A stretch of 14,506 bases of DNA, taken from the IMG/VR virus record IMGVR_UViG_2778261446_000005, positions 1-14,506 of that record. The stretch is one strand, 5' to 3'. Below are positions 1 to 14,506 of the stretch, one piece after another. The notes beneath the pieces were generated by a model that was not told the DNA's origin, did not search any database, and saw nothing but the letters and a program-made list of their open reading frames with translations. Made by a program: the position numbers and the translations under genes. This stretch comes from a virus. Its lineage: Duplodnaviria > Heunggongvirae > Uroviricota > Caudoviricetes. Positions within the stretch are counted from its first letter, which is position 1. The number at the start of each line of letters is the position of its first letter.

Positions 1-192
1 TCAGGAGCATTTCTGATTAACGCCACCGTTAAGAATCCACCCCTCAACAGCTTCACGAAGGTATGATTTGGGGTGGGTTCTGACTGGCTTCGGAAATCCG
101 TGCCGTTTGGTATAGTTCCAGATTGTCTGACGTGATGAAACACCGAGCTTGTTCATCGCTTCTTTCTCAGGAATCAGACTGGTATCGGTCAT
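1..192 (-). CDS. xis: Excisionase-like / AlpA-family small DNA-binding protein (63 aa)
   Basis: Complete ORF with stop at 1..3. Translation has a helix-turn-helix-like core (LGVSSRQTIWNYTKRHGFPKP) typical of small phage excisionase/AlpA regulators. GGAGA Shine-Dalgarno 7 nt upstream of the ATG at 192. Sits at the left end of the leftward early operon, where xis lies in lambdoid phages (int would be beyond the window). Confidence 0.6.
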   Translation of the reverse strand: MTDTSLIPEKEAMNKLGVSSRQTIWNYTKRHGFPKPVRTHPKSYLREAVEGWILNGGVNQKCS

Positions 193-280
193 CTTAATTC
201 TCCAGGCAAAAAGAAACCGCCATATAGCGGCTCTATCAGATATGTACAGGCATCATCGAGTGTGAGGCGGCGTGATTTCA

Positions 281-514
281 TTATTTCCACTCTTCATGTT
301 TGTCAGTGAATGGTTTCTCCATCTCCATCTCTATTAATGCCTTATTCATCTCATTTCGTAACTCTATAGCCATCCTGACGGCTTCAACCTGTGCAGGATG
401 TTGGTTAATTGCTGGAGAATATCGTCGGGAGCGAAGGATTGAGAAAACAAAGATAATGCAAGCAACTATCTGAATTGCATTGCATATTATTGATACAATG
501 TGAATTGCAGCCAT
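281..514 (-). CDS. Small single-pass membrane protein, unknown function (77 aa)
   Basis: ORF from track. N-terminal hydrophobic stretch (IHIVSIICNAIQIVACIIFVFSIL) followed by a charged helical tail. G-rich SD upstream of the ATG at 514. Same strand as the operon. Confidence 0.5.
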   Translation of the reverse strand: MAAIHIVSIICNAIQIVACIIFVFSILRSRRYSPAINQHPAQVEAVRMAIELRNEMNKALIEMEMEKPFTDKHEEWK

Positions 515-526
515 CTGCTACCCCCC

Positions 527-550
527 AATAAAAAACCGCCATCAGGCGGC
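527..550 (-). terminator. Intrinsic terminator (minus strand), stop codon of the upstream gene inside the hairpin loop
   Basis: Minus strand reads GCCGCC-TGAT-GGCGG followed by TTTTTTTATT. Stem is plus 536..540 / 545..549, T-run is plus 527..535. Confidence 0.6.
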
Positions 551-709
551 TTGGTGTTCTTTCAGTTCTTCAATTCGAATATTGGTTACGTCTGCATGCG
601 CTATCTGCGCCCATATCATCCAGTGGTCATAGCAGTCGTTGATGTTCTCCGCTTCGATAACTCTGTTGAATGGTTCTCCATTCCATTCACCTGTGACTCG
701 GAAGTGCAT
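542..709 (-). CDS. Small hypothetical protein (55 aa, MHFRVTGEWNGEPF...EHQAA)
   Basis: Below the 60-aa cutoff of the ORF track; found by manual translation of the minus strand. ATG at 709..707, TGA at 544..542, immediately followed by the terminator. Codon usage looks like neighbouring genes. No clear SD. Confidence 0.4.
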   Translation of the reverse strand: MHFRVTGEWNGEPFNRVIEAENINDCYDHWMIWAQIAHADVTNIRIEELKEHQAA

Positions 710-1057
710 TTATCATCTCCATAAAACAAAACTAGCCGTAGCGAGTTCAGATAAAAGAAAACCCGCACTCGGCTGGTTCGCATTCGTTCAAATTGCGTTT
801 ACTTCTTGGCGTTCTGTTCATCCATATCGATATACCATGGGTTGCTTCCCTTGGGCATGTTTAACGACTGCTCGCGATAGTATCTGATGCGCTCCATGAA
901 ATACTCGCGTGAGTGCTCAGGTTGCTCTCATGATACCTGCTCAGTGATAACAGGTATGTTAAGGCGCTCTCTGTACTCCATGCCTGATGCTGCAAGGTCA
1001 ACGTTTACCTTGTTCTGTTTTTCTTTCGATTTCTCGGCGATGTTATGCCTGACATTG

Positions 1058-1300
1058 TCAACCCGCCTCCTTCTGAACATAACGGTTATAAATCAGTCCC
1101 TGAGGGCCATAAGGAAGCGGGATGTGCAACTCCTCTGGTTCAGAAACTATCCATTCCCCGGCCATCTCCGCTGGAGAGGTAATGATAAGTTGTTTGCTAA
1201 TAAAAGGACCACTCCTCTCAACAACAAGCTTACCATCTTCATTAATAAAAGCTTGGATGTCAGGTGTGATTCCACACTTGGTGATGCAGCGTTTGAACAT
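1058..1300 (-). CDS. Hypothetical protein (about 80 aa; ORF extends to 1342)
   Basis: Minus-strand ORF 1058..1342 from track. Internal ATG at 1300 (MFKRCITKCGITPDIQAF...) has a G-rich SD; the first ATG at 1342 has none. Composition is protein-like, unlike the overlapping plus-strand ORF 887..1345. Confidence 0.4.
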   Translation of the reverse strand: MFKRCITKCGITPDIQAFINEDGKLVVERSGPFISKQLIITSPAEMAGEWIVSEPEELHIPLPYGPQGLIYNRYVQKEAG

Positions 1301-1426
1301 TTTGTGTCCCCCCATTTTATGTACGGGGTAATTATAACACATTGAAATATAGTAATATTTGACGTAGATTTCTTTTGATCTATAAGCGATTTTTTAATGC
1401 TTTTAAGTTATAAATACTTGTTTTCA

Positions 1427-2035
1427 TCACCCATCTTGCTGCGGTGCTACTATTGAAAAGTACTCACACCCTTTAGCCCAAATAGTTTTGATAGTTGTCC
1501 AACTGACTGGAACCTTGATTTCGATTCTCCCGCTGCCGTCACAAGTTTCGCAATCATCATCACCAAAGCATTCCGGGCAGCTTATAAACGTAGTTTCTGA
1601 AAATTCACCGGATAGCACACCCTTAGCGCCGTTCTCAGCGGTTAGTTTCTTCGGCACTATAACCCAACCATCCGGAGTTACCGGAGAGTTGCCCGATGGC
1701 TCGTTCAACTTGCAAGTTTGGCTTACAGGTTTGGCTTCCAGTTCTGCTATGCGCTTTTTTGCTGCTTCCAACTCGCCAAGCAGCGCCAAGACGGTAGCCG
1801 GATTGGCTGCGGCGATGAATTCAGCATTGGCCTGCTGTTCCATTTGGAAATCTTCATCGAAACCGCTTTCTGGATGCGCTCCTTCAATTCTGCAAATGGG
1901 AAGATATCCAACAACGTCACGATGAATTAGCGCATCATCACAATTAAATCGGCTCTCTCCATATTCGAGCGACCACACACCACACGTTGCTTTCTCTGCC
2001 TTTTCACGCAGTGCCTGATAGTCAATCTTGCTCAT
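1427..2035 (-). CDS. Ead/Ea22-like family protein (202 aa)
   Basis: Translation contains the motif ...FIAAANPATVLALLGELEAAKKRIAELEA that I recall as characteristic of ead/Ea22-like prophage proteins; C-terminal Cys-rich region (CPECFGDDDCETCDGSG). ATGA start/stop overlap with the upstream gene at 2032..2035. Confidence 0.5.
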   Translation of the reverse strand: MSKIDYQALREKAEKATCGVWSLEYGESRFNCDDALIHRDVVGYLPICRIEGAHPESGFDEDFQMEQQANAEFIAAANPATVLALLGELEAAKKRIAELEAKPVSQTCKLNEPSGNSPVTPDGWVIVPKKLTAENGAKGVLSGEFSETTFISCPECFGDDDCETCDGSGRIEIKVPVSWTTIKTIWAKGCEYFSIVAPQQDG

Positions 2036-2289
2036 TGGTCAGCCTCCTGGCGAAACATCATGATTGTCAGATCGCCTTTGGTTGCAAGGCGCACGGTTGT
2101 TCCTGGTTCGATGCTGGACAGGTCAAACGCATCGTAAAATTCATTTACTGCTTTTTGTCTACGAGACAGCCTTCTGCGTTTGTCCCATTGCTTTAGCGCA
2201 ACGGAGATAAACCACTGTCCCGTTTTGAACATGATGAATAACCACCCCATCAGGGCGAGTCCGGTGTTTAGAATGCCCAGAATGCTCAT
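2032..2289 (-). CDS. Small membrane protein, unknown function (85 aa)
   Basis: ORF from track. N-terminal hydrophobic helix (ILGILNTGLALMGWLFIMF) then a basic segment (KRRRLSRRQK). ATGA overlap with the upstream gene at 2286..2289. Confidence 0.5.
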   Translation of the reverse strand: MSILGILNTGLALMGWLFIMFKTGQWFISVALKQWDKRRRLSRRQKAVNEFYDAFDLSSIEPGTTVRLATKGDLTIMMFRQEADQ

Positions 2290-2660
2290 GACTGCACTCC
2301 CTTGCGAAGCTGGTCGGCTAACTCGTCACATATGTGCGTCAAAGAGCAAAGTTTGATTGATGGATGTTCTCGCATCATCTCCACACCCTGCGCACGTACT
2401 TCAGCCAGAAAAGCGTCGGTGGCTGGGGTTTCCGTGAAGTTGTCCTCCCAACCGTAGTACTCCTGACGACAGAAGTTATTAAATTCCTTCTCCGACTGTT
2501 TAAGCGCCGCATTCTCCGCTGCCAGCGCCGCGCACTTGGCCTCCGCTTCAGCAAATTTACGCACCAGATATTCAGCGTTTGTTTCGTTAACCTTTAAATC
2601 TCGTGGGATGCATTTACCTTTCAGAAAACCATCCATCTCAATTAGTGACATTTGTTTCAT
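2286..2660 (-). CDS. Hypothetical protein with predicted coiled-coil segment (124 aa)
   Basis: ORF from track. ATGA overlap with the upstream gene at 2657..2660. Contains [24 protein letters not shown]. No family recognised. Confidence 0.5.
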
Positions 2661-2821
2661 TTCTTCCCACTCCGCAGCATCGCATTCAGATATTTGTTTT
2701 GATTCACTGATGGAAACGAGTTTCTCTTAAGCAATTCCTCTCTCGATGGCATTGGCTTTACGCGTTGGCGAATAATCATTTCTGCCGGAAGAATGCCGGG
2801 ATTGTATGCAAGTCCTCTCAT
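2657..2821 (-). CDS. Small hypothetical protein (54 aa; track ORF runs to 2974)
   Basis: Track ORF 2657..2974 overlaps the upstream 98-aa gene out of frame. Internal ATG at 2821 is preceded by GAGGA at 7 nt spacing and lies just downstream of the 98-aa gene stop (2832..2834), so I take the short form ([33 protein letters not shown]...). Confidence 0.4.
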
Positions 2822-2831
2822 GGTAAATTCC

Positions 2832-3128
2832 TCAGTCATTACTGATAGCGCCATAGCGTGAGCGGTAATTACGCAGGCGCGGGTCGATATATTCAGGGAA
2901 GTGGGTATATGTGGCTTTGCGGAATGGTCGGATTGATGTCTGGTAAATTCGCTCTCGTTCTTCTTTCTCTGCAAGCCATATACAGTGGCGAAATTCCTTT
3001 TCCTCTTTCGTTTCCTGCGGTAGCGACATTATCAGGTCGTAGTTTTTTCTGAATTTATCCAGCACCTCCGATACGGAATTGCCGGAACAGCGGCGCGGGT
3101 CATCCGCACCATACAGAGGCGCTGGCAT
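2832..3128 (-). CDS. Hypothetical protein (98 aa); possibly an Abc-type anti-RecBCD protein by position and size only
   Basis: ORF from track, AAGGAT SD upstream of ATG at 3128. Sits just downstream of erf-ssb, where P22 carries abc1/abc2; I cannot confirm sequence similarity from memory. Confidence 0.45.
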
Positions 3129-3151
3129 AATGGAATCCTTATTTTGCTAAT

Positions 3152-3535
3152 CTAGAATGGAATTGAATCGTCGTATTCAGGATGATTTTGATGATTGCTA
3201 CTTTGCTGCTGTTGGCTGTTTCCTGAAGCTGCAAATCCAATCTTCGCATTCAGTAATTCAAGAGTGATTGATTGACCATTTTGCCCCTGATAAACATCAA
3301 CCCTGATGTTTTCTCCGGTAATTTCTACAATGCCACCTTCAACAAGAACACTACGGTAGTAATCCGCTTGCGCTCCCGGCTTGGCAAATACAACGGCGCT
3401 GTAGTTTGTCCATTCTTTCTTTTTTGTCTGGCGATCGTAATACTGAACGCCAGCACGGATGTTGAATCCGATATTTTCCCCGGCCTGAAACTCTCTTGCG
3501 GGTTTGTTTAGTCTTACAGTAATCGAATGTGCCAT
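3152..3535 (-). CDS. ssb: Phage single-stranded DNA-binding protein (SSB-like, 127 aa)
   Basis: Internal ATG at 3535 (M31 of track ORF 3152..3625) overlaps the erf stop as TAATG. C-terminus ends ...PEYDDSIPF, the acidic D-D-x-I-P-F tail of bacterial SSBs. Gln/Ser-rich linker before the tail. Confidence 0.6.
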   Translation of the reverse strand: MAHSITVRLNKPAREFQAGENIGFNIRAGVQYYDRQTKKKEWTNYSAVVFAKPGAQADYYRSVLVEGGIVEITGENIRVDVYQGQNGQSITLELLNAKIGFAASGNSQQQQSSNHQNHPEYDDSIPF

Positions 3536-4140
3536 TAAGCAGCCGCTCCTTCTAATTCGTCTCGTCTGATGTTGTAAACGTCCTGCGCTTTGTGCTGCTC
3601 CGGTGTGCCTTCGAGCATCTTCCACGCTTTGGCGAACGCCTGTTTAAGCTCTTCTACGGTGTTTTTCTGCAATGCTGCGTCAGTGAATGCTTTTAGAACC
3701 TGTTCAGGTGTAGGTGATGGTTTTGATTGCTTTGCTGCTGCGTTCTGCTGATGTTTATGCTCGTCGGTATCTGCATCTTTCGCATCATCAATGCCGAACA
3801 AACCATTGAGGCAATACTTGCGTGCATAAGAGCTTGTAGCTCCAGTAACTTGTGCAGAATCCATTCCTTTCTTGCTTTCTTCCTCTCGTGCAAGAGCGGT
3901 TGCCGTATGACTGTTTTCGCCATCGGTAATAGTTGCCGTGGCTTTCACGTAATACCGATCACCAATCAACACAACTTCATCGCTGATTGATAAAAACAGA
4001 CCATTCAGTAACGGCTTAACGCCTTCAAGAATGTCTTCGCAGCTTCTGTATTTATATTTACCGAATGAGTTGTACTGATTCTTTGGCGCATTCAGATTCT
4101 CCTGAATGGCTGCCAGTCTTGCGTAAAATTCTTTGCTCAT
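3535..4140 (-). CDS. erf: Erf-family single-strand annealing recombinase (P22 Erf-like, 201 aa)
   Basis: Translation from the ATG at 4140 begins MSKEFYARLAAIQENLNAPKNQYNSFGKYKYRSCEDILEGVKPLL..., matching my recollection of P22 Erf. Track ORF 3535..4170 begins at an upstream TTG. C-terminal third diverges, as expected for mosaic Erf tails. Confidence 0.8.
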   Translation of the reverse strand: MSKEFYARLAAIQENLNAPKNQYNSFGKYKYRSCEDILEGVKPLLNGLFLSISDEVVLIGDRYYVKATATITDGENSHTATALAREEESKKGMDSAQVTGATSSYARKYCLNGLFGIDDAKDADTDEHKHQQNAAAKQSKPSPTPEQVLKAFTDAALQKNTVEELKQAFAKAWKMLEGTPEQHKAQDVYNIRRDELEGAAA

Positions 4141-4150
4141 ATGTTTGTTC

Positions 4151-4321
4151 TCAGAATGGACATTCCCCAAGGAAATAACGCTGATTTAATACTTCGACTC
4201 GGGACAAATTAAGGCATACCCGCATTCCTTCGCGGTCGCCATTATGGCGATACCAGAGAGCTTTCTGCGTGTACATGCGTCTCTGTAACTTGCTCTCCTT
4301 CACTGTGGTTGCAAGTGACAT
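4151..4321 (-). CDS. Small basic protein (56 aa), arf-like by position
   Basis: Manual translation. ATG at 4321 with strong AAGGAGA SD; stop TGA at 4153..4151, 11 nt before the erf start. MSLATTVKESKLQRRMYTQKALWYRHNG... Lies where P22 has arf, but identity is not verified. Confidence 0.4.
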   Translation of the reverse strand: MSLATTVKESKLQRRMYTQKALWYRHNGDREGMRVCLNLSRVEVLNQRYFLGECPF

Positions 4322-4400
4322 GAATATCTCCTTCGTTGCCGATTAAATCTTTCATCTGACGAATGAATTCTTCGTCTGACCAGTTATCTGTGAAACTCAT
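4242..4400 (-). CDS. Small acidic ORF (52 aa), overlaps the 4151..4321 ORF in another frame
   Basis: Manual translation. ATG at 4400 overlaps the kil-like stop as ATGA, with AGGA SD. MSFTDNWSDEEFIRQMKDLIGNEGD... Overlaps the next ORF by 80 nt, so one of the two may be non-coding. Confidence 0.3.
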   Translation of the reverse strand: MSFTDNWSDEEFIRQMKDLIGNEGDIHVTCNHSEGEQVTETHVHAESSLVSP

Positions 4401-4549
4401 TTCCTGCGATACCACGGAAGGTTGATAGCTGATTTCATCGCTTTATTTGCTTCAAGCCACATTTTTGAATCACCAATAAATCGGGCTATTACTGCTTTGT
4501 TCTGTGCAGCACGAAGCATCTGGTGATTGATGGCTATTTCATTGCGCAT
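4397..4549 (-). CDS. kil: Kil-like small host-killing protein (FtsZ inhibitor family, 50 aa)
   Basis: Manual translation MRNEIAINHQMLRAAQNKAVIARFIGDSKMWLEANKAMKSAINLPWYRRK. The motif IA-FIGD-KM matches what I recall of lambda Kil. GAGG SD. Directly downstream of cIII, as in lambda and P22. Confidence 0.55.
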   Translation of the reverse strand: MRNEIAINHQMLRAAQNKAVIARFIGDSKMWLEANKAMKSAINLPWYRRK

Positions 4550-4665
4550 AATAAGACCTCAACTCTTTTCCATCCGTCACGTAATTTACGGGTGATTCGT
4601 TCAAGTAAAGATTCATTTAGTTGGAAGGCACCCATGCGAGCGCCTCCCGCGATTGCGTAAATCAT
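4534..4665 (-). CDS. cIII: CIII-like protease (FtsH) inhibitor (43 aa)
   Basis: Manual translation MIYAIAGGARMGAFQLNESLLERITRKLRDGWKRVEVLLCAMK. The ESLLERITRKLRDGWKR core matches the lambda CIII amphipathic helix. AAGGAA SD upstream of ATG at 4665. Confidence 0.85.
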   Translation of the reverse strand: MIYAIAGGARMGAFQLNESLLERITRKLRDGWKRVEVLLCAMK

Positions 4666-4689
4666 GGGTGGTTCCTTATGTTGGTTTTA

Positions 4690-5658
4690 TTAGTAGGTTA
4701 TTTTTGTTGCGAATACTTCGCCTTTTACGATGGCTGTTATGATATTTTTAGCAACATCTTCTGATGCGCCAACCTTGATAAGGTCAGCAAGTATTTTGTT
4801 ATTTACTTCTTTCCGGTGAGCTTTATCCTTTGCTCTACGCTCTTCTTCGTCCTTGATTCTTTTTTCTTCTGCTATTCTGGCTTGCTCTTTTTCTTCAGCC
4901 TCGCGCCGGATTCGTTCTGCCTCCTCCTGTGCTTTTCGGCGTTCTGCTTCAATTGCTGCCTGCTTTTCTCTTTCAGCTCGTTCTGCTGCCTCTTTTGCTT
5001 CGCGCTGTGCTCGTCGCTCGGCTTCAATGCGTTCACGCTCTGCACGTTCCGCTGCGGCCTTAGCTTCTGCTTCTCGCCTTGCTGCTGCTTCAATTTCGGC
5101 TTTTGCCTTTGCTTCGGCTTCTGCTCTGGCTTTCTCTTCAGCTTCTTTTTTTAAGCGTTCTTCATGCTCTCGCTTTTCCTGCTCCGCTTTGAGTCTTGCC
5201 TCTTCTCTTTGGCGGTCAAATTCGCGATCCATCAAAATCGCTATTTCATGGTCAGACTCAATTTGCTTTGCGAGAGCTTCAGCTGCTGCCTTAGCTTCTT
5301 CTTCGGCTTTAATCCGTGCCTGTTCCTCCTCATAATCAGTAAGAGGCTGGCGCGCCTTGGCTTTCAGTTCATCAAGGCGATCGCGCACTGTCTTGCGGTT
5401 GGCATCAATTAGCTTTGGAATTTCCTTCAGTTCAGCAACAAGGTCTTTGCCAAGACCATCGAGATATGTTTTCGTCTGCGCAACTTTATACGCCAGAGAA
5501 GCGATCTCCTTTCTGCCCTTTGCCGTTGTGATATCAGGCACAAAGGACATAACTTCACGTTCAACCTTTTGGAGAATTTCTTCAATCTGGTCGGCAGACT
5601 GAAATACAGTCATTGCATTTGCTTTTTCAATAACAACTAAATCTGTTACTTCACTCAT
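4690..5658 (-). CDS. Unknown protein (322 aa): about 110-aa N-terminal domain, about 170-aa Glu/Ala/Lys/Arg-rich predicted single alpha-helix or coiled coil, about 40-aa C-terminal domain
   Basis: Track ORF 4690..5754; I place the start at the ATG at 5658 (MSEVTDLVVIEK...) because it is 7 nt after a GGAGG SD and directly after an intrinsic terminator. Central region is repetitive EAK/ERA-type sequence (e.g. EEKARAEAEAKAKAEIEAAARREAEAKAAAERAERERIEAERRAQREAKEAAERAEREKQAAIEAERRK). Confidence 0.7.
   Translation of the reverse strand: MSEVTDLVVIEKANAMTVFQSADQIEEILQKVEREVMSFVPDITTAKGRKEIASLAYKVAQTKTYLDGLGKDLVAELKEIPKLIDANRKTVRDRLDELKAKARQPLTDYEEEQARIKAEEEAKAAAEALAKQIESDHEIAILMDREFDRQREEARLKAEQEKREHEERLKKEAEEKARAEAEAKAKAEIEAAARREAEAKAAAERAERERIEAERRAQREAKEAAERAEREKQAAIEAERRKAQEEAERIRREAEEKEQARIAEEKRIKDEEERRAKDKAHRKEVNNKILADLIKVGASEDVAKNIITAIVKGEVFATKITY
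4850..5340 (-). repeat. Low-complexity coding repeat encoding the E/A/K/R-rich helix
   Basis: Plus strand is pyrimidine-rich with reiterated gcttc/tgctgc/ctcttc units. It generates two spurious plus-strand ORFs (4816..5154, 4853..5335) rich in Cys/Ser/Phe/Leu. Confidence 0.6.
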
Positions 5659-5670
5659 ATATCCTCCATC

Positions 5671-5700
5671 AAAAAAAATTGCCCTCACACGGGAGGGCAA
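5671..5700 (-). terminator. Intrinsic terminator (minus strand) immediately upstream of the ER/K-rich gene
   Basis: Minus strand reads TTGCCCTC-CCGTGT-GAGGGCAA followed by TTTTTTTT (plus 5671..5678 is the A-run). Not followed by a T-run on the plus strand, so it is strand-specific. Confidence 0.7.
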
Positions 5701-5791
5701 AGAAGATTTCCAATAATCAGAACAAGTCGGCTCCTGTTTAGTTACGAGCGACATTGCTCACATAGCAGACTCGTAAATCTGCTATAGGCGC

Positions 5792-5950
5792 TTATTCGCA
5801 TCGCATGACAACATCAAATTTTTCGAGATTACTTTGTCGCAACAATCCTTCTTCGACGCGGTCAGCTTTTCTATAATTATCAAATTCGAAATGTTTAATT
5901 ACTTCTTTCGTTTCTCGATCTATAACTTCAACAATGTATTTCTTATTCAT
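5792..5950 (-). CDS. Small hypothetical protein (52 aa, MNKKYIVEVIDRETKEVIKHFEF...)
   Basis: Manual translation; below the ORF-track cutoff. ATG at 5950..5948 overlaps the upstream gene stop (TAATG). Stop TAA at 5794..5792. Confidence 0.45.
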   Translation of the reverse strand: MNKKYIVEVIDRETKEVIKHFEFDNYRKADRVEEGLLRQSNLEKFDVVMRCE

Positions 5951-6246
5951 TACTCATCACCTATGGCTTTTCTGATTGCTGCGAGACCTTTATTAACAGC
6001 TCCATACCATTCTGGATATGTTGTCGTTGTTCTATTTTTGGATTGCTTAAGTAATAACTGAAGTGCTTCGAGAAGGTCAGGTGCTGCCGCTATTAGATTG
6101 GCATCTTCAATGCATTGAACTTCCTCACAGATTGCAATATACGAACGCCAGCCTGCGCCATTTTCAAGTGAGTCTGCCTGGATGATTTTAATCTCATCGC
6201 CATCCATCATTATTTCCCATTTACCTTCAGTACCTTTAAATTCCAT
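5950..6246 (-). CDS. Hypothetical protein (98 aa) with an Ea22-like IAAAP-LLEAL motif
   Basis: Track ORF 5950..6270; start moved to the ATG at 6246 (MEFKGTEGKWEIMMDGDEIKII...), which has a CAGAGG SD at 7 nt. Contains ...NLIAAAPDLLEALQLLLKQ, resembling the motif in the 1427..2035 protein. Confidence 0.5.
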   Translation of the reverse strand: MEFKGTEGKWEIMMDGDEIKIIQADSLENGAGWRSYIAICEEVQCIEDANLIAAAPDLLEALQLLLKQSKNRTTTTYPEWYGAVNKGLAAIRKAIGDE

Positions 6247-6268
6247 GTTAGCCTCTGTTGTTAGTGCC

Positions 6269-6294
6269 AAAAATAAAGGCCACCATCAGGCAGC
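6269..6294 (-). terminator. Probable intrinsic terminator (minus strand), stop codon of the upstream gene in the loop
   Basis: Minus strand reads GCTGCC-TGAT-GGTGGC followed by CTTTATTTTT. The 6-bp stem needs two G-U pairs that exist only in the minus-strand RNA. Same architecture as the 527..550 terminator. Confidence 0.45.
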
Positions 6295-6537
6295 CTTGTT
6301 GTAAATGTTGCAGGTATCAAGTAAGTAATTAGATGGAGCGCCATAAATTATGAATTCATCGTTTGTAGGGTCAATCTCCATCTCTTGGCCTATTGCCATT
6401 CTTGCGTCAGTGTCATCAGCGGCGAAGCATAAAACAGCCCACGCCCCCATTGTTTTAAAAAGAACTGCAATTGGCTGTGGTTTTACTGAATTTGCGTTAG
6501 CGCGAAAATCACAAATCGCACTTTCATGAAATTCCAT
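6286..6537 (-). CDS. Hypothetical protein (83 aa)
   Basis: ORF from track. GAGGTGA SD upstream of ATG at 6537. MEFHESAICDFRANANSVKPQPIAVLFKTMGAWAVL... No family recognised. Confidence 0.5.
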   Translation of the reverse strand: MEFHESAICDFRANANSVKPQPIAVLFKTMGAWAVLCFAADDTDARMAIGQEMEIDPTNDEFIIYGAPSNYLLDTCNIYNKAA

Positions 6538-6653
6538 ATCTCACCTCAATCGTAATAAGCTGGAATTGATTTTCCGCGTTGCTTCTGGCGGCCTGAACAG
6601 GTCACACCCATTTCACTGTGTGGCTTGCTGTAATAAATTCGGTTAGTTCAGAC

Positions 6654-6676
6654 AATAAAAAACCCACCGAAGTGGG
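6654..6676 (-). terminator. Intrinsic terminator within the early-left operon (tL1-like)
   Basis: Minus strand reads CCCAC-TTCG-GTGGG followed by TTTTTTATT, starting immediately after the TAG stop (6679..6677) of the first gene downstream of N. Confidence 0.7.
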
Positions 6677-7015
6677 CTATGACCATTTTTTATTTGGATT
6701 TCGTTGGTGAGCGTGATTAACAACTCTGTGCATTACATCCTCATATTTTTCATCTTCAATTTTTTCGACATCGCGAGGAAATGGTGTTGCTAATGCTTTG
6801 TCAACTTTGTCCATTGGGTCTTCATTAATCTTATATTCAGGACCGTCATCTATAGCATTAAATCCAGGTGTTACACCGTTTTTTAATGCATATGCTATCC
6901 TCTTTTCCCATCTCGCTATTCTCCTCCTGTCTCGAGATGTAAGACCTCTATCAGATACTTTTCTGTTTTGTCCGCGGTCAGGATTAACATAAATAGTCTT
7001 TTTCACCATAAGCAT
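6677..7015 (-). CDS. Hypothetical basic/acidic protein, first gene downstream of N (about 110 aa)
   Basis: Track ORF 6677..7021 begins at a TTG; ATGs at 7015 and 7009 are the likely starts (MLMVKKTIYVNPDRGQNRKVSDRG...). No SD, 2 nt after the N stop, suggesting translational coupling. Occupies the slot lambda uses for ral. Confidence 0.5.
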   Translation of the reverse strand: MLMVKKTIYVNPDRGQNRKVSDRGLTSRDRRRIARWEKRIAYALKNGVTPGFNAIDDGPEYKINEDPMDKVDKALATPFPRDVEKIEDEKYEDVMHRVVNHAHQRNPNKKWS

Positions 7016-7017
7016 AC

Positions 7018-7323
7018 TCAATAAGCACCGTACGGTAGTTTACTGTACAATTTTATTTTTTGGACTGCATGTATTTTGTTTCCTAACGGGTTTGAATCTT
7101 TGTAATAAATACTTCTATTTTTTCGAACGACTTCTTCTTTCTTCTTGCAGCAAAGGCTTCCTAGTGATGCTGCTTTGTCTGCTCTGACGCAACCAGAGAG
7201 CTTTAGCGCAATTTTTCGCGCCAGTGCTTCATTACTGCGTCGCTCGGCAATAAGTTCTGCTCTGCGAGCTTTGTAGCGGCTTTTTGCCGTACCTTTGGAT
7301 TCTTTCCAGACAATGGTTACCAT
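7018..7323 (-). CDS. N: Antitermination protein N, phage phi21 type (101 aa)
   Basis: Translation from the ATG at 7323 begins MVTIVWKESKGTAKSRYKARRAELIAERR, the arginine-rich motif I recall for the phi21 N boxB-binding peptide. AAGGAGA SD 6 nt upstream. The in-frame ATG at 7353 has no SD. Located just downstream of pL and nutL. Confidence 0.85.
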   Translation of the reverse strand: MVTIVWKESKGTAKSRYKARRAELIAERRSNEALARKIALKLSGCVRADKAASLGSLCCKKKEEVVRKNRSIYYKDSNPLGNKIHAVQKIKLYSKLPYGAY

Positions 7324-7433
7324 GATGGTCTCCTTTAAGTGGCTTTGGCGCATGACGCGTCGAGGTGCTTATCTTCTCGATCGCTGTCTTGCAGCTGCAA
7401 TTCGCGCCATCCCCAAAACCACTCAAGTTCTGG

Positions 7434-7474
7434 TCTCAACGGTTAGGTTGAGAGTCCGTCGATGTTAAAGAGCC
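7434..7474 (-). promoter_or_regulatory. nutL: boxA (7464..7474) and boxB hairpin (7434..7453)
   Basis: Minus strand reads GCTCTTTAACA (boxA consensus) then, 10 nt later, TCTCAAC-CTAACC-GTTGAGA (7-bp stem, 6-nt loop). The loop CUAACC is shared with the nutR hairpin at 8584..8601. Confidence 0.7.
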
Positions 7475-7514
7475 TGCCAATCTGTTCCGTTTGGCTTCCA
7501 GCGTCCTGCTGATG

Positions 7515-7580
7515 GCTTAAATTTAAGACTTCTTAATTTATTGGTCAAGTGCATTTTTGAAGAAAACTTAATTTTATGGG
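7515..7580 (-). promoter_or_regulatory. pL promoter with OL operator sites
   Basis: Minus strand has TTGACC (plus 7543..7548), a 17-nt spacer and TAAATT (plus 7520..7525). Overlapping palindromic P22-type operator half-sites AATTAAGAAGTCTTAAATT, and a second AATTAAG...CTTCAAAA site upstream of the -35. Confidence 0.6.
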
Positions 7581-7613
7581 CGTGAATTTAGTTTATCCTT
7601 GATTTTTAACGGG

Positions 7614-7637
7614 AAATAAAAAAGGGGCGAAAGCCCC
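7614..7637 (-). terminator. Intrinsic terminator immediately after the c2 stop
   Basis: Minus strand reads GGGGC-TTTC-GCCCC followed by TTTTTATTTCCC. The c2 stop TAA is at 7640..7638. No T-run follows the hairpin on the plus strand. Confidence 0.75.
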
Positions 7638-8288
7638 TTAAGGAAGGTTTGCTAGCTTGGCATCAACGACAACGCCAATGATTTTACAGTTCCCATTGAT
7701 TTCAATCATTGGGTATTGTGGATTGAGTGGTTTCAGGAATTTTCTACCGGCATCAATAACTAACTTTTTGAATGTCGCCTCGTTTTCTCCTTCAAGTTTG
7801 GCGACTACCAGCTTTCCATTACGTGGTTCGACTTCTGGGTCGACGAGAATAATCATCCCCTCAGGAATACTCAGTCCTGCCGGGGCAGTCATTGAATCGC
7901 CTTTAACGTCGAGCCAAAAAGAGTCTTCAGAACAATCTACCGTTGTGTCGTACCAGTTATCTATTGCACGCCTATGATATGGCTCTACAGCTTCCATCCA
8001 ACATCCTGCGCTTACCCAACTAATTAGAGGATACGAACCTCTTGGATCATGCCTGCTGTGATAGGCAATGTTTGAAAGACTATCCTCTCCTTTCAACAGG
8101 TAATCAGGGGAGCACTGCAAAGCCTTGGCTAAGGCCAATAGGTTTTCGCCATTGGGCTCAGTTTCAGATCGCTCCCATTGGGAAATAGCAACATTAGACA
8201 CGCCAACCATCTTGCCAAGGGCAGCCTGCCTAATCTTGAGTTCTTTTCTGCGAGCGCGAATACGCTCACCCATCAGTTGTGTATTCAT
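7638..8288 (-). CDS. c2: Prophage repressor, P22 c2 type (CI-like, HTH plus LexA-like S24 autocleavage domain, 216 aa)
   Basis: Translation MNTQLMGERIRARRKELKIRQAALGKMVGVSNVAISQWERSETEPNGENLLALAKALQCSPDYLL... matches my recollection of P22 C2 almost throughout. C-terminal domain has the G-D-S-M and K-L motifs of RecA-cleavable repressors. Divergently oriented to cro. Confidence 0.9.
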   Translation of the reverse strand: MNTQLMGERIRARRKELKIRQAALGKMVGVSNVAISQWERSETEPNGENLLALAKALQCSPDYLLKGEDSLSNIAYHSRHDPRGSYPLISWVSAGCWMEAVEPYHRRAIDNWYDTTVDCSEDSFWLDVKGDSMTAPAGLSIPEGMIILVDPEVEPRNGKLVVAKLEGENEATFKKLVIDAGRKFLKPLNPQYPMIEINGNCKIIGVVVDAKLANLP

Positions 8289-8360
8289 AGTTAAGACATC
8301 TTAAATAAACTTGACTTAAGATTCCTTTGGTGGATAATTTAAGTGTTCTTTAATTTCGGA
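8289..8360. promoter_or_regulatory. OR operator region with pR (rightward) and pRM (leftward)
   Basis: Three P22-type operator palindromes: AGTTAAGACATCTTAAAT (about 8290..8307), CTTAAGATTCCTTTGG, and ATTTAAGTGTTCTTTAAT (about 8337..8354). pR -35 TTGACT at 8311..8316 and -10 GATAAT at 8333..8338. c2 ATG at 8288 abuts the leftmost operator (leaderless-type arrangement). Confidence 0.7.
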
Positions 8361-8368
8361 GCGAGTCT

Positions 8369-8554
8369 ATGTACAAAAAAGATGTTATTGACCACTTCGG
8401 AACCCAGCGTGCTGTTGCTAAAGCACTAGGCATTAGCGATGCAGCAGTCTCTCAGTGGAAAGAAGTTATCCCAGAGAAAGACGCCTATCGATTGGAAATC
8501 GTTACAGCTGGCGCCCTGAAGTATCAAGAAAGTGCTTACCGCCAAGCGGCATAA
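8369..8554 (+). CDS. cro: Cro repressor, P22 type (61 aa)
   Basis: Translation MYKKDVIDHFGTQRAVAKALGISDAAVSQWKEVIPEKDAYRLEIVTAGALKYQESAYRQAA matches my recollection of P22 Cro. GGAG SD upstream. Confidence 0.85.
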   Translation: MYKKDVIDHFGTQRAVAKALGISDAAVSQWKEVIPEKDAYRLEIVTAGALKYQESAYRQAA

Positions 8555-8560
8555 GCAAAT

Positions 8561-8601
8561 TGCTCTTTAACAGTTCTGGCCTTTCACCTCTAACCGGGTG
8601 A
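8561..8601 (+). promoter_or_regulatory. nutR: boxA (8561..8572) and boxB hairpin (8584..8601)
   Basis: TGCTCTTTAACA matches the boxA consensus. Eleven nt later, TCACC-TCTAACCG-GGTGA forms a hairpin (alternatively CACCU-CUAACC-GGGUG with a G-U pair), sharing the CUAACC loop with nutL. Confidence 0.7.
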
Positions 8602-8669
8602 GCAAACATCAGCGGCAAATCCATTGGGTGTGCCGCTATAACTCAATATCAATATAGGAAAATTAACAA

Positions 8670-8966
8670 ATGGCACAAGCAAGCTACAGCAAGCCAACAC
8701 AGCGAGAAATTGATCGCGCTGAAACTGATTTACTCATCAACCTGTCAACGCTTACCCAGCGCGGTCTGGCAAAGATGATTGGCTGTCATGAATCGAAGAT
8801 AAGCAGAACGGACTGGAGATTTATTGCTTCGGTTCTGTGTGCTTTCGGAATGGCATCAGACATCAGTCCGATTAGCAGGGCTTTTAAGTATGCGCTTGAT
8901 GGACTCGCAAAGAAAAAATCCCCGGCTGCCACCGAGGATTCTGAGCAAATTGATATGCAATTCTGA
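8670..8966 (+). CDS. cII: CII-like transcriptional activator (98 aa)
   Basis: Same architecture as lambda CII; C-terminus KKKSPAATEDSEQIDMQF resembles lambda KKRPAATERSEQIQMEF. AGGAAA SD upstream. Position between cro/nutR and O. Confidence 0.75.
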   Translation: MAQASYSKPTQREIDRAETDLLINLSTLTQRGLAKMIGCHESKISRTDWRFIASVLCAFGMASDISPISRAFKYALDGLAKKKSPAATEDSEQIDMQF

Positions 8967-8989
8967 GGTCATTACTGGATCAATCCACA
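8908..8989 (-). ncRNA. Candidate oop-like antisense RNA overlapping the 3' end of cII
   Basis: Minus strand has a terminator inside the cII 3' end: TCCTCGG-TGGCA-CCGGGGA (7-bp stem with one G-U pair, pairs only in the minus-strand RNA) followed by TTTTTTCTTT (plus A-run 8912..8918). About 80 nt upstream on the minus strand is a -10-like CATAAT (plus 8996..9001) with a weak -35. Size and position mirror lambda oop. The 5' end is inferred. Confidence 0.45.
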
Positions 8990-8998
8990 GGAGTAATT

Positions 8999-9160
8999 AT
9001 GACAAAACGTCGTAAGAAATACCAGGAAAAAGAAGAGATTCGACACCCTGATTCACCTGAGGGATTAGTGGTAGCCGCAGCAAATAACAGGGCGTTCGCA
9101 GAGCGCCTTGTTGGTGTTTACAGACTAGCCAAAGCAGGAGTGAAACATGGGCGTCGTTAA
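8999..9160 (+). CDS. Small basic ORF between cII and O (53 aa, MTKRRKKYQEKEEIRHPDSPEGL...)
   Basis: Manual translation. AGGAG SD 6 nt upstream of the ATG. Stop overlaps the O start by 14 nt. Below the track cutoff. Confidence 0.35.
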   Translation: MTKRRKKYQEKEEIRHPDSPEGLVVAAANNRAFAERLVGVYRLAKAGVKHGRR

Positions 9161-9977
9161 GTTAGCTGATTACAGGCCTCAACTGGAGGTCGTGGAGCAT
9201 CGCGTGGCAGAACTCGAAGATGGCTACACTCGGACTGCAAACACACTGTTAGAAGCCGCCATGCTTTCTGGACTTACTCTACATCAGTTACTGATTGTTA
9301 TGGCTGTGTGGCGCAAGACATACGGTTACAACAAAAAAATAGATTGGATCGGAAACGAACAGTTCGCTGAACTCACTGGCATGGCACCAACCAAATGCTC
9401 TACCGCCAAAAACGAGCTTATCAGAATGGGAGTTCTCATTCAGGTGGGGCGTCAAGTTGGTATGAATACAAACATTTCCGAGTGGAAAACGAAAGTTAAC
9501 GGATTCGGTAAAACATTTACTAATTCGGTAAAACAAACCTTCACCAAATCGGTAAAAAGCAATTTACCGAATCAGTCAAACACAAAAGACAATATACAAA
9601 AGACAATAAATACAAATACCCCCTTACCCCCTAACGGGGGCGGCGATGGGCAGGTTAAACCTGAACGTCGCAAGGCAGAACGAATCGACTACGAATCCTT
9701 CCTGAACGCCTACAACACCGAAGTCGGTGACAGACTTCCACACGCTGTTGCGGTCAACGAGAAACGCAAACGCCGCCTGAAGAAAATCATCCCGCAACTG
9801 AAAACGCCAAACGTGGACGGTTTCAGAGCGTATGTCAGGGCGTTTGTACATCAGGCCAAGCCGTTTTACTTCGGAGACAACGACACTGGCTGGACGGCAG
9901 ATTTTGATTACCTGCTGAGGGAAGATTCGTTAACGGGAGTACGGGAAGGGAAGTTTGCAGACAGGGGGATTGCATGA
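9147..9977 (+). CDS. Replication initiator, lambda O-like (P22 gene 18 type, 276 aa)
   Basis: N-terminal domain is clearly homologous to lambda O as I recall it ([15 protein letters not shown] vs LDDGYARLSNMLLEA; WRKTYGYNK; NISEW). AGGAG SD. Contains the iteron origin internally. C-terminal domain differs from lambda O, consistent with pairing to a DnaB-type helicase rather than lambda P. Confidence 0.8.
9500..9640 (+). repeat. Replication origin inside the O-like gene: iterons, AT-rich region, GC hairpin
   Basis: Three direct copies of (A/T)TCGGTAAAA(C/A) at about 9503..9514, 9523..9534 and 9548..9559, plus an inverted TTACCGAAT at 9564..9572. AT-rich tract 9577..9620. Then CCCCC-TAAC-GGGGG at 9627..9640. 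Layout parallels lambda ori. Confidence 0.7.
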
Positions 9978-11350
9978 GACAGGATATCGAAGCGAGCGTT
10001 ATCGGTGGCCTGCTGATTGGTGGATTAACTCCAACCGCCAGCGACGTTCTGGCAACGCTGGAGCCGGAAGCGTTTTCAATTCCGCTCTACCGGAAAGCCT
10101 TCGAGGTTATCCGCAAGCAGGCGAGAAACAGAAACCTAATCGATGCGCTGATGGTTGCCGAGGCGTGCGGAGAGGAGCATTTCACGTCAATCCTGATGAC
10201 CAGCAAAAACTGCCCGAGTGCCGCAAACCTGAAGGGATATGCCGGAATGGTCGCGGATAACTATCACCGCCGTCTGGTGCTGGAAATCATAGATGAAATG
10301 CGTGAACCAATCCAAAGCGGAACCATCGACGCATCGAGTCAGGCGATGGATGAACTTGTAAAACGTCTCTCAGCCATCAGAAAACCCCGTGACGAGGTTA
10401 AACCTGTACGGTTAGGGGAAATCATCACCGACTACACTGACACGCTTGACAGGCGTCTGAGGAACGGAGAAGAGTCCGATACCCTGAAGACCGGAATCGA
10501 AGAACTTGATGCCATCACCGGAGGGATGAACGCGGAAGACCTGGTGATAATCGCTGCTCGTCCTGGTATGGGGAAAACCGAACTGGCGCTGAAGATTGCC
10601 GAAGGCGTTGCAAGCCGCGTTATTCCTGGTTCTGACGTCCGGCGCGGGGTATTGATTTTCTCAATGGAAATGAGCGCATTGCAGATTGCAGAGCGAAGCA
10701 TTGCCAACGCCGGGAGGATGTCGGTTAGTGTGCTGCGAAATCCTGCAGCGATGGATGACGAAGGCTGGGCGCGCGTTGCTAACGGCATGAGTCAGCTTGC
10801 AGATTTGGATGTATGGGTAGTCGATGCCTCGCGGTTATCGGTAGAAGAAATTCGCTCAATCGCAGAACGGCACAAACAGGAAAATCCAAACCTGTCACTC
10901 ATCATGGCGGATTATCTTGGCCTGATTGAGAAGCCGAAAGCAGATCGCAACGACCTCGCAATTGCTCACATCTCCGGAAGCCTGAAGGCGATGGCGAAAG
11001 ACCTGAAAACGCCCGTTATCTCCCTGAGTCAGCTTTCGCGCGATGTTGAGAAGCGACCAAACAAACGCCCGACAAACGCAGATTTGCGTGATTCAGGAAG
11101 CATTGAGCAGGACGCAGACTCAATCATCATGCTCTATCGGGAAGCGGTATATGACGAGAACAGTAGCGCCGCGCCATTTGCTGAAATCATCGTGACGAAA
11201 AACCGTTTTGGCTCGCTTGGTACAGTTTACCAGCGGTTCTGTAACGGACACTTTGTTGCATGTGACCAGGATGAAGCCAGACAGATTTGCACAGCATCAA
11301 ATGCACCTGCTGCGCGTGGCAGACGATATGCACAAGGGGCTGACGTATGA
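9974..11350 (+). CDS. DnaB-family replicative helicase (P22 gene 12 type, 458 aa)
   Basis: ATGA overlap with the O-like gene. N-terminal DnaB-like domain; Walker A motif in [15 protein letters not shown]; RecA-like C-terminal domain with the DnaB-type [12 protein letters not shown] and IIMLYRE motifs. Confidence 0.85.
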
Positions 11351-11375
11351 CCATCTACATCACTGAGCTAATAAC

Positions 11376-11407
11376 AGGCCTGCTGGTAATCGCAGGCCTT
11401 TTTATTT
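11376..11407 (+). terminator. Intrinsic terminator between the helicase and ninB (tR2-like)
   Basis: AGGCCTGC-TGGTAATC-GCAGGCCT (8-bp stem) followed by TTTTTATTT. Same position as lambda tR2, upstream of the nin region. Confidence 0.8.
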
Positions 11408-11423
11408 GGGGGAGAGGGAAGTC

Positions 11424-11864
11424 ATGAAAAAACTAACCTTTGAAATTCGATCTCCAGCACATCAGCAAAACGCTATTCACGCGGTACAGCAAATTCTTCC
11501 AGACCCAACCAAACCAATCGTAGTAACCATTCAGGAACGCAACCGCAGCTTAGACCAGAATCGAAAGCTTTGGGCTTGCCTTGGTGACGTCTCTCGTCAG
11601 GTTGAATGGCATGGTCGCTGGCTGGATGCAGAAAGCTGGAAGTGTGTGTTTACCGCAGCATTAAAGCAGCAGGATGTTGTTCCTAACCTTGCCGGGAATG
11701 GCTTTGTGGTAATAGGCCAGTCAACCAGCAGGATGCGTGTAAGCGAATTTGCGGAGCTATTAGAGCTTATACAGGCATTCGGTACAGAGCGTGGCGTTAA
11801 GTGGTCAGACGAAGCGCGACTGGCTCTCGAATGGAAAGCGAGATGGGGAGACAGGGCGGCATGA
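11424..11864 (+). CDS. ninB: NinB (Orf-family recombination mediator)
   Basis: Translation from the ATG at 11424 ([53 protein letters not shown]...) matches my recollection of lambda NinB. Track ORF starts 6 codons upstream. Confidence 0.85.
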
Positions 11865-12037
11865 GACGACAGCGACGAAGTATCACCGACATAATCTGTG
11901 AAAACTGCAAATACCTTCCAACGAAACGCTCCAGAAATAAACGCAAGCAAATCCCAAAAGAATCTGACGTAAAAACCTTCAACTACACGGCTCACCTGTG
12001 GGATATCCGGTGGCTAAGACATCGTGCGAGGAAATGA
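11861..12037 (+). CDS. ninD: NinD (58 aa, zinc-ribbon-like small protein)
   Basis: ATGA overlap with nin[59 protein letters not shown] matches my recollection of lambda NinD. Track ORF starts upstream, inside ninB. Confidence 0.75.
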
Positions 12038-12039
12038 CA

Positions 12040-12402
12040 ATGGATTATTCACAGTTAAGTGATTTTGAAATTAACTTAAAAATCGCGCATATCGTGCTAG
12101 GAAAAAACAATTACGACTGGGATCCAGAAAAGAAAGAAGTTTGCTTAGCTGGAATTGATGGTGGTGAGTTTTTGCCTTGTGGATATTTCGACCCATGTAA
12201 TAGGGCCGCTGACGCATATCCGATCATCACTGAAAACAAAATTAGCACCATGTGGATGACAGCGGAAAAAGAATGGTGCGCATGGTCAGGAGGTGATTTA
12301 GAGGAAGGTTGTTGGGTTCCTGACTACTGCTTCTGCGGTGAATCGCCTCTCCGCGCAGCCATGATTGTATTTCTAATGATGCAGGTCGCTAATAATGCTT
12401 AG
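12040..12402 (+). CDS. Cys-rich nin-region protein (about 120 aa), possibly NinX-like
   Basis: Track ORF 11998..12402; likely start is the ATG at 12040 (MDYSQLSDFEINLK...), 8 nt after GAGGA. Occupies the position of lambda ninE but is larger and Cys/Trp-rich. The NinX name is a low-confidence recollection. Confidence 0.5.
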   Translation: MDYSQLSDFEINLKIAHIVLGKNNYDWDPEKKEVCLAGIDGGEFLPCGYFDPCNRAADAYPIITENKISTMWMTAEKEWCAWSGGDLEEGCWVPDYCFCGESPLRAAMIVFLMMQVANNA

Positions 12403-12571
12403 CCCATCCCAAACCCTTCAATACCAGAAAGAAAGCGTCGAGCGAGCTTTAACGTGCGCTAACTGCGGTCAGAAGCTGCATGTGCTGGAAGTTCACGTGT
12501 GCTCAGATTGCTGCGCAGAACTGATGAGCGATCCGAATAGCTCAATGTACGAGGAAGAAGATGATGGCTAA
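12395..12571 (+). CDS. ninF: NinF (58 aa)
   Basis: Manual translation [58 protein letters not shown], matching my recollection of lambda NinF. Overlaps the upstream stop; below the ORF-track cutoff. Confidence 0.7.
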
Positions 12572-13175
12572 ACCAGCGCGAAGACGATGTAAAAACGATG
12601 AATGCCGGGAATGGTTTCACCCTGCATTCGCTAATCAGTGGTGGTGCTCTCCAGAGTGTGGAACCAAGATAGCACTCGAACGACGAAGCAAAGAACGCGA
12701 AAAAGCGGAAAAAGCAGCAGAGAAGAAACGACGACGAGAGGATCAGAAACAGAAAGATAAACTTAAGATTCGAAAACTCGCCTTAAAGCCCCGCAGTTAC
12801 TGGATTAAACAAGCCCAACAAGCCGTAAACGCCTTCATCAGAGAAAGAGACCGCGACTTACCATGTATCTCATGCGGAACGATCACGTCTGCTCAGTGGG
12901 ATGCCGGACATTACCGGACAACTGCTGCGGCACCTCAACTCCGATTTGATGAACGCAATATTCACAAGCAATGCGTGGTGTGCAACCAGCACAAAAGCGG
13001 AAATCTCGTTCCGTATCGCGTCGAACTGATTAGCCGTATCGGGCAGGAAGCAGTAGACGAAATCGAATCAAACCATAACCGCCATCGCTGGACTGTCGAA
13101 GAGTGCAAGGCGATCAAGGCAGAGTACCAACAGAAACTCAAAGACCTGCGAAATAGCAGAAGTGAGGCCGCATGA
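12561..13175 (+). CDS. ninG: NinG / Rap (recombination-promoting structure-specific endonuclease)
   Basis: Translation [42 protein letters not shown]... matches my recollection of lambda NinG. Overlaps the ninF stop. Confidence 0.85.
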
Positions 13176-13378
13176 CGTTCTCAGTAAAAACCATTCCAGA
13201 CATGCTCGTTGAAGCATACGGAAACCAGACAGAAGTAGCACGCAGACTGAAATGTAGTCGCGGTACGGTCAGAAAATACGTTGATGATAAAGACGGGAAA
13301 ATGCACGCCATCGTCAACGACGTTCTTATGGTTCATCGCGGATGGAGTGAAAGAGATGCGCTATTACGAAAGAATTGA
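13172..13378 (+). CDS. ninH: NinH (68 aa)
   Basis: ATGA overlap with nin[69 protein letters not shown] matches lambda NinH as I recall it. Confidence 0.8.
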
Positions 13379-14027
13379 TGGCAGCAAATACCGAAATATT
13401 TGGGTAGTTGGCGATCTGCACGGATGCTACACGAACCTGATGAAAAAACTGGAGACGATAGGATTCGACACCAAAAAAGACCTGCTTATCTCGGTTGGCG
13501 ATTTGGTTGATCGCGGTACAGAGAACGTCGAATGTCTGGAATTAATCACATTCCCCTGGTTCAGAGCTGTACGTGGAAACCATGAGCACATGATGATTGA
13601 TGGCTTATCAGAGCGTGGAAACGTTAATCACTGGCTGCTTAATGGCGGTAGTTGGTTCTTTAATCTCGATTACGACAAAGAAATTCTGGCTAAAGCTCTT
13701 GCCCATAAAGCAGATGAACTTCCGTTAATCATCGAACTGGTGAGTAAAGGTAAAAAATATGTCATCTGCCACGCCGATTATCCTTGTGACGAATACGAGT
13801 TTGGAAAGCCAGTTGATCATCAGCAGGTAATCTGGAACCGAGAACGAATCAGCAACTCACAAGACGGGATCGTGAAAGAAATCAAAGGAGCGGACACGTT
13901 CATCTTTGGTCATACGCCAGCAGTGAAACCACTCAAGTTTGCCAACCAGATGTATATCGATACCGGCGCAGTGTTCTGCGGAAACCTCACATTGATTCAG
14001 GTACAGGGAGAAGGCGCGTGGGCATAA
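13356..14027 (+). CDS. ninI: NinI Ser/Thr protein phosphatase (lambda PPase family, calcineurin-like metallophosphoesterase)
   Basis: Translation from the ATG at 13356 ([54 protein letters not shown]...GNHE...) has the GDxHG / GDxxDRG / GNHE metallophosphatase motifs and matches lambda protein phosphatase as I recall it. Track ORF starts upstream, inside ninH. Confidence 0.85.
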
Positions 14028-14506
14028 GAGAACTAAACCTCACCAAAGAGCAGCACGAGTGGCTGAATGGCTGGCTTGAACTGTGGGGCGCATGGGTTTA
14101 TTCAGGTCGTCTGGAAAAGCGCATGAGCAGCGTAATAGCGAAGTTCATGGAGAGCGTAGAGCCGGGAAGAGTTATGACAAGGCCAATGTGTAATGATGAT
14201 GATGGAATGTTGATTTCTCAGGTCGTCGATTCCGTCATGTACATTGACAAGAAAGCCTTTGGCATCCTCCTCAGCTACTACGCCCACGGCTCTTCCAAGC
14301 ACGCCATTGCATCTTACTATCATCGCGTCGCAAGACCTCGCAAGATGTTATGCCGGGGCGGCGGGCGCATTCAAAAACCATCGCTCGCAACCTGTCGACG
14401 GGAAGTTGACGAAATCCTCAATGCCTCGTTGTTTATGATTTACCCGGTTCTGGATAGTGCGTTTAAAAACCGGAAACGTGTAGAGAAAATTAAACATGTA
14501 GCATAG
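14018..14506 (+). CDS. Q: Late-gene antiterminator Q (non-lambda Q family, about 162 aa)
   Basis: Immediately downstream of the nin cluster, where Q lies in lambdoid phages. Size and the W-x-GAW and C-x-DDD-M motifs resemble the phi21/82-type Q proteins as far as I recall. Start is a GTG at 14018 overlapping ninI by 10 nt; no in-frame ATG nearby. Stop coincides with the window end. Confidence 0.55.

Follow-up and report, generated by a model that had tools for sequence, protein, structure and literature searches.

Genes abc2, DUF2737, an EaE/Oad2-family gene and DUF4752 downstream of erf and ssb in a P22/HK97-like lambdoid prophage sequence

Gene content of the region

The window (the whole stretch of 14,506 nucleotides that was analysed, IMG/VR record IMGVR_UViG_2778261446_000005) carries a cI-like repressor, Cro, cII, an O-like protein, a DnaB-like helicase, cIII and Kil, all identified by Pfam. 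On its minus strand the genes are found in the order cIII, kil, gp33-like, erf, ssb, abc2, DUF2737, EaE/Oad2-family gene, DUF4752 and Ead/Ea22-like gene, as follows.

4534-4665, minus strand: cIII (Pfam)
4397-4549, minus strand: kil (Pfam)
4242-4400, minus strand: 52 aa homologue of HK75/HK446 gp33 (90% identity over 52 aa to HK75_33)
3535-4140, minus strand: erf, single-strand annealing protein, 201 aa from the ATG at 4140 (Pfam ERF, 2.4e-44; phrog_155)
3152-3535, minus strand: ssb of the HK97 gp40 type (SSB-1b), 127 aa, C-terminus DDSIPF (94% identity to HK97 gp40; phrog_44 SSB, 1.7e-29)
2832-3128, minus strand: gene 1, abc2, anti-RecBCD protein 2, 98 aa (PF11043, 4.4e-63, full length)
2657-2821, minus strand: gene 2, DUF2737, 54 aa, net basic (PF10930, 3.4e-32)
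2286-2660, minus strand: gene 3, 124 aa all-helical coiled-coil protein of the EaE/HK97 gp37/Oad2 family (homology and AlphaFold2)
2032-2289, minus strand: gene 4, DUF4752, 85 aa, predicted single-pass membrane protein (PF15944, 3.9e-41)
1427-2035, minus strand: Ead/Ea22-like gene, 202 aa (PF13935, 4.8e-21)

Genes 1 to 4 form a chain of minus-strand ORFs of 98, 54, 124 and 85 aa, located 3' of erf and of the HK97-gp40-type ssb. A preliminary description had listed these four coupled ORFs and the upstream erf-ssb pair, and the ORF check of the window found all of them in place. In the junction check genes 1 and 2 are spaced by a 10-nt gap, and three 4-nt ATGA overlaps join gene 2 to gene 3, gene 3 to gene 4, and gene 4 to the Ead/Ea22-like gene, into which the chain runs on as had been described. 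A Shine-Dalgarno-like motif is present 5' of each start (AAGGA, GAGGA, GGAG, AGGGAG, AGGAGG). Strong E-values link each of the four ORFs to a protein family (Pfam, phrog), and the ATGA junctions recur among relatives (58 of 66 DUF4752 starts, 57 of 66 DUF4752 stops and 127 of 157 DUF2737 stops). The chain exceeds what chance would give, because of these family matches, the purifying selection on DUF2737 and DUF4752 and the recurrent ATGA junctions.

A promoter and terminator scan of the minus strand found no convincing signal between erf and the Ea22-like gene, the single match being a weak terminator-like one inside DUF4752. No Chi site is present in the window, but with only 0.29 expected this absence carries no information. 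For the four genes the NCBIfam search returned no named family and the PADLOC models no defence-system match; a similarity of gene 3 to JetC in PADLOC (E = 0.0027, 13.6 bits) was rejected as a chance match of the coiled-coil type. A PDB sequence search with genes 2 to 4 gave no match, and no similarity to Arf was detected.

Upstream of the chain, erf has the same length of 201 aa in the public gene call for the matching contig. HK97 gp40, the relative of the ssb product, has been classed as SSB-1b, and a Rec module composed of an anti-RecBCD protein, an SSB and an annealing protein is referred to as the HK75 type (PMC12315714); the Rec module of the window is of this type. The ATG of the gp33-like gene overlaps the kil stop. 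The 56 aa ORF at 4151-4321, proposed by the public gene caller, was rejected as the gp33 homologue, which is the overlapping ORF at 4242-4400. The small protein gp33 reportedly sets off the OLD defence of P2 (bioRxiv 10.64898/2026.07.10.737580).

Gene 1 is abc2

Gene 1 matches PF11043 with 210 bits (cutoff 25), residues 1-98 falling on profile positions 1-97, and also phrog_656 at 1.2e-56 and the PDB entries 8B1T/8B1U at 1.8e-57. It has 94% identity to P22 Abc2, with residues 1-64 unchanged. By this homology gene 1 is Abc2, the known RecBCD hijacker. The earlier label of unknown function was therefore wrong for gene 1, whereas the positional guess made at the same time, that this is the region where P22 keeps abc1/abc2, was right.

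Abc2 attaches to the RecC subunit and alters the behaviour of RecBCD, its RecC-binding helical region comprising residues 3-52, extended to 66 in 8B1T/8B1U; the host PpiB engages Pro68 of Abc2, and according to the proposed model the action of Abc2 gives Erf, the annealing protein of the phage, an advantage over RecA (PMC9836394). Pro68 is kept in gene 1. Since the RecC-binding part is identical, the product of gene 1 is expected to act as in P22. Its position after the annealing-protein gene is likewise shared with P22; the differences are found in the C-terminal third, disordered in the structure, where a few residues are substituted and one is added, and in the placement of abc2, which lies behind the SSB gene in the window and behind abc1 in P22.

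The comparison with Abc1, Abc2 and Gam that the preliminary description had proposed was thus positive for Abc2 only. For P22 Abc1 nothing was detected below E = 0.28, either by BLASTP against the products of all seven genes between and including erf and the Ea22-like gene or by tblastn against the whole window, and Abc1 has no similarity to the ssb protein. None of the four genes is similar to lambda Gam or T7 gp5.9, and the Pfam scans returned no Gam family. Lambda Gam and T7 gp5.9 hold an analogous strategic place, neutralising RecBCD next to a phage recombinase (PMC9836394, PMC12315714). They are DNA mimics blocking the DNA-binding site, whereas Abc2 binds RecC and modifies the enzyme.

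Gene 2 encodes a DUF2737 protein

The ATG start of gene 2 is nested in a longer ORF with a TTG start. The protein matches PF10930 over its full length (110.5 bits, cutoff 25) and is 77% identical to P22 orf56 and 93% identical to HK97 gp38. These two proteins and HkaI of HK620 are DUF2737 homologues with the length and position of gene 2, and no notable difference was seen. A pN/pS of 0.18 indicates purifying selection on the family, which forms 142 clusters at 90% identity. The invariant core residues are P23, R27, E28, E29, R33, S35, F36, N42, Y44 and L45, and the core P-x-P-x-REEL-x-KRNSF...N-x-YLN is common to virulent Guernseyvirinae, which carry a shorter branch of the family. In the literature a single annotation mention was found for DUF2737 and DUF4752, and the search on eaE/orf56 and gp37/gp38 returned nothing functional apart from the OLD preprint. 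DUF2737 may be a small basic early protein whose action on a conserved host component would not depend on Abc2.

Gene 3 belongs to the EaE/HK97 gp37/Oad2 family

The closest relatives of gene 3 are HK75 gp28 (HK75_28; 63% identity, 7e-56), HK446 gp27 (44% identity, 1e-34) and P22 EaE (62% identity over 65 aa, 4e-24). HK446 gp27 has been named Oad2 (OLD anti-defense 2) in a July 2026 preprint, in which it binds the P2 OLD nuclease and blocks OLD activation, HK75 gp28 is reported unable to inhibit P2 OLD, and Oad2 is itself related to P22 EaE (bioRxiv 10.64898/2026.07.10.737580). By BLASTP HK446 gp27 and HK75 gp28 have 54% identity, which is the figure given in the preprint and therefore fixes which gene is Oad2. 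The Oad2 assignment and the OLD activity come from one preprint, with one family member (HK446 gp27) active.

The AlphaFold2 model of gene 3 is elongated (pLDDT 75.5, pTM 0.36), with helices at residues 6-13, 26-67, 79-96, 100-104 and 108-120; the helix at 26-67 is consistent with the coiled coil that had been noticed in the 124 aa protein. With the models of gene 3 and DUF4752 as queries, Foldseek found nothing at E <= 0.001 in the PDB or among viral models. Gene 3 shares with Oad2, HK75 gp28, HK97 gp37 and P22 EaE the N-terminal 38 residues, the coiled coil, a 16-residue block and the ..QLRKG.. end, and, as in the rest of the family, it directly follows DUF2737 with an ATGA overlap. It differs from Oad2 by the absence of a 21 aa coiled-coil segment and by a C-terminal cassette of about 25 aa, unrelated to that of Oad2.

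This family occupies the position directly 3' of DUF2737, where the Rec module ends, also in HK446, HK75, HK97, P22 and ES18, and a gene-3-type N-terminus (10-residue motif) follows DUF2737 in about 125 of 158 loci. The gene following DUF2737 ranges from 92 to 301 aa across loci, and close relatives of gene 3 differ by cassette-like indels. The EaE/Oad2 family forms more than 7,589 clusters at 90% identity, compared to 142 for DUF2737 and 205 for DUF4752. On these similarities gene 3 belongs, as a relative of Oad2, to the hypervariable EaE/HK97-gp37 family, and it appears to be a fast-evolving counter-defence protein whose target specificity would be set by the variable C-terminal cassette together with the coiled-coil indels.

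Gene 4 encodes a DUF4752 protein

Gene 4 matches PF15944 over its full length (139.4 bits, cutoff 27). It is composed of an N-terminal transmembrane segment, a basic juxtamembrane stretch (KQWDKRRRLSRRQK) and a small C-terminal part. Residues 1-19 have a mean hydropathy of 1.78 and lie within a long predicted helix; the AlphaFold2 model, again elongated (pLDDT 74.7, pTM 0.36), has a helix at 3-54 and a hairpin at 64-81. The transmembrane helix noted earlier is thus retained as an N-terminal hydrophobic helix, and the "basic tail" becomes the juxtamembrane stretch, after which about 40 non-basic residues follow.

The DUF4752 proteins aligned (PF15944, phrog_667), from prophages of Citrobacter, Salmonella, Enterobacter, Kluyvera, Klebsiella and E. 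coli, are 74-94% identical to gene 4, with no notable difference. The family is under purifying selection (pN/pS = 0.16). An exhaustive profile search yielded only 58 representatives, almost all of them free-standing proteins of 40-110 aa. The remainder consists of the recombinant chimeras P0377 and P0379 and an 867 aa TPR protein; the latter was discarded as a relative, positions 55-83 being matched nine times in a repeat-driven chance similarity. A link between DUF4752 and ASCH-domain genes was not upheld (10 of 66 loci). Many Abc2 phages carry a DUF4752 paralogue of 32% identity at a more distal position in the ea region.

Linkage of the four genes across relatives

DUF2737 follows Abc2 in 79 of the 79 Abc2-anchored loci with room for it, and Abc2 precedes DUF2737 in 80 of 80 DUF2737-anchored loci. 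Erf is present in only 51 of 80 and 36 of 80 of the two sets, respectively. Of 66 DUF4752 loci only 6 carry abc2 at a distance of up to 5 kb, and the gene upstream of DUF4752 varies widely, with products of 34 to 276 aa and many different N-termini. Downstream of DUF4752 the MSxIDKQALRE-type N-terminus of the Ead/Ea22-like proteins is conserved in most of the 66 loci. Close DUF4752 homologues are rare in the Abc2-anchored loci. The pair abc2-DUF2737 is the only conserved one, and DUF4752 assorts independently. The linkage of this pair may partly reflect shared ancestry rather than selection, since the co-occurrence sets consist largely of nearly identical sequences (96-100% identity).

Discussion

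Very probably the region joins the distal part of a Rec module to the three genes that open the mosaic "ea" accessory region, within the early-left operon (PL-type) of a lambdoid E. coli prophage resembling P22 and HK97, the four genes being co-transcribed neighbours and not one machine. Pairs of products may still interact physically, for example DUF2737 with the gene 3 protein, whose genes overlap by ATGA.

It is highly improbable that the four genes make up a single functional cassette, for example a recombination accessory of several subunits or an anti-nuclease complex, with their translational chaining as the consequence. The tight chaining itself, by the 10-nt gap and the ATGA overlaps, would fit such a unit, as would the identical four-gene order on at least three other contigs (L086, L236, L237); however, ATGA overlaps are general to every junction of the region, whatever the neighbour, none of the phage records covers at least 80% of the 1,097-bp four-gene region, only 3 of 5,426 complete E. 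coli genomes cover at least 80% of the wider region 1400-4200, and abc2 and DUF4752 are seldom neighbours. The single coupled cassette of the preliminary description is largely refuted by these co-occurrence data, with only abc2-DUF2737 constant among relatives; a coupled arrangement not conserved in related phages had been named there as a finding that would refute it. For this pair we consider it unlikely that DUF2737 is a dedicated cofactor of Abc2 and the missing piece of RecBCD hijacking. Their adjacency is complete in both anchored sets whichever recombinase is present, the phage collection has 225 records with a full-length match to Abc2 and 223 with one to DUF2737, the pair is retained where Abc2 is only 63-76% identical, and DUF2737 is under strong purifying selection. 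On the other hand, DUF2737 is found without Abc2 after RecT-type modules (L092, where it is 100% identical, L123 and L125), and its core motif is present in about 475 more phage records that have no full-length match; those sampled are virulent Guernseyvirinae, none of them among the Abc2 matches. Furthermore, abc2 and DUF2737 can be split by an extra gene (ES18, HK446), the overlap coupling of DUF2737 is with the downstream gene and not with abc2, and the RecBCD-Abc2-PpiB complex was purified and its structure solved with DUF2737 absent (PMC9836394).

Gene 3 could be functional as an inhibitor of a defence nuclease of the OLD family (ABC ATPase-TOPRIM), countering an alarm raised by the phage's own Rec module including the gp33 homologue, a reading that we regard as possible but doubtful. 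The family shared with Oad2, the reported OLD trigger gp33 encoded in the same window and the extreme diversification of the family, which fits an arms race, speak for it. Against it, HK75 gp28 as the nearest tested relative does not inhibit P2 OLD, so that anti-OLD activity is not implied for gene 3, the coiled-coil segment of 21 aa is missing and the C-terminal cassette differs, and anti-OLD activity has been reported for one member in one preprint. P2 OLD itself is probably not the target, since the closest characterised relative is inactive on it. The suggestion that inhibitors of host defence might be encoded here gains indirect support from the family membership of gene 3. Small early membrane proteins of phages are often toxins or exclusion factors, and gene 4, small, single-pass, with a conserved cytoplasmic part and kept across prophages of Enterobacterales from Escherichia to Erwinia and Xenorhabdus, had been proposed as a membrane-targeting toxin or superinfection-exclusion factor. 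This appears quite unlikely: no similarity to known exclusion or toxin families was found (Pfam, PDB, NCBIfam, PADLOC, fold search), and the classical exclusion genes sieA and sieB of P22 have their own promoters, unlike DUF4752. Given its location far inside the N-antiterminated early-left operon and the lack of a promoter-like site for it alone, DUF4752 should be silent in the lysogen, and in Erwinia it is found in the early-right region behind replication genes, again an early lytic context. We rather infer a membrane-tethered early protein, expressed only in lytic growth or upon induction.

The region is an ordinary lambdoid early region, and its supposed cassette of unknown function holds a textbook gene. 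The 124 aa protein, hypothetical in the records compared, is now placed in the Oad2 family, whose enormous diversity at defined cassettes points to the probable seat of specificity. In temperate phages DUF2737 is hardly ever separated from Abc2, yet it is also found without it, including in virulent phages, and therefore offers a well-defined target for functional tests. DUF4752, a strongly conserved small membrane protein of prophages in the Enterobacterales, assorts independently.

A broader proposal, which we hold to be rather unlikely, is that the stretch following the recombinase is a counter-defence island, each small gene neutralising a different host alarm raised by the manipulation of RecBCD. 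Gene 3 would be an allele of Oad2 directed at a nuclease of the OLD family (ABC ATPase-TOPRIM) different from P2 OLD; DUF2737 would act as a peptide that inhibits a conserved host factor, and DUF4752 as a membrane-tethered inhibitor of a membrane-associated defence effector. If this were true, DUF2737 or DUF4752, or both, would count as a new anti-defence family, and an anti-defence function of either would extend the proposed counter-defence hotspot beside phage recombination modules.

Gene content and junctions

The window as a whole represents the early genes of a lambdoid prophage. To the right in it Pfam recognises a P22-type Cro, cII, an O-like protein and a DnaB-like helicase; the features referred to below are listed here.

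Features of the window (coordinates, strand or position, description)
7638-8288, cI-like repressor (Pfam)
4534-4665, left of the repressor, cIII (Pfam)
4397-4549, left of the repressor, Kil (Pfam)
3535-4140, minus strand, erf (Pfam ERF, 2.4e-44)
3152-3535, minus strand, ssb, 127 aa, HK97 gp40 type
3128..2832, minus strand, gene 1, abc2, 98 aa (PF11043)
2821..2657, minus strand, gene 2, DUF2737, 54 aa (PF10930)
2660..2286, minus strand, gene 3, EaE/HK97 gp37/Oad2 family, 124 aa (BLASTP relatives)
2289..2032, minus strand, gene 4, DUF4752, 85 aa (PF15944)
2035..1427, minus strand, Ead/Ea22-like gene, 202 aa, downstream of gene 4

Genes 1-4 are read from right to left on the minus strand, after erf and ssb. 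From gene 1 to the Ea22-like gene the junctions are a 10-nt gap followed by three ATGA overlaps, and a Shine-Dalgarno-like sequence lies 7-12 nt 5' of the start of each of the four genes and of the Ead/Ea22-like gene. ORF sizes, coordinates and overlaps were all correct in the preliminary description when ORFs and junctions were checked. A consensus scan from erf to the Ea22-like gene gave no convincing promoter or terminator, and genes 1-4 are therefore placed within the long early-left operon.

A 354-aa ORF at 4690-5754 (minus strand) shows an extreme enrichment in E/A/K/R coiled-coil repeats and matched no Pfam family; its positional counterpart in phage HF4s has been annotated as phi80 Agt-like. 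In the Ead/Ea22-like protein (1427-2035, minus strand) the C-terminal CPECFGDDDCETCDGSGRIE looks like a CxxC...CxxCxGxG zinc-finger motif.

Abc2 and the recombination module

Gene 1 matches PF11043 (P22 anti-RecBCD protein 2) over its whole length at 4.4e-63 and the Abc2 chain of PDB 8B1T/8B1U at 1.8e-57. It is 94% identical to P22 Abc2, with residues 1-64 identical and Pro68 kept. Judged by its sequence, gene 1 is Abc2, an already known protein, and the label of unknown function given to it earlier has to be dropped. In the published structure, solved with E. coli RecBCD, Abc2 is ordered over residues 3-52, and out to residue 66 when the host protein PpiB, which engages Pro68, is bound; Abc2 binds RecC, and the model preferred there has it turning RecBCD into a form serving the phage recombinase Erf and not RecA (PMC9836394). 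The same mechanism would apply to gene 1, because it shows no change in the RecC-binding part and the structure was obtained with the E. coli enzyme.

The ssb product is 94% identical to HK97 gp40, which has been classed as SSB-1b, and the module fits the "HK75 type", composed of an anti-RecBCD protein, an SSB and an annealing protein with no nuclease (PMC12315714). The window SSB (3152-3535, minus strand) ends in DDSIPF, where the aligned residues of HK97 gp40 are DDSNP. The window sequence is similar to the C-terminal tip by which E. coli SSB recruits partner proteins.

No sequence resembling P22 Abc1 or Arf was found anywhere in the window. The role of P22 Abc1 is described as unknown (PMC9836394). 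Residues 67-94 of this protein (P22 locus L005:5471-5755, minus strand) match Pfam Sigma70_r4_2 with 27.0 bits (cutoff 25.7), and a DNA-binding helix-turn-helix at its C-terminus is suggested.

DUF2737, the neighbour of abc2

At 3.4e-32 gene 2 matches PF10930. It has 77% identity with P22 orf56, which lies in the order erf-abc1-abc2-orf56-eaE. The order abc2, DUF2737, EaE-like gene is also found in HK97, HK75, HK446, Sf101 and ES18. Among 80 Abc2-anchored viral contigs DUF2737 was downstream in all 79 with room for it, and Erf was present in only 51; conversely, Abc2 was directly upstream in 80 of 80 DUF2737-anchored contigs, 36 of which had Erf. Near-identical DNA makes up most of both sets, and common ancestry therefore accounts for part of these figures. 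The pair is still together where Abc2 identity is down to 63-76%, and full-length matches to Abc2 and DUF2737 occur in 225 and 223 records, respectively, of the phage collection. In 16 of the 80 Abc2-anchored loci the two are separated by a further gene of about 95 aa, of the kind of HK446 gp29 (L233:3214-3504, minus strand) and ES18 gp45; RefSeq labels it "replication initiation protein", and its sole Pfam match is DUF5405.

DUF2737 also occurs without abc2. Behind a RecT-type module it is found 100% identical at one locus (L092) and as diverged copies at two others (L123 and L125). Its C-terminal core is present in about 475 further phage records; those sampled, none of which was among the Abc2 hits, were virulent Guernseyvirinae (Jerseyvirus, Kagunavirus). 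In Salmonella phage SETP3 (gp58, L230:3441-3596) and Escherichia phage phiWAO78-1 (gp75, L231:3426-3599) the core gene sits among tiny early genes, adjoining NinZ-like and NinH-like genes, and abc2 is not nearby. The conserved DUF2737 core, which these phages share, reads P-x-P-x-REEL-x-KRNSF...N-x-YLN, and P23, R27, E28, E29, R33, S35, F36, N42, Y44 and L45 are invariant across the alignment of temperate and Guernseyvirinae sequences. The gene 2 product is basic (11 K+R versus 3 D+E), and a pN/pS of 0.18 indicates purifying selection on it. Searches of the literature, PDB, NCBIfam and PADLOC recorded no function for it. DUF2737 is a near-constant neighbour of abc2, yet not dependent on it.

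The Oad2 family and a homologue of the reported OLD trigger

Gene 3 has no Pfam family, and its PHROGs are several families, all of unknown function. By BLASTP it is 63% identical to HK75 gp28 (7e-56), 44% identical to HK446 gp27 (1e-34) and 62% identical over 65 aa to P22 EaE; these comparisons assign it to the EaE/HK97 gp37/Oad2 family. A July 2026 preprint reports that HK446 gp27 (Oad2) binds to the OLD nuclease of P2, which it keeps from being activated, that an HK75 homologue 54% identical to Oad2 gives no protection against OLD, that P22 EaE is related to Oad2, and that gp33, a small protein from upstream of erf, triggers OLD (bioRxiv 10.64898/2026.07.10.737580). In the RefSeq records HK446 gp27 and HK75 gp28 each lie directly 3' of DUF2737, and BLASTP between them gives exactly 54% identity, a match to the preprint that fixes the identification of both proteins.

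Gene 3 shares with Oad2 and HK75 gp28 the first 38 residues, a coiled coil, a 16-residue block and the ..QLRKG.. end. It differs from Oad2 in lacking a 21-aa coiled-coil segment and in its C-terminal cassette, and the tested relative closest to it, HK75 gp28, is inactive against P2 OLD. Diversity in the family is extreme: a search limited to 8,000 candidates gave more than 7,589 clusters at 90% identity, compared with 142 for DUF2737 and 205 for DUF4752. At 158 loci the gene after DUF2737 ranged from 92 to 301 aa, with the family-type N-terminal start kept in about 125. In the AlphaFold2 model (pLDDT 75.5, pTM 0.36) the gene 3 product is entirely helical and one long helix spans 26-67; a structure search with this model gave no significant neighbour.

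A 52-aa ORF at 4242-4400 (minus strand) is 90% identical to HK75 gp33, ending in AESSLVSP versus AAGVNVSPEGRS in the HK75 protein. The window therefore holds both the reported trigger of OLD and a member of the reported inhibitor's family. On the E. coli contig L236 the public gene call has, instead of the gp33 homologue, an overlapping 56-aa ORF in another frame (window 4151-4321, minus strand) with no similarity to gp33.

DUF4752, an independent module

Gene 4 matches PF15944 at 3.9e-41. Residues 1-19 have a mean hydropathy of 1.78 and are followed by a basic stretch (KQWDKRRRLSRRQK); by the positive-inside rule the C-terminal part would lie in the cytoplasm. AlphaFold2 predicts a helix at 3-54 and a low-confidence hairpin at 64-81, and a structure search with this model found no significant neighbour. 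Purifying selection acts on the family (pN/pS 0.16), which is small: among 1.84 billion proteins it has 58 representatives at 50% identity, and nearly all of these stand alone. Its members are spread over prophages of Enterobacterales, with Escherichia, Salmonella and Citrobacter at one end of the range and Erwinia and Xenorhabdus at the other. In an unrelated 867-aa TPR protein (P0394), nine consecutive TPR repeats match profile positions 55-83 of DUF4752 (E = 4.5e-9 overall); the matched part of DUF4752 is the beta hairpin modelled at low confidence, so the fold modelled for this C-terminus is tentative.

Only 6 of 66 DUF4752-anchored contigs have abc2 within 5 kb. At loci with readable flanks the gene upstream is anything from 34 to 276 aa long, and its N-terminus is one of many unrelated kinds, but in most it ends in ..QLRKGVQS with an ATGA overlap. 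The gene downstream is in most cases a variable Ead/Ea22-like one starting MSNIDKQALRE. ATGA is found at 58 of the 66 DUF4752 starts and at 57 of the stops. The QLRKGVQS end is present in the window (2286-2310, minus strand) and recurs among loci L086-L151. Its codons AAG GGA GTG CAG TCA TGA supply DUF4752 with its Shine-Dalgarno sequence (AGGGAG) and ATGA start, so that the mosaic boundary falls inside the last codons of the upstream gene; the ..RKGVQS C-terminus is conserved because this boundary lies upstream of the DUF4752 ribosome-binding site. In Erwinia DUF4752 follows the replication genes in the early-right region, and many Abc2 phages have a 32% identical paralogue at a more distal site in their ea region. 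From the loose linkage to abc2, the variable neighbours, the Erwinia site and the paralogue we conclude that DUF4752 is an early-expressed gene which moves on its own as an independent module.

Conservation of the four-gene order

The preliminary description had treated the four genes as one coupled cassette. No phage record covers at least 80% of the 1,097-bp four-gene region, the wider region 1400-4200 is covered to this extent in only 3 of 5,426 complete E. coli genomes, and the exact order is rare (L086, L237 and L236). L236 (E. coli GCA_002549725.1, NOCU01000009.1) matches the gene order and sizes of the window throughout; the gene caller missed its 54-aa DUF2737 gene, and the integrase of this prophage adjoins the host exonuclease I gene (sbcB). 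With these counts, and with the scarcity of abc2 near DUF4752, the four genes are not one cassette, and their tight coupling is the usual architecture of the early-left operon and no sign of shared function. What stands of the earlier reading is the anti-RecBCD position and the counter-defence neighbourhood; gene 1 is itself the Abc2 to which that position had been likened, and the four genes as a unit do not hold.

Natural chimeras among the database proteins are consistent with recombination inside DUF2737, gene-3-like, Ea22 and DUF4752 genes: the 199-aa P0267 joins DUF2737 to a gene-3-like part, P0377 an Ea22 N-terminus to a DUF4752 C-terminus, and P0379 a DUF4752 N-terminus to DUF4406.

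DUF2737 and DUF4752 are families without known function, and that of gene 3 has one characterised member, described only recently; the region is a fresh instance of known families.

Follow-up and report, generated by a model that had tools for sequence, protein, structure and literature searches.

Two overlapping small ORFs between phage kil and erf: a probable mosaic junction with a single selected frame in the overlap

The interval between kil and erf in a 14,506-nucleotide stretch of tailed-phage DNA (IMG/VR record IMGVR_UViG_2778261446_000005, positions 1 to 14,506; here called the window) carries on its minus strand an acidic 52-residue ORF (ORF A) and a basic 56-residue ORF (ORF B), which overlap out of frame by 80 nt. 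We think it likely that these are two separate small genes that became joined at a lambdoid mosaic junction, with B being a bona fide gene and the tail of A a tolerated, unconstrained read-through into it. The evidence comes from the arrangement of the interval in this and related phages, from the resemblance of the first half of A to the P22 Arf protein, from the occurrence of B without A, and from the pattern of selection in the two reading frames.

Results

Layout of the kil-erf interval

The gene order, 5' to 3' on the minus strand, is cIII, kil, A, B, erf and then a gene for a 127-aa protein, whose ATG shares one base with the erf stop (Table 1). A previous sequence-only reading of this DNA had described two small ORFs in different frames with an 80-nt overlap between kil and erf, the acidic one ATGA-coupled to kil and the basic one preceded by a strong Shine-Dalgarno sequence, and this description holds in each respect: the ATG of A overlaps the TGA stop of kil as ATGA, and AAGGAG is found 6 nt before the ATG of B (AGGAG at 4332-4328 in a motif scan). 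It had also put the end of B at 11 nt before erf, whereas the spacer is 10 nt (4150-4141), a trivial counting difference. The B frame is +1 relative to that of A, and the B Shine-Dalgarno sequence is kept as GAAGGAG in the diverged loci L093, L108 and L005. The stop codon of A is 101 nt from the erf ATG, and it is B, not A, that abuts erf. The computed ORF list starts A earlier, at a GTG at 4415. Upstream of cIII there is a 354-aa ORF (4690-5754, minus strand) that includes an extended repeat-like stretch, highly charged and rich in Ala, Glu, Lys and Arg; its RefSeq label is 'TolA' or 'coiled-coil domain-containing protein', and Sf6 gp33 goes under the name D3 Orf53-like.

Table 1. Features of the kil-erf interval and its flanks in the window
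Feature	Position	Strand	Evidence
cIII	4665-4534	minus	Pfam Lambda_CIII
kil, 50 aa	4397..4549	minus	Pfam Lambda_Kil, E 1.7e-20; phrog_2055, E 1.2e-35
ORF A, 52 aa, net charge -9	4242..4400	minus	phrog_2123, E 1e-41
ORF A start and stop	ATG at 4400; stop 4244-4242	minus	sequence
ORF A codons 1-26, non-overlapping; Arf N-terminal module (MSFTDNWSDEEFIRQMKDLIGNEG)	4323..4400	minus	hhalign, BLASTP, codon phase
A/B overlap, 80 nt; A codons 27-52 plus stop, B codons 1-27	4242..4321	minus	sequence
B Shine-Dalgarno sequence AAGGAGA, within A codons 23-25	4327..4333	minus	sequence, motif scan
ORF B, 56 aa, net charge +5	4151..4321	minus	phrog_1723, E 4.5e-35
ORF B start and stop	ATG at 4321; stop 4153-4151 (TGA)	minus	sequence
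Spacer between B stop and erf ATG, 10 nt	4141..4150	minus	sequence
erf, 201 aa, single-strand annealing protein	3535..4140	minus	Pfam ERF, E 2.1e-44

Prior annotation and distribution of the two ORFs

The feature is already known, being annotated in several reference phages and in PHROGs. Each ORF has a full-length match to a PHROG family, with residues 1-52 of A falling on profile positions 1-52 of 52 and residues 1-56 of B covering its family profile from end to end, which indicates that both are more than chance ORFs; in the family alignments, the C-terminal pattern of phrog_1723 (...E-x-[LI]-N-[QS]-[RK]-Y-F-L-G-x-x-P-F) is present in B. The 801 bp around the pair match 329 phage records, and HK97, CUS-3 and Sf6, which were inspected, all annotate two overlapping ORFs at this place. 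The counterparts of A and B are, respectively, gp42.1 and gp42 in HK97, gp30 and gp29 in Sf6, ECRS218_0052 and ECRS218_0053 in CUS-3, and UTI89_C2684 and UTI89_C2685 in UTI89, where C2684 and C2685 are listed as two genes between kil2 and erf. All four carry this ORF pair, 95-98% identical at the DNA level and in the same position between kil and erf, annotated as overlapping hypothetical proteins.

A 270-nt segment of this region is present in 1105 of 5426 complete E. coli genomes. For NZ_CP027342.1 (L118), which carries a 100% identical copy, RefSeq/PGAP annotates nothing in the 256-nt kil-erf interval (locus 1215-1470), and for NZ_AP046545.1, the one other E. coli copy inspected, it annotates B alone (WP_000050554.1). 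PHROGs attach the label 'recombinase' to both phrog_1723 and phrog_2123, and this has been carried into RefSeq phage annotation; neither the sequence nor the structure prediction nor the literature searched supports it, for A or for B, and it has probably spread from the neighboring erf gene. One source gives the name 'accessory recombination function protein' to a 61-aa variant of A (P0046, 88% identical). Searches of Pfam and NCBIfam, and a profile search of 1.84 billion proteins, gave no functional handle on either ORF, and a literature search gave no mention of gp42.1, of phrog_1723 or of A or B peptide sequences.

ORF A resembles the N-terminal half of P22 Arf

P22 Arf is a 47-residue protein (MQHEFSDEEFIALIS...) known as the accessory recombination function and defined genetically, by stimulation of Erf-dependent recombination (Poteete et al. 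1991, cited in PMC12315714); that 2025 survey of lambdoid Rec modules itself says of Arf only that its function is unknown. The basic ORF lies where P22 has arf, and the sequence-only reading accordingly offered it as the counterpart, to be checked by alignment. That alignment reverses the assignment: B gives no BLASTP alignment with Arf at E ≤ 100 and no match to the Arf family phrog_2445, and it is the acidic A, directly following kil, that matches Arf instead. A family-to-family comparison of A with Arf (hhalign) has a probability of 92.5% and an E-value of 4.7e-7 over 23 columns, aligning residues 4-26 of A with residues 2-24 of Arf, and A alone matches phrog_2445 at E 0.011. An Arf homologue from a Klebsiella phage (MSAAEKWNDDEFIQLMSDAIGE...) bridges P22 Arf and A, aligning with the A protein of an Enterobacter phage (L005) over residues 1-27 (BLASTP E 2e-7). 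Like P22 Arf, A is a small acidic protein whose gene comes next after kil in a recombination module of the Erf type, and A contains the N-terminal module of phrog_2445, [FW]-[SN]-D-[DE]-E-F-I...I-G/E, within which [FW]SDEEFI is common to both proteins.

The homology stops at about residue 26, exactly where the overlap with B starts. The conserved C-terminal half of P22 Arf (ERQNPVISWDEFAG) is missing from A, including the block NL-AERQNP-I-WDEFAG that is invariant in the Arf alignment, and A has instead an unconserved tail derived from the alternative frame of B. The two also differ downstream, in that P22 arf (1869-2012 in L004) fills the gap between kil and erf and is ATGA-coupled to erf (1255-1872), whereas A is not coupled to erf. 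Judged by these comparisons, A is best described as an Arf N-terminal module with an apparently replaced 3' half, which differs from members of the Arf family in the C-terminal block and in erf coupling.

The Arf N-terminal module is seen with three different C-termini, namely that of P22 Arf, the tail of A, and a short acidic tail in HK140 (L112, JQ086370), where an unannotated 35-aa ORF at 1501-1608 consists of the Arf/A module followed by that tail, MSFTDNWSDEEFIRQM-NKMLNQHKEQEKDDDSDSE (MSFTDNWSDEEFIRQMNKMLNQHKEQEKDDDSDSE). The HK140 ORF starts at an ATGA junction with a cIII-like gene and runs 23 nt into the next gene (103 aa); it belongs to a RecT-type module, in which it precedes the RecT gene, and no B adjoins it. 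A itself keeps the ATGA junction at its start whether the gene before it is kil or cIII-like. The length of A is 52, 54 or 56 aa across lineages, reflecting a shifting stop position. We also note that the A variants P0033 and P0051 have two or three tandem in-frame copies of EFIRQMK within the Arf-like module, arising from a 21-nt duplication that keeps the frame.

ORF B, an independent gene linked to strand-annealing genes

The distribution of B homologues shows B to be an independent, conserved gene. Among homologues with 37-80% identity, what precedes B takes five forms. In the E. coli types, the Salmonella-like L108, Pseudocitrobacter L105/L089 and the Enterobacter phage L005, B follows A and both frames are open. 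B comes straight after kil in L007 and straight after a cIII-like gene in L120, and in L008 it follows a gap of 75 nt. In the Erwinia-type phages (L006, L098-L104), a 49-aa ORF unrelated to A is ATGA-coupled to B. Homologues with identities as low as 37-48% are found as lone genes that lack frame A. We considered whether the 49-aa ORF of the Erwinia-type phages, which has the motif DFDFIRAL, is a distant homologue of Arf or A, and rejected this on hhalign probabilities of 0.9% and 0.2%. The family of B is small, with 20 representative clusters among 1.84 billion proteins, and the excerpted text of the 2025 survey (PMC12315714) contains no mention of B. An AlphaFold2 model of B is a two-helix hairpin (pLDDT 81.6), and fold searches with it against PDB and BFVD returned generic helical-hairpin matches only (best E 0.4-1.3).

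The downstream context of B is far more uniform. In all 110 loci with a readable downstream gene, that gene starts 1-12 nt after the B stop; it is of the ERF type in 58, the Rad52_Rad22 type in 41 and the AAA_24/Sak4 type in 10, with an HNH gene followed by erf in the remaining one, such that in 109 of the 110 B directly precedes a gene for a strand-annealing protein from one of three Pfam families. The spacing from B to erf is kept at 8-10 nt in 57 ERF-type loci. The 10-nt spacer of the window contains no good Shine-Dalgarno sequence for the erf start, and initiation of erf is therefore probably coupled to termination of B. B probably acts with the recombination module.

Most of the strand-annealing proteins encoded next to B carry the same swappable C-terminal domain of about 55 aa (encoded at 3538-3705 in the window, 2376-2540 in L006 and ~2220-2384 in L093). 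The RecT protein of HK140 (L112) has it too, at ~2640-2790. The Erf version is 51% identical to that of a Sak4-like AAA_24 protein (E 1e-15), and matches a Rad52-like protein at E 2e-9, P22 Erf at E 1e-11 and HK140 RecT at E 2e-5. Exchange of this C-terminal module between annealing proteins is the known 'Erf domain swap' (PMC2629481). As a separate observation, each examined locus with the shared module also has an Arf-module ORF, B, or both, upstream.

Selection across the overlap is seen in frame B alone

The segment from the A start to the B stop was collected from 91 loci, comprising 59 unique E. coli-type sequences and three diverged lineages. For the 59 unique E. coli-type sequences, minimum mutation counts were sorted by codon phase (A1=B3, A2=B1 and A3=B2, in that order) and compared by chi-square. 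In the part of A outside the overlap the counts are 2, 5 and 13 (p 0.006), with most changes at the third positions of A; in the overlap they are 9, 5 and 1 (p 0.034), the third positions of A being the least variable sites there; and in the part of B outside the overlap they are 25, 9 and 8 (p 0.002). Pairwise Nei-Gojobori estimates among the window, L093, L108 and L005 give dN/dS values of 0.17-0.32 for frame A in the A-only segment, 0.06-0.23 for frame B in the B-only segment and 0.18-0.58 for frame B in the overlap. Frame A in the overlap has values of 1.4-6.3 and is not distinguishable from control off-frames (0.8-4.3). A and B occur together in 93 loci; every one of these has an intact B and 91 have an intact A, and the other two (L105/L089) have no ATG at the A position.

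The sequence-only reading had left the choice between a genuine dual-coding segment and expression of only one ORF, and the data fall between the two. Both ORFs are probably translated, as judged from coding selection outside the overlap and from homology, and the overlap is constrained in frame B alone. The synonymous-site and conservation analysis that it proposed thus finds frame B selected across the overlap, but frame A behaving there as an off-frame would. Stops in one frame among relatives, which it had regarded as evidence against dual coding, do occur in frame A, but only in relatives that lack A altogether.

True dual coding, in which the 26-residue tail of A would be functional (for example as an acidic tail of the kind seen in Arf or SSB) and selection would maintain both frames over the 80 nt, is in our judgment unlikely. 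Some aspects of the data do lean toward it. Each of the five diverged overlap lineages has 26-30 open codons in the A frame, an outcome with a chance probability of 0.15-0.46 per lineage when B codons are resampled with the B protein and codon usage held; in B homologues without A, the same frame meets a stop within 20 codons in seven of ten, leaving it open in three. The difference is nominally significant (Fisher p 0.019), although the lineages share ancestry and are not independent, making this a weak statistic. The tails of A are consistently net acidic (-1 to -4), unlike the corresponding virtual frame of the controls (0 to +6), and DDDSDSE, the tail of the HK140 module, is acidic as well. 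Within the E. coli-level set, the third positions of B are also less variable in the overlap than outside it (9/25 versus 25/31, p 0.001), but we do not accept this as a sign of dual constraint; it is confounded by an HK022-type mosaic boundary within B, and is gone in the group with a 52-aa A (7/25 versus 13/31).

The remaining evidence runs against a functional tail. In addition to the off-frame dN/dS values, the low variability of A's third positions in the overlap runs contrary to expectation for a frame under selection. Identity between lineages is only 5-15 of 26 residues in the A tail, whereas B over the overlap keeps 10-19 of 25, and the A stop moves. Deeper divergence brings no slowing of the synonymous sites of B: with the three diverged lineages included, there are 34 B third-position changes over 25 sites in the overlap and 43 over 31 sites outside, which is an equal rate. 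Because the B third-position rate is the same inside and outside the overlap, and frame A behaves like the off-frames, the A tail imposes no measurable constraint. We therefore observe neither selection in both frames nor a depressed synonymous rate, either of which would mark functional dual coding. The open frame and its acidic charge hint, at most, at tolerance or selection at the level of composition, and not at a second coded function.

That A is simply spurious, an ORF open by chance between kil and B with B the only gene, is very improbable. Many E. coli genomes do have only B, or neither of the two, annotated by the RefSeq pipeline, no Pfam or NCBIfam family matches A, and in one locus (L032) there is a nonsense codon at A codon 8. 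Nonetheless, frame A is under purifying selection in its non-overlapping part, where 13 of 20 mutations fall at third positions and dN/dS is about 0.2; that part is a homologue of the N-terminal half of Arf, which in P22 is genetically defined; the ATGA junction at the start has been conserved with either of two upstream genes; and the EFIRQMK duplications of some variants are in frame.

Fused forms of A and B

In the HK97 record (L001, AF069529), the A and B parts are in one frame, whereas the window has the common two-frame arrangement. The HK97 segment at 1652-1903 contains two 1-nt insertions 7 nt apart (GTACACGCAG to GTCACACGCGAG, alignment columns 149 and 156), and gp42 and gp42.1 are in frame because of them; the first 43 residues of A and the last 36 of B are thereby placed in one 83-aa ORF (gp42.1), while B's own ATG leads into the third frame. 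These insertions are found only in HK97 records among the phage matches, and represent either a true mutation of the strain or an error of early sequencing. In a collection of 5.8 billion proteins there are at least eight A::B fusions of 81-82 aa (P0002, P0005, P0022, P0024, P0025, P0027, P0029 and P0067). Their frame switches fall at eight separate positions in the overlap, and a 1-nt deletion accounts for each; P0022 is recorded for 36 NCBI E. coli contigs. With both frames open, any 1-nt deletion in the overlap gives a fusion, and the fusions are therefore best read as sporadic mutations or assembly errors.

A scan of the overlap for programmed frameshift sites found a single AAA run and, in both frames, no X XXY YYZ slippery heptamer, and the context of the A stop differs between alleles and is not conserved. 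The predicted minimum free energy of RNA around the B ribosome-binding site is not different from that of shuffled sequences (z -0.99), giving no indication of a structure gating that site. Programmed frameshifting is unlikely. The idea that A and B are halves of one product, through a programmed +1 frameshift or a recent gene split that would make an 82-aa fusion like HK97 gp42.1, draws on these fused forms but is scarcely credible, given that each of them comes from a different indel, that their clusters have 1-4 members compared with 60-500 for the separate forms, and that B is equipped with a Shine-Dalgarno sequence and an ATG of its own and stands alone in many contexts.

Discussion

We favor an origin of the arrangement in the window by recombination between lambdoid modules. 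A recombination joint just upstream of the B ATG would have joined an arf-type gene to the B module, replacing the original 3' half of that gene with B, and A would be its remnant; B would have brought its own start codon, with its Shine-Dalgarno sequence now lying within the last non-overlapping codons of A. Ribosomes ending at kil may re-initiate at A through the ATGA junction and translate the Arf-like module. As there is no stop in the A frame at the joint, they would then read a further 26 codons out of frame into B, passing the B ribosome-binding site and the first 27 codons of B before ending at 4244-4242. B would be initiated independently from its own Shine-Dalgarno sequence, and ribosomes terminating at its TGA would be handed on to erf, 10 nt downstream. 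The 80 nt would thus be read in two frames, of which the B frame alone is shaped by selection, with the tail of A being a roughly acidic appendage. The overlap is accordingly an ordinary by-product of phage gene shuffling.

In classical overprinted genes of phages and other viruses, the embedded frame encodes a functional, selected protein. The A/B pair is like phiX174 D/E and lambda Rz/Rz1 in having two ORFs in different frames of one DNA stretch, but in those systems the embedded frame is selected and functional, whereas no selection at the residue level is seen in the part of A that overlaps B.

A broader and more speculative proposal concerns the role of B, and we put it forward tentatively, as one that we consider improbable. 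B (phrog_1723) could be an unrecognised accessory factor of phage homologous recombination, acting either via the shared C-terminal domain of the annealing proteins or by setting their translation level through coupling; the Arf module of A could be a second, independent partner of the same domain, with the tail of A kept open and acidic for that role.

The A/B overlap offers a worked example of how lambdoid module shuffling leaves a truncated gene reading into its new neighbor, and of how codon-phase analysis can separate a selected frame from one that is merely open. The HK97 and database fusions show that other arrangements of the same segment are viable. For annotation, the kil-erf interval of 256 nt is often left empty by RefSeq, though at least one well-conserved gene lies inside it, and a label of 'Arf-like (N-terminal module only)', if used, belongs on the acidic ORF and not on the basic one. 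The more useful lead is B, a small conserved gene tied to the 5' end of strand-annealing genes of three Pfam families.

Follow-up and report, generated by a model that had tools for sequence, protein, structure and literature searches.

Given that phage annealing-protein systems (Red, RecET, Erf and Sak4) underlie recombineering and drive the mosaicism of phage genomes, and that the accessory factors of these systems are poorly known, a gene for a 322-aa protein in a lambdoid prophage, with N/Nun on one side and cIII-kil-erf-ssb-abc2 on the other, raises the question of what such a protein does there. The window, that is, the whole stretch of DNA that was analyzed, comprises 14,506 nt, and the coordinates of its relevant features are collected in table 1. 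The reading frame, the protein, its family and its genomic surroundings in distant phages were investigated.

The Gene and Its Family

All homologues begin with MSEVTDLVV..., and therefore the true start is the ATG at 5658; the alternative reading, 354 aa from an ATG at 5754, would cross the upstream terminator. This terminator (8 pairs, 5 of them GC, plus a T8 tract in the terminator scan) folds into a hairpin of -18.1 kcal/mol (z -2.4), and in the minimum-energy fold the Shine-Dalgarno sequence GGAGGA is paired with the AUCUUCU that immediately precedes this stem on its 5' side. The same 322-aa protein is present with 100% identity in phages mEp234, mEp043, IME10 and HF4s. A family of 3439 cluster representatives (E<=1e-10) shows that the reading frame is no chance ORF; it is a genuine early phage gene, and its expression probably depends on N antitermination. 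The original prediction had placed the gene in a slot of the N-dependent early-left operon, behind a terminator and flanked by cIII and an N-like gene, and this placement was supported: the terminator precedes GGAGGA, and cIII, kil and the N-like gene were all found. The window erf product is 75% identical to P22 Erf and likely starts at the ATG at 4140.

The prediction had also called the family unknown, which our searches upheld. The sole family match was PHROG 1376 (E 5.7e-109, residues 1-322 against profile positions 1-362), annotated "unknown function," and no family of Pfam, NCBIfam, PADLOC or PDB was matched. The window protein is a full-length member of phrog_1376, whereas phrog_17211 and phrog_21365 are fragment families; the phrog_1376 entry describes no function, architecture or synteny. 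No domain was found by a Pfam scan of 115 family members, a BFVD fold search returned family members only, the best E value of Foldseek against PDB was 5, and when family profiles were run against PDB sequences, the matches were confined to low-complexity helices and designed repeat proteins; homology of the family to any characterized protein was not detected in these searches. Literature searches combining TolA/Erf/prophage, TolA/Erf/exonuclease or Sak4/Erf/coiled-coil found nothing relevant to the family.

A first scan of viral contigs returned near-identical Escherichia coli prophages only and was uninformative on diversity. The N-terminal domain matched 4957 clusters at 50% identity. Of 5426 complete E. 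coli genomes, 530 (about a tenth) carry a family member, and phages of Pseudomonas, Vibrio, Aeromonas, Acinetobacter and other bacteria do so too. Only 26 of 72,556 plasmid records contained one; these were mostly 40-60 kb and non-mobilizable, and we read them as circularized phage genomes. The family is thus very large, uncharacterized and phage-restricted.

Table 1. Features of the window around the gene for the 322-aa protein
Feature	Position	Strand	Basis
CDS of the 322-aa protein	4690..5658	-	ORF list; stop codon 4690-4692; PHROG 1376 member
N-like gene, flank of the 322-aa gene	7018..7353		
Intrinsic terminator upstream of the gene	5671..5700	-	Stem-loop 5679-5700, T8 tract 5671-5678; sequence, terminator scan, RNA fold
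Shine-Dalgarno GGAGGA	5662..5667	-	3 nt before ATG; read from sequence
N-terminal domain, aa 1-118	5305..5658	-	115-member alignment; AlphaFold2 model pLDDT 92.6
Neck, aa 119-147, helical, Ala/Glu-rich	5218..5304	-	Sequence comparison
Predicted ER/K-type single alpha-helix spacer, aa 148-280	4819..5217	-	Composition, i/i+4 charge pairs, predicted helix
C-terminal domain, aa 281-322	4693..4818	-	C-terminal sequences of ~110 members; alignments
27-nt direct repeat, copy 1	5047..5073	.	89% identity between copies
27-nt direct repeat, copy 2	5278..5304	.	89% identity between copies
cIII, immediately downstream	4534..4665	-	Pfam Lambda_CIII E 4e-15
kil	4397..4549	-	Pfam Lambda_Kil E 1.7e-20
erf, single-strand annealing protein, core of the linked recombination module	3535..4170	-	Pfam ERF E 2.4e-44
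Phage SSB, 127 aa from ATG at 3535, C-terminal tail DDSIPF	3152..3535	-	PHROG 44 E 1.7e-29; ORF translation
abc2, anti-RecBCD gene	2832..3128	-	94% identical to P22 Abc2 (tblastn); P22 annotation

Architecture of the Protein

The protein consists of an N-terminal helical part of ~118 aa, a charged helix of ~130-170 aa and a C-terminal part of ~42 aa. In the AlphaFold2 model of the N-terminal domain, the short helices 12-20 and 22-38 are packed on the start of a long helix. Residues R49, K63, G70, K78, D85, R88 and E110 were invariant among the 115 aligned members, a hydrophobic heptad seam runs through the domain (hydrophobic a/d fraction 0.5-0.75), and the N-terminus (MSEVTDLVVIEKANAM...) has no hydrophobic span. 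The neck that follows contains a hydrophobic patch, DHEIAILMDREF, which is kept in enterobacterial relatives.

The composition of residues 151-280 is dominated by E (30%), A (26%), R (18%) and K (12%), with ~90% E/A/R/K/Q and large hydrophobic residues making up only 4-7% of each 28-residue segment. Opposite-charge pairs in the spacer numbered 60 at i/i+4 versus 24-32 at other spacings, and the hydrophobic a/d fraction was <=0.25, without a hydrophobic seam. Such an excess of i/i+4 charge pairs without a seam is the signature of a single alpha-helix. AlphaFold2 placed helices at 46-157 and 165-295; the pLDDT was 50-80 over residues 150-200 and 87-96 between residues ~200 and 295. A PDB profile search gave weak matches (E 0.01-0.02) to the charged helices of myosin VI (E 0.017) and zuotin. 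The central region is, on these predictions, an ER/K single alpha-helix that would be stable as a monomer in solution, and at 1.5 A per residue the spacer would span ~20 nm.

The C-terminal domain carries the motif HRK.(I/V)N...L...G(L)s.e.AK..v.AI.kG.I..v.I.Y, with a conserved aromatic residue at the end. A hint of RuvA domain III/UBA-like similarity recurred for this domain below significance: PDB hmmsearch gave non-significant E values of 0.3-0.85, 3 of the 55 members scanned matched Pfam RuvA_C weakly, the best of them at E 0.01, and the Foldseek E value was 9.

Family proteins are ~260-460 aa long; the three parts are retained throughout the family, but the linker varies in length. A 245-aa allele arises from a 231-nt deletion that removes exactly 77 aa, including the neck segment. 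The two 27-nt direct repeats of the window lie 231 nt apart, the span of this 77-codon deletion, which is tolerated in many genomes. Conservation of the three parts, drift of the linker length and tolerance of the deletion fit a spacer. What had been predicted for the protein was partly supported: the three-part architecture agrees with the domain alignments and the AlphaFold2 helices, and the repeat region is indeed variable in length. Of the two options offered for the charged region, single alpha-helix or coiled coil, the i/i+4 pairs favor the former, and the latter was rejected because the linker lacks a hydrophobic seam.

Synteny with Recombination Modules

The surroundings of the gene were compared in 56 loci, each from a different species, with genes called by homology-weighted calling. 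Annealing proteins, recombination exonucleases and SSBs were counted as recombination-module genes, and the same strand was required. We found such a gene within 1.5 kb in 52 of the 56 loci; the distance was no more than 600 nt in 47 of them and no more than 50 nt in 23, and where the two genes abut the gap is typically 7-10 nt. The nearest partner was Erf in 26 loci, a RecT-like protein in 13 and Sak4 in 5, the remainder being YqaJ, DUF3799, SSB or the unknown families phrog_10048 and phrog_3657. The linkage was thus seen with three unrelated annealing-protein families and on either side of them. Enterobacterial phages have cIII, kil and small ORFs between the gene and the annealing-protein gene, a separation of 300-930 nt. 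Phages from outside Enterobacterales lack cIII and kil, and there the gene still abuts the annealing-protein gene at 7-10 nt. The order is target-Erf-exonuclease in phage JBD44, RecE-Bet-target-RdgC in phage PhiPLPE and Sak4-like-SSB-target in Vibrio phage Seahorse, and in phage Ab31 the family member ORF39 precedes the BAS recombineering operon by 7 nt; similar arrangements occur in Serratia phage Eta, Acinetobacter phage TCUAN1 and a Yersinia phage. Exceptions were few: three loci (L115, L136 and L137) had no recognizable Rec genes nearby, the nearest one in L129 was 4.1 kb off, and on one metagenomic contig the family member stood beside tail genes.

Contiguity with a phage Rec module, defined as in PMC12315714 by an annealing protein, an exonuclease, an SSB and an anti-RecBCD protein, is therefore present on the same strand in diverse phages, and the synteny of the family with Rec modules is a new finding. 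The family is absent from the module genes listed in that 2025 survey of lambdoid Rec modules (PMC12315714). In Firmicutes phages, a comparable slot beside the annealing-protein gene is taken by Mu Gam-like, Sipho_Gp157, DUF1351 or DUF2483 proteins, for which analogous functions were proposed (PMC8093625); examples are DUF1351-Sak4-SSB in Oenococcus phage phi9805 and gp157-Sak4 in Sfi21. Recombineering with the BAS operon of Ab31 works without ORF39, which the BAS paper does not mention (PMC6438905), so the protein is dispensable for annealing-based recombination, given over-expression of the other genes. ORF39 is likewise unmentioned in the Ab31 genome paper.

The N-terminal domain was also more conserved than the neighboring proteins. 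Its median pairwise identity was 55% versus 32% for Erf, 70% versus 35% for YqaJ and 55% versus 47% for SSB, and between Enterobacterales and Pseudomonas it still reached ~55%. This conservation fits a target that is invariant between phages.

Proposed Role and Comparison with Known Systems

The analysis shows the gene, its architecture, the size of its family and its synteny with Rec modules. Of the roles considered, the most likely, at about even odds, is that of an accessory to the Rec modules with which phages carry out single-strand annealing, in which the protein would serve as an elongated adaptor or tether. The recombination role, the two binding partners, the oligomeric state and the mechanism of tethering are what we infer, as follows. 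The N-terminal helical head would bind something constant between phages, either a DNA intermediate or a conserved host replication/recombination machine, and would self-associate, probably via its hydrophobic seam. The ER/K helix would act as a semi-rigid spacer of ~20 nm whose exact length would be unimportant, and the small C-terminal module would bind a second partner. A broader version, about which we are more doubtful, is that the family could be a generic, unrecognized component, an ER/K tether coupling whichever annealing protein, exonuclease and SSB the phage has to an invariant host structure (e.g., the replisome, host SSB or RuvAB), with which recombineering might be improved or extended to more hosts. 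Should the protein prove a functional partner, it would be a new component of a textbook system that could be tried at once in recombineering constructs (e.g., BAS plus Ab31 ORF39), and it would show a bacterial virus employing an ER/K helix as a molecular spacer; otherwise, the name "TolA," widespread in databases, would still have to be corrected. Two recent studies of exactly such operons make no mention of the family.

From the slot only, the original prediction had suggested host takeover or anti-defense. Such a protein might inhibit a host nuclease (e.g., RecBCD) or a defense that senses recombination intermediates, and would lie near the Rec module as a co-worker, like lambda Gam and P22 Abc2. 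We now consider this unlikely. The gene does lie in the accessory part of the pL operon, the analogous Firmicutes slot includes Mu Gam-like end-protection proteins, the Ab31 BAS operon and the Pseudomonas modules examined contain no recognizable RecBCD inhibitor, and addition of Red-gamma improves BAS recombineering (PMC6438905). A substitute for the known anti-RecBCD proteins, however, would be expected to show a distribution complementary to gam and abc2, and the gene was rejected as a simple substitute of this kind: abc2 accompanies it in 73 of 80 close loci as well as in the window, and a lambda-type gam does so in two loci (L043 and L108), so the gene is no replacement for either. Typical anti-defense genes are small, patchy and fast-evolving, whereas this family is widespread and uniform in architecture, with an N-terminal domain that keeps ~55% identity between Enterobacterales and Pseudomonas and surpasses the neighboring Erf, YqaJ and SSB in conservation. 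No PADLOC match and no hhalign similarity to Gam, Abc1, Abc2, Arf, Mu Gam, gp157 or DUF1351 was found, and the linkage to Rec modules in distant phages also speaks against anti-defense.

It is improbable, too, that the synteny is incidental and that the gene serves another early function, such as control of replication or cell division, a part in the lysis-lysogeny decision alongside cIII and kil, or the organization of nucleoid or membrane, from a fixed place in the module order. Synteny by itself could indeed come from conserved module order in temperate phages. cIII follows the gene in all 80 closely related E. coli prophage loci (tblastn) and in a Yersinia phage, a primase is the neighbor in Serratia phage Eta, and tail genes lie downstream on the one metagenomic contig. 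The neighbors in L129 are a helicase and an endonuclease that we read from its sequence as of the VRR-NUC type and that has PHROG endonuclease/Holliday-junction-resolvase matches. Fixed order with cIII and kil, however, does not explain the 7-10 nt spacing from the annealing-protein gene in phages that have neither, nor a linkage that extends over three unrelated annealing-protein families on either side.

Scarcely credible is a TolA-like cell-envelope protein, the name in most database records ('cell envelope biogenesis protein TolA', 'TolA', 'colicin import membrane protein'), because the likeness to TolA (TIGR02794/PRK09510) consists of the long Ala/Glu/Lys-rich helical segment, and the one relative with a weak NCBIfam TolA match, confined to its low-complexity charged linker, scored far below the cut-offs (25.6 bits vs. 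213 and 22.6 vs. 59.45), whereas the window protein has no TolA match, lacks the N-terminal membrane anchor and domain III (the Pfam TolA C-terminal domain was found neither in it nor in 115 relatives), and is of cytoplasmic type and phage-restricted. As judged from the sequences, the name is an annotation artifact that reflects composition only, and it is refuted as a family membership.

The proposed tether may instead be compared with the proteins that occupy similar positions. DUF1351 (PF07083), represented by gp48 of Oenococcus phage phi9805, is similar in size (308 aa) and lies directly upstream of Sak4-SSB; DUF1351 genes are reported beside Erf, RecT and Sak4 genes (PMC8093625), and their function is likewise uncharacterized. 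Unlike the target, the DUF1351 sequences examined have no long E/K/R-rich linker. None of the 115 family members matched PF07083 at E<=1, and hhalign against phi9805 and five relatives gave probabilities of 0.1-0.6% with a profile that was shallow (6 sequences) because the homologue search gave only 15 proteins. Sipho_Gp157, Mu Gam-like, lambda Gam and P22 Abc1, Abc2 and Arf share the position beside annealing-protein genes in early operons, but differ from the target in size and architecture; hhalign probabilities against them were <=1.7%, without Pfam matches. Remote homology to DUF1351, within the reach of this shallow profile, or to Sipho_Gp157 was rejected on the negative Pfam scans of the 115 members and hhalign.

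ER/K single alpha-helices serve as spacers in myosin VI, myosin X and caldesmon. In these proteins the helix is a structural motif and defines no family, and their flanking domains are unrelated to those of the target; our literature search found no paper on an ER/K spacer in a phage recombination context. In composition, in i/i+4 charges, in the absence of a seam and in the uninterrupted predicted helix, the spacers of myosin VI/X and caldesmon are like that of the 322-aa protein.

Linkage of the family to phage recombination modules

The genomic contexts of the 322-residue protein and its relatives were surveyed with one genome per GTDB species, giving 57 loci, of which 56 had an identifiable copy. 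Neighbouring genes were called with homology support, and their clusters were annotated by Pfam and PHROGs. In 52 of the 56 loci, a recombination-module gene lay on the same strand no more than 1.5 kb from the copy; the distance was at most 600 nt in 47 loci and at most 50 nt in 23. The nearest partner was Erf in 26 loci, a RecT-like protein in 13 and Sak4 (RecA-like) in 5; in the remaining loci it was a YqaJ or DUF3799 exonuclease, SSB, or a member of phrog_10048 or phrog_3657. In Pseudomonas and its relatives, the family member is typically followed by Erf-YqaJ-SSB, RecT-YqaJ-SSB or Sak4-SSB, with 7-10 nt from its stop codon to the next start. The typical order in Aeromonas is DUF3799-RecT-family member, and that in Enterobacterales is family member-cIII-(kil)-small ORFs-Erf, RecT or Sak4. 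Isolated phages with the same pattern are JBD44, PhiPLPE, Seahorse, Ab31, Eta, TCUAN1 and a Yersinia phage. The N-terminal domain was also more conserved than its recombination partners in the same loci (median identity 55% vs. 32% for Erf, 70% vs. 35% for YqaJ and 55% vs. 47% for SSB).

Among the exceptions, one copy is truncated (L136), and two lie among neighbours of unknown function (L115, L137). Another (L129) adjoins a helicase and an endonuclease (PHROG endonuclease/Holliday-junction-resolvase matches), with the nearest recombination gene 4.1 kb away. On a 7.7-kb metagenomic contig, the family member (L005:1941-2909) is immediately followed by head-tail and tail genes (DUF7370, a tail terminator and a probable tape-measure protein), with a divergent pRha/ANT anti-repressor and no recombination genes in view.

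Genes of phrog_10048 (L130:9109-10029, L141:9106-9939, L112:6806-7582) and phrog_3657 (L090:10318-11148, L119:6597-7928), whose functions are unknown, occupy the position of the annealing protein and adjoin YqaJ or DUF3799 exonucleases and SSB; both are candidate unrecognised single-strand annealing proteins. In re-sequenced mEp234 (L004:8298-9418), the place taken by ssb and abc2 in the window is occupied by transposase genes, which lie ~170 nt downstream of erf after one small ORF; one of them is noted as encoding an IS407-type insertion-element transposase. They may explain the classing of this phage as lacking an anti-RecBCD gene.

Gene order and expression signals in the window

The window comes from a mosaic lambdoid prophage of the P22/HK type and covers its immunity and early region. 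Its pL operon, on the minus strand, runs from the N-like and Nun-like genes through three small ORFs and a terminator to the gene studied here, cIII, kil, one or two small ORFs, erf, ssb and abc2. Because the N-like and Nun-like genes are adjacent, one pL operon appears to encode both.

Features of the window
Feature	Position	Strand	Remarks
cI-like repressor	7638-8288	+	
Cro, cII, O, DnaB-like helicase, Nin genes		+	
N-like antiterminator	7018-7353	-	phrog_271, E 1e-31
Nun-like transcription-termination factor	6677-7021	-	phrog_5632, E 4.8e-71; directly after N-like gene
GC-rich hairpin with T8 tract	5679-5700	-	22-nt hairpin; T8 tract at 5671-5678; upstream of GGAGGA
GGAGGA		-	3 nt upstream of the ATG of the 322-residue protein
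322-residue protein	4690-5658	-	ATG at 5658
27-nt direct repeats	5047-5073, 5278-5304		89% identical; spacing 231 nt; match EAKAAAE peptide repeats
cIII	4534-4665	-	
kil	4397-4549	-	
Small ORF	4242-4415	-	between kil and erf
erf	3535-4170	-	
ssb	3152-3535	-	
abc2	2832-3128	-	94% identity to P22 Abc2 (anti-RecBCD)

The coordinates and reading frame assigned in the original prediction are correct, since an alternative start at 5754 would put the terminator within the ORF and the homologues all begin with MSEVTDLVV. Judging from the layout of the terminator, expression may reasonably be taken to depend on N antitermination. Just 5' of the terminator stem, AUCUUCU pairs with the Shine-Dalgarno sequence GGAGGAU (5655-5720, minus strand; minimum-energy RNA fold, z -2.4), so the ribosome-binding site may be partly occluded in read-through transcripts. 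The small ORF lying between kil and erf shares the motif SDEEFI with the beginning of P22 Arf; Arf is the cofactor of Erf and is encoded at the same position. No significant similarity was obtained by tblastn.

Three-part architecture and distribution of the family

The charged-helix protein noticed originally stands, and its anatomy can now be drawn more sharply. A helical domain spans residues 1-118 (AlphaFold2, 114 homologues, pLDDT 92.6). It is modelled with helices 12-20 and 22-38 packed on the first part of a very long helix, and it bears a regular hydrophobic a/d seam. Charged residues predominate among its invariant positions (R49, K63, G70, K78, D85, R88, E110), and K71, K82, R92, R103, P81 and P105 are nearly so. 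Residues 148-280 (E 30%, A 26%, R 18%, K 12%) hold just 4-7% large hydrophobics per 28-residue window, and opposite-charge pairs number 60 at i/i+4 vs. 24-32 at every other spacing (about twofold). Such a pattern is typical of an ER/K single alpha-helix and not of a coiled coil, the other type first offered. AlphaFold2 modelled the linker as one uninterrupted helix, and the family profile found only weak matches among PDB sequences (E 0.01-0.8), on charged helices (e.g. of myosin VI and zuotin). Residues 281-322 are a small conserved module with the motif HRK.(I/V)N..., a G-L-s-e-e-A-K helix, AI.kG.I..v.I.Y and a conserved terminal aromatic. Its sole outside likeness, to RuvA domain III/UBA-like helical modules, was recurrent, weak and not significant.

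One common allele, of 245 aa, is shorter by exactly 77 residues, and its deletion junction lies inside the repeated peptide EAKAAAE. The loss fits the 231-nt spacing of the direct repeats, so the length change by way of repeats that was originally predicted is borne out. Linkers across the family range from ~100 to 300 residues, suggesting that exact length is not critical.

The protein belongs to PHROG 1376 ("unknown function"), and neither it nor 115 diverse relatives matched Pfam, NCBIfam or PADLOC. It is a member of a known but uncharacterised cluster, hence its existence is not new. In a full HMMER scan, the N-domain matched 4957 cluster representatives with E<=1e-3, of which 3439 reached E<=1e-10. 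In every match listed, the domain starts within the first ~35 residues. Lengths are typically about 260-430 aa, and the three-part architecture is kept in nearly all full-length members inspected. The identical gene occurs in mEp234, mEp043, IME10 and HF4s, and genes 98-99.5% identical in HK544, mEp213, N7, Louie and some Stx1a phages. Among complete E. coli genomes, 530 of 5426 have the gene. Phages of Pseudomonas, Vibrio, Klebsiella, Erwinia, Shewanella, Acinetobacter, Serratia, Iodobacter and Cobetia also encode the N-domain. Plasmids nearly lack the family (26 of 72,556 records, mostly 40-60 kb and non-mobilisable), and we read these records as circularised phage genomes. Two loci from metagenome bins labelled Actinomycetes and Coriobacteriia (L089, L123) are of proteobacterial type, one having a gene 99% identical to that of E. 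coli and the other a Pseudomonas-like Erf-YqaJ-SSB module; the assignments probably reflect bin contamination.

The database names of the family ("TolA", "cell envelope biogenesis protein", "fibrinogen binding protein", "tail-fiber protein", "antitoxin") all derive from the low-complexity helix. Membership of the TolA family is refuted: the models scored far below cut-offs, and the membrane anchor and TolA C-terminal domain are absent. In three relatives (P0070, P0114, P0075), the N-domain is joined in frame to unrelated sequence. The partner in P0070 is the C-terminal part of Abc2, implying deletion of cIII, kil, erf and ssb; all three appear to be deletion products of decaying prophages rather than new architectures. 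P0070 carries the precomputed Pfam label PF11043 (DUF2856) and its C-terminal part comes from the abc2 ORF, so Pfam-based annotation may miss the RecBCD modulator of the module.

Proposed role and comparison with known systems

Considering that the gene stays next to at least three unrelated annealing-protein and two exonuclease families, with conservation above all of them, the simplest interpretation is that its product works with the recombination module; our confidence in this link is moderate. The tight linkage, whatever the partner genes, is the main novelty, and no description of it, or of the three-part architecture, ER/K spacer and repeat-mediated alleles, was found in the literature searched. 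The protein would act through a feature common to all these systems, for example a conserved host machine or an intermediate of DNA, and not by specific contact with one recombinase. Its two small binding modules would be kept apart by a semi-rigid charged helix of ~20 nm. Two modules and a long charged helix suggest an adaptor or tether, and the hydrophobic seam of the N-terminal head suggests self-association; we hold this specific mechanism with low confidence.

Synteny with the module without any functional tie is a real possibility. The same holds for a role connected with cIII and kil in enterobacterial phages, in which all 80 close loci have cIII after the gene. The host-takeover or anti-defence function first guessed is only partly supported. 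Strong conservation and uniform architecture are unlike what is seen in typical anti-defence genes. The guess loses its most concrete form, a stand-in for anti-RecBCD function, because the gene coexists with abc2 in the window and in 73 of the 80 close loci, and lambda-type gam adjoins it in 2 loci.

We rate the gene as a candidate accessory gene of phage recombination modules. In the text searched, a 2025 survey of lambdoid recombination modules does not discuss it (PMC12315714). The Pseudomonas recombineering operon BAS comprises Ab31 ORF38-36 (PMC6438905). We found that ORF39 (L151:4001-5065), mentioned in neither the BAS paper nor the Ab31 genome paper, is a family member ending 7 nt before ORF38, the first BAS gene. 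BAS is functional without ORF39 (PMC6438905), thus the family protein can be no more than an accessory factor. For Firmicutes, a survey of annealing proteins described a slot beside erf, recT and sak4 occupied by Mu Gam-like, Sipho_Gp157, DUF1351 or DUF2483 proteins, for which functional analogy was proposed (PMC8093625). No homology was found between our family and gp157 or DUF1351; the family is the proteobacterial occupant of a slot comparable to that of Firmicutes.

Follow-up and report, generated by a model that had tools for sequence, protein, structure and literature searches.

The window analysed here is the whole 14 506-nucleotide stretch of a Caudoviricetes virus deposited as IMG/VR record IMGVR_UViG_2778261446_000005. 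Three small genes, which we call orfA, orfB and orfC, lie on its minus strand where an earlier sequence-only reading had placed open reading frames of 83, 98 and 52 amino acids, and all three are co-oriented with pL (Table 1). Read along this strand, the order is pL, nutL, N, nun, a terminator-like hairpin, a relic of N, orfA, a second terminator-like hairpin and the overlapping pair orfB/orfC, followed by a further hairpin, a third terminator-like site, a gene rich in ER/K, cIII and kil. The pL-like promoter sits downstream of a terminator (7622–7639) that trails the P22-C2-type repressor gene cI (7638–8288), and P22-type cI and cro are found in the operon context. The boxB hairpin of nutL is presumably of the phi21 type; a boxA is annotated at the equivalent site in the record of phage mEp235. 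The candidate nutL (boxA plus boxB) and the N gene upstream, whose product carries an arginine-rich motif of the phi21/HK620 type resembling the phi21 N peptide 1nyb, are what would be expected of a lambdoid pL operon, and the interval itself, on the pL strand, has N on one side and cIII/kil, which were used as anchors, on the other. In related loci the neighbouring genes carry the Pfam assignments Lambda_CIII and Lambda_Kil. The ER/K-rich gene forms the downstream edge of the interval and is itself an optional module. An Rfam search over 4300–8400 (E ≤ 1) returned no RNA family, and the plus-strand and nested open reading frames of the interval are without a PHROG match.

This setting, in the pL operon, 3′ of a nutL that we take to be of the phi21 type and of N, and 5′ of cIII/kil, bears out the proposal that this stretch corresponds to the ral region in lambda and in P22. 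Position, strand and flanks agree with the N-to-cIII region of these phages (ral, sieB and ea10 in lambda; 24, sieB, ral, orf78, 17, c3 and kil in P22), as do the putative intrinsic terminators accompanied by nutL and N, and the presence of Ral in the orfA slot of relatives of the window. The differences are that orfA, orfB and orfC are not Ral, SieB or Ea10, that nun has been added after N, and that the ER/K-rich gene lies 5′ of cIII.

The gene ending at 6677 had been taken for N; it is in fact an HK022-type nun, and N is the next gene upstream. The likeness to HK022 concerns this upstream gene only, the product of which is near-identical to the Nun chain of PDB 6alg; in contrast to HK022, nun here sits 3′ of an N gene within the same operon. 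To our knowledge, HK022 itself is without N. The last ~27 residues of the N protein are unlike those of the N alleles found directly 5′ of orfA in relatives. A replaced C-terminus of N counts against the N-dependent expression considered below, although two isolated phages, mEp235 and mEpX1, already have the same N–nun order in their annotation. Between nun and orfA lies the 3′ end of another N allele, the stop codon of which is 8 nucleotides 5′ of the orfA ATG, so placed that the Shine–Dalgarno sequence of orfA overlaps the relic.

Table 1. Features of the pL operon region, in minus-strand order (positions are those of the window).
Feature	Position	Strand	Basis and remarks
pL-like sigma-70 promoter (TTGACC-17-TAAATT)	7520..7548	-	Consensus scan; position relative to cI and its terminator
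Candidate nutL	7434..7473	-	boxA GCTCTTTAACA 7473-7463; boxB hairpin TCTCAACCTAACCGTTGAGA 7453-7434; read from sequence
Antiterminator N, 101 aa from ATG, SD AAGGAG	7018..7323	-	phrog_271 E 1e-31; PDB 1nyb E 1e-6; mEp235 annotation
nun, HK022-type transcription termination/exclusion factor	6677..7015	-	phrog_5632 E 4.8e-71; PDB 6alg chain N E 2.5e-71; 1hji_B
Intrinsic-terminator-like hairpin after nun (AGCCCAC-TTCG-GTGGGTT + T tract)	6655..6678	-	
Relic, 3′ end of another N allele (RIYYSKPHSEMGVTCSGRQKQRGKSIPAYYD*)	6546..6641	-	16/20 identical to lambda/HK97-type N, E 3e-11
orfA, 83 aa, acidic (pI 4.2)	6286..6537	-	phrog_2471, end-to-end match E 8e-61
Intrinsic-terminator-like hairpin after orfA (AAGGCTGCC-TGAT-GGTGGCCTT + TATTTTT)	6269..6297	-	
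orfB, 98 aa from ATG, acidic (pI 4.5)	5950..6246	-	Pfam PF27050; phrog_1273, end-to-end match E 4e-31
orfC, 52 aa	5792..5950	-	phrog_6949, end-to-end match E 6e-40
11-bp conserved hairpin directly 3′ of orfC, no T tract	5761..5786	-	
Conserved leader + intrinsic-terminator-like hairpin (TTGCCCTC-CCGTGT-GAGGGCAA + T8, 5700-5671)	5671..5760	-	
ER/K-rich coiled-coil gene	4690..5658	-	phrog_1376; 'TolA' in public records
cIII	4534-4665		Read from ORF translations
kil	4397-4549		Read from ORF translations

Three small acidic proteins

orfA, orfB and orfC are genuine genes under purifying selection: each has a full-length PHROG match, and the pN/pS ratios among their alleles are 0.21, 0.23 and 0.08, respectively. 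The products are small and acidic, and no transmembrane segment was evident in any of them by a hydropathy check. They had been described as unrecognisable, and searches against Pfam, NCBIfam, PDB-sequence and PADLOC profiles likewise gave nothing meaningful for any of the three. It should be noted that the Pfam set used for the direct profile search did not include the PF27050 model, and that the assignment of orfB to this family comes from precomputed matches. Homology to Ral, SieB or Ea10 would have given the genes an identity, and none of the three belongs to these families: there is no match to Ral (PF11058) in Pfam or PHROG, none to SieB or to the Ssb-like Ea10, and no transmembrane segment as in SieB. 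Nor did the anti-phage defence models of PADLOC match any of the products.

The orfA product is identical at 82 of 83 positions to gp34 of mEp234 (AFM76313.1), which is annotated in the mEp234 record as similar to VT2-Sap20 of VT2-Sakai. The gene is found in 403 of 5426 complete E. coli genomes (7%). A profile search of 1.84 billion representatives returned only seven proteins, two of which (P0153 and P0154) are long repeat proteins and were discarded as spurious; an AlphaFold2 model (pLDDT 53) was too poor for use.

The orfB product is a member of PF27050 (Phage_P22_Y8K6, after P22 orf78), an uncharacterised family; the exact sequence carries the precomputed match in six contigs, as do nearly all of the full-length homologues listed. 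It has an N-terminal beta region, a LIAAAPDLLEAL motif and a C-terminal helical hairpin. One RefSeq record from E. coli names it 'XkdD/Y8K6 family phage-associated protein', and nothing relevant to PF27050 or Y8K6 was found in the literature. The protein is 45% identical to ORF18 of ST104, which is annotated as similar to P22 orf78 and located between ral and gene 17; gene 17 and sieB of P22/ST104 occur on either side of this homologue. orfB (with orfC) is present in 179 of the 5426 genomes. A relationship to the N-terminal region of Ead/Ea22, prompted by a common GxW ... ANAxxIAAA pattern, was rejected by BLASTP and by hhalign (probability 0.35%). Also rejected was the idea that the variable C-terminus of orfB covaries with the downstream gene as a cognate pair.

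The orfC product is identical at 51 of 52 positions to ATN92755.1 of APC_JM3.2, and at least three other small genes occur as alternatives in its slot.

Hairpins at the gene junctions and predicted expression from pL

A terminator scan of the minus strand found hairpins followed by T tracts at 6678–6661, 6297–6276 and 5700–5679, close to where the sequence-only reading had put its three terminators. The region contains 11 such sites, compared with 4.2 ± 2.4 in shuffled sequences; the energies of the nun, orfA and ER/K-side hairpins are −10.3, −13.9 and −13.2 kcal/mol, with z-scores of −2.5, −2.5 and −4.0. It had also been claimed that each terminator is followed closely by a Shine–Dalgarno sequence and a start codon. 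This is correct for the second (AGAGG, then 5 nucleotides and the orfB ATG at 6246) and for the third (GGAGGA at 5667–5662, with the ATG of the ER/K-rich gene at 5658), but not for the first, which is ~115 nucleotides from the orfA ATG with the N relic in the gap. orfB and orfC are not separated by a terminator; the stop of the one and the start of the other overlap as TAATG.

In relatives, the hairpins go with particular genes. The one after nun accompanies nun. The one after orfA, together with its T tract, remains with orfA regardless of which gene comes next, and the stop codon of orfA is mostly within its loop; the conserved junction consists of the 3′ arm of this hairpin, the T tract and the Shine–Dalgarno sequence of orfB. 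Upstream of orfB, hairpin and T tract are present in 42 of 50 distinct contexts, with at least three different 5′ arms that vary with the upstream gene. The leader and hairpin at 5671..5760 accompany the ER/K-rich gene, the terminator being found in 14 of 18 distinct contexts with its stem kept and its loop bases varying. Relatives without orfC have a different hairpin in place of that at 5761..5786. In the annotation of mEp234 by its authors, both the orfA hairpin and that of the ER/K-rich gene are rho-independent terminators. It is plausible, by analogy with lambda, that these conserved sites act as intrinsic terminators which N-modified polymerase would read through.

The explanation that we favour, and which we regard as probable, is that the interval is the accessory region nearest the promoter in a pL operon of lambdoid type, modular in its make-up and consisting of N-dependent delayed-early genes. 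Following the lambda paradigm, RNA polymerase from pL would need to be modified by N at nutL in order to pass the three putative intrinsic terminators, and in the window orfA, orfB and orfC would then be delayed-early, N-dependent functions. The sequence-only reading had extended N-gating to the whole interval, and for orfA this does not hold in most relatives: orfA lies directly 3′ of N, with no terminator between them, in 45 of 62 distinct upstream contexts, the N stop codon being mostly ~9 nucleotides 5′ of the orfA ATG. With this arrangement, orfA would share a transcript with N and would not be gated by it; being 5′ of the first terminator, it would be made along with N. The position of the genes hints that their products may act at an early stage on factors of the host or of competitors, in counter-defence or host takeover, each with its own target.

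The hairpins also mark places at which sequences have been exchanged. Breakpoints in homology to relatives cluster at 6630–49, 6540–49, 6250–6309, 5940–49, 5750–59 and 5650–79, with 60 at 5750–5759 and 52 at 5670–5679, and homology blocks begin at 6630–6649 in 59 cases. At the level of sequence comparison this shows that modules are swapped at conserved terminator/Shine–Dalgarno junctions. Could the hairpins, then, be mainly recombination linkers, or RNA-stability or processing elements, with N having little role in expression? The coincidence of breakpoints with hairpins would fit, as would the modest energies (−10 to −14 kcal/mol) and the conservation of a hairpin at 5761–5786 that has no T tract. 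However, hairpin and T tract are kept 5′ of orfB even where the 5′ arm has been replaced, in the terminator of the ER/K-rich gene the stem is kept and the loop varies, the mEp234 authors annotated both as rho-independent terminators, and the phage has a complete nutL and N; we consider this explanation improbable.

Morons are reportedly due to Juhala et al. 2000 and to Hendrix, and the idea of modular linkers is said to be that of Susskind and Botstein. The interval resembles both in its single-gene insertions with a terminator, its mosaic joints at gene boundaries and its short conserved junctions. The three genes might be lysogenic-conversion morons, expressed while the prophage is repressed so as to shield the lysogen by superinfection exclusion or defence, in the manner of sieB, rex and nun, with the terminators serving as insulation. 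That a terminator closes each unit, that the adjoining nun is an exclusion factor, that SieB lies within the equivalent interval of the P22-like ST104 and that defence-like genes occur nearby in relatives (for example BstA_C beside cI in locus L165) are all consistent with this. Yet no sigma-70-like promoter was found upstream of orfA, orfB or orfC: the sole promoter-like site of the interval is inside orfA, and such sites are not enriched (5 against 6.4 ± 2.1 expected). The genes all point the same way as pL, the N stop codon directly precedes orfA in most relatives, and there is neither a PADLOC match nor an evident transmembrane segment. The lack of a detected private promoter and the dependence on the pL transcript argue that these are accessory genes embedded in the operon and not autonomous morons, and we judge expression from the repressed prophage to be improbable.

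Assortment of the genes among relatives

Comparison of the same interval in related phages revealed a variable hotspot, with ~85 clusters of open reading frames in 68 distinct N-to-cIII intervals. The three genes had been described as a single cassette; in these intervals, however, orfA, orfB and the gene 3′ of orfB assort independently. The combinations include orfA alone, orfA with orfB, all three, orfB without orfA, and orfB followed by c7 or c39 in place of orfC. The orfA slot is filled in other phages by Ral, orf184, an Nmad5 gene or others, and where orfA is absent, Ral, orf184, c40 or Nmad5 lies directly 5′ of orfB (Ral, for example, in loci L170 and L086). orfA and Ral co-occur in none of the 68 intervals; this mutual exclusion shows that they share a slot and is not evidence of a shared function. 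orfA, orfB and orfC are separate modules in positional slots and do not form a co-inherited system.

That they might nevertheless be one co-functional cassette, such as a multi-subunit anti-defence or toxin–antitoxin-like unit, is suggested by their adjacency and common orientation, by the recurrence of the trio in some prophages (for example loci L004 and L165–L168) and by the TAATG overlap, which suggests translational coupling of orfB and orfC; the assortment data already go most of the way to refuting this extremely unlikely reading, in that orfA stands alone in mEp234, the matches in Stx phages cover only the orfA end and the stretch beside the ER/K-rich gene and leave orfB and orfC uncovered, many loci have orfB but no orfA, the place of orfC after orfB may be taken by c7, by c39 or by nothing, the same C-terminal type of orfB pairs with orfC, c7 and c39, and a terminator separates orfA from orfB.

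The particular combination in the window, N–nun–orfA–orfB–orfC–ER/K-rich gene, was not seen in 172 fetched loci, and the best-covering records that were listed from complete E. coli genomes do not show it either.

The catalogued accessory region and a possible role in counter-defence

An accessory region with ral and orf184 has been described by Silas et al. 2023 (bioRxiv 10.1101/2023.04.06.535777), and orf184, from mEp213, fills the slot directly 5′ of orfB in surveyed relatives. The interval corresponds to that region and is an already catalogued accessory hotspot of lambdoid pL operons, of which the window presents a new combination of modules, and the finding is an ordinary one; the genes themselves have already been entered as hypothetical proteins in the records of many sequenced phages and prophages, Shiga-toxin phages among them. 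What is added is modest: a corrected anatomy (nun after N, an N relic in the gap, independent modules), a slot map in which orfA is a positional alternative to Ral, and the terminator/Shine–Dalgarno junctions as the points of module exchange.

The table of genes tested in the same study includes the mEp234 homologue of orfA (UDP0060), the APC_JM3.2 homologue of orfC (UDP0149) and an Sf101 protein with the C-terminal half of orfB. No phenotype is reported for the orfA and orfC homologues, which are not among the counter-defence or conditional-lethal genes reported with the limited hosts and phages used (bioRxiv 10.1101/2023.04.06.535777), and a follow-up paper (PMC12373910) makes no mention of these open reading frames. 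The counter-defence genes found in the equivalent interval of relatives are Ral, Nmad5 and the phrog_14587 family, which PHROGs labels 'anti-restriction protein'. For orfA, orfB and orfC, position is what suggests a possible anti-defence role. A more specific proposal is that orfA, a 9-kDa acidic protein in the Ral/orf184 slot and confined to enterobacterial lambdoid phages, is a new immediate-early immune inhibitor, with orfB and orfC as further, independent counter-defence factors; we hold this to be rather unlikely. Should an anti-defence function be established for any of the three, it would matter to several per cent of the E. coli genomes sequenced. As for targets, that of an orfA inhibitor would be a host immune system (restriction or an abortive-infection sensor), and those of orfB and orfC would be missing from the strains that were screened.

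Layout of the early leftward operon

The window comes from a lambdoid phage whose immunity is of P22 type and covers its early region; the studied interval is part of its leftward operon. This interval is a variable accessory stretch of the N operon, as the sequence-only reading had it in general terms; ORF and terminator scans also found the three ORFs and three hairpin/T-tract sites where it had placed them. That description was wrong on composition and on the upstream gene, which it took for N and which is an HK022-type nun. The arginine-rich motif of N itself resembles the phi21 N peptide (PDB match 1nyb). The N-nun tandem is a viable arrangement, since it is annotated already in the isolated phages mEp235 and mEpX1.

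Features and homology breakpoints of the leftward operon
Feature	Position	Strand	Details
C2-like repressor (cI)	7638-8288	minus	
Cro	8369-8554	plus	
pL-like promoter TTGACC-17-TAAATT	7548-7520	minus	promoter scan
nutL boxA GCTCTTTAACA	7473-7463	minus	read from sequence
nutL boxB hairpin TCTCAACCTAACCGTTGAGA	7453-7434	minus	read from sequence
N	7323-7018	minus	ATG with SD AAGGAG; phrog_271, E 1e-31
nun, HK022-type	7015-6677	minus	phrog_5632, E 4.8e-71; PDB 6alg chain N, E 2.5e-71
Terminator-like hairpin after nun	6678-6661	minus	with T tract; -10.3 kcal/mol
orfA	6537-6286	minus	83 aa
Terminator-like hairpin after orfA	6297-6276	minus	with T tract; -13.9 kcal/mol
orfB	6246-5950	minus	98 aa
orfC	5950-5792	minus	52 aa
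Hairpin after orfC	5786-5761	minus	no T tract
Terminator-like hairpin before ER/K-rich gene	5700-5679	minus	with T tract; -13.2 kcal/mol
ER/K-rich (coiled-coil) gene, then cIII, kil	from 5658	minus	
Breakpoint cluster	6630-6649		N relic start
Breakpoint cluster	6540-6549		N stop/orfA SD
Breakpoint cluster	6250-6309		orfA terminator/orfB SD
Breakpoint cluster	5940-5949		orfB/orfC junction
Breakpoint cluster	5750-5759		
Breakpoint cluster	5650-5679		ER/K terminator and start
Minor breakpoint cluster	6070-6089		LIAAAPDLLEAL motif within orfB

An SD and start codon had been described a few nucleotides after the first terminator; the actual gap to orfA is ~115 nt and has a relic of N inside it. Translation of 6641-6546 gives RIYYSKPHSEMGVTCSGRQKQRGKSIPAYYD followed by a stop, with 16/20 residues identical to the C-terminus of lambda/HK97-type N (E 3e-11), of which, judged by this similarity, it is a relic. 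The order on the minus strand (6546-7353) is N with a phi21/HK620-type ARM, nun with its own terminator, and the ~95-nt relic of a second N allele's 3' end. The C-terminal ~27 aa of the intact N are unlike those of N alleles directly adjoining orfA upstream. It looks as if N had received a nun-carrying block at its NRIYY motif; on this reading the nun insertion here carried its own terminator and pushed the N 3' end away.

The orfB stop and orfC start overlap as TAATG, and no terminator separates the two genes. An in-frame ATG at 5754 would add 32 codons to the ER/K-rich ORF (354 aa in all), right through the terminator hairpin (5658-5754, minus); public annotations and a strong SD favour the start at 5658.

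Terminator-like hairpins, exchange junctions and proposed N control

Terminator-like sites in 4500-8400 number 11, against 4.2 ± 2.4 in shuffles, and the strongest on the minus strand all fall between genes and share their orientation. Whichever gene comes next, orfA keeps its hairpin and T tract. Upstream of orfB, 42 of 50 distinct contexts have a hairpin and T tract and then an unchanging SD. The 5' arm of this hairpin depends on which gene precedes it: AAGGCTGCC...GGTGGCCTT behind orfA, GGCCGcATAGtCGGCC behind other genes. The terminator of the ER/K-rich gene, present in 14/18 contexts, has a constant stem and a variable loop. Because hairpin-forming ability is kept with different arms, these comparisons argue that the hairpins are selected as structures. 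That they are linkers or stability elements only is made less likely, though possible, by this structural conservation, and we consider it improbable. Breakpoints, taken as the ends of homology blocks when the window is compared with all loci, form sharp clusters, a pattern that fits homologous exchange at short conserved linkers.

Behind the 11-bp hairpin without T tract (5761-5786) come, in this order, a conserved leader of ~60 nt and the ER/K-rich gene terminator (5701-5786, minus). Relatives without orfC (e.g. loci L002 and L011) have another hairpin, CACTGTGTATTCA...TGAATACACGG, at this position, with the same leader behind. Region 5701-5786 had no Rfam match; a processing site, a stability element and a linker are possibilities for the hairpin.

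The window has a complete nutL and N and, further downstream, a terminator-like site ahead of each of orfA, orfB-orfC and the ER/K-rich gene; if lambda is a guide, transcription of these genes would depend on N-modified polymerase. The proposed N-gating is plausible here, but a terminator lies upstream of orfA in only 17 of 62 distinct contexts among relatives. Most relatives have the N stop codon ~9 nt upstream of the orfA ATG; where N directly precedes it, orfA would, on the lambda pattern, be immediate-early and made with N, and the hairpin after orfA would be the operon's first terminator. A sigma-70-like site (TTGACC-16-CATAAT, 10/12) lies inside orfA (6347-6374, minus), ~50-70 nt upstream of its terminator. 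It could in principle yield a short 3'-end-derived RNA, and it may be chance, since promoter-like sites are not enriched (5 versus 6.4 expected).

The three proteins and their possible roles

The three ORFs are real genes, because each matches one PHROG over its full length in profile searches and the alleles of related loci show a pN/pS of 0.21 (orfA), 0.23 (orfB) and 0.08 (orfC). None had a match in Pfam (local copy), NCBIfam, PDB sequences or PADLOC. These searches assign no function to any of the three. orfB carries the precomputed Pfam domain PF27050 (Phage_P22_Y8K6), a family without known function, and is named ‘XkdD/Y8K6 family phage-associated protein’ in one RefSeq E. coli record.

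The orfA family is very narrow: at 90% identity it falls into 19 clusters, and every named source belongs to Enterobacteriaceae. An exhaustive search with its profile against 1.84 billion representatives returned 7 proteins, and two of these are spurious matches to repeat proteins. The E values of these two (P0153, 3126 aa, 1e-34; P0154, 1357 aa, 3e-13) arise from adding up many weak repeat matches; both look unrelated to orfA, and such scores are a warning for profile searches with short queries. The orfC family is narrow too (12 clusters), and that of orfB broader (164 matches). One orfB homologue, ORF18 of the P22-like phage ST104, is annotated as similar to P22 orf78 and lies between ral and gene 17, the same operon position as orfB. 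Alignment of orfB gives a conserved FKGTxGxW start, the LIAAAPDLLEAL motif, a variable middle and an AAISKALGEE tail. ORFs of lytic phages of Klebsiella, Salmonella, Cronobacter and Proteus, mostly ~140-150 kb in size, share 49-55% identity with its N-terminal half. orfB is a mosaic around the LIAAAPDLLEAL motif, with at least three unrelated N-terminal halves on one C-terminal helical part. Structure prediction reached pLDDT 53 for orfA and 71.5 for orfB, whose model found only non-specific helical-hairpin matches in a fold search. With pI values of 4.2 (orfA) and 4.5 (orfB), two of the proteins are clearly acidic; orfC (5.8) is mildly so.

Judged by their place in the operon, the proteins may serve early in counter-defence or host takeover. 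Few of the genes found in these slots are annotated: Ral, the PHROGs ‘anti-restriction protein’ family and an Nmad5 nucleotide-modification-associated protein. A further one is orf184, which triggers the gop-beta-cII abortive-infection system and has been placed in the ral accessory region (Silas et al., 10.1101/2023.04.06.535777). The genes tested in that screen (Supplementary File 3) include UDP0060 (mEp234 AFM76313.1, 82/83 identical to orfA), UDP0149 (APC_JM3.2 ATN92755.1, 51/52 identical to orfC) and an Sf101 protein with the C-terminal half of orfB; all three are absent from the genes with a reported phenotype there, and the follow-up paper (PMC12373910) does not mention them. The negative is weak, because the screen used a limited ECOR host set with T-phages, P1 and lambda (10.1101/2023.04.06.535777). 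That orfA or its neighbours are new anti-defence proteins is a tentative and rather unlikely proposition. Alternatively, the three could be prophage-expressed morons or defence genes, which is doubtful given no private promoters upstream of them in the promoter scan, no PADLOC matches and no hydrophobic TM-like segment in the hydropathy check.

Further down the operon, a 98-aa ORF (2832-3128, minus) resembles UDP0062, the P22 Abc2-like anti-RecBCD protein of Silas et al., and Pfam Anti-RecBCD_p2 is found on a similarly placed gene in related loci. If this ORF is anti-RecBCD, a known counter-defence gene shares a transcript with orfA-orfB-orfC.

Assortment among relatives

The window proteins were mapped onto 160 IMG/VR loci anchored on orfA or orfB, together with annotated phages and genomes. 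The 81 loci with both cI and cIII/kil gave 68 distinct intervals and ~85 ORF clusters, which bears out the proposal of a variable accessory interval. The slots run N; [nun/DUF5484/others]; [orfA/Ral/orf184/c40/Nmad5/others]; orfB; [orfC/c7/c39/c8]; [DUF2528]; [ER/K-rich gene]; [c17]; cIII, kil, where c numbers are ORF clusters and c17 has the PHROGs label ‘anti-restriction protein’.

mEp234 has orfA by itself; elsewhere orfA is joined by orfB, or by both orfB and orfC, and orfB also occurs without orfA; orfA and Ral are together in none of the 68 intervals. In Stx phages, matches to the window are confined to the orfA end and the part adjoining the ER/K-rich gene. Since the three genes assort independently, the trio is a chance combination of modules and no functional cassette. 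A single co-functional cassette, as the first description implies, is refuted by this assortment, one orfB C-terminal type being followed by orfC, c7, c39 or nothing, and is highly improbable.

The exact combination N-nun-A-B-C-ER/K gene was not seen outside the window among the loci compared, and every piece of the interval is found elsewhere at 94-99% identity. The interval is an already catalogued hotspot of known hypothetical genes. A second variable hotspot lies beside it, from the repressor gene to pL/N, where relatives carry other cargo: a BstA_C-domain protein (L165 4033-4938), or HicAB and an uncharacterised gene (mEp234; L002 445-1575).

Follow-up and report, generated by a model that had tools for sequence, protein, structure and literature searches.

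The idea that lambdoid phages carry short conserved boundary sequences is old; where PMC3029335 takes it up, Susskind & Botstein 1978 and Clark et al. 2001 (HK620) are cited for it, and half of lambdoid mosaics have flanking residual homology (PMC3945230). Rho-independent terminators have been annotated inside the operons of HK140, mEp234, phage L and P22, and the phage L paper describes intra-operon terminators of such a kind as common, with roles that are not known (PMC8022706). The influence of translation on a phage terminator was assessed in an engineered reporter series on tR2 (Li et al. 2016, PMC4824070). Termination efficiency fell from ~90% to <10% when the stop codon was moved to 5 bp before tR2, and the loss of termination was relieved by removing translation.

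We compared these systems with a window of 14,506 nucleotides, i.e., the whole stretch of DNA that was analysed (IMG/VR virus record IMGVR_UViG_2778261446_000005, positions 1 to 14,506), which is the early region of a mosaic lambdoid phage with its leftward early operon on the minus strand. Two minus-strand hairpins in this operon, terminator 1 at site 1 (526..552) and terminator 2 at site 2 (6269..6297), are predicted to be Rho-independent terminators. We consider it probable, at roughly 70%, that they act as separate conserved terminators of the leftward operon, which overlap the ends of accessory genes, serve as mosaic joints and leave Ala-Ala at the protein ends as a by-product.

Terminator 1 was identified by sequence reading, a terminator scan, RNA folding and annotation in relatives. 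Direct reading of the minus strand gave ...CAC CAA GCC GCC TGA TGGCGG TTTTTT ATT at the end of a 55-aa gene (542..709, minus), which corresponds to lambda orf55/lambdap35 and 434 ORF55 (phrog_676, E 7e-40) and whose product ends ..KEHQAA. The segment GCCGCCTGATGGCGG (550..536, minus) comprises the 5' arm, the UGAU loop and the 3' arm of the hairpin and is followed by a T-run at 535..530; the stop codon TGA (544..542) lies in the loop. The stem-loop, AAGCCGCC-UGAU-GGCGGUUU, occupies 552..533 on the minus strand, where the terminator scan reported 8 pairs (5 G-C) and a 4-nt loop, then TTTTTTATT. RNA folding returned the expected hairpin, with a minimum free energy (MFE) of -13.9 kcal/mol over 51 nt.

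Terminator 2 was identified by the same sequence reading, scan and folding, together with annotation in mEp234. The minus strand reads ...AAC AAG GCT GCC TGA TGGTGG CC TTTATTTTT at the end of an 83-aa gene (6286..6537, minus) of the VT2-Sakai H0090 / mEp234 gp34 type, which has no assigned function (phrog_2471, E 8e-61) and encodes a protein ending ..NIYNKAA. Here, GCTGCCTGATGGTGG (6294..6280, minus) contains both arms and the UGAU loop ahead of the T-run, the stop codon (6288..6286) is again in the loop, and the T-rich tail extends as far as 6269. The stem-loop, AAGGCUGCC-UGAU-GGUGGCCUU (6297..6276, minus), is followed by UAUUUUU; the scan reported it with 9 pairs (5 G-C), a 4-nt loop and then TATTTTT, and its 51-nt fold was the expected hairpin (MFE -14.0 kcal/mol). 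Both sites have the G+C-rich stem and U-tract of an intrinsic terminator, and both are co-directional with the minus-strand genes of the leftward operon, at whose 3' ends they lie. The original prediction, that two unrelated small genes end alike with Ala-Ala-stop inside a terminator hairpin, was borne out by this reading; the positions it gave (533..555 and 6276..6298) fall on the right sites and agree with ours to within 2-5 bases. Homology between the 55-aa and 83-aa genes, which had been named as what would speak against it, was not found: BLASTP gave E = 0.98 and the genes belong to different PHROG families (phrog_676 vs phrog_2471).

Neither element is new; the same sequences have already been annotated as terminators in relatives. 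HK140 (22739..22761) and phage L (21949..21985) carry the terminator 1 sequence with a rho-independent terminator annotation, and mEp234 (25668..25694) carries the terminator 2 sequence with the same annotation. In P22, the terminator 1 sequence is t'I (23398..23418), which the annotation places on the other strand, at the 3' end of aI RNA. These elements share with ours the sequence, the position (the end of the orf55/lambdap35 homologue or of the 83-aa gene), the hairpin with its T-run and the intra-operonic location; the element itself does not differ, and only P22 places the site 1 hairpin on the other strand. The annotations are in silico predictions, and it is from them and from the anatomy of the sites that we infer terminator function here. 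We dropped the possibility that site 1 ends an antisense RNA as in P22, since no cII/C1-type TTGC-N6-TTGC promoter was found near site 1 in the window.

The conserved block was found in 171 (site 1) and 124 (site 2) GenBank phage records. When orf55 ends were sampled irrespective of the hairpin, 118 of 137 carried the exact site 1 hairpin and the remainder had single disruptive changes. At the ends of ral and the 83-aa gene, 63 of 115 site 2 alleles were intact and 43 of 115 belonged to a crippled lambda-type haplotype with further decay. This crippled version, AAAGCTGCC-TGAT-AGTGGCC, is carried by ~37% of ral genes, lambda's own included, suggesting that the site 2 terminator is dispensable in some lineages; its MFE structure (-4.7 kcal/mol) contains no hairpin, two substitutions having abolished the fold in lambda. 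The ral-end hairpin of lambda is not known to be one of the classical tL1, tL2a-d and tL3 sites. Two-sided covariation that would support selection on structure was almost absent, the one case being a site 2 variant (n=2) in which two wobble pairs have become Watson-Crick pairs.

Each hairpin is the core of a conserved block of 30-50 nt that is flanked on either side by unrelated DNA in different phages. The block around terminator 2 spans 49 nt (6254..6302, minus), with a minimal shared core of ~33 nt, and is common to the ral 3' end of lambda, HK544, Sf6, CUS-3 and others. In lambda-type ral and the 83-aa gene, which are unrelated, the last four codons (N-K-A-A), the stop and the terminator are identical, because the boundary terminator extends some codons into the gene on its 5' side. 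The gene on the 3' side of terminator 2 (5950..6270, minus; probable ATG start 6246; phrog_1273) is one of at least three alternative modules at this position in other phages. Counts of ral / 83-aa gene with the downstream types D1, D2 and D3 were 12/2, 7/3 and 4/4, i.e., each upstream allele was seen with each downstream allele. At site 1, most relatives lose homology exactly where the T-run ends, and related loci gave 69 alignments with starts at 525-527; over both sites, alignment endpoints cluster at 525-527, 6254, 6268-6270 and 6300-6302. At least six different downstream sequences follow the orf55 hairpin, and the upstream extent of its block varies, P22 sharing only 525..589. Ahead of excisionase genes, the same hairpin forms the end of several more unrelated genes; at two loci, L072 and L090, the upstream genes are unrelated, the hairpin is the same and the downstream DNA is 93% identical.

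These blocks resemble the boundary sequences of Susskind & Botstein and of Clark et al. in size, in their position at gene boundaries between unrelated flanks and in the occurrence of all combinations of flanking alleles; they differ in that the block is a terminator, reaching 4-5 codons into the upstream gene. A conserved boundary or joint for mosaic recombination had also been proposed in the original prediction. Each site is one, as judged from its unrelated flanks and from reassortment; a single junction common to the two is not supported. As read from sequence comparison, the four-combination pattern shows that joints exist, and it is equally compatible with recombination within the block and with selection acting on what illegitimate events produce. 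Recombination at the blocks could proceed via short stretches of homology on which phage or host recombinases act; alternatively, only those recombinants that keep whole 'gene + terminator' units may survive.

A third similar hairpin, GAGCCGC-UAUA-UGGCGGUUU followed by CUUUUU (203..233, minus), lies upstream of an AlpA-type excisionase gene (1..192, minus), the first gene of the int-xis module downstream of the terminators. Hairpin 3 and terminator 1 have in common a 10-nt 3'-arm repeat, ATGGCGGTTT, which bounds a gene + hairpin unit of ~319 bp (214..532) containing a 77-aa accessory gene (281..514, minus; phrog_15342). Phages whose terminator 1 is immediately followed by the excisionase gene lack this unit. 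Such genes are similar to morons, or accessory cassettes (Juhala et al. 2000), in that they are small, dispensable, equipped with their own 3' terminator and present or absent as units; they differ in lying inside the early operon with no dedicated promoter found. We did not assign them moron status, as the terminator is present but the defining promoter was not found: the window scan gave no promoter-like site upstream of the ORFs at 542..709, 6286..6537 and 281..514. Terminator-like sites were enriched in the window (32 vs 15.4 +/- 4.8 in shuffles), and promoter-like sites were not (10 vs 20.5). At both sites, TGATG places an ATG over the stop codon. The ORF that it opens at site 1 (405..542) overlaps the well-supported 77-aa gene in another frame, the one at site 2 has just 12 codons, and the sequence on the 3' side varies among phages; we rejected a coupled restart and regard this overlap as incidental.

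The likeness of the two sites could also mean that one 'Ala-Ala-TGA-in-loop' terminator was the ancestor of both and of hairpin 3, having been copied by recombination to several places in the leftward operon, where the copies would now act as dispersed short homology for the exchange of cassettes; we consider this rather unlikely. That the motif exceeds chance held against shuffled sequence, with two exact matches vs 0.07 expected even with <=2 mismatches, a circular figure in that the pattern was derived from both sites; against a terminator-aware null, the excess was marginal. When 64 unique tetraloop terminators from unrelated phage DNA were compared in pairs, 0.2-0.4% of the pairs were equally alike in arm + loop, and the 15 pairs in the window lead to an expectation of ~0.03-0.06 equally similar pairs, which is not compelling for a pattern recognised after the fact. 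The unusual feature is the stop codon in the loop. In the control scan, the GCCGCC stem was generic in phage terminators, and none of the 122 terminators with this stem had a TGAT loop (UNCG-type loops, 73/122); TGAT was rejected as a generally favoured loop on such stems. A long ORF stopped at the first loop base in 1 of 98 unique terminators. This rare arrangement, found twice here, speaks for one portable cassette, as do the demonstrable movement of the site-1-type hairpin between unrelated genes near xis, the 3' arm and T-run that hairpin 3 shares with site 1, and a gapped alignment that reaches slightly into the flanks (ACA[C/A]CAAG upstream, TTT.TT.TTGG downstream). However, the likeness is limited to ~33 nt of constrained sequence, and the stems of sites 1 and 2 differ in length and pair types. 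The best local alignment between the sites covers 36 columns with two gaps and finds no similarity past the hairpin and T-run. We rejected its score as special since it is unremarkable beside real terminators: of 320 unrelated terminator regions, 0.9% aligned to site 2 no worse than site 1 did, and 21% of control regions matched site 1 equally well, the latter scores being inflated by a control set enriched in GCCGCC stems. Furthermore, the 137 orf55 ends and 115 ral/83-aa-gene ends, all sampled irrespective of the hairpin, included no chimeric, intermediate or other-site allele. One reused terminator cassette with a shared junction, as originally suggested, is unsupported: the likeness is confined to the hairpin, falls in the ~1% tail of unrelated terminators and has no cross-locus alleles. 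The resemblance is most likely a shared terminator architecture combined with the stop-in-loop arrangement; a distant common ancestry is conceivable. Convergence is plausible because the stem is generic and because the site 1 hairpin also occurs in a very different setting, between baseplate-type genes (L028). An IMG/VR search for the motif gave at least 120 matches and yielded contexts rather than absolute frequencies; several matches inside ORFs and without a T-run are chance hits, as expected for a pattern that is short relative to the collection size. Two TGAT-loop stops in one window are somewhat more than convergence predicts.

Other roles for the hairpins or for Ala-Ala itself were also weighed. 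The hairpins might mainly be sRNA 3' modules or mRNA-stabilising ends (an Hfq-type stem + U-tail) rather than intra-operon terminators. In lambda, the Hfq-bound sRNA PreS/LPR1 has its 3' end at tL2a, a terminator ~150 nt past ral (bioRxiv 10.1101/2024.10.31.621285); the P22 annotation of the site 1 hairpin as an RNA 3' end, on the other strand, points the same way. A promoter-like site scoring 10/12 at 6374..6347(-) precedes the site 2 hairpin by ~50 nt and could give an RNA of ~70 nt, but it lies in coding sequence, so that its conservation is uninformative, and the lack of enrichment of promoter-like sites also tells against such a role. No Rfam family matched anywhere in the window at gathering thresholds, and a known RNA family at site 1 or 2 was rejected. 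We regard a main role as sRNA or mRNA ends as very improbable. Selection of the C-terminal Ala-Ala at the protein level, e.g., as an ssrA-like ..AA signal for breakdown by ClpXP with the hairpin incidental, appears extremely improbable. ClpX recognises C-terminal ..LAA, and the 55-aa and 83-aa proteins, Ral and several other hairpin-capped proteins all end -AA. Nevertheless, AA is preceded by Gln, Lys, Asp or Ser rather than by a hydrophobic residue, the first Ala has given way to Asp, Thr or Ser in ~10% of orf55 alleles, and intact alleles keep the pairing and T-run at the DNA level, which a protein signal does not need. In addition, a gene gains AA merely by fusion to the hairpin: a 114-aa gene ends ..LRKD-TAA in 12 loci, and in L072, where the hairpin contains the end of its homologue, this end reads ..LRDAA-TGA. 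Such a change of the normal end on fusion to the hairpin indicates that Ala-Ala is a by-product of reading the GC-rich arm, and a protein-level signal was accordingly disfavoured.

On the preferred reading, that of separate terminators joined to accessory-gene ends, Ala-Ala-stop would be the ribosome's reading of the hairpin, in which the G+C-rich 5' arm is decoded as GCY GCC and the UGAU loop supplies the first in-frame stop, TGA. On the sequence comparisons, genes then carry Ala-Ala ends as a by-product of their junction with the hairpin and not as a selected protein feature. The hairpins would halt transcription that the phage antitermination system has not made termination-resistant, and downstream modules would be insulated in the lysogen: xis/int in the case of site 1 and kil/recombination genes in that of site 2. 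As the stop codon is part of the hairpin, a closely trailing ribosome should cover the 5' arm and thereby suppress termination, and the hairpins would act mainly on untranslated or uncoupled transcripts. The sites are similar to the tR2 series of Li et al. in that the stop codon lies within ribosome-footprint distance, here inside the hairpin itself, and in that termination is expected only if translation is absent or lagging; they differ in being phage elements known from sequence rather than an engineered reporter, with antitermination as a second control layer. A further proposal, which we consider quite unlikely, is that the 'GCY-GCC-TGA-in-loop' hairpin is a portable, translation-gated terminator module that spreads among the accessory-gene cassettes of lambdoid early-left operons by recombination within the hairpin, leaves an Ala-Ala tail on any gene it caps and works as a conditional insulator. 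A ribosome at the stop would melt or mask the hairpin, allowing coupled transcripts to read through, and untranslated or spurious prophage transcripts would be stopped before xis/int or kil.

The finding is an ordinary one, with little import beyond tidy annotation. It provides a clean sequence-level example of the old idea that short conserved boundary sequences lie at lambdoid mosaic joints, the boundary here being a terminator. It also advises caution to annotators, as C-terminal residues common to small phage proteins can be a terminator scar and not a protein motif. If the translation-gated reading were true, these hairpins would be natural ribosome-controlled insulators inside antiterminated operons.

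The window comes from a mosaic lambdoid phage and corresponds to its early control region. Its closest GenBank relatives (HK544, mEp213, CUS-3, Sf101 and Sf6) align to it in 6–14 separate pieces at 93–97% identity, and coverage by any single record is at most 55%. Gene order was assigned after the HK544 annotation, with cro, cII, O, P and the nin genes on the plus strand and a leftward early operon on the minus strand. The operon comprises the repressor (7638..8288), N-like and Nun-like ORFs, accessory genes, recombination genes and an AlpA-type excisionase (1..192), and contains both hairpins studied here, site 1 (552..533) and site 2 (6297..6276). The Nun-like ORF (6677..7021(-); phrog_5632, E 5e-71; C-terminus ..HQRNPNKKWS) is of the type of the HK022 transcription-termination (exclusion) factor, and an N-like ORF (7018..7353(-); phrog_271, E 1e-31) lies directly 5' of it; the presence of both genes together behind pL in one phage deserves attention.

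On the minus strand, site 1 reads ...GAA CAC CAA GCC GCC TGA TGGCGG TTTTTT ATT, with the 15-mer at 550..536 and a stop codon (544..542) that terminates a 55-aa ORF (542..709) of the lambda orf55 (lambdap35) type. Site 2 reads ...TAC AAC AAG GCT GCC TGA TGGTGG CC TTTATTTTT; its 15-mer lies at 6294..6280, and its stop codon (6288..6286) terminates an 83-aa ORF (6286..6537). A consensus terminator scan identified AAGCCGCC-TGAT-GGCGGTTT (8 pairs) at site 1 and AAGGCTGCC-TGAT-GGTGGCCTT (9 pairs) at site 2, and RNA folding of 51-nt pieces recovered the same two hairpins at -13.9 and -14.0 kcal/mol, respectively. As originally predicted, both Ala codons form the inner 5' arm and TGA lies in the tetraloop at each site, and the two capped genes are unrelated (protein BLASTP E = 0.98; phrog_676 versus phrog_2471). 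Both sites thus have the sequence features of predicted intrinsic terminators.

These elements are known and already annotated as predicted terminators, and the earlier observation was correct. In HK140, the lambdap35 homologue ends at the site-1 sequence, which bears the annotation 'rho-independent terminator'. Phage L has a terminator annotation for this sequence, and P22 places it on the other strand under the name t'I, where it forms the 3' end of the aI RNA activated by C1. In mEp234, a rho-independent terminator is annotated at the site-2 sequence, where it overlaps the 3' end of the 83-aa homologue, gp34. Queries of 45 bases spanning the hairpins matched 171 (site 1) and 124 (site 2) GenBank phage records. 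Lambda has an identical site-1 hairpin directly 5' of the xis start codon and a TTGC-N6-TTGC box, which we take to be the cII box of pI.

The resemblance of the two sites was compared with chance. The degenerate 15-mer occurred exactly twice in the window against 0.07 expected in shuffles (up to two mismatches allowed); however, this test is circular, as the pattern was derived from both sites, and it ignores their terminator nature. Therefore, we built nulls from real terminators. From ~1 Mb of unrelated phage contigs, we took 64 unique tetraloop terminators. Of their pairs, 0.2% had the same loop and at most 1 of 6 arm positions different, and 0.4% had at most one difference over 10 positions; the six tetraloop terminators in the window form 15 pairs, giving ~0.03–0.06 equally similar pairs expected. 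Local alignment of the 81-nt regions around the two sites scored 29, which was attained against site 2 by 0.9% of 320 unrelated terminator regions and against site 1 by 21%, the control set being enriched for GCCGCC stems. In a control scan for GCCGCC-NNNN-GGCGGC-TTTT, TTCG, TCCG, TGCG and TACG loops accounted for 73 of 122 hairpins and TGAT for none. The stop codon of control GCCGCC terminators usually lay 5' of the stem, and of 98 unique terminators only one had a long ORF ending at the first loop base. Placement of the stop codon in the loop is the least ordinary trait of sites 1 and 2; their resemblance is genuine and somewhat unusual, but too weak to require a common origin.

Site 1 is a landmark before int-xis. 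Alignments between the window and IMG/VR loci started at 525–527, just beyond the T-run, in 69 cases among the loci listed, with other ends at 589 (17 cases; within orf55, as in P22) and 764 (34 cases). Among the loci listed, the orf55 hairpin leads into at least six unrelated downstream sequences: the lambda pI/xis region, a sequence with GGTTCGATTCC, a 114-aa gene, the window's 77-aa gene, a directly joined AlpA-type xis and one further sequence. GGTTCGATTCC resembles a tRNA T-arm and hence would mark an attachment-site region. In many prophages, such as L006 and L014, the site-1 T-run is followed by the tRNA T-arm-like ..CCTGATTTGCAGGTTCGATTCCC.., suggesting that the attachment site adjoins the orf55 terminator in those phages.

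In the related loci L021 and L116, ...GCCTGGAGAATTAAG ATG ACC GAT ACC, leading into the AlpA excisionase, comes straight after the orf55 hairpin. In the window, the GCCTGGAGAATTAAG-AlpA start instead follows a third, similar hairpin, GAGCCGC-TATA-TGGCGGTTT at 233..214. The ~319 bp between site 1 and the AlpA junction (within 203..532(-)) consist of the 77-aa ORF (281..514; phrog_15342) and this third hairpin; the unit is missing from L021 and L116 and is flanked by the 10-nt direct repeat ATGGCGGTTT, i.e., the 3' arms of the two terminator hairpins. In L119, the third-hairpin block follows a different gene, the unrelated 114-aa gene. A promoter scan of the window found no own promoter for the accessory genes at the sites; therefore, moron identity was rejected for these units.

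The Ala-Ala ending itself appears to be a by-product of the joint to the hairpin. The 114-aa gene (MSDLAMK...) ends in ...RISELRKD-TAA in 12 loci, and its homologue in L072 ends in ...RINELRDAA-TGA, the stop codon lying inside GCCGCC-TGAT-GGCGGC-TTTTTT 5' of an AlpA-type xis. Between L072 and L090, the upstream genes are unrelated (at 53%, their identity is no higher than between unrelated sequences), the hairpin is the same and the downstream DNA is 93% identical, whereas L072 and L066 have only the hairpin, T-run and ACGCCTGGAGATAAT in common. At least four unrelated genes, ending in ..HQAA, ..RDAA, ..DEQAA and ..FEQAA, are capped by a site-1-type hairpin just 5' of excisionase genes. When 137 orf55 ends were sampled via an anchor outside the hairpin, 118 were exact and the remainder had single changes (e.g., GAC, ACC or TCC for the first GCC), so that the first Ala is not strictly conserved. 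The unrelated phage L028 carries the same hairpin between baseplate-type genes; therefore, the hairpin can arise independently. L132 (IMG/VR contig 2924398230_000002, ~8271(-)) has the GCCGCC/GGCGGC stem, the T-run and the downstream excisionase-type gene of L072 and L090, and its loop, ATCA, is TGAT in exact inverse complement, as though the hairpin had been turned round.

At site 2, ral and the 83-aa gene have one 3' end. Lambda ral ends in ...AAC AAC AAA GCT GCC TGA TAGTGGCCTTTATTTTTGGCATAAATAACAGA and the window's 83-aa gene in ...TAC AAC AAG GCT GCC TGA TGGTGGCCTTTATTTTTGGCACTAACAACAGA. In ral-carrying phages (lambda, HK544, CUS-3, Sf6 and Sf101), only 6254..6302 of the window was matched by BLAST, whereas in 83-aa-gene phages (VT2-Sakai H0090, 933W-type Stx phages and mEp234) the match spanned the whole gene. 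Therefore, the two genes share the last four codons (N-K-A-A), the stop codon and the terminator, and nothing else. The proposed tabulation of genes ended by the motif, an IMG/VR scan for the motif followed by NNTT (at least 120 stretches), gave 135 instances among the matches listed: 72 orf55 ends, 28 ral ends, 12 83-aa-gene ends and 23 others. Downstream modules were classified from the sequence 40–140 nt 3' of site 2. Among the matches listed, D1 (the lambda type, with the PreS region) followed ral and the 83-aa gene 12 and 2 times, D2 7 and 3 times, and D3 (the window's type) 4 and 4 times, indicating that the flanks reassort at site 2. Divergence starts downstream at the T-run end or ~20 nt further and upstream ~9 nt 5' of GCTGCC; thus, the minimal shared block is ~33 nt, essentially the terminator.

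The lambda-type module includes the Hfq-bound sRNA PreS/LPR1, whose 3' end is tL2a, ~150 nt beyond the ral-end hairpin (bioRxiv 10.1101/2024.10.31.621285). A protein gene (5950..6270; phrog_1273) unrelated to the lambda 33904..34087 module lies downstream of site 2 in the window, which therefore lacks PreS there. Inside the 83-aa gene, ~50 nt 5' of the hairpin, is a strong promoter-like site, TTGACC-16-CATAAT (6374..6347(-)); its score of 10/12 was reached at only one other window site, at the expected pR position. This putative promoter could yield an RNA of ~70 nt ending at the site-2 terminator. Another strong terminator-like hairpin (5679..5700(-); TTGCCCTC-CCGTGT-GAGGGCAA + T8) falls within the first 25 codons of a mechanically listed 354-aa ORF (4690..5754(-)). 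The real start of this gene is probably 3' of the hairpin, because the annotated mEp234 homologue is 32 codons shorter and has a terminator immediately 5' of it. Position 5759 is an endpoint of many alignments between the window and related loci.

The site-2 hairpin varies among lineages. Of 115 ral and 83-aa-gene ends sampled via anchors outside the hairpin, 63 had an intact stem and 43 the lambda haplotype AAAGCTGCC-TGAT-AGTGGCC, in which two pairs are broken and RNA folding gave no fold; additional decay (AGTGACC) was also seen. At the lambda ral end (L002 6570..6620(-); lambda ~34070..34120), the two substitutions, AAAG.. and ..TAGTGG, abolish the fold. Three ends had intermediate alleles, and two (e.g., L298) the rare allele GGCTGCC-TAAT-GGCAGCT, with both wobble pairs converted to Watson–Crick pairs and a TAA stop. 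Therefore, the predicted terminator appears to be kept in many lineages and dispensable in that of lambda. To our knowledge, the lambda ral-end hairpin is not among the classical tL sites, probably because it is dispensable in this lineage.

The original prediction viewed the common gene end as a shared boundary sequence, possibly a recombination joint or a reused terminator cassette. The boundary part held for each site separately, each being a conserved mosaic boundary block with reassorted flanks; a single junction or cassette serving both did not. We consider a single reused cassette at sites 1 and 2 unlikely: flank homology is absent, no cross-locus alleles occurred among the 137 orf55 and 115 ral/83-aa-gene ends, and the similarity lies within the ~1% tail of unrelated terminators. 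This origin retains some weight because stop-in-TGAT-loop hairpins are otherwise rare. Both blocks show the two testable traits of mosaic boundary sequences, namely a short conserved core between non-homologous flanks and reassortment of those flanks. The blocks could serve as short homologies for recombination, as in the boundary-sequence hypothesis, which PMC3029335 cites from Susskind & Botstein and Clark et al.; half of the borders in lambdoid mosaics retain homology (PMC3945230), which is consistent with recombination at the blocks. Alternatively, breakpoints may cluster at the blocks only because recombinants keeping intact 'gene + terminator' units survive.

The hairpins would terminate leftward transcription that is unmodified by the phage antitermination system, and in lysogens this may shield xis/int behind site 1 and the early genes behind site 2. 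Such roles of terminators inside operons are also discussed by the phage L authors, who call them unknown (PMC8022706). Because the stop codon sits in the loop, a ribosome that trails RNA polymerase closely would be expected to mask the 5' arm, thereby suppressing termination. At tR2, termination fell from ~90% to <10% when the stop codon was placed 5 bp 5' of the hairpin, and it recovered once translation was removed (Li et al., PMC4824070). Overall, sites 1 and 2 are of low interest, and are a neat illustration of a known principle.

What the first reader, a model, noticed from the sequence alone, without database searches (positions are those of the whole stretch)
7018..8602. Mosaic regulatory module: phi21-type N and nut sites combined with P22-type immunity genes
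The N protein carries the phi21-type arginine-rich motif, and both nut sites have boxB hairpins with the same CUAACC loop, distinct from lambda and P22 boxB. The repressor, cro and operator palindromes are P22-like. The specificity-matched N and boxB have therefore travelled together and been combined with a different immunity region. The replication and nin modules are again of different lineages (P22-type helicase, lambda-type nin).
Basis: partly seen in the sequence, partly recalled or inferred. Interest (0 to 1): 0.4.

Follow-up and report, generated by a model that had tools for sequence, protein, structure and literature searches.

The report
Ordinary phage 21 immunity region

Summary
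There is an N protein with the phi21 arginine-rich motif, two boxB hairpins with a CUAACC loop, and a repressor, cro and operators that resemble those of P22.

The inference of a mosaic is wrong. Window 7101-9006 aligns with phage 21 itself at 98% identity. Between 7178 and 8906 there are only 6 base differences. The repressor is 216/216 and cro 61/61 identical to the phage 21 proteins, and all operator sites match the phage 21 versions. P22 is only 83.5% identical in DNA, and only between the two boxA elements.

Phage 21's own immunity genes are the P22 c2/cro homologues, so N, nut and immunity sit here in their archetypal linkage (imm21). Q at the window's end is also Q21 (99.4%). The block occurs in 438 of 5,426 complete E. 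coli genomes.

The side claims hold: the helicase is P22-type and the nin genes are lambda-type.

The real local joint lies inside the N gene. From about codon 58, N switches to a different tail that arrives with an HK022-type nun gene, and the nun promoter lies within the N coding sequence. This arrangement is already annotated in phages mEp235 and mEpX1.

Verdict: already known, low interest.

The parts
7018..7323 (-). N antiterminator gene, 101 aa. Residues 1-57 are identical to phage 21 N. Residues 58-101 are a variant C-terminal tail.
   Evidence: ORF. Alignment to phage 21 N is 77 identical positions over a 102-column alignment overall, with 57/57 at the N-terminus. It is 100/101 identical to mEp235 N. 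The RBS and start match the phage 21 annotation.
7237..7302 (-). Codons 8-29 of N: the arginine-rich motif that binds boxB.
   Evidence: 22/22 identical to PDB 1NYB chain A, the phi21 N peptide.
7434..7453 (-). nutL boxB hairpin, UCUCAAC-CUAACC-GUUGAGA.
   Evidence: Fold of -9.3 kcal/mol with a 7-bp stem and 6-nt loop. Identical to the annotated phage 21 nutL stem_loop.
7464..7473 (-). nutL boxA (GCTCTTTAAC).
   Evidence: Identical in the window, phage 21 and P22. P22 homology ends just downstream of it. Annotated as boxA-L in phage 21.
7520..7602 (-). PL promoter (-35 TTGACC, -10 TAAATT) with operators OL1 7521-7538, OL2 7556-7573 and OL3 7585-7602.
   Evidence: Promoter scan. Operator pattern matches. 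Positions transferred from the phage 21 annotation with an offset of +4100. Two base differences from phage 21, at 7595 and 7598.
7622..7639 (-). Intrinsic terminator directly after the repressor gene.
   Evidence: Annotated as a terminator at the same place in phage 21.
7638..8288 (-). Prophage repressor cI21, a homologue of P22 c2: HTH domain plus LexA-like S24 self-cleaving domain.
   Evidence: 216/216 aa identical to the phage 21 ORF and 202/216 to P22 c2. Pfam HTH_3 and Peptidase_S24. The N-terminal 68 aa are 66/68 identical to the P22 c2 DNA-binding domain structures 2R1J/1ADR.
8289..8354 (+). OR3 (8289-8306), OR2 (8314-8331) and OR1 (8337-8354), with PR (-35 TTGACT 8311-8316, -10 GATAAT 8333-8338) and a divergent PRM.
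   Evidence: 100% identical to phage 21. Carries the phage 21 rather than the P22 bases at the four positions where the two differ.
8369..8554 (+). cro (lytic repressor).
   Evidence: 61/61 identical to phage 21 cro and 60/61 to P22 cro. Pfam P22_Cro.
8562..8571 (+). nutR boxA (GCTCTTTAAC).
8583..8602 (+). nutR boxB hairpin, UUCACCU-CUAACC-GGGUGAG.
   Evidence: Fold. Identical to the annotated phage 21 nutR.
8670..8966 (+). cII activator gene, with the PRE / TTGC-N6-TTGC site at 8679-8692. This is the right-hand end of the phage 21-identical block; the last ~20 codons diverge.
   Evidence: First 79 aa identical to phage 21 cII, 91.9% overall. Mismatches to phage 21 cluster from 8907 onward. 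Pfam Phage_CII.
6660..7135 (-). nun cassette shared with HK022. It comprises the variant N tail (7018-7135), the nun promoter (-35 at 7065-7070, -10 at 7042-7047), nun (6677-7009) and a terminator (6661-6678).
   Evidence: 96.8% nt identical to HK022. Nun is 108/109 identical to PDB 6ALG chain N. The promoter stretch 7034-7079 is 46/46 identical to the annotated nun promoter of O276/HK022. Terminator.
6540..6644 (-). Leftover 3' end of a phage 21/Sf6-type N gene, stranded downstream of nun.
   Evidence: blastn gives 87% identity to the phage 21 N 3' end and 95.7% to Sf6 N. It translates to NRIYYSKPHSEMGVTCSGRQKQRGKSIPAYYD*.
14018..14506 (+). Late antiterminator Q, phage 21 type (complete, 162 aa).
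   Evidence: 99.4% aa identical to phage 21 Q. Matches the Q21 structures 6P18/6JNX at E about 1e-109.

Best explanation
The region is an intact, canonical imm21 control module of a lambdoid E. coli phage or prophage. It was inherited as one contiguous block from a phage 21-like ancestor.

How it works (by homology with phage 21, P22 and lambda):
- In the lysogen, the cI21 repressor binds OL1-3 and OR1-3 and shuts off PL and PR.
- After DNA damage, its LexA-like S24 domain self-cleaves.
- PL and PR then fire. Each transcript carries boxA and a boxB hairpin with a CUAACC loop.
- N is translated from the PL transcript. Its arginine-rich helix binds boxB, and together with host Nus factors it makes RNA polymerase read through terminators.
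- Cro turns down early transcription. cII activates PRE.

The resemblance to P22 c2/cro exists because imm21 and P22 immC are old homologues: 83.5% in DNA, with identical DNA-recognition residues. N/boxB differ between the two phages.

Shown here: sequence identities, hairpins, operators, domain content. Inferred: all activities.
For: - Window 7101-9006 aligns with phage 21 (OL657228) at 97.96% over 1,909 nt in one ungapped-like block. Only 6 mismatches fall between 7178 and 8906.
- cI is 216/216 and cro 61/61 identical to phage 21.
- The OL/OR sites, boxA and boxB on both sides, and the N start and RBS are identical to phage 21 and match its published annotation.
- The N ARM is 22/22 identical to PDB 1NYB.
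- P22 aligns only over 7459-8572, at 83.5%. Most differences in c2 are at third codon positions, and similarity falls to chance level immediately beyond each boxA.
- The lambda imm21 hybrids and the DE3 prophage carry the same block.
- Q is also Q21.
- At least 80% of the block is present in 438 of 5,426 complete E. coli genomes, 87 of them at 99% identity or more. mEp235 is 99.7% identical.
Against: - N is not wholly phage 21-like. From about residue 58 its tail follows a different allele (77 identical positions over a 102-column alignment overall).
- The last ~20 codons of cII also diverge.
- So the block's edges have recombined, although neither joint separates N/nut from the immunity genes.
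- No function was tested experimentally here.
Confidence: 0.95

Rival explanations
1. One reading: a recent recombinant in which a phi21-type N plus nutL/nutR were joined to a P22-type immunity core (c2, cro, operators) from a different phage.
For: N/boxB are phi21-type, while c2 and cro are 93.5% and 98.4% aa identical to P22. P22 homology stops abruptly after boxA on both sides.
Against: - The same interval is contiguous with, and 99.65% identical to, phage 21 itself.
- Every position where the P22 and phage 21 operators or proteins differ carries the phage 21 state.
- P22 is only 83.5% identical in DNA.
- There is no identity step between N/nut and cI/cro relative to phage 21.
Confidence: 0.02
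2. An ancient mosaic, compatible with the best explanation. Long ago, in the ancestry of either phage 21 or P22, a common OL-repressor-OR-cro-boxA core became associated with two different N/boxB sets. The '21 versus P22' boundaries at boxA are old recombination scars, not events in this element.
For: - Similarity to P22 changes sharply from about 85-95% to chance level within a few bases after boxA-L and boxA-R.
- N versus P22 gp24 is only 24% identical.
- The N21/nutL21 module is found next to unrelated immunity regions in PA28 (933W-type cro) and mEpX1, so the module does move.
Against: 16% DNA divergence of the core means the event cannot be dated or given a direction from these data. Rapid divergence of N/boxB under specificity selection, without any exchange, is not excluded.
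Confidence: 0.6
3. The N gene here is a decaying or non-functional hybrid because the nun insertion replaced its C-terminal tail. Antitermination would then be lost or taken over by another mechanism.
For: The joint lies inside N at about 7135-7177. The original tail is stranded downstream of nun at 6540-6644.
Against: - The ORF is intact with its phage 21 start and RBS.
- The same 101-aa N is conserved in the viable plaque-forming phages mEp235, mEpX1 and Kapi1.
- The variant tail keeps motifs shared with N21 (IYY, QKIKL).
- Tail swaps in N homologues are known to be tolerated: phage L and P22 gp24 are interchangeable despite unrelated C-terminal ends (PMC8022706).
Confidence: 0.05

Closest known systems
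Coliphage 21 immunity region (imm21; GenBank OL657228, also carried by lambda imm21 hybrids and the DE3 prophage)
   Same: Same gene order: N, nutL, PL/OL, cI, OR/PR, cro, nutR, cII. cI and cro proteins, all operators, and boxA/boxB are identical. DNA is 99.65% identical over 7178-8906.
   Different: The N tail (residues 58-101) and the last ~20 codons of cII are different alleles. A nun cassette follows N. Flanking modules differ: Erf-type recombination and a P22/HK97-type replication pair instead of lambda-type red and O/P.
Phage mEp235 (JQ182731), and also mEpX1 and vB_EcoP_Kapi1
   Same: 99.7% identical over 6900-8700, including the N variant, nun, imm21 and nut sites. N and Nun are already annotated there.
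   Different: mEp235 has different replication and recombination flanks. mEpX1 combines the same N-nun-nutL unit with an unrelated immunity region.
Salmonella phage P22 immC region (c2, cro, OL/OR; BK000583)
   Same: Homologous repressor (93.5% aa; DNA-binding domain 66/68), cro (98.4%), 18-bp operators (OR1 identical) and boxA.
   Different: Only 83.5% DNA identity. Gene 24 (the N analogue) is 24% identical. The boxB hairpins and c1/cII are unrelated.
HK022 nun locus (Nun transcription-arrest factor that excludes lambda)
   Same: Nun is 108/109 identical. The nun promoter is 46/46 identical and a terminator follows. The 3' 39 codons of the N variant are also present upstream of nun in HK022.
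   Different: HK022 has no N. putL RNA replaces nutL and the 5' part of N, and an IS903 lies downstream. Here nun sits behind a complete N gene.

Membership tests
imm21 immunity group (coliphage 21) | Repressor with the phage 21 sequence, especially the DNA-binding domain. | tested here: met
   216/216 aa identical to the phage 21 repressor ORF.
imm21 immunity group (coliphage 21) | Phage 21 operator sequences at OL and OR. | tested here: met
   OR1-3 are identical. OL1-2 are identical. OL3 has 2 substitutions, at 7595 and 7598.
imm21 immunity group (coliphage 21) | A lysogen is immune to lambda imm21 / phage 21 superinfection. | not testable with these tools
   Needs plating tests. Predicted from the identity of repressor and operators.
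phi21-type N / boxB antitermination | Arginine-rich motif of phi21 N. | tested here: met
   Residues 8-29 are 22/22 identical to PDB 1NYB chain A. Residues 1-57 are identical to phage 21 N.
phi21-type N / boxB antitermination | boxB hairpins with a CUAACC loop, each preceded by boxA, in both early transcripts. | tested here: met
   Identical to the annotated nutL/nutR of OL657228.
phi21-type N / boxB antitermination | Full-length N identical in type to N21, including the C-terminal region. | tested here: not met
   Residues 58-101 follow a different allele: 20 identical positions over the last 45 alignment columns. The effect on function is unknown. The same allele is present in the viable phages mEp235 and mEpX1.
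P22 immC module (gene 24, c2, cro with P22 nut sites) | c2/cro and operators of the P22 sequence type. | tested here: inconclusive
   Clearly homologous (93.5% and 98.4% aa; OR1 identical), but all diagnostic differences carry the phage 21 state and DNA identity is only 83.5%.
P22 immC module (gene 24, c2, cro with P22 nut sites) | Gene 24 antiterminator and P22 boxB (GCGCUGACAAAGCGC). | tested here: not met
   N versus gp24 is 24% identical, and the boxB sequences are unrelated.
HK022-type Nun exclusion factor | Nun protein with its lambda-boxB-binding ARM and a C-terminal ...KKWS tail. | tested here: met
   108/109 identical to 6ALG chain N. The ARM is 26/26 identical to 1HJI chain B.
HK022-type Nun exclusion factor | Own promoter allowing expression from the repressed prophage. 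| tested here: met
   The sequence at 7034-7079 is 46/46 identical to the nun promoter annotated in O276/HK022. Promoter activity was not tested.

The most novel reading that the evidence does not exclude
The only mildly new point lies at the left edge of the finding.

- The 3' ~120 nt of this N gene have two roles. They encode an alternative N tail (in lambda N, this part contacts RNA polymerase). They also contain the constitutive nun promoter.
- This tail, nun and a terminator move together as one cassette. It was inserted at the 'IYY' codons of a phage 21/Sf6-type N, whose original tail is left stranded downstream.
- HK022 retains just the last 39 codons of this N variant between putL and nun.
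- This suggests the N-less HK022 arrangement descends from an N-nun phage like this one, with putL replacing nutL and the 5' part of N.
Probability: 0.5. Interest if true: 0.25.

Novelty: already known. Interest (0 to 1): 0.08.

Why it matters
It matters mainly as a correction. A scan that labels imm21 as 'phi21 N on P22 immunity' would over-call mosaicism, because phage 21's own repressor and cro are the P22 c2/cro homologues.

In practical terms, the element is predicted to confer imm21 immunity. Because its DNA-binding domain and operators match those of P22, it probably cross-reacts with P22 immC. It uses N21 and Q21 antitermination, and it additionally carries Nun, which should exclude lambda-type phages without affecting its own N21/boxB21 system.

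None of this opens a new question.

Tried and rejected
- **Rfam scan.** A scan of the window, the HK022 locus and the phage 21 locus at gathering thresholds found nothing in the window. The only hit was the lambda cIII thermoregulator, in phage 21. No curated family covers nut/boxB or put RNA.
- **Literature not held.** I looked for the classic papers on the phage 21/P22 operator relationship (Poteete et al. 1980) and on nun promoters (King et al. 2000). Neither is in the library. The statement that the phage 21 and P22 repressors recognise each other's operators therefore rests on my memory plus the sequence identity shown here.
- **Longer N pseudogene in HK022.** A tblastn hit suggested that HK022 keeps N residues 22-101. 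Inspection showed that only the last 39 codons are real; the rest contains a stop and gaps.
- **Source of the window.** I searched for an exact source among complete E. coli genomes and phage records. No record covers 80% or more of the 14.5 kb, so the element as a whole is a new combination of known modules.
- **Recombination joint between N/nutL and cI.** I considered this and rejected it. There is no identity step there relative to phage 21.
- **Operator pattern over the whole window.** With up to 3 mismatches, the total count is not above chance (16 found against 10.8 expected). Only the clustered sites with 2 or fewer mismatches beside cI are meaningful.

Full report
**1. What is there**

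The window is the early region of a lambdoid coliphage or prophage. Reading along the interval named by the finding:

- An N gene at 7018-7323 on the minus strand.
- boxB-L at 7434-7453 and boxA-L at 7464-7473.
- PL with three operators at 7520-7602.
- A terminator at 7622-7639.
- A LexA-like repressor at 7638-8288 on the minus strand.
- OR3, OR2 and OR1 with PR at 8289-8354.
- cro at 8369-8554.
- boxA-R at 8562-8571 and boxB-R at 8583-8602.
- Just beyond the finding, cII at 8670-8966.

**2. Check of the observation**

- N residues 8-29 are 22/22 identical to the phi21 N peptide solved in complex with boxB RNA (PDB 1NYB).
- Both boxB elements fold into 7-pair stems with the loop CUAACC.
- They differ from the lambda and P22 boxB sequences extracted from the reference genomes.
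- The repressor is 93.5% and cro 98.4% identical in protein to P22 c2 and cro.
- The repressor's first 68 residues are 66/68 identical to the P22 c2 DNA-binding domain whose operator complex is solved (2R1J).
- Operators of the P22 type (ATTTAAG-N4-CTTAAT-like) flank the repressor gene. OL1 and OR1 match the pattern with no mismatches, OR3 with 1 and OL2 with 2.

**3.

The decisive comparison is with phage 21 itself, whose complete genome is public (OL657228; Feiss et al. 2022, PMC9119081).

- Window 7101-9006 aligns with it in one block at 97.96%.
- The mismatches cluster at the two ends. Between 7178 and 8906 there are only six: 7392, 7595, 7598, 8659, 8834 and 8835.
- The repressor ORF is 216/216 and cro 61/61 identical to phage 21. 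The phage 21 record annotates a shorter repressor start, but the upstream codons are present and identical.
- OR is identical to phage 21 and carries the phage 21 base at each of the four positions where P22 differs. boxA, boxB, and the N start and RBS are also identical.
- P22 aligns only over 7459-8572, at 83.5%. Most differences in c2 are at third codon positions.

So the 'P22-type immunity genes' are phage 21's own immunity genes. The block is imm21 in its archetypal linkage with N21 and nut21. It is the same block found in lambda imm21 hybrids and in the DE3 prophage.

The late antiterminator at the end of the window (14018-14506) is also Q21. It is 99.4% identical and matches the Q21 structures 6P18/6JNX. 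All five regulators in the window (N, cI, cro, cII, Q) are therefore of phage 21 type.

**4.

The comparison of phage 21 with P22 does show sharp boundaries. Similarity is about 85-95% from OL through cro and both boxA elements, then drops to chance level within a few bases, so that boxB, N/gene 24 and cII/c1 are unrelated. I recall this as an old observation: Franklin's 1985 comparison of the lambda, phi21 and P22 antitermination determinants, and Poteete et al. 1980 on the P22 and 21 operators. Only the title of the latter could be confirmed, through a reference list.

The N21/nutL21 unit does occur next to unrelated immunity regions in other phages. PA28 has a 933W-type cro, and mEpX1 has a different repressor region. 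Both have the boxB TCTCAACCTAACCGTTGAGA upstream of an N21-type gene. N and boxB do travel together. This window is simply not an example of their being re-assorted.

The side claims hold. The helicase is 90% and the O-like protein 79% identical to P22 gp12 and gp18. The nin region is about 97% identical in DNA to lambda over 11347-11864, 11868-12034 and 12429-14020, with a NinX-like ORF replacing ninC/D.

**5. The real joint nearby**

Relative to phage 21, identity collapses inside N, left of about 7135-7177.

- N residues 58-101 follow another allele.
- Window 6660-7135 is 96.8% identical to HK022. It contains that N tail, the nun gene (6677-7009; 108/109 identical to PDB 6ALG chain N) and a terminator at 6661-6678.
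- The nun promoter annotated in the HK022/lambda hybrid O276 is 46/46 identical at 7034-7079, which is inside the N coding sequence here.
- Downstream of nun, at 6540-6644, lies the stranded 3' end of a phage 21/Sf6-type N, translating as NRIYYSKPHSEMGVTC... with its stop codon.
- HK022 itself keeps only the last 39 codons of the variant tail, between putL and nun.

The N-plus-Nun arrangement is already annotated in mEp235, mEpX1, PA28 and several Stx1a phages. Tail swaps in N homologues are documented for phage L versus P22 (PMC8022706).

**6. Mechanism**

This is inferred by homology and was not tested. cI21 represses PL and PR through OL and OR. RecA-stimulated self-cleavage of its S24 domain (Pfam) induces the phage. 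N binds the CUAACC-loop boxB in both early transcripts and, together with boxA and Nus factors, renders RNA polymerase resistant to termination. Cro, cII and Q21 act as they do in phage 21.

Nun is made from its own promoter in the lysogen. It should arrest transcription of superinfecting lambda at lambda boxB (Kang et al. 2017, PMC5386594). Because the resident phage uses a different boxB, it should be unaffected. That last point rests on my recollection of Robert et al. 1987 and on the sequence difference between the boxB elements.

**7. Frequency and novelty**

At least 80% of the block is present in 438 of 5,426 complete E. coli genomes, 87 of them at 99% identity or more. E. coli HS matches at 99.8%. 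Phage mEp235 matches at 99.7%.

Nothing here is new in kind. The finding is a correct reading of the sequence features with an incorrect evolutionary inference. I rate it as already known, with an interest of 0.08.

Noticed in passing
window 6677-7009 (-), promoter 7042-7070 (-), terminator 6661-6678 (-): An HK022-type nun gene (108/109 aa identical to the solved Nun) sits directly behind a complete N gene. Its annotated promoter lies inside the last ~30 codons of N, so this stretch both codes for the N tail and drives nun.
   Followed up: yes
window 6540-6644 (-): A stranded 3' end of a phage 21/Sf6-type N gene (about 32 codons plus stop) lies downstream of the nun terminator. This indicates that the nun cassette, with its own N tail, was inserted at the 'IYY' codons of an older N gene.
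   Followed up: yes
L004 (HK022 AF069308) 2862-2976, minus strand: HK022, which has no N gene, retains the last 39 codons of this N variant between putL and nun, with the stop codon changed to TGG. Its nun locus looks derived from an N-nun arrangement.
   Followed up: partly
window 14018-14506 (+): A complete Q gene, 99.4% identical to phage 21 Q. The lambda-type nin homology ends exactly at the ninI/Q boundary (14020).
   Followed up: yes
window 11998-12402 (+): A NinX-like ORF (Pfam PF10765) replaces ninC/ninD within the otherwise lambda-type nin region. Its flanks match P22 ninE/ninX at 97.6% over 11866-12075.
   Followed up: partly
window 8907-9008: The last ~20 codons of cII and the oop-overlap region switch away from the phage 21 allele. 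They are closer to, but not identical with, HK022/mEp235. This marks the right-hand edge of the imm21 block.
   Followed up: partly
L009 (PA28) and L010 (mEpX1): The N21-type gene with its nutL boxB occurs next to unrelated immunity regions: a 933W-type cro in PA28 and a different repressor region in mEpX1. In mEpX1 the homology with imm21 begins just downstream of PL. In PA28 the nun reading frame appears fused or shifted at its 5' end.
   Followed up: partly
window 4690-5754 (-): A 354-aa ORF with a long, highly charged Glu/Ala/Lys/Arg-rich coiled-coil-like repeat region. It is annotated as 'TolA' or coiled-coil protein in related phages and was not examined.
   Followed up: no
L001 (phage 21 OL657228) 3538-4188: The public phage 21 record annotates the repressor from an internal Met (190 aa). 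The full 216-aa ORF, co-linear with P22 c2, is open and identical to the window's.
   Followed up: yes

Follow-up and report, generated by a model that had tools for sequence, protein, structure and literature searches.

The oop RNA is a textbook antisense RNA, through which lambda-like phages make less of CII, the regulator of lysogeny, and, to our knowledge, standard gene callers do not mark it. The question raised by the present locus is whether the minus strand across the 3' end of a cII-type gene encodes such an RNA, as had been proposed, from the letters of the DNA, for positions 8908-8989. The window, i.e. the whole 14,506-nt stretch of tailed-phage DNA that was analysed, is the early-right region of a lambdoid phage or prophage. 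Its order of genes encoding a phage repressor of the S24/HTH type (7638-8288, minus strand), a P22-type Cro (P22_Cro; 8369-8554), a CII-type protein, an O-like replication protein (9147-9977) and a DnaB-like helicase (9974-11350) is that of lambda. The best phage matches, namely HK544, CUS-3, mEp213 and Sf101, align with roughly half of the window, at 95-97 % identity, and this partial coverage is typical mosaicism. The cII-type gene, which would be the antisense target, lies on the plus strand at 8670-8966 and encodes 98 aa that match Pfam Phage_CII (E 7e-34) and are 97 % identical to HK75 CII. Within its first codons, the minus strand (8679-8692) carries TTGC-N6-TTGC (TTGCTGTAGCTTGC), the CII-binding repeat, as in lambda pRE, which supports the existence of a working CII circuit. 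Elsewhere in the region, a strong, terminator-like hairpin followed by a T-run (AAGGGGCTTTCGCCCCTT; 7622-7639, minus strand) starts at the repressor stop codon and presumably ends the repressor transcript, and TTGACT-16-GATAAT, on the plus strand at 8311-8338 upstream of cro, is likely to be pR.

Based on the comparisons described below, there is a probability of about 90 % that the feature is the pO-oop-tO unit of a lambdoid phage. The original prediction of an oop-like antisense RNA against the 3' end of cII held in all of the sequence tests, among them homology to lambda oop, the Phage_CII identity of the target and compensatory changes in the terminator stem, and its boundaries prove to be within a few bases of the 8912-8988 arrived at here.

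Homology to lambda oop and the terminator tO

The predicted oop RNA is 77 nt long and extends on the minus strand from 8988 to 8912, an assignment that draws on homology to lambda oop, a covariance model and the RNA fold. When aligned with lambda oop (38675-38599), a comparison that the original prediction had called for, 62 of the 77 positions are identical over the whole length and without indels; side by side, the minus strand of lambda (NC_001416) reads TGTCATAAT gactcct GTTGATAGATCCAGTAATGACCTCAGAACTCCATCTGGATTTGTTCAGAACGCTCGGTTGCCGCCGGGCGTTTTTTA and that of the window reads TGTCATAAT tactcct GTGGATTGATCCAGTAATGACCTCAGAATTGCATATCAATTTGCTCAGAATCCTCGGTGGCAGCCGGGGATTTTTTC. The lambda transcript is 77 nt long, with base 38675 as its 5' end, the -10 element 8-13 nt rightward of that base and 52 bases overlapping cII (PMC5869508); the lambda pO -10 is thus at 38683-38688, over the O ATG at 38686-38688. 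Transferring these positions to the window gives a start at G8988, which is set by homology with lambda 38675, a 3' end at approximately 8912, and an overlap with cII of 52 nt plus the stop codon. Accordingly placed, the predicted 3' end falls past the U6 that ends at 8913 and takes in C8912, and the overlap (8912-8966) is of the same length as in lambda. The 5' end of the P22 RNA, as determined by sRNA-seq (GAUUGAUCC), corresponds to window position 8985. To judge from its sequence, the stretch is homologous to lambda oop, the likeness going beyond a similar layout.

In order to view the locus within a wider set, relatives were taken from three sources: an exact 16-mer scan of IMG/VR, which yielded 119 stretches and 55 distinct 146-nt regions; annotated phages obtained via BLAST; and 15 prophage loci found in GTDB genomes by means of CII protein patterns derived from a 4-sequence alignment, including loci from Pantoea, Mixta, Winslowiella, Pectobacterium, Rosenbergiella, Edwardsiella, Atlantibacter and Pseudescherichia. 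A minus-strand hairpin followed by a T-run is present in the CII tail codons of all 22 diverse relatives that were read by eye. Automatic placement, with the hairpin 59-83 nt after a -10-like hexamer, was correct in 21 of them; in the Atlantibacter locus (L139), the script took an earlier T-run, and the real terminator was assigned by eye. A covariance model built from 11 phages, with the window and its close alleles excluded, matches the window at 8988..8910 on the minus strand with 67.6 bits (E ~1e-10) over model positions 1-70 of 70. This is the sole strong match in the 14.5 kb, the next best (17.4 bits) being the same hairpin on the plus strand. The model also matches directly behind cII in 18 other loci (E <=0.008), from Escherichia, Salmonella, Edwardsiella, Pantoea, Pectobacterium, Mixta and Rosenbergiella. 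Terminator-like sites alone are not above chance, as five were found in 3 kb versus 3.4 +/- 1.8 expected; it is the homology, i.e. the 62/77 identity, the 67.6-bit model match and an exact 33-bp match discussed below, that places the site above chance.

The region is present in 1442 of 5426 complete E. coli genomes. The closest phage allele is that of HK75, which is 95.6 % identical over 8905-8995, and the exact oop allele of the window was found in no phage record. A search of Rfam with the whole window gave no match at the gathering score, and a search with 8700-9200 at a permissive E-value gave chance-level matches only (E >0.3), with no oop-named family, and so is uninformative on oop. Two contigs of 3.5-3.7 kb in MAGs of Oxalobacter and Segatella copri (L133, CAKRSU010000058.1, and L137, JAJXBQ010000280.1) carry an E. 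coli-type lambdoid cII-oop region with 87-95 % CII identity, and are probably mis-binned phage or prophage contigs.

The tO intrinsic terminator occupies 8942-8913 on the minus strand, within cII codons K82-S91, and consists of a 5' arm (8942-8931), a GGCA loop (8930-8927), a 3' arm (8926-8915) and a U-run (8918-8913). By consensus scan, the hairpin at 8942..8915 has 12 pairs, five of which are G-C, before the T-run. The terminator had been described as strand-specific and located in the last codons of cII, with a G-U pairing available only to the minus-strand RNA, and this description is borne out, with three such pairs in the stem: U8935.G8921 in the G+C core, and G8941.U8916 and U8931.G8926 towards the ends, all of which are A.C mismatches in the plus-strand RNA. 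For a 42-nt hairpin segment, the minus-strand RNA folds at -16.5 kcal/mol versus -9.0 for the plus-strand RNA. The full 77-nt minus-strand RNA forms two hairpins, one at the 5' end and the terminator, at -27.2 kcal/mol (z -3.5; 0/200 shuffles as good), versus -15.2 kcal/mol (z -0.3) for the plus-strand RNA of that length. The lambda oop RNA folds into the same two-hairpin architecture at -28.5 kcal/mol (z -4.3). A plus-strand or bidirectional terminator was also considered and ruled out, as the plus-strand RNA folds poorly and lacks a following T-run.

Loss of the hairpin among relatives had been named as an outcome that would count against the original prediction; instead, the hairpin is kept in 16 distinct relatives, with compensatory changes. 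In the 16-sequence terminator alignment, 93 % of cells are paired, and changes on both sides are seen in five of 10 pairs, giving a covariation score of 0.417 versus <=0.128 in slid controls, which pair at <=49 %. Between lambda and the window, two stem pairs have changed on both sides, C-G to U-A and G-C to C-G, and these changes recode cII, turning Arg CGC into Ser84 TCC and Arg CGT into Asp90 GAT (8919-8921 and 8937-8939, respectively). The price of preserving the stem has thus been two replacements in the C-terminal tail of CII, a clear case in which RNA structure constrains the overlapping protein. Close E. coli relatives retain the 5' hairpin, using two alternative registers, whereas in distant relatives it is weak or absent; since it is not conserved in the latter, it was dropped as a feature of the family.

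A LexA-box-like sequence, CTGT-N8-CCAG, spans the predicted start site on the minus strand (8975..8990) and is position-homologous to CTGTTGATAGATCCAG of lambda. The box in the window, CTGTGGATTGATCCAG at 8990-8975, has one mismatch to CTGT-N8-ACAG. With one mismatch allowed, such patterns number five versus 4.5 expected by chance, and so are unenriched; the CTGT-N8-CCAG motif is kept in the P22, Meifeng, Mixta, Winslowiella and Pectobacterium loci. Literature cited in PMC5869508 reports a LexA site within lambda oop-pO.

The putative pO promoter and the gene that it overlaps

The putative pO promoter has the -10 element TGtCATAAT at 9004-8996 on the minus strand, comprising the hexamer CATAAT (9001-8996) and an extended -10 TG (9004-9003). 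A CATAAT approximately 80 nt upstream, overlapping the start codon of the ORF at 8999..9160, was part of the original prediction; more exactly, the hexamer precedes the T-run by 77 nt, and the ATG at 8999-9001 is read from its CAT on the opposite strand. The -10 is identical to that of lambda, and a 7-nt spacer to the G start is common to both. By comparison with lambda and P22, an oop RNA is predicted to be expressed from this promoter. Further upstream, there is a weak -35-like region (9019..9025, minus strand), which contains CCTGG and can be read as TGGTAT with a 17-nt spacer (2/6 matches) or as CTGGTA with an 18-nt spacer (3/6 matches). Because the -35 is poor, pO was not called by a generic sigma-70 promoter scan; the P22 record places the oop -35 (TGGTCA) at an offset equal to that of the -35-like region in the window.

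The -10 hexamer is found in 22/22 distinct promoter-side sequences, which represent ~14 unrelated downstream-gene modules, as CATAAT or, in a few, TATAAT or CATACT, but the search pattern required an NATA[AC]T hexamer and what the count shows is therefore that the hexamer and the terminator occur together, and it is no independent evidence for conservation of the -10. The relatives read by hand agree, apart from POCJ13, which has CAGAAT, and the Atlantibacter locus, which has CATGAT. The conservation of both CAT and the CTCCT that follows is in part imposed by the plus strand, where these letters are the start codon and the ribosome-binding site. However, the AAT of the -10 is kept across unrelated downstream genes and is not forced by the start codon. 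Similarly, 10 of the 14 unrelated downstream genes have NCA (ACA, GCA, CCA or TCA) as their second codon, which keeps the extended -10 TG while the amino acid varies; the four modules without NCA have a -35 matching at 4-5/6 positions (TTTACA, TTGAAA, TTGCTT and TTTACT). In lambda, a pO fragment with 45 nt upstream of +1 is inactive and one with 94 nt is active (PMC5869508), and the sequence upstream of pO in the window belongs to a different gene from that of lambda.

P22 oop and OOP-BTP1 have CCTGGT at the offset upstream of the -10 that it has in the window. As a side observation, the CCTGG of the window (9022-9026, minus strand) lies exactly 21-25 nt upstream of the oop -10, and CCTGG is at that offset also in the loci of P22 (L127), BTP1 (L149), Dewey (L130) and Pantoea (L141) and in a further one (L111), although the intervening 20 nt differ between modules. 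Four non-homologous downstream genes, i.e. ORF53, the P22 orf48 family, a gene for a 214-aa protein and one for an HNH endonuclease, have NCA as codon 2 and, as codon 9, CAG (Gln) within CCAGG. It is conceivable, though in our estimation rather doubtful, that the oop promoter imposes a fixed sequence frame on any gene recombined next to pO and that CCTGG is an undescribed pO regulatory site. Such a site might act as a non-canonical -35, be a CCWGG methylated by Dcm or bind an activator, and it might be related to the inactivity of the minimal -10/-35 fragment of lambda pO. If true, this reading would refine a known system and define no new one.

The ORF whose ATG lies inside the pO -10 (8999-9160, plus strand) encodes 53 aa of the HK97 gp53 family. 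The possibility that ORF53 is spurious was ruled out by its full-length match to phrog_1331 (E 1.4e-37) and by wide annotation of ORFs of this type, e.g. as HK97 gp53, Sf6 gene 42 and epsilon34 gp49. At the DNA level, ORF53 is 100 % identical in HK97, HK75, HK629 and mEp213, and a 162-nt ORF to the left of O has been noted in HK97 and HK022 (PMC3349717). The suggestion that the promoter and this ORF might be mutually exclusive interpretations does not hold, as the lambda pO -10 overlaps the ATG of O and the P22 oop promoter overlaps the start of orf48. P22 orf48 (phrog_1913) is not homologous to ORF53, which means that different genes occupy one slot. In addition, the last 14 nt of ORF53 (9147-9160) are shared with the O-like gene, which starts at 9147; P22 (orf48/gene 18), epsilon34 and HK629 are arranged likewise, and the overlap suggests translational coupling. 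In Edwardsiella phage GF-2 (L124, ~432-473), the ATG under the oop -10 opens no more than a 13-codon mini-ORF (MAKGYLFFNEVFV); the stop of this mini-ORF and the annotated O-like start overlap (GTATGA), suggesting a coupled leader peptide and not a gene.

The oop 5' end, the Shine-Dalgarno sequence, the pO -10 and the ATG all fall in a 33-bp block of high homology (8974..9006) that is an exact match to ACTGGATCaATCcACAGGAGTaATTATGaCAAA, the conserved oop-promoter sequence with which Hayes and co-workers located oop in 21 lambdoid phages (PMC3349717); in shuffles, 0 exact matches to the block are expected. Approximately 90 phage records match only 8974-9008 (35 bp, 97-100 % identical) and have unrelated flanks, and the Sf6 record has a feature described as 'bsq5; boundary sequence' under its match to 8974-9160. 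Together, these short matches and the Sf6 boundary feature indicate that the oop 5' end and pO -10 are also a recombination junction, between modules of cII type and of replication type.

Proposed action of oop and the competing explanations

Based on homology with lambda, host sigma-70 RNA polymerase would start at approximately G8988, using the -10 TGtCATAAT, within which the next rightward gene has its start codon. Leftward transcription would then produce a 77-nt RNA containing a 22-nt spacer followed by the complement of the last 52 coding bases and stop codon of cII, and would be expected to stop at the G+C-rich hairpin and U6 (8942-8913), a position given by the sequence and the fold. 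Given the geometry, oop would be perfectly complementary to, and pair with, the 3' end of the rightward cII message. As the genetics of lambda suggest, cII mRNA, once paired, would be cleaved and decay in an RNase III-dependent manner, and the lower level of CII would shift the lysis-lysogeny decision towards lysis. Also from lambda work, leftward initiation at pO may oppose pR and thereby tune expression of the replication genes, and oop may be linked to the SOS response through the LexA-like box at its start site. The lambda mechanism is described in PMC5869508, PMC12197685 and PMC3985674, and those three papers cite Krinke and Wulff (1987, 1990) for the finding that, in lambda, cII mRNA is cleaved in an RNase III-dependent manner and CII activity is reduced.

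Three other explanations compete with, or qualify, this one. A very unlikely one is that the stretch is a relic or by-product, i.e. that its sequence is kept only for the sake of the CII tail and of the translation signals (ribosome-binding site, start codon) of the gene that follows, with no functional leftward RNA being made, owing to replacement of the -35 and upstream promoter region by recombination. The poor -35, missed by the promoter scan, the constraint that the plus strand places upon CAT and CTCCT, and the need of lambda pO for sequence beyond -45, where the window differs, all fit with a relic. A sequence kept for the plus strand only does not, however, account for stem changes that are compensatory and yet alter CII residues, for G.U pairs that make the stem specific to the minus strand, or for an extended -10 TG that is kept through varying second codons. 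Moreover, P22 and BTP1 express oop even though they are without the upstream sequence of the lambda O gene, and they have CCTGGT at the shared offset. That oop is dispensable for lambda growth (PMC5869508) was counted against the preferred reading.

The view that the unit is chiefly a promoter, with initiation at pO colliding with or dampening pR and so setting replication initiation while the antisense effect on cII is secondary, is unlikely, albeit less so than a relic. In lambda plasmids, inactivation of pO lowers copy number and raises read-through from pR, whereas a raised level of oop RNA has little effect on replication (PMC3985674), and in the window pO is situated just upstream of ORF53 and the O-like gene. 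Nevertheless, such a role would leave unexplained both the conservation of a terminator inside cII and the constant 52-nt overlap with that gene, and oop alone suppresses CII activities in lambda (PMC5869508); the two roles are, in any case, not exclusive. Finally, it is most improbable that the hairpin is a general leftward terminator that shields the cII, cro and repressor region from antisense transcription coming out of the replication genes, with no dedicated small RNA. Although the hairpin is a strong minus-strand terminator, the -10 conserved 59-83 nt upstream of it in 21 of the 22 relatives examined and the discrete 63-77-nt RNAs of lambda and P22 speak for a dedicated transcript.

Significance and comparison with known oop systems

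The locus has little importance beyond its correct annotation. That said, gene callers skip oop and no Rfam family was found, and the reading of raw sequence has therefore recovered a real non-coding gene. The locus also offers a clean worked example of compensatory stem changes that rewrite two residues of an overlapping CII tail, and a curated oop family could be started from the alignments and covariance model.

Among known systems, lambda oop is alike in its 77-nt length, its TGTCATAAT -10 over the start codon of the next gene, its 7-nt spacer and G start, its U6 terminator, its overlap with cII of 52 nt plus the stop codon, its two-hairpin fold and its CTGT-N8-CCAG box over the start site. 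In contrast, the gene under the lambda promoter is O, whereas in the window it is ORF53 (phrog_1331), and the -35 (TTGAGT in lambda) and all upstream sequence differ. The cII gene of the window is of the HK97/HK022 type, its product being 33 % identical to lambda CII. Besides the two stem pairs that have been swapped in a compensatory manner, the 5' hairpin differs in register, with GGAUUGAU pairing with AUCAAUUU.

The P22 record has an oop promoter and an oop terminator annotated at the corresponding position. As in the window, P22 oop and OOP-BTP1 are antisense to the 3' end of c1, the equivalent of cII, and have a -10 that overlaps the ATG of a small ORF preceding an O-like gene; their 5' sequence, GUGGAUUGAUCCAG, is also that of the window. 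On the other hand, their terminator stem sequence and c1 tail are unrelated to those of the window, and the RNA is shorter. Transcripts have been detected for both P22 (63 nt, sRNA-seq) and BTP1 (transcriptomics); coordinates for OOP-BTP1 were not found in the supplements of PMC7067206. OOP is also listed for lambda and Stx phages in reviews, including PMC12197685.

Closest of all are the oop loci of the HK97-, HK75-, HK629-, Nil2- and Stx-type phages, which are annotated as such or listed in PMC3349717. Direct transcript data for these alleles were not found. They share with the window its cII type, its ORF53 module (8974-9160, 100 % identical) and its layout, and differ from it in oop by few bases. 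The HK629 record, in which the repressor, Cro, cII, gp53-like and O genes are laid out as in the window, contains the annotation 'similar to coliphage lambda oop RNA'. The feature is, in other words, already known: it is a slightly divergent allele of the lambda-type oop RNA.

What the first reader, a model, noticed from the sequence alone, without database searches (positions are those of the whole stretch)
9500..9640. Replication origin embedded in the O-like gene, with non-lambda iterons
Three direct and one inverted copy of a TCGGTAAAA-type iteron, an adjacent 44-bp AT-rich tract and a GC-clamp hairpin lie in the linker between the N- and C-terminal domains of the initiator. The layout parallels lambda ori but the iteron sequence differs, implying a distinct initiator-DNA specificity. 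The iterons are in frame and encode the repeated peptide [18 protein letters not shown].
Basis: partly seen in the sequence, partly recalled or inferred. Interest (0 to 1): 0.35.

Follow-up and report, generated by a model that had tools for sequence, protein, structure and literature searches.

The report
Known P22-type phage replication origin
The repeats are real and mark the replication origin inside a lambdoid prophage's initiator gene, but it is the long-known phage P22 type of origin, so the finding is correct and ordinary.

Summary
Window 9496-9640 contains four iterons, an A-rich tract and a short C5/G5 inverted repeat. All lie inside a 276-aa Phage_rep_O gene (9147-9977) that is followed by a DnaB-type helicase gene.

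It is not new. Window 9470-9648 is 93.9% identical to phage P22 gene 18. The `rep_origin` feature in a P22 GenBank record maps exactly onto 9496-9640.

- The iterons are four 17-bp imperfect palindromes (TTTACCGA-N-TCGGTAAA), not three direct copies plus one inverted copy.
- Their spacing is 20/24/23 bp, the same as in lambda.
- They sit in three reading frames, so only iterons 2 and 3 produce a repeated peptide. The hairpin is weak.

In 84 related or reference loci scored, the iteron class always follows the type of the initiator's N-terminal domain. It is independent of the C-terminal domain. This supports a distinct initiator-DNA specificity.

The gene is a mosaic: a P22-type N-domain and iterons, and an HK97-type C-domain and helicase, joined at the shared AT tract. 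Copies at least 99% identical occur in at least 12 complete E. coli genomes.

Verdict: already known; low interest.

The parts
9147..9977 (+). O-like replication initiator gene (276 aa), homologue of P22 gene 18 and HK97 gp54. It is a mosaic: up to ~9208 HK97-like, ~9179-9640 P22-like, and from ~9580 onward HK97/BTP1-like.
   Evidence: ORF list and translation. Pfam Phage_rep_O, E = 4e-36. Alignments. Binned identity to P22, HK97 and BTP1.
9201..9485 (+). Coding region of the N-terminal Phage_rep_O domain (aa 19-113). Predicted helix-rich fold ending in a beta hairpin; presumed iteron-binding domain.
   Evidence: Pfam. AlphaFold2 pLDDT 75-91 over aa ~30-115. Only weak Foldseek hits, all to winged-helix regulators, E > 0.1.
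9496..9512 (.). Iteron 1, TTAACGGATTCGGTAAA (2 mismatches to the dyad consensus).
9516..9532 (.). Iteron 2, TTTACTAATTCGGTAAA. It carries a synonymous C>T at 9521 relative to otherwise identical IMG/VR copies.
9540..9556 (.). Iteron 3, TTCACCAAATCGGTAAA.
9563..9579 (.). Iteron 4, TTTACCGAATCAGTCAA.
9580..9618 (.). A-rich, AT-rich tract (79% AT; 26 A on the top strand). It contains a 14-bp tandem repeat, ACAAAAGACAATAT/ACAAAAGACAATAA, at 9582-9609. Presumed DNA-unwinding element. It is shared nearly unchanged by the P22 and HK97 classes, and its first ~12 bases are shared with lambda.
9627..9640 (.). Short inverted repeat, CCCCC-TAAC-GGGGG, at the right edge of the annotated P22 ori. Weak as a hairpin; function not established.
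   Evidence: for the fold. for retention of C-run/G-run symmetry in relatives with different amino acids. for the right boundary of the P22 `rep_origin` feature.
9678..9974 (+). Coding region of the C-terminal domain (aa ~178-276). It is HK97/BTP1-type: ~100% identical to HK97 gp54 and ~55% to P22 gp18. Presumed helicase-recruiting domain.
9974..11350 (+). DnaB-type replicative helicase (458 aa). 99% identical to HK97 gp55 and 90% to P22 gp12 over the ~395 aa compared. Its start overlaps the stop codon of the O gene.
   Evidence: Pfam DnaB and DnaB_C. BLASTP.

Best explanation
Window 9496-9640 is the origin of bidirectional (theta) replication of a lambdoid prophage or phage of E. coli or Salmonella. 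It belongs to the P22 specificity class and lies inside the phage's own initiator gene.

Proposed mechanism, by homology with lambda:
1. Dimers of the initiator's N-terminal domain bind the four dyad-symmetric 17-bp iterons (TTTACCGA-N-TCGGTAAA; spacing 20/24/23 bp) and wrap them into an O-some-like complex.
2. On supercoiled DNA this destabilises the adjacent A-rich tract (9580-9618).
3. The initiator's HK97-type C-terminal domain brings in the phage's own DnaB-type helicase (9974-11350). No lambda P-type loader is needed.

Shown here:
- the sequence elements, their non-random nature and their geometry;
- identity with the annotated P22 ori;
- co-inheritance of iteron class with N-domain type;
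- the mosaic joints.

Inferred, not tested: binding, unwinding, helicase recruitment and bidirectionality.
For: - The four dyad iterons are all in 9496-9579, against 0.03 expected per window.
- The segment is 93.9% identical to P22 gene 18. The P22virB-3 record annotates 32840-32984 as 'bi-directional replication origin similar to phage lambda', which maps to window 9496-9640.
- The annotated lambda iterons start at 39034, 39054, 39078 and 39101. This is the same 20/24/23 spacing, the same ~349-nt offset into the gene, and the same ACACAAAAGACA immediately after iteron 4.
- The gene is Phage_rep_O and is followed by a DnaB helicase gene.
- Survey of the window, 6 reference records and 80 IMG/VR loci (87 sequences; 84 scored after dropping 3 decayed copies). 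The window and all 28 loci with a P22-type N-domain (86-100% identity) carry P22 iterons, whatever their C-domain (48-100% identity). All 53 loci with an HK97-type N-domain (37-43% identity) carry TTAGCC..GGCTAA iterons, although in 51 of them the C-domain is 99-100% identical to the window's.
- Within the P22 class, 24% of iteron columns and 19% of AT-tract columns vary, against 61% of spacer and flank columns.
- The iterons occupy three reading frames, so the repeat is conserved as DNA rather than as peptide.
- Literature: the P22 18 gene has four ~20-bp repeats different from lambda's (PMC8022706). Each lambda iteron is an inverted repeat bound by O, and the AT-rich tract is the unwinding site (PMC7466680).
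Against: - No experiment on this sequence, and none retrievable here on P22 ori itself. The P22 GenBank annotation is itself 'by similarity' to lambda.
- The AT tract is not the most AT-rich or least stable 40-mer in the window.
- The hairpin is no more stable than shuffled sequence.
- The window may come from a prophage whose replication competence is unknown.
Confidence: 0.9

Rival explanations
1. The repeats are a by-product of a repeated peptide in a low-complexity protein linker (TFTxSVK repeats). They would then be selected at the protein level and would not be a DNA-binding array.
For: Iterons 2 and 3 are 24 bp apart and encode TFTNSVK and TFTKSVK. Some relatives expand the peptide repeat in frame, for example P0027 with seven TFTESVK-like units.
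Against: - Iterons 1 and 4 lie in the other two reading frames and encode unrelated peptides (VNGFGK, NLPNQSN), yet keep the DNA motif.
- Each unit is a DNA palindrome, which has no meaning at the peptide level.
- The segment is predicted to be disordered.
- The motif class tracks the DNA-binding N-domain.
Confidence: 0.03
2. The sequence is of ori type but is a silent relic. On this reading the window comes from a defective prophage in which the origin is no longer used.
For: Frameshifted or truncated copies of this same gene exist in other prophage contigs: L026 and L027 are frameshifted, and L084 is cut after aa 164. The window's overall arrangement is not matched end to end by any phage or genome record searched; the best coverage was 55-74%.
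Against: - In the window the initiator and helicase ORFs are intact and overlap as in functional phages.
- The repressor, cro, cII, ninB, ninG and related genes are present.
- BTP1, an inducible functional phage, has the same P22-N/HK97-C architecture at 95% identity.
- Copies at >=99% identity appear in at least 12 complete E. coli genomes, and 34 genomes hold a near-full-length copy.
Confidence: 0.07
3. The iteron array serves mainly as a regulatory or titration site rather than as the start site of replication. Examples would be initiator autoregulation or handcuffing, exclusion of co-infecting phages of the same replication type, or a structure sensed by host defence.
For: Plasmid-borne lambda iterons together with oop inhibit rep-lambda phages but not a lambda hybrid carrying P22 genes 18-12 (PMC3349717). 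Lamassu LmuB is enriched at the lambda iterons during replication (PMC12663957).
Against: These roles are secondary consequences of origin function in lambda and do not exclude it. The adjacent conserved AT tract and the conserved geometry are explained only by origin function.
Confidence: 0.03

Closest known systems
Phage P22 ori within gene 18 (Backhaus & Petri 1984, Gene 32:289, citation seen; GenBank rep_origin in OQ031658.1)
   Same: - 93.9% DNA identity over window 9470-9648.
- The same four iterons, AT tract and C5/G5 repeat, with the same boundaries (9496-9640).
- N-domain 95% identical.
   Different: - The C-terminal domain of the initiator is only ~55% identical to P22 gp18.
- The helicase is 90% identical to P22 gp12 but 99% to HK97 gp55.
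- The first 13 codons are HK97-like.
- A few iteron and spacer substitutions, for example TTTACTAAT in the window against TTTACCAGA in P22 in iteron 2.
Salmonella phage BTP1 gene o (and phages P6, vB_ST415_1NRH)
   Same: The same overall mosaic: P22-type N-domain and iterons, HK97-type C-domain, DnaB-type helicase. 95% DNA identity over 96% of the gene.
   Different: The extreme 5' end of the gene (first ~30 nt) is P22-like in BTP1 and HK97-like in the window.
Phage lambda ori (four iterons ITN1-4 plus AT-rich tract inside gene O)
   Same: - Origin inside the initiator gene, at the same codon position.
- Four dyad-symmetric iterons with the identical start-to-start spacing of 20/24/23 bp.
- The AT tract starts ACACAAAAGACA immediately after iteron 4.
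- Homologous N-domain, 46% identical over the segment compared.
   Different: - Iteron sequence is ATCCCTCAAAACGAGGGA in lambda, against TTTACCGAATCGGTAAA here.
- The C-domain is unrelated (about 20% identity).
- Lambda uses the P loader to capture host DnaB, whereas this module encodes its own DnaB-type helicase.
- Lambda has a different inverted repeat to the right of the AT tract.
HK97/HK446-type ori in gp54 (also many Stx phages; the 'Eru2' replication module of PMC8044961)
   Same: Identical AT tract, C5/G5 repeat, C-domain and helicase. The same iteron geometry.
   Different: Different iterons (TTAGCCAAGTCGGCTAA type) and a different N-domain (43% identity).
Stx phage 933W/P27 origins with six lambda-type iterons
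   Same: Lambdoid ori inside O. Iteron number can vary by in-frame duplication, as in relatives of this class (P0027; PMC7466680).
   Different: Those origins carry lambda-class iterons and use O/P. The window has four P22-class iterons and a DnaB-type helicase.

Membership tests
Lambdoid 'ori-in-O' replication origin | Origin elements lie inside the coding sequence of a Phage_rep_O-family initiator, between its N- and C-terminal domains. | tested here: met
   Pfam Phage_rep_O covers aa 19-113. The elements encode aa 117-165. AlphaFold2 gives pLDDT below 50 over aa 118-177.
Lambdoid 'ori-in-O' replication origin | An array of about four ~18-bp iterons, each with internal dyad symmetry, at ~20-24-bp phasing. 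| tested here: met
   Four 17-bp imperfect palindromes at 9496, 9516, 9540 and 9563, with spacing 20/24/23. This is identical to the annotated lambda iterons.
Lambdoid 'ori-in-O' replication origin | An AT-rich, strand-asymmetric tract immediately to the right of the last iteron. | tested here: met
   9580-9618 is 79% AT and is the most A-rich 40-mer of the window. It starts with the same 12 nt as the lambda tract.
Lambdoid 'ori-in-O' replication origin | The initiator's N-terminal domain binds the iterons specifically. | not testable with these tools
   Indirect support only. Iteron class and N-domain type are co-inherited in the window, the 6 reference records and the 77 IMG/VR loci scored, independently of the C-domain.
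Lambdoid 'ori-in-O' replication origin | The fragment supports initiator-dependent replication (origin activity). | not testable with these tools
The P22 annotation is itself by similarity to lambda.
P22 specificity class of lambdoid origins | Iteron consensus TTTACCGA-N-TCGGTAAA, paired with a P22 gp18-type N-domain. | tested here: met
   Iteron DNA is 94% identical and the N-domain 95% identical to P22. The alignment is ungapped.
P22 specificity class of lambdoid origins | Coincidence with the annotated P22 `rep_origin` feature. | tested here: met
   OQ031658.1 32840-32984 corresponds to L003 1527-1671, which maps to window 9496-9640 through the ungapped match L003 1501-1679 = window 9470-9648.
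P22 replication module as a whole (genes 18 + 12 of P22) | C-terminal domain of the initiator and helicase of P22 type. | tested here: not met
   The C-domain is ~55% identical to P22 but ~100% to HK97. The helicase is 90% identical to P22 gp12 and 99% to HK97 gp55. The module is a P22/HK97 hybrid, as in BTP1.

The most novel reading that the evidence does not exclude
The most novel reading not excluded has three linked parts.

1. The lambdoid origin is a fixed scaffold. The dyad centres of the four iterons sit at identical distances from the invariant ACACAAAAGA tract in at least six specificity classes: lambda, P22, HK97, L086, K. aerogenes TGTCAC..GTGACA and Cronobacter TTACCCGAATCAGGTAA.
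2. The AT tract doubles as the universal recombination joint. Through it, 'N-domain + iteron' specificity cassettes are swapped between helicase-recruitment modules.
3. The C-run/G-run inverted repeat to the right of the tract is a functional ori element, conserved as DNA rather than as the PLPP..GG peptide.
Probability: 0.25. Interest if true: 0.3.

Novelty: already known. Interest (0 to 1): 0.1.

Why it matters
It matters mainly for annotation. The segment can be labelled as a P22-class lambdoid origin, and the gene as a P22/HK97 hybrid initiator.

The specificity class predicts which co-resident lambdoid phages or lambda-dv-type plasmids could cross-activate or titrate each other's initiators. 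Origin iterons have also recently been implicated as the place where the Lamassu defence system engages replicating lambda DNA (PMC12663957).

None of this changes current understanding. The architecture, the modular exchange of N-domain plus iterons, and the P22 iterons themselves are textbook lambdoid biology.

Tried and rejected
- Rfam gathering-threshold scan of the whole window: no RNA family, so the element is not a known structured RNA.
- Sequence search of the initiator against PDB chains: only chance hits with E >= 0.28.
- Foldseek of the AlphaFold2 model against PDB: no hit with E <= 0.001. The top weak hits are all winged-helix regulators, which is suggestive only.
- Folding the GC 'clamp' as DNA: -5.4 kcal/mol, z = +0.42. 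I therefore do not count it as significant evidence on energetic grounds.
- AT content and nearest-neighbour stability alone do not single out the tract within the window; intergenic regions at ~1346-1390, ~5869 and ~12044 are as AT-rich or less stable. Only the A-strand bias does.
- Promoter scan of 8500-10100: no sigma-70-like site inside the O gene.
- Full-text searches for 'P22 ori', 'oriP22' and similar terms found no experimental paper in the held library. Vander Byl & Kropinski 2000 (PMC94795) is not held, and one search call failed on term length.
- Peptide-repeat explanation: rejected because of the three reading frames and the palindromic units.
- Chance: rejected.

Full report
**1. 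What is in the sequence**

Window 9147-9977 (+) is a 276-aa ORF. Residues 19-113 match Pfam Phage_rep_O with E = 4e-36.

The ORF overlaps by 4 nt the start of a 458-aa DnaB-type helicase gene at 9974-11350, which matches Pfam DnaB and DnaB_C.

Upstream lie these genes:
- an S24/HTH repressor, 7638-8288 (-)
- a P22-type Cro, 8369-8554
- a CII homologue, 8670-8966
- a 53-aa ORF, 8999-9160 (phrog_1331)

This is the early-right operon of a lambdoid phage or prophage.

**2. Check of the observation**

- TCGGTAAAA occurs exactly at 9505, 9525 and 9549. A one-mismatch copy lies on the other strand at 9562-9570.
- The repeat finder shows that each unit is longer than this and pairs as an inverted repeat with the fourth unit.
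- Written as a dyad, TTTACCGAWTCGGTAAA matches four times with 2 mismatches each, at 9496-9512, 9516-9532, 9540-9556 and 9563-9579. It matches nowhere else in the window. The expectation is 0.03, and 0 of 200 shuffles reach four matches.
- The array is therefore four imperfect 17-bp palindromes, as in lambda, not 'three direct plus one inverted'.
- The tract 9575-9618 is 77% AT with 28 A against 6 T. It is the most A-rich 40-mer in the window but only about the fourth most AT-rich, and it is not the least stable by nearest-neighbour energy.
- The tract contains a 14-bp tandem duplication, ACAAAAGACAATAT/ACAAAAGACAATAA.
- The 'GC clamp' is CCCCC(9627-9631)-TAAC-GGGGG(9636-9640). As single-stranded DNA it folds at -5.4 kcal/mol with z = +0.42, no better than shuffles.
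However, the iterons start at ORF offsets 1, 0, 0 and 2 modulo 3. Only iterons 2 and 3 are in the same frame and give TFTNSVK and TFTKSVK.
- The AlphaFold2 model was built from a 30-sequence alignment (mean pLDDT 61.5). It has a confident N-domain (aa ~30-115), pLDDT below 50 over aa 118-177, and a moderately confident helical C-domain. The ori (aa 117-165) does fall in a probable flexible linker.

**3. What it is**

- Window 9470-9648 aligns without gaps at 93.9% identity to phage P22 gene 18.
- The curated P22virB-3 record annotates 32840-32984 as 'bi-directional replication origin similar to phage lambda'. Through the ungapped match this is exactly window 9496-9640, running from the first base of iteron 1 to the last base of the C5/G5 repeat.
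- The literature describes this element. [quoted passage not shown]
- The original sequence analysis is Backhaus & Petri 1984. I saw the citation, but I could not read the paper.
- For lambda, each iteron is an imperfect inverted repeat bound by O, and the AT-rich tract is where unwinding occurs (PMC7466680).

**4. Relation to lambda**

- The annotated lambda iterons start at 39034, 39054, 39078 and 39101. Their spacing of 20/24/23 bp is identical to the window's.
- Iteron 1 begins 348-349 nt into the gene in both phages.
- In both, the last iteron is followed directly by ACACAAAAGACA.
- The layout is therefore homologous to lambda's, not merely parallel. Only the iteron sequence differs: ATCCCTCAAAACGAGGGA in lambda against TTTACCGAATCGGTAAA here.

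**5.

I collected 80 related IMG/VR loci and added P22, BTP1, HK97, HK446 and lambda. Of the 87 sequences (the window, 6 reference records and 80 IMG/VR loci), 84 could be scored; the other 3 were decayed copies (L026, L027, L084).

| N-domain type | Sequences | N-domain identity to window | Iteron class | C-domain identity to window |
|---|---|---|---|---|
| P22-type | 29 (the window + 28 loci) | 86-100% | P22 class, all 29 | 48-100% |
| HK97-type | 53 | 37-43% | TTAGCC..GGCTAA class, all 53 | 99-100% in 51; 92% and 67% in the other two |
| L086 (intermediate) | 1 | 65% | intermediate (TTAGC..TGCTAA) | 49% |
| Lambda | 1 | 46% | lambda class | 20% |

There was no case of an N-domain type paired with a foreign iteron class.

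Within the P22 class there are 15 distinct ori sequences. Columns vary in 24% of iteron positions and 19% of AT-tract positions, against 61% of spacers and flanks. The outer arms, TTTAC and TCGGTAAA, are almost invariant.

Further homologues show additional classes on the same geometry:
- K. aerogenes: TGTCAC..GTGACA
- Cronobacter: TTACCCGAATCAGGTAA
- L090: TTTACCGAAACGGTAAA

This pattern is what is expected if the N-domain reads the iterons. It remains indirect evidence.

**6. Mosaic structure**

Binned identity and alignments give the following picture.

| Segment | Closest type |
|---|---|
| up to ~9208 | 100% HK97-like |
| ~9179 to ~9640 | P22-like |
| ~9580 onward | HK97-like |

- The two switch zones are segments shared by all types: the LEVVEHRVA codons and the AT tract.
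- The helicase is 99% identical to HK97 gp55 and 90% to P22 gp12, so the C-domain and helicase travel together.
- Salmonella phage BTP1 has the same architecture at 95% identity.
- Another homologue, P0055, joins a lambda-type N-domain and linker to the same C-domain at the same joint.
- Near-full-length copies of the gene occur in 34 of 5,426 complete E. coli genomes, and at least 12 of these are >=99% identical.
- No single phage or genome record searched matches the whole window. The best coverage was 55-74%.

**7. Mechanism**

By homology with lambda, the proposed steps are:
1. N-domain dimers bind the four iterons and bend or wrap the DNA.
2. The adjacent A-rich tract opens on supercoiled, transcriptionally activated DNA.
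3. The C-domain recruits the phage-encoded DnaB-type helicase.

The sequence anatomy, the homology and the covariation are shown here. Every biochemical step is inferred.

**8. Rivals**

- A peptide-level repeat is excluded by the three reading frames and the palindromic units.
- A silent relic in a defective prophage cannot be excluded. Decayed copies exist elsewhere (L026, L027, L084). In the window, however, all genes of the module are intact.
- Regulatory, titration or defence-sensing roles are add-ons to origin function, not alternatives to it.

**9. Verdict**

This is a correct rediscovery of the P22-class lambdoid origin in a P22/HK97 hybrid initiator gene. It is already known, and interest is low.

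Two minor points may not be commonplace:
- the exact invariance of iteron geometry across many specificity classes;
- the retention of a C-run/G-run inverted repeat to the right of the AT tract despite amino-acid changes.

Neither has been tested for function.

Noticed in passing
window 8915-8942 (- strand): A terminator-like hairpin with a T run on the minus strand, overlapping the 3' end of the cII-like ORF (8670-8966). This is the position of the oop antisense RNA terminator annotated in P22 and known in lambda. No Rfam family matched.
   Followed up: partly
window 9147-9208 and 9580-9640: Two recombination joints of the mosaic initiator gene. The sequence is HK97-like to the left of ~9208 and to the right of ~9580, and P22-like in between. 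The right joint is the shared AT tract.
   Followed up: yes
window 9521: A synonymous C>T in the left arm of iteron 2 (TTTACT instead of TTTACC). It distinguishes the window from eight IMG/VR copies that are otherwise identical across the ori region, and it moves the iteron further from the dyad consensus.
   Followed up: partly
L026, L027 (~1501-2327); L084 (1501-1992): IMG/VR prophage contigs carrying the same initiator gene in decayed form. L026 and L027 have a frameshift in the N-domain. L084 is truncated after aa 164, just to the right of the C5/G5 repeat.
   Followed up: partly
proteins P0027 and P0028: Iteron-number expansion by in-frame 24-bp duplications. The Trabulsiella guamensis homologue has about seven TFTESVK units, and an HK97-class homologue has one extra TLAKTANK unit. 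This is analogous to the six-iteron origins of Stx phages.
   Followed up: no
L087 ~655-745; L089 ~640-730; L090 ~640-735; L086 ~1850-1937: Further iteron specificity classes with dyads at the same distances from the AT tract: TGTCAC..GTGACA (K. aerogenes), TTACCCGAATCAGGTAA (Cronobacter), TTTACCGAAACGGTAAA (L090) and TTAGC..TGCTAA (L086). The Cronobacter class uses the P22 TTACC/GGTAA arms set 2 bp further apart.
   Followed up: partly
window 9617-9640 and the same place in L024, L028, L079, L086, L090: A C-run/G-run inverted repeat to the right of the AT tract persists while the encoded residues change (PPNGGG, PPEGE, DPPKSPKGE, TPHEVKGGE). L079 has a different 6-bp-stem inverted repeat there (GTCATCttgcGATGAC). 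This may be a DNA-level constraint, but the hairpin is weak.
   Followed up: partly
window 887-1345 (+): A 152-aa ORF with no PHROG family match at E <= 1e-5, on the strand opposite to the neighbouring early-left genes.
   Followed up: no
window 1-14506: The window is a mosaic of lambdoid modules: Erf-like annealing protein, N-like antiterminator, S24 repressor, P22-type Cro, CII, O/DnaB replication genes, NinB, NinG and NinI. No single phage or E. coli genome record matches it over more than 55-74% of its length.
   Followed up: partly
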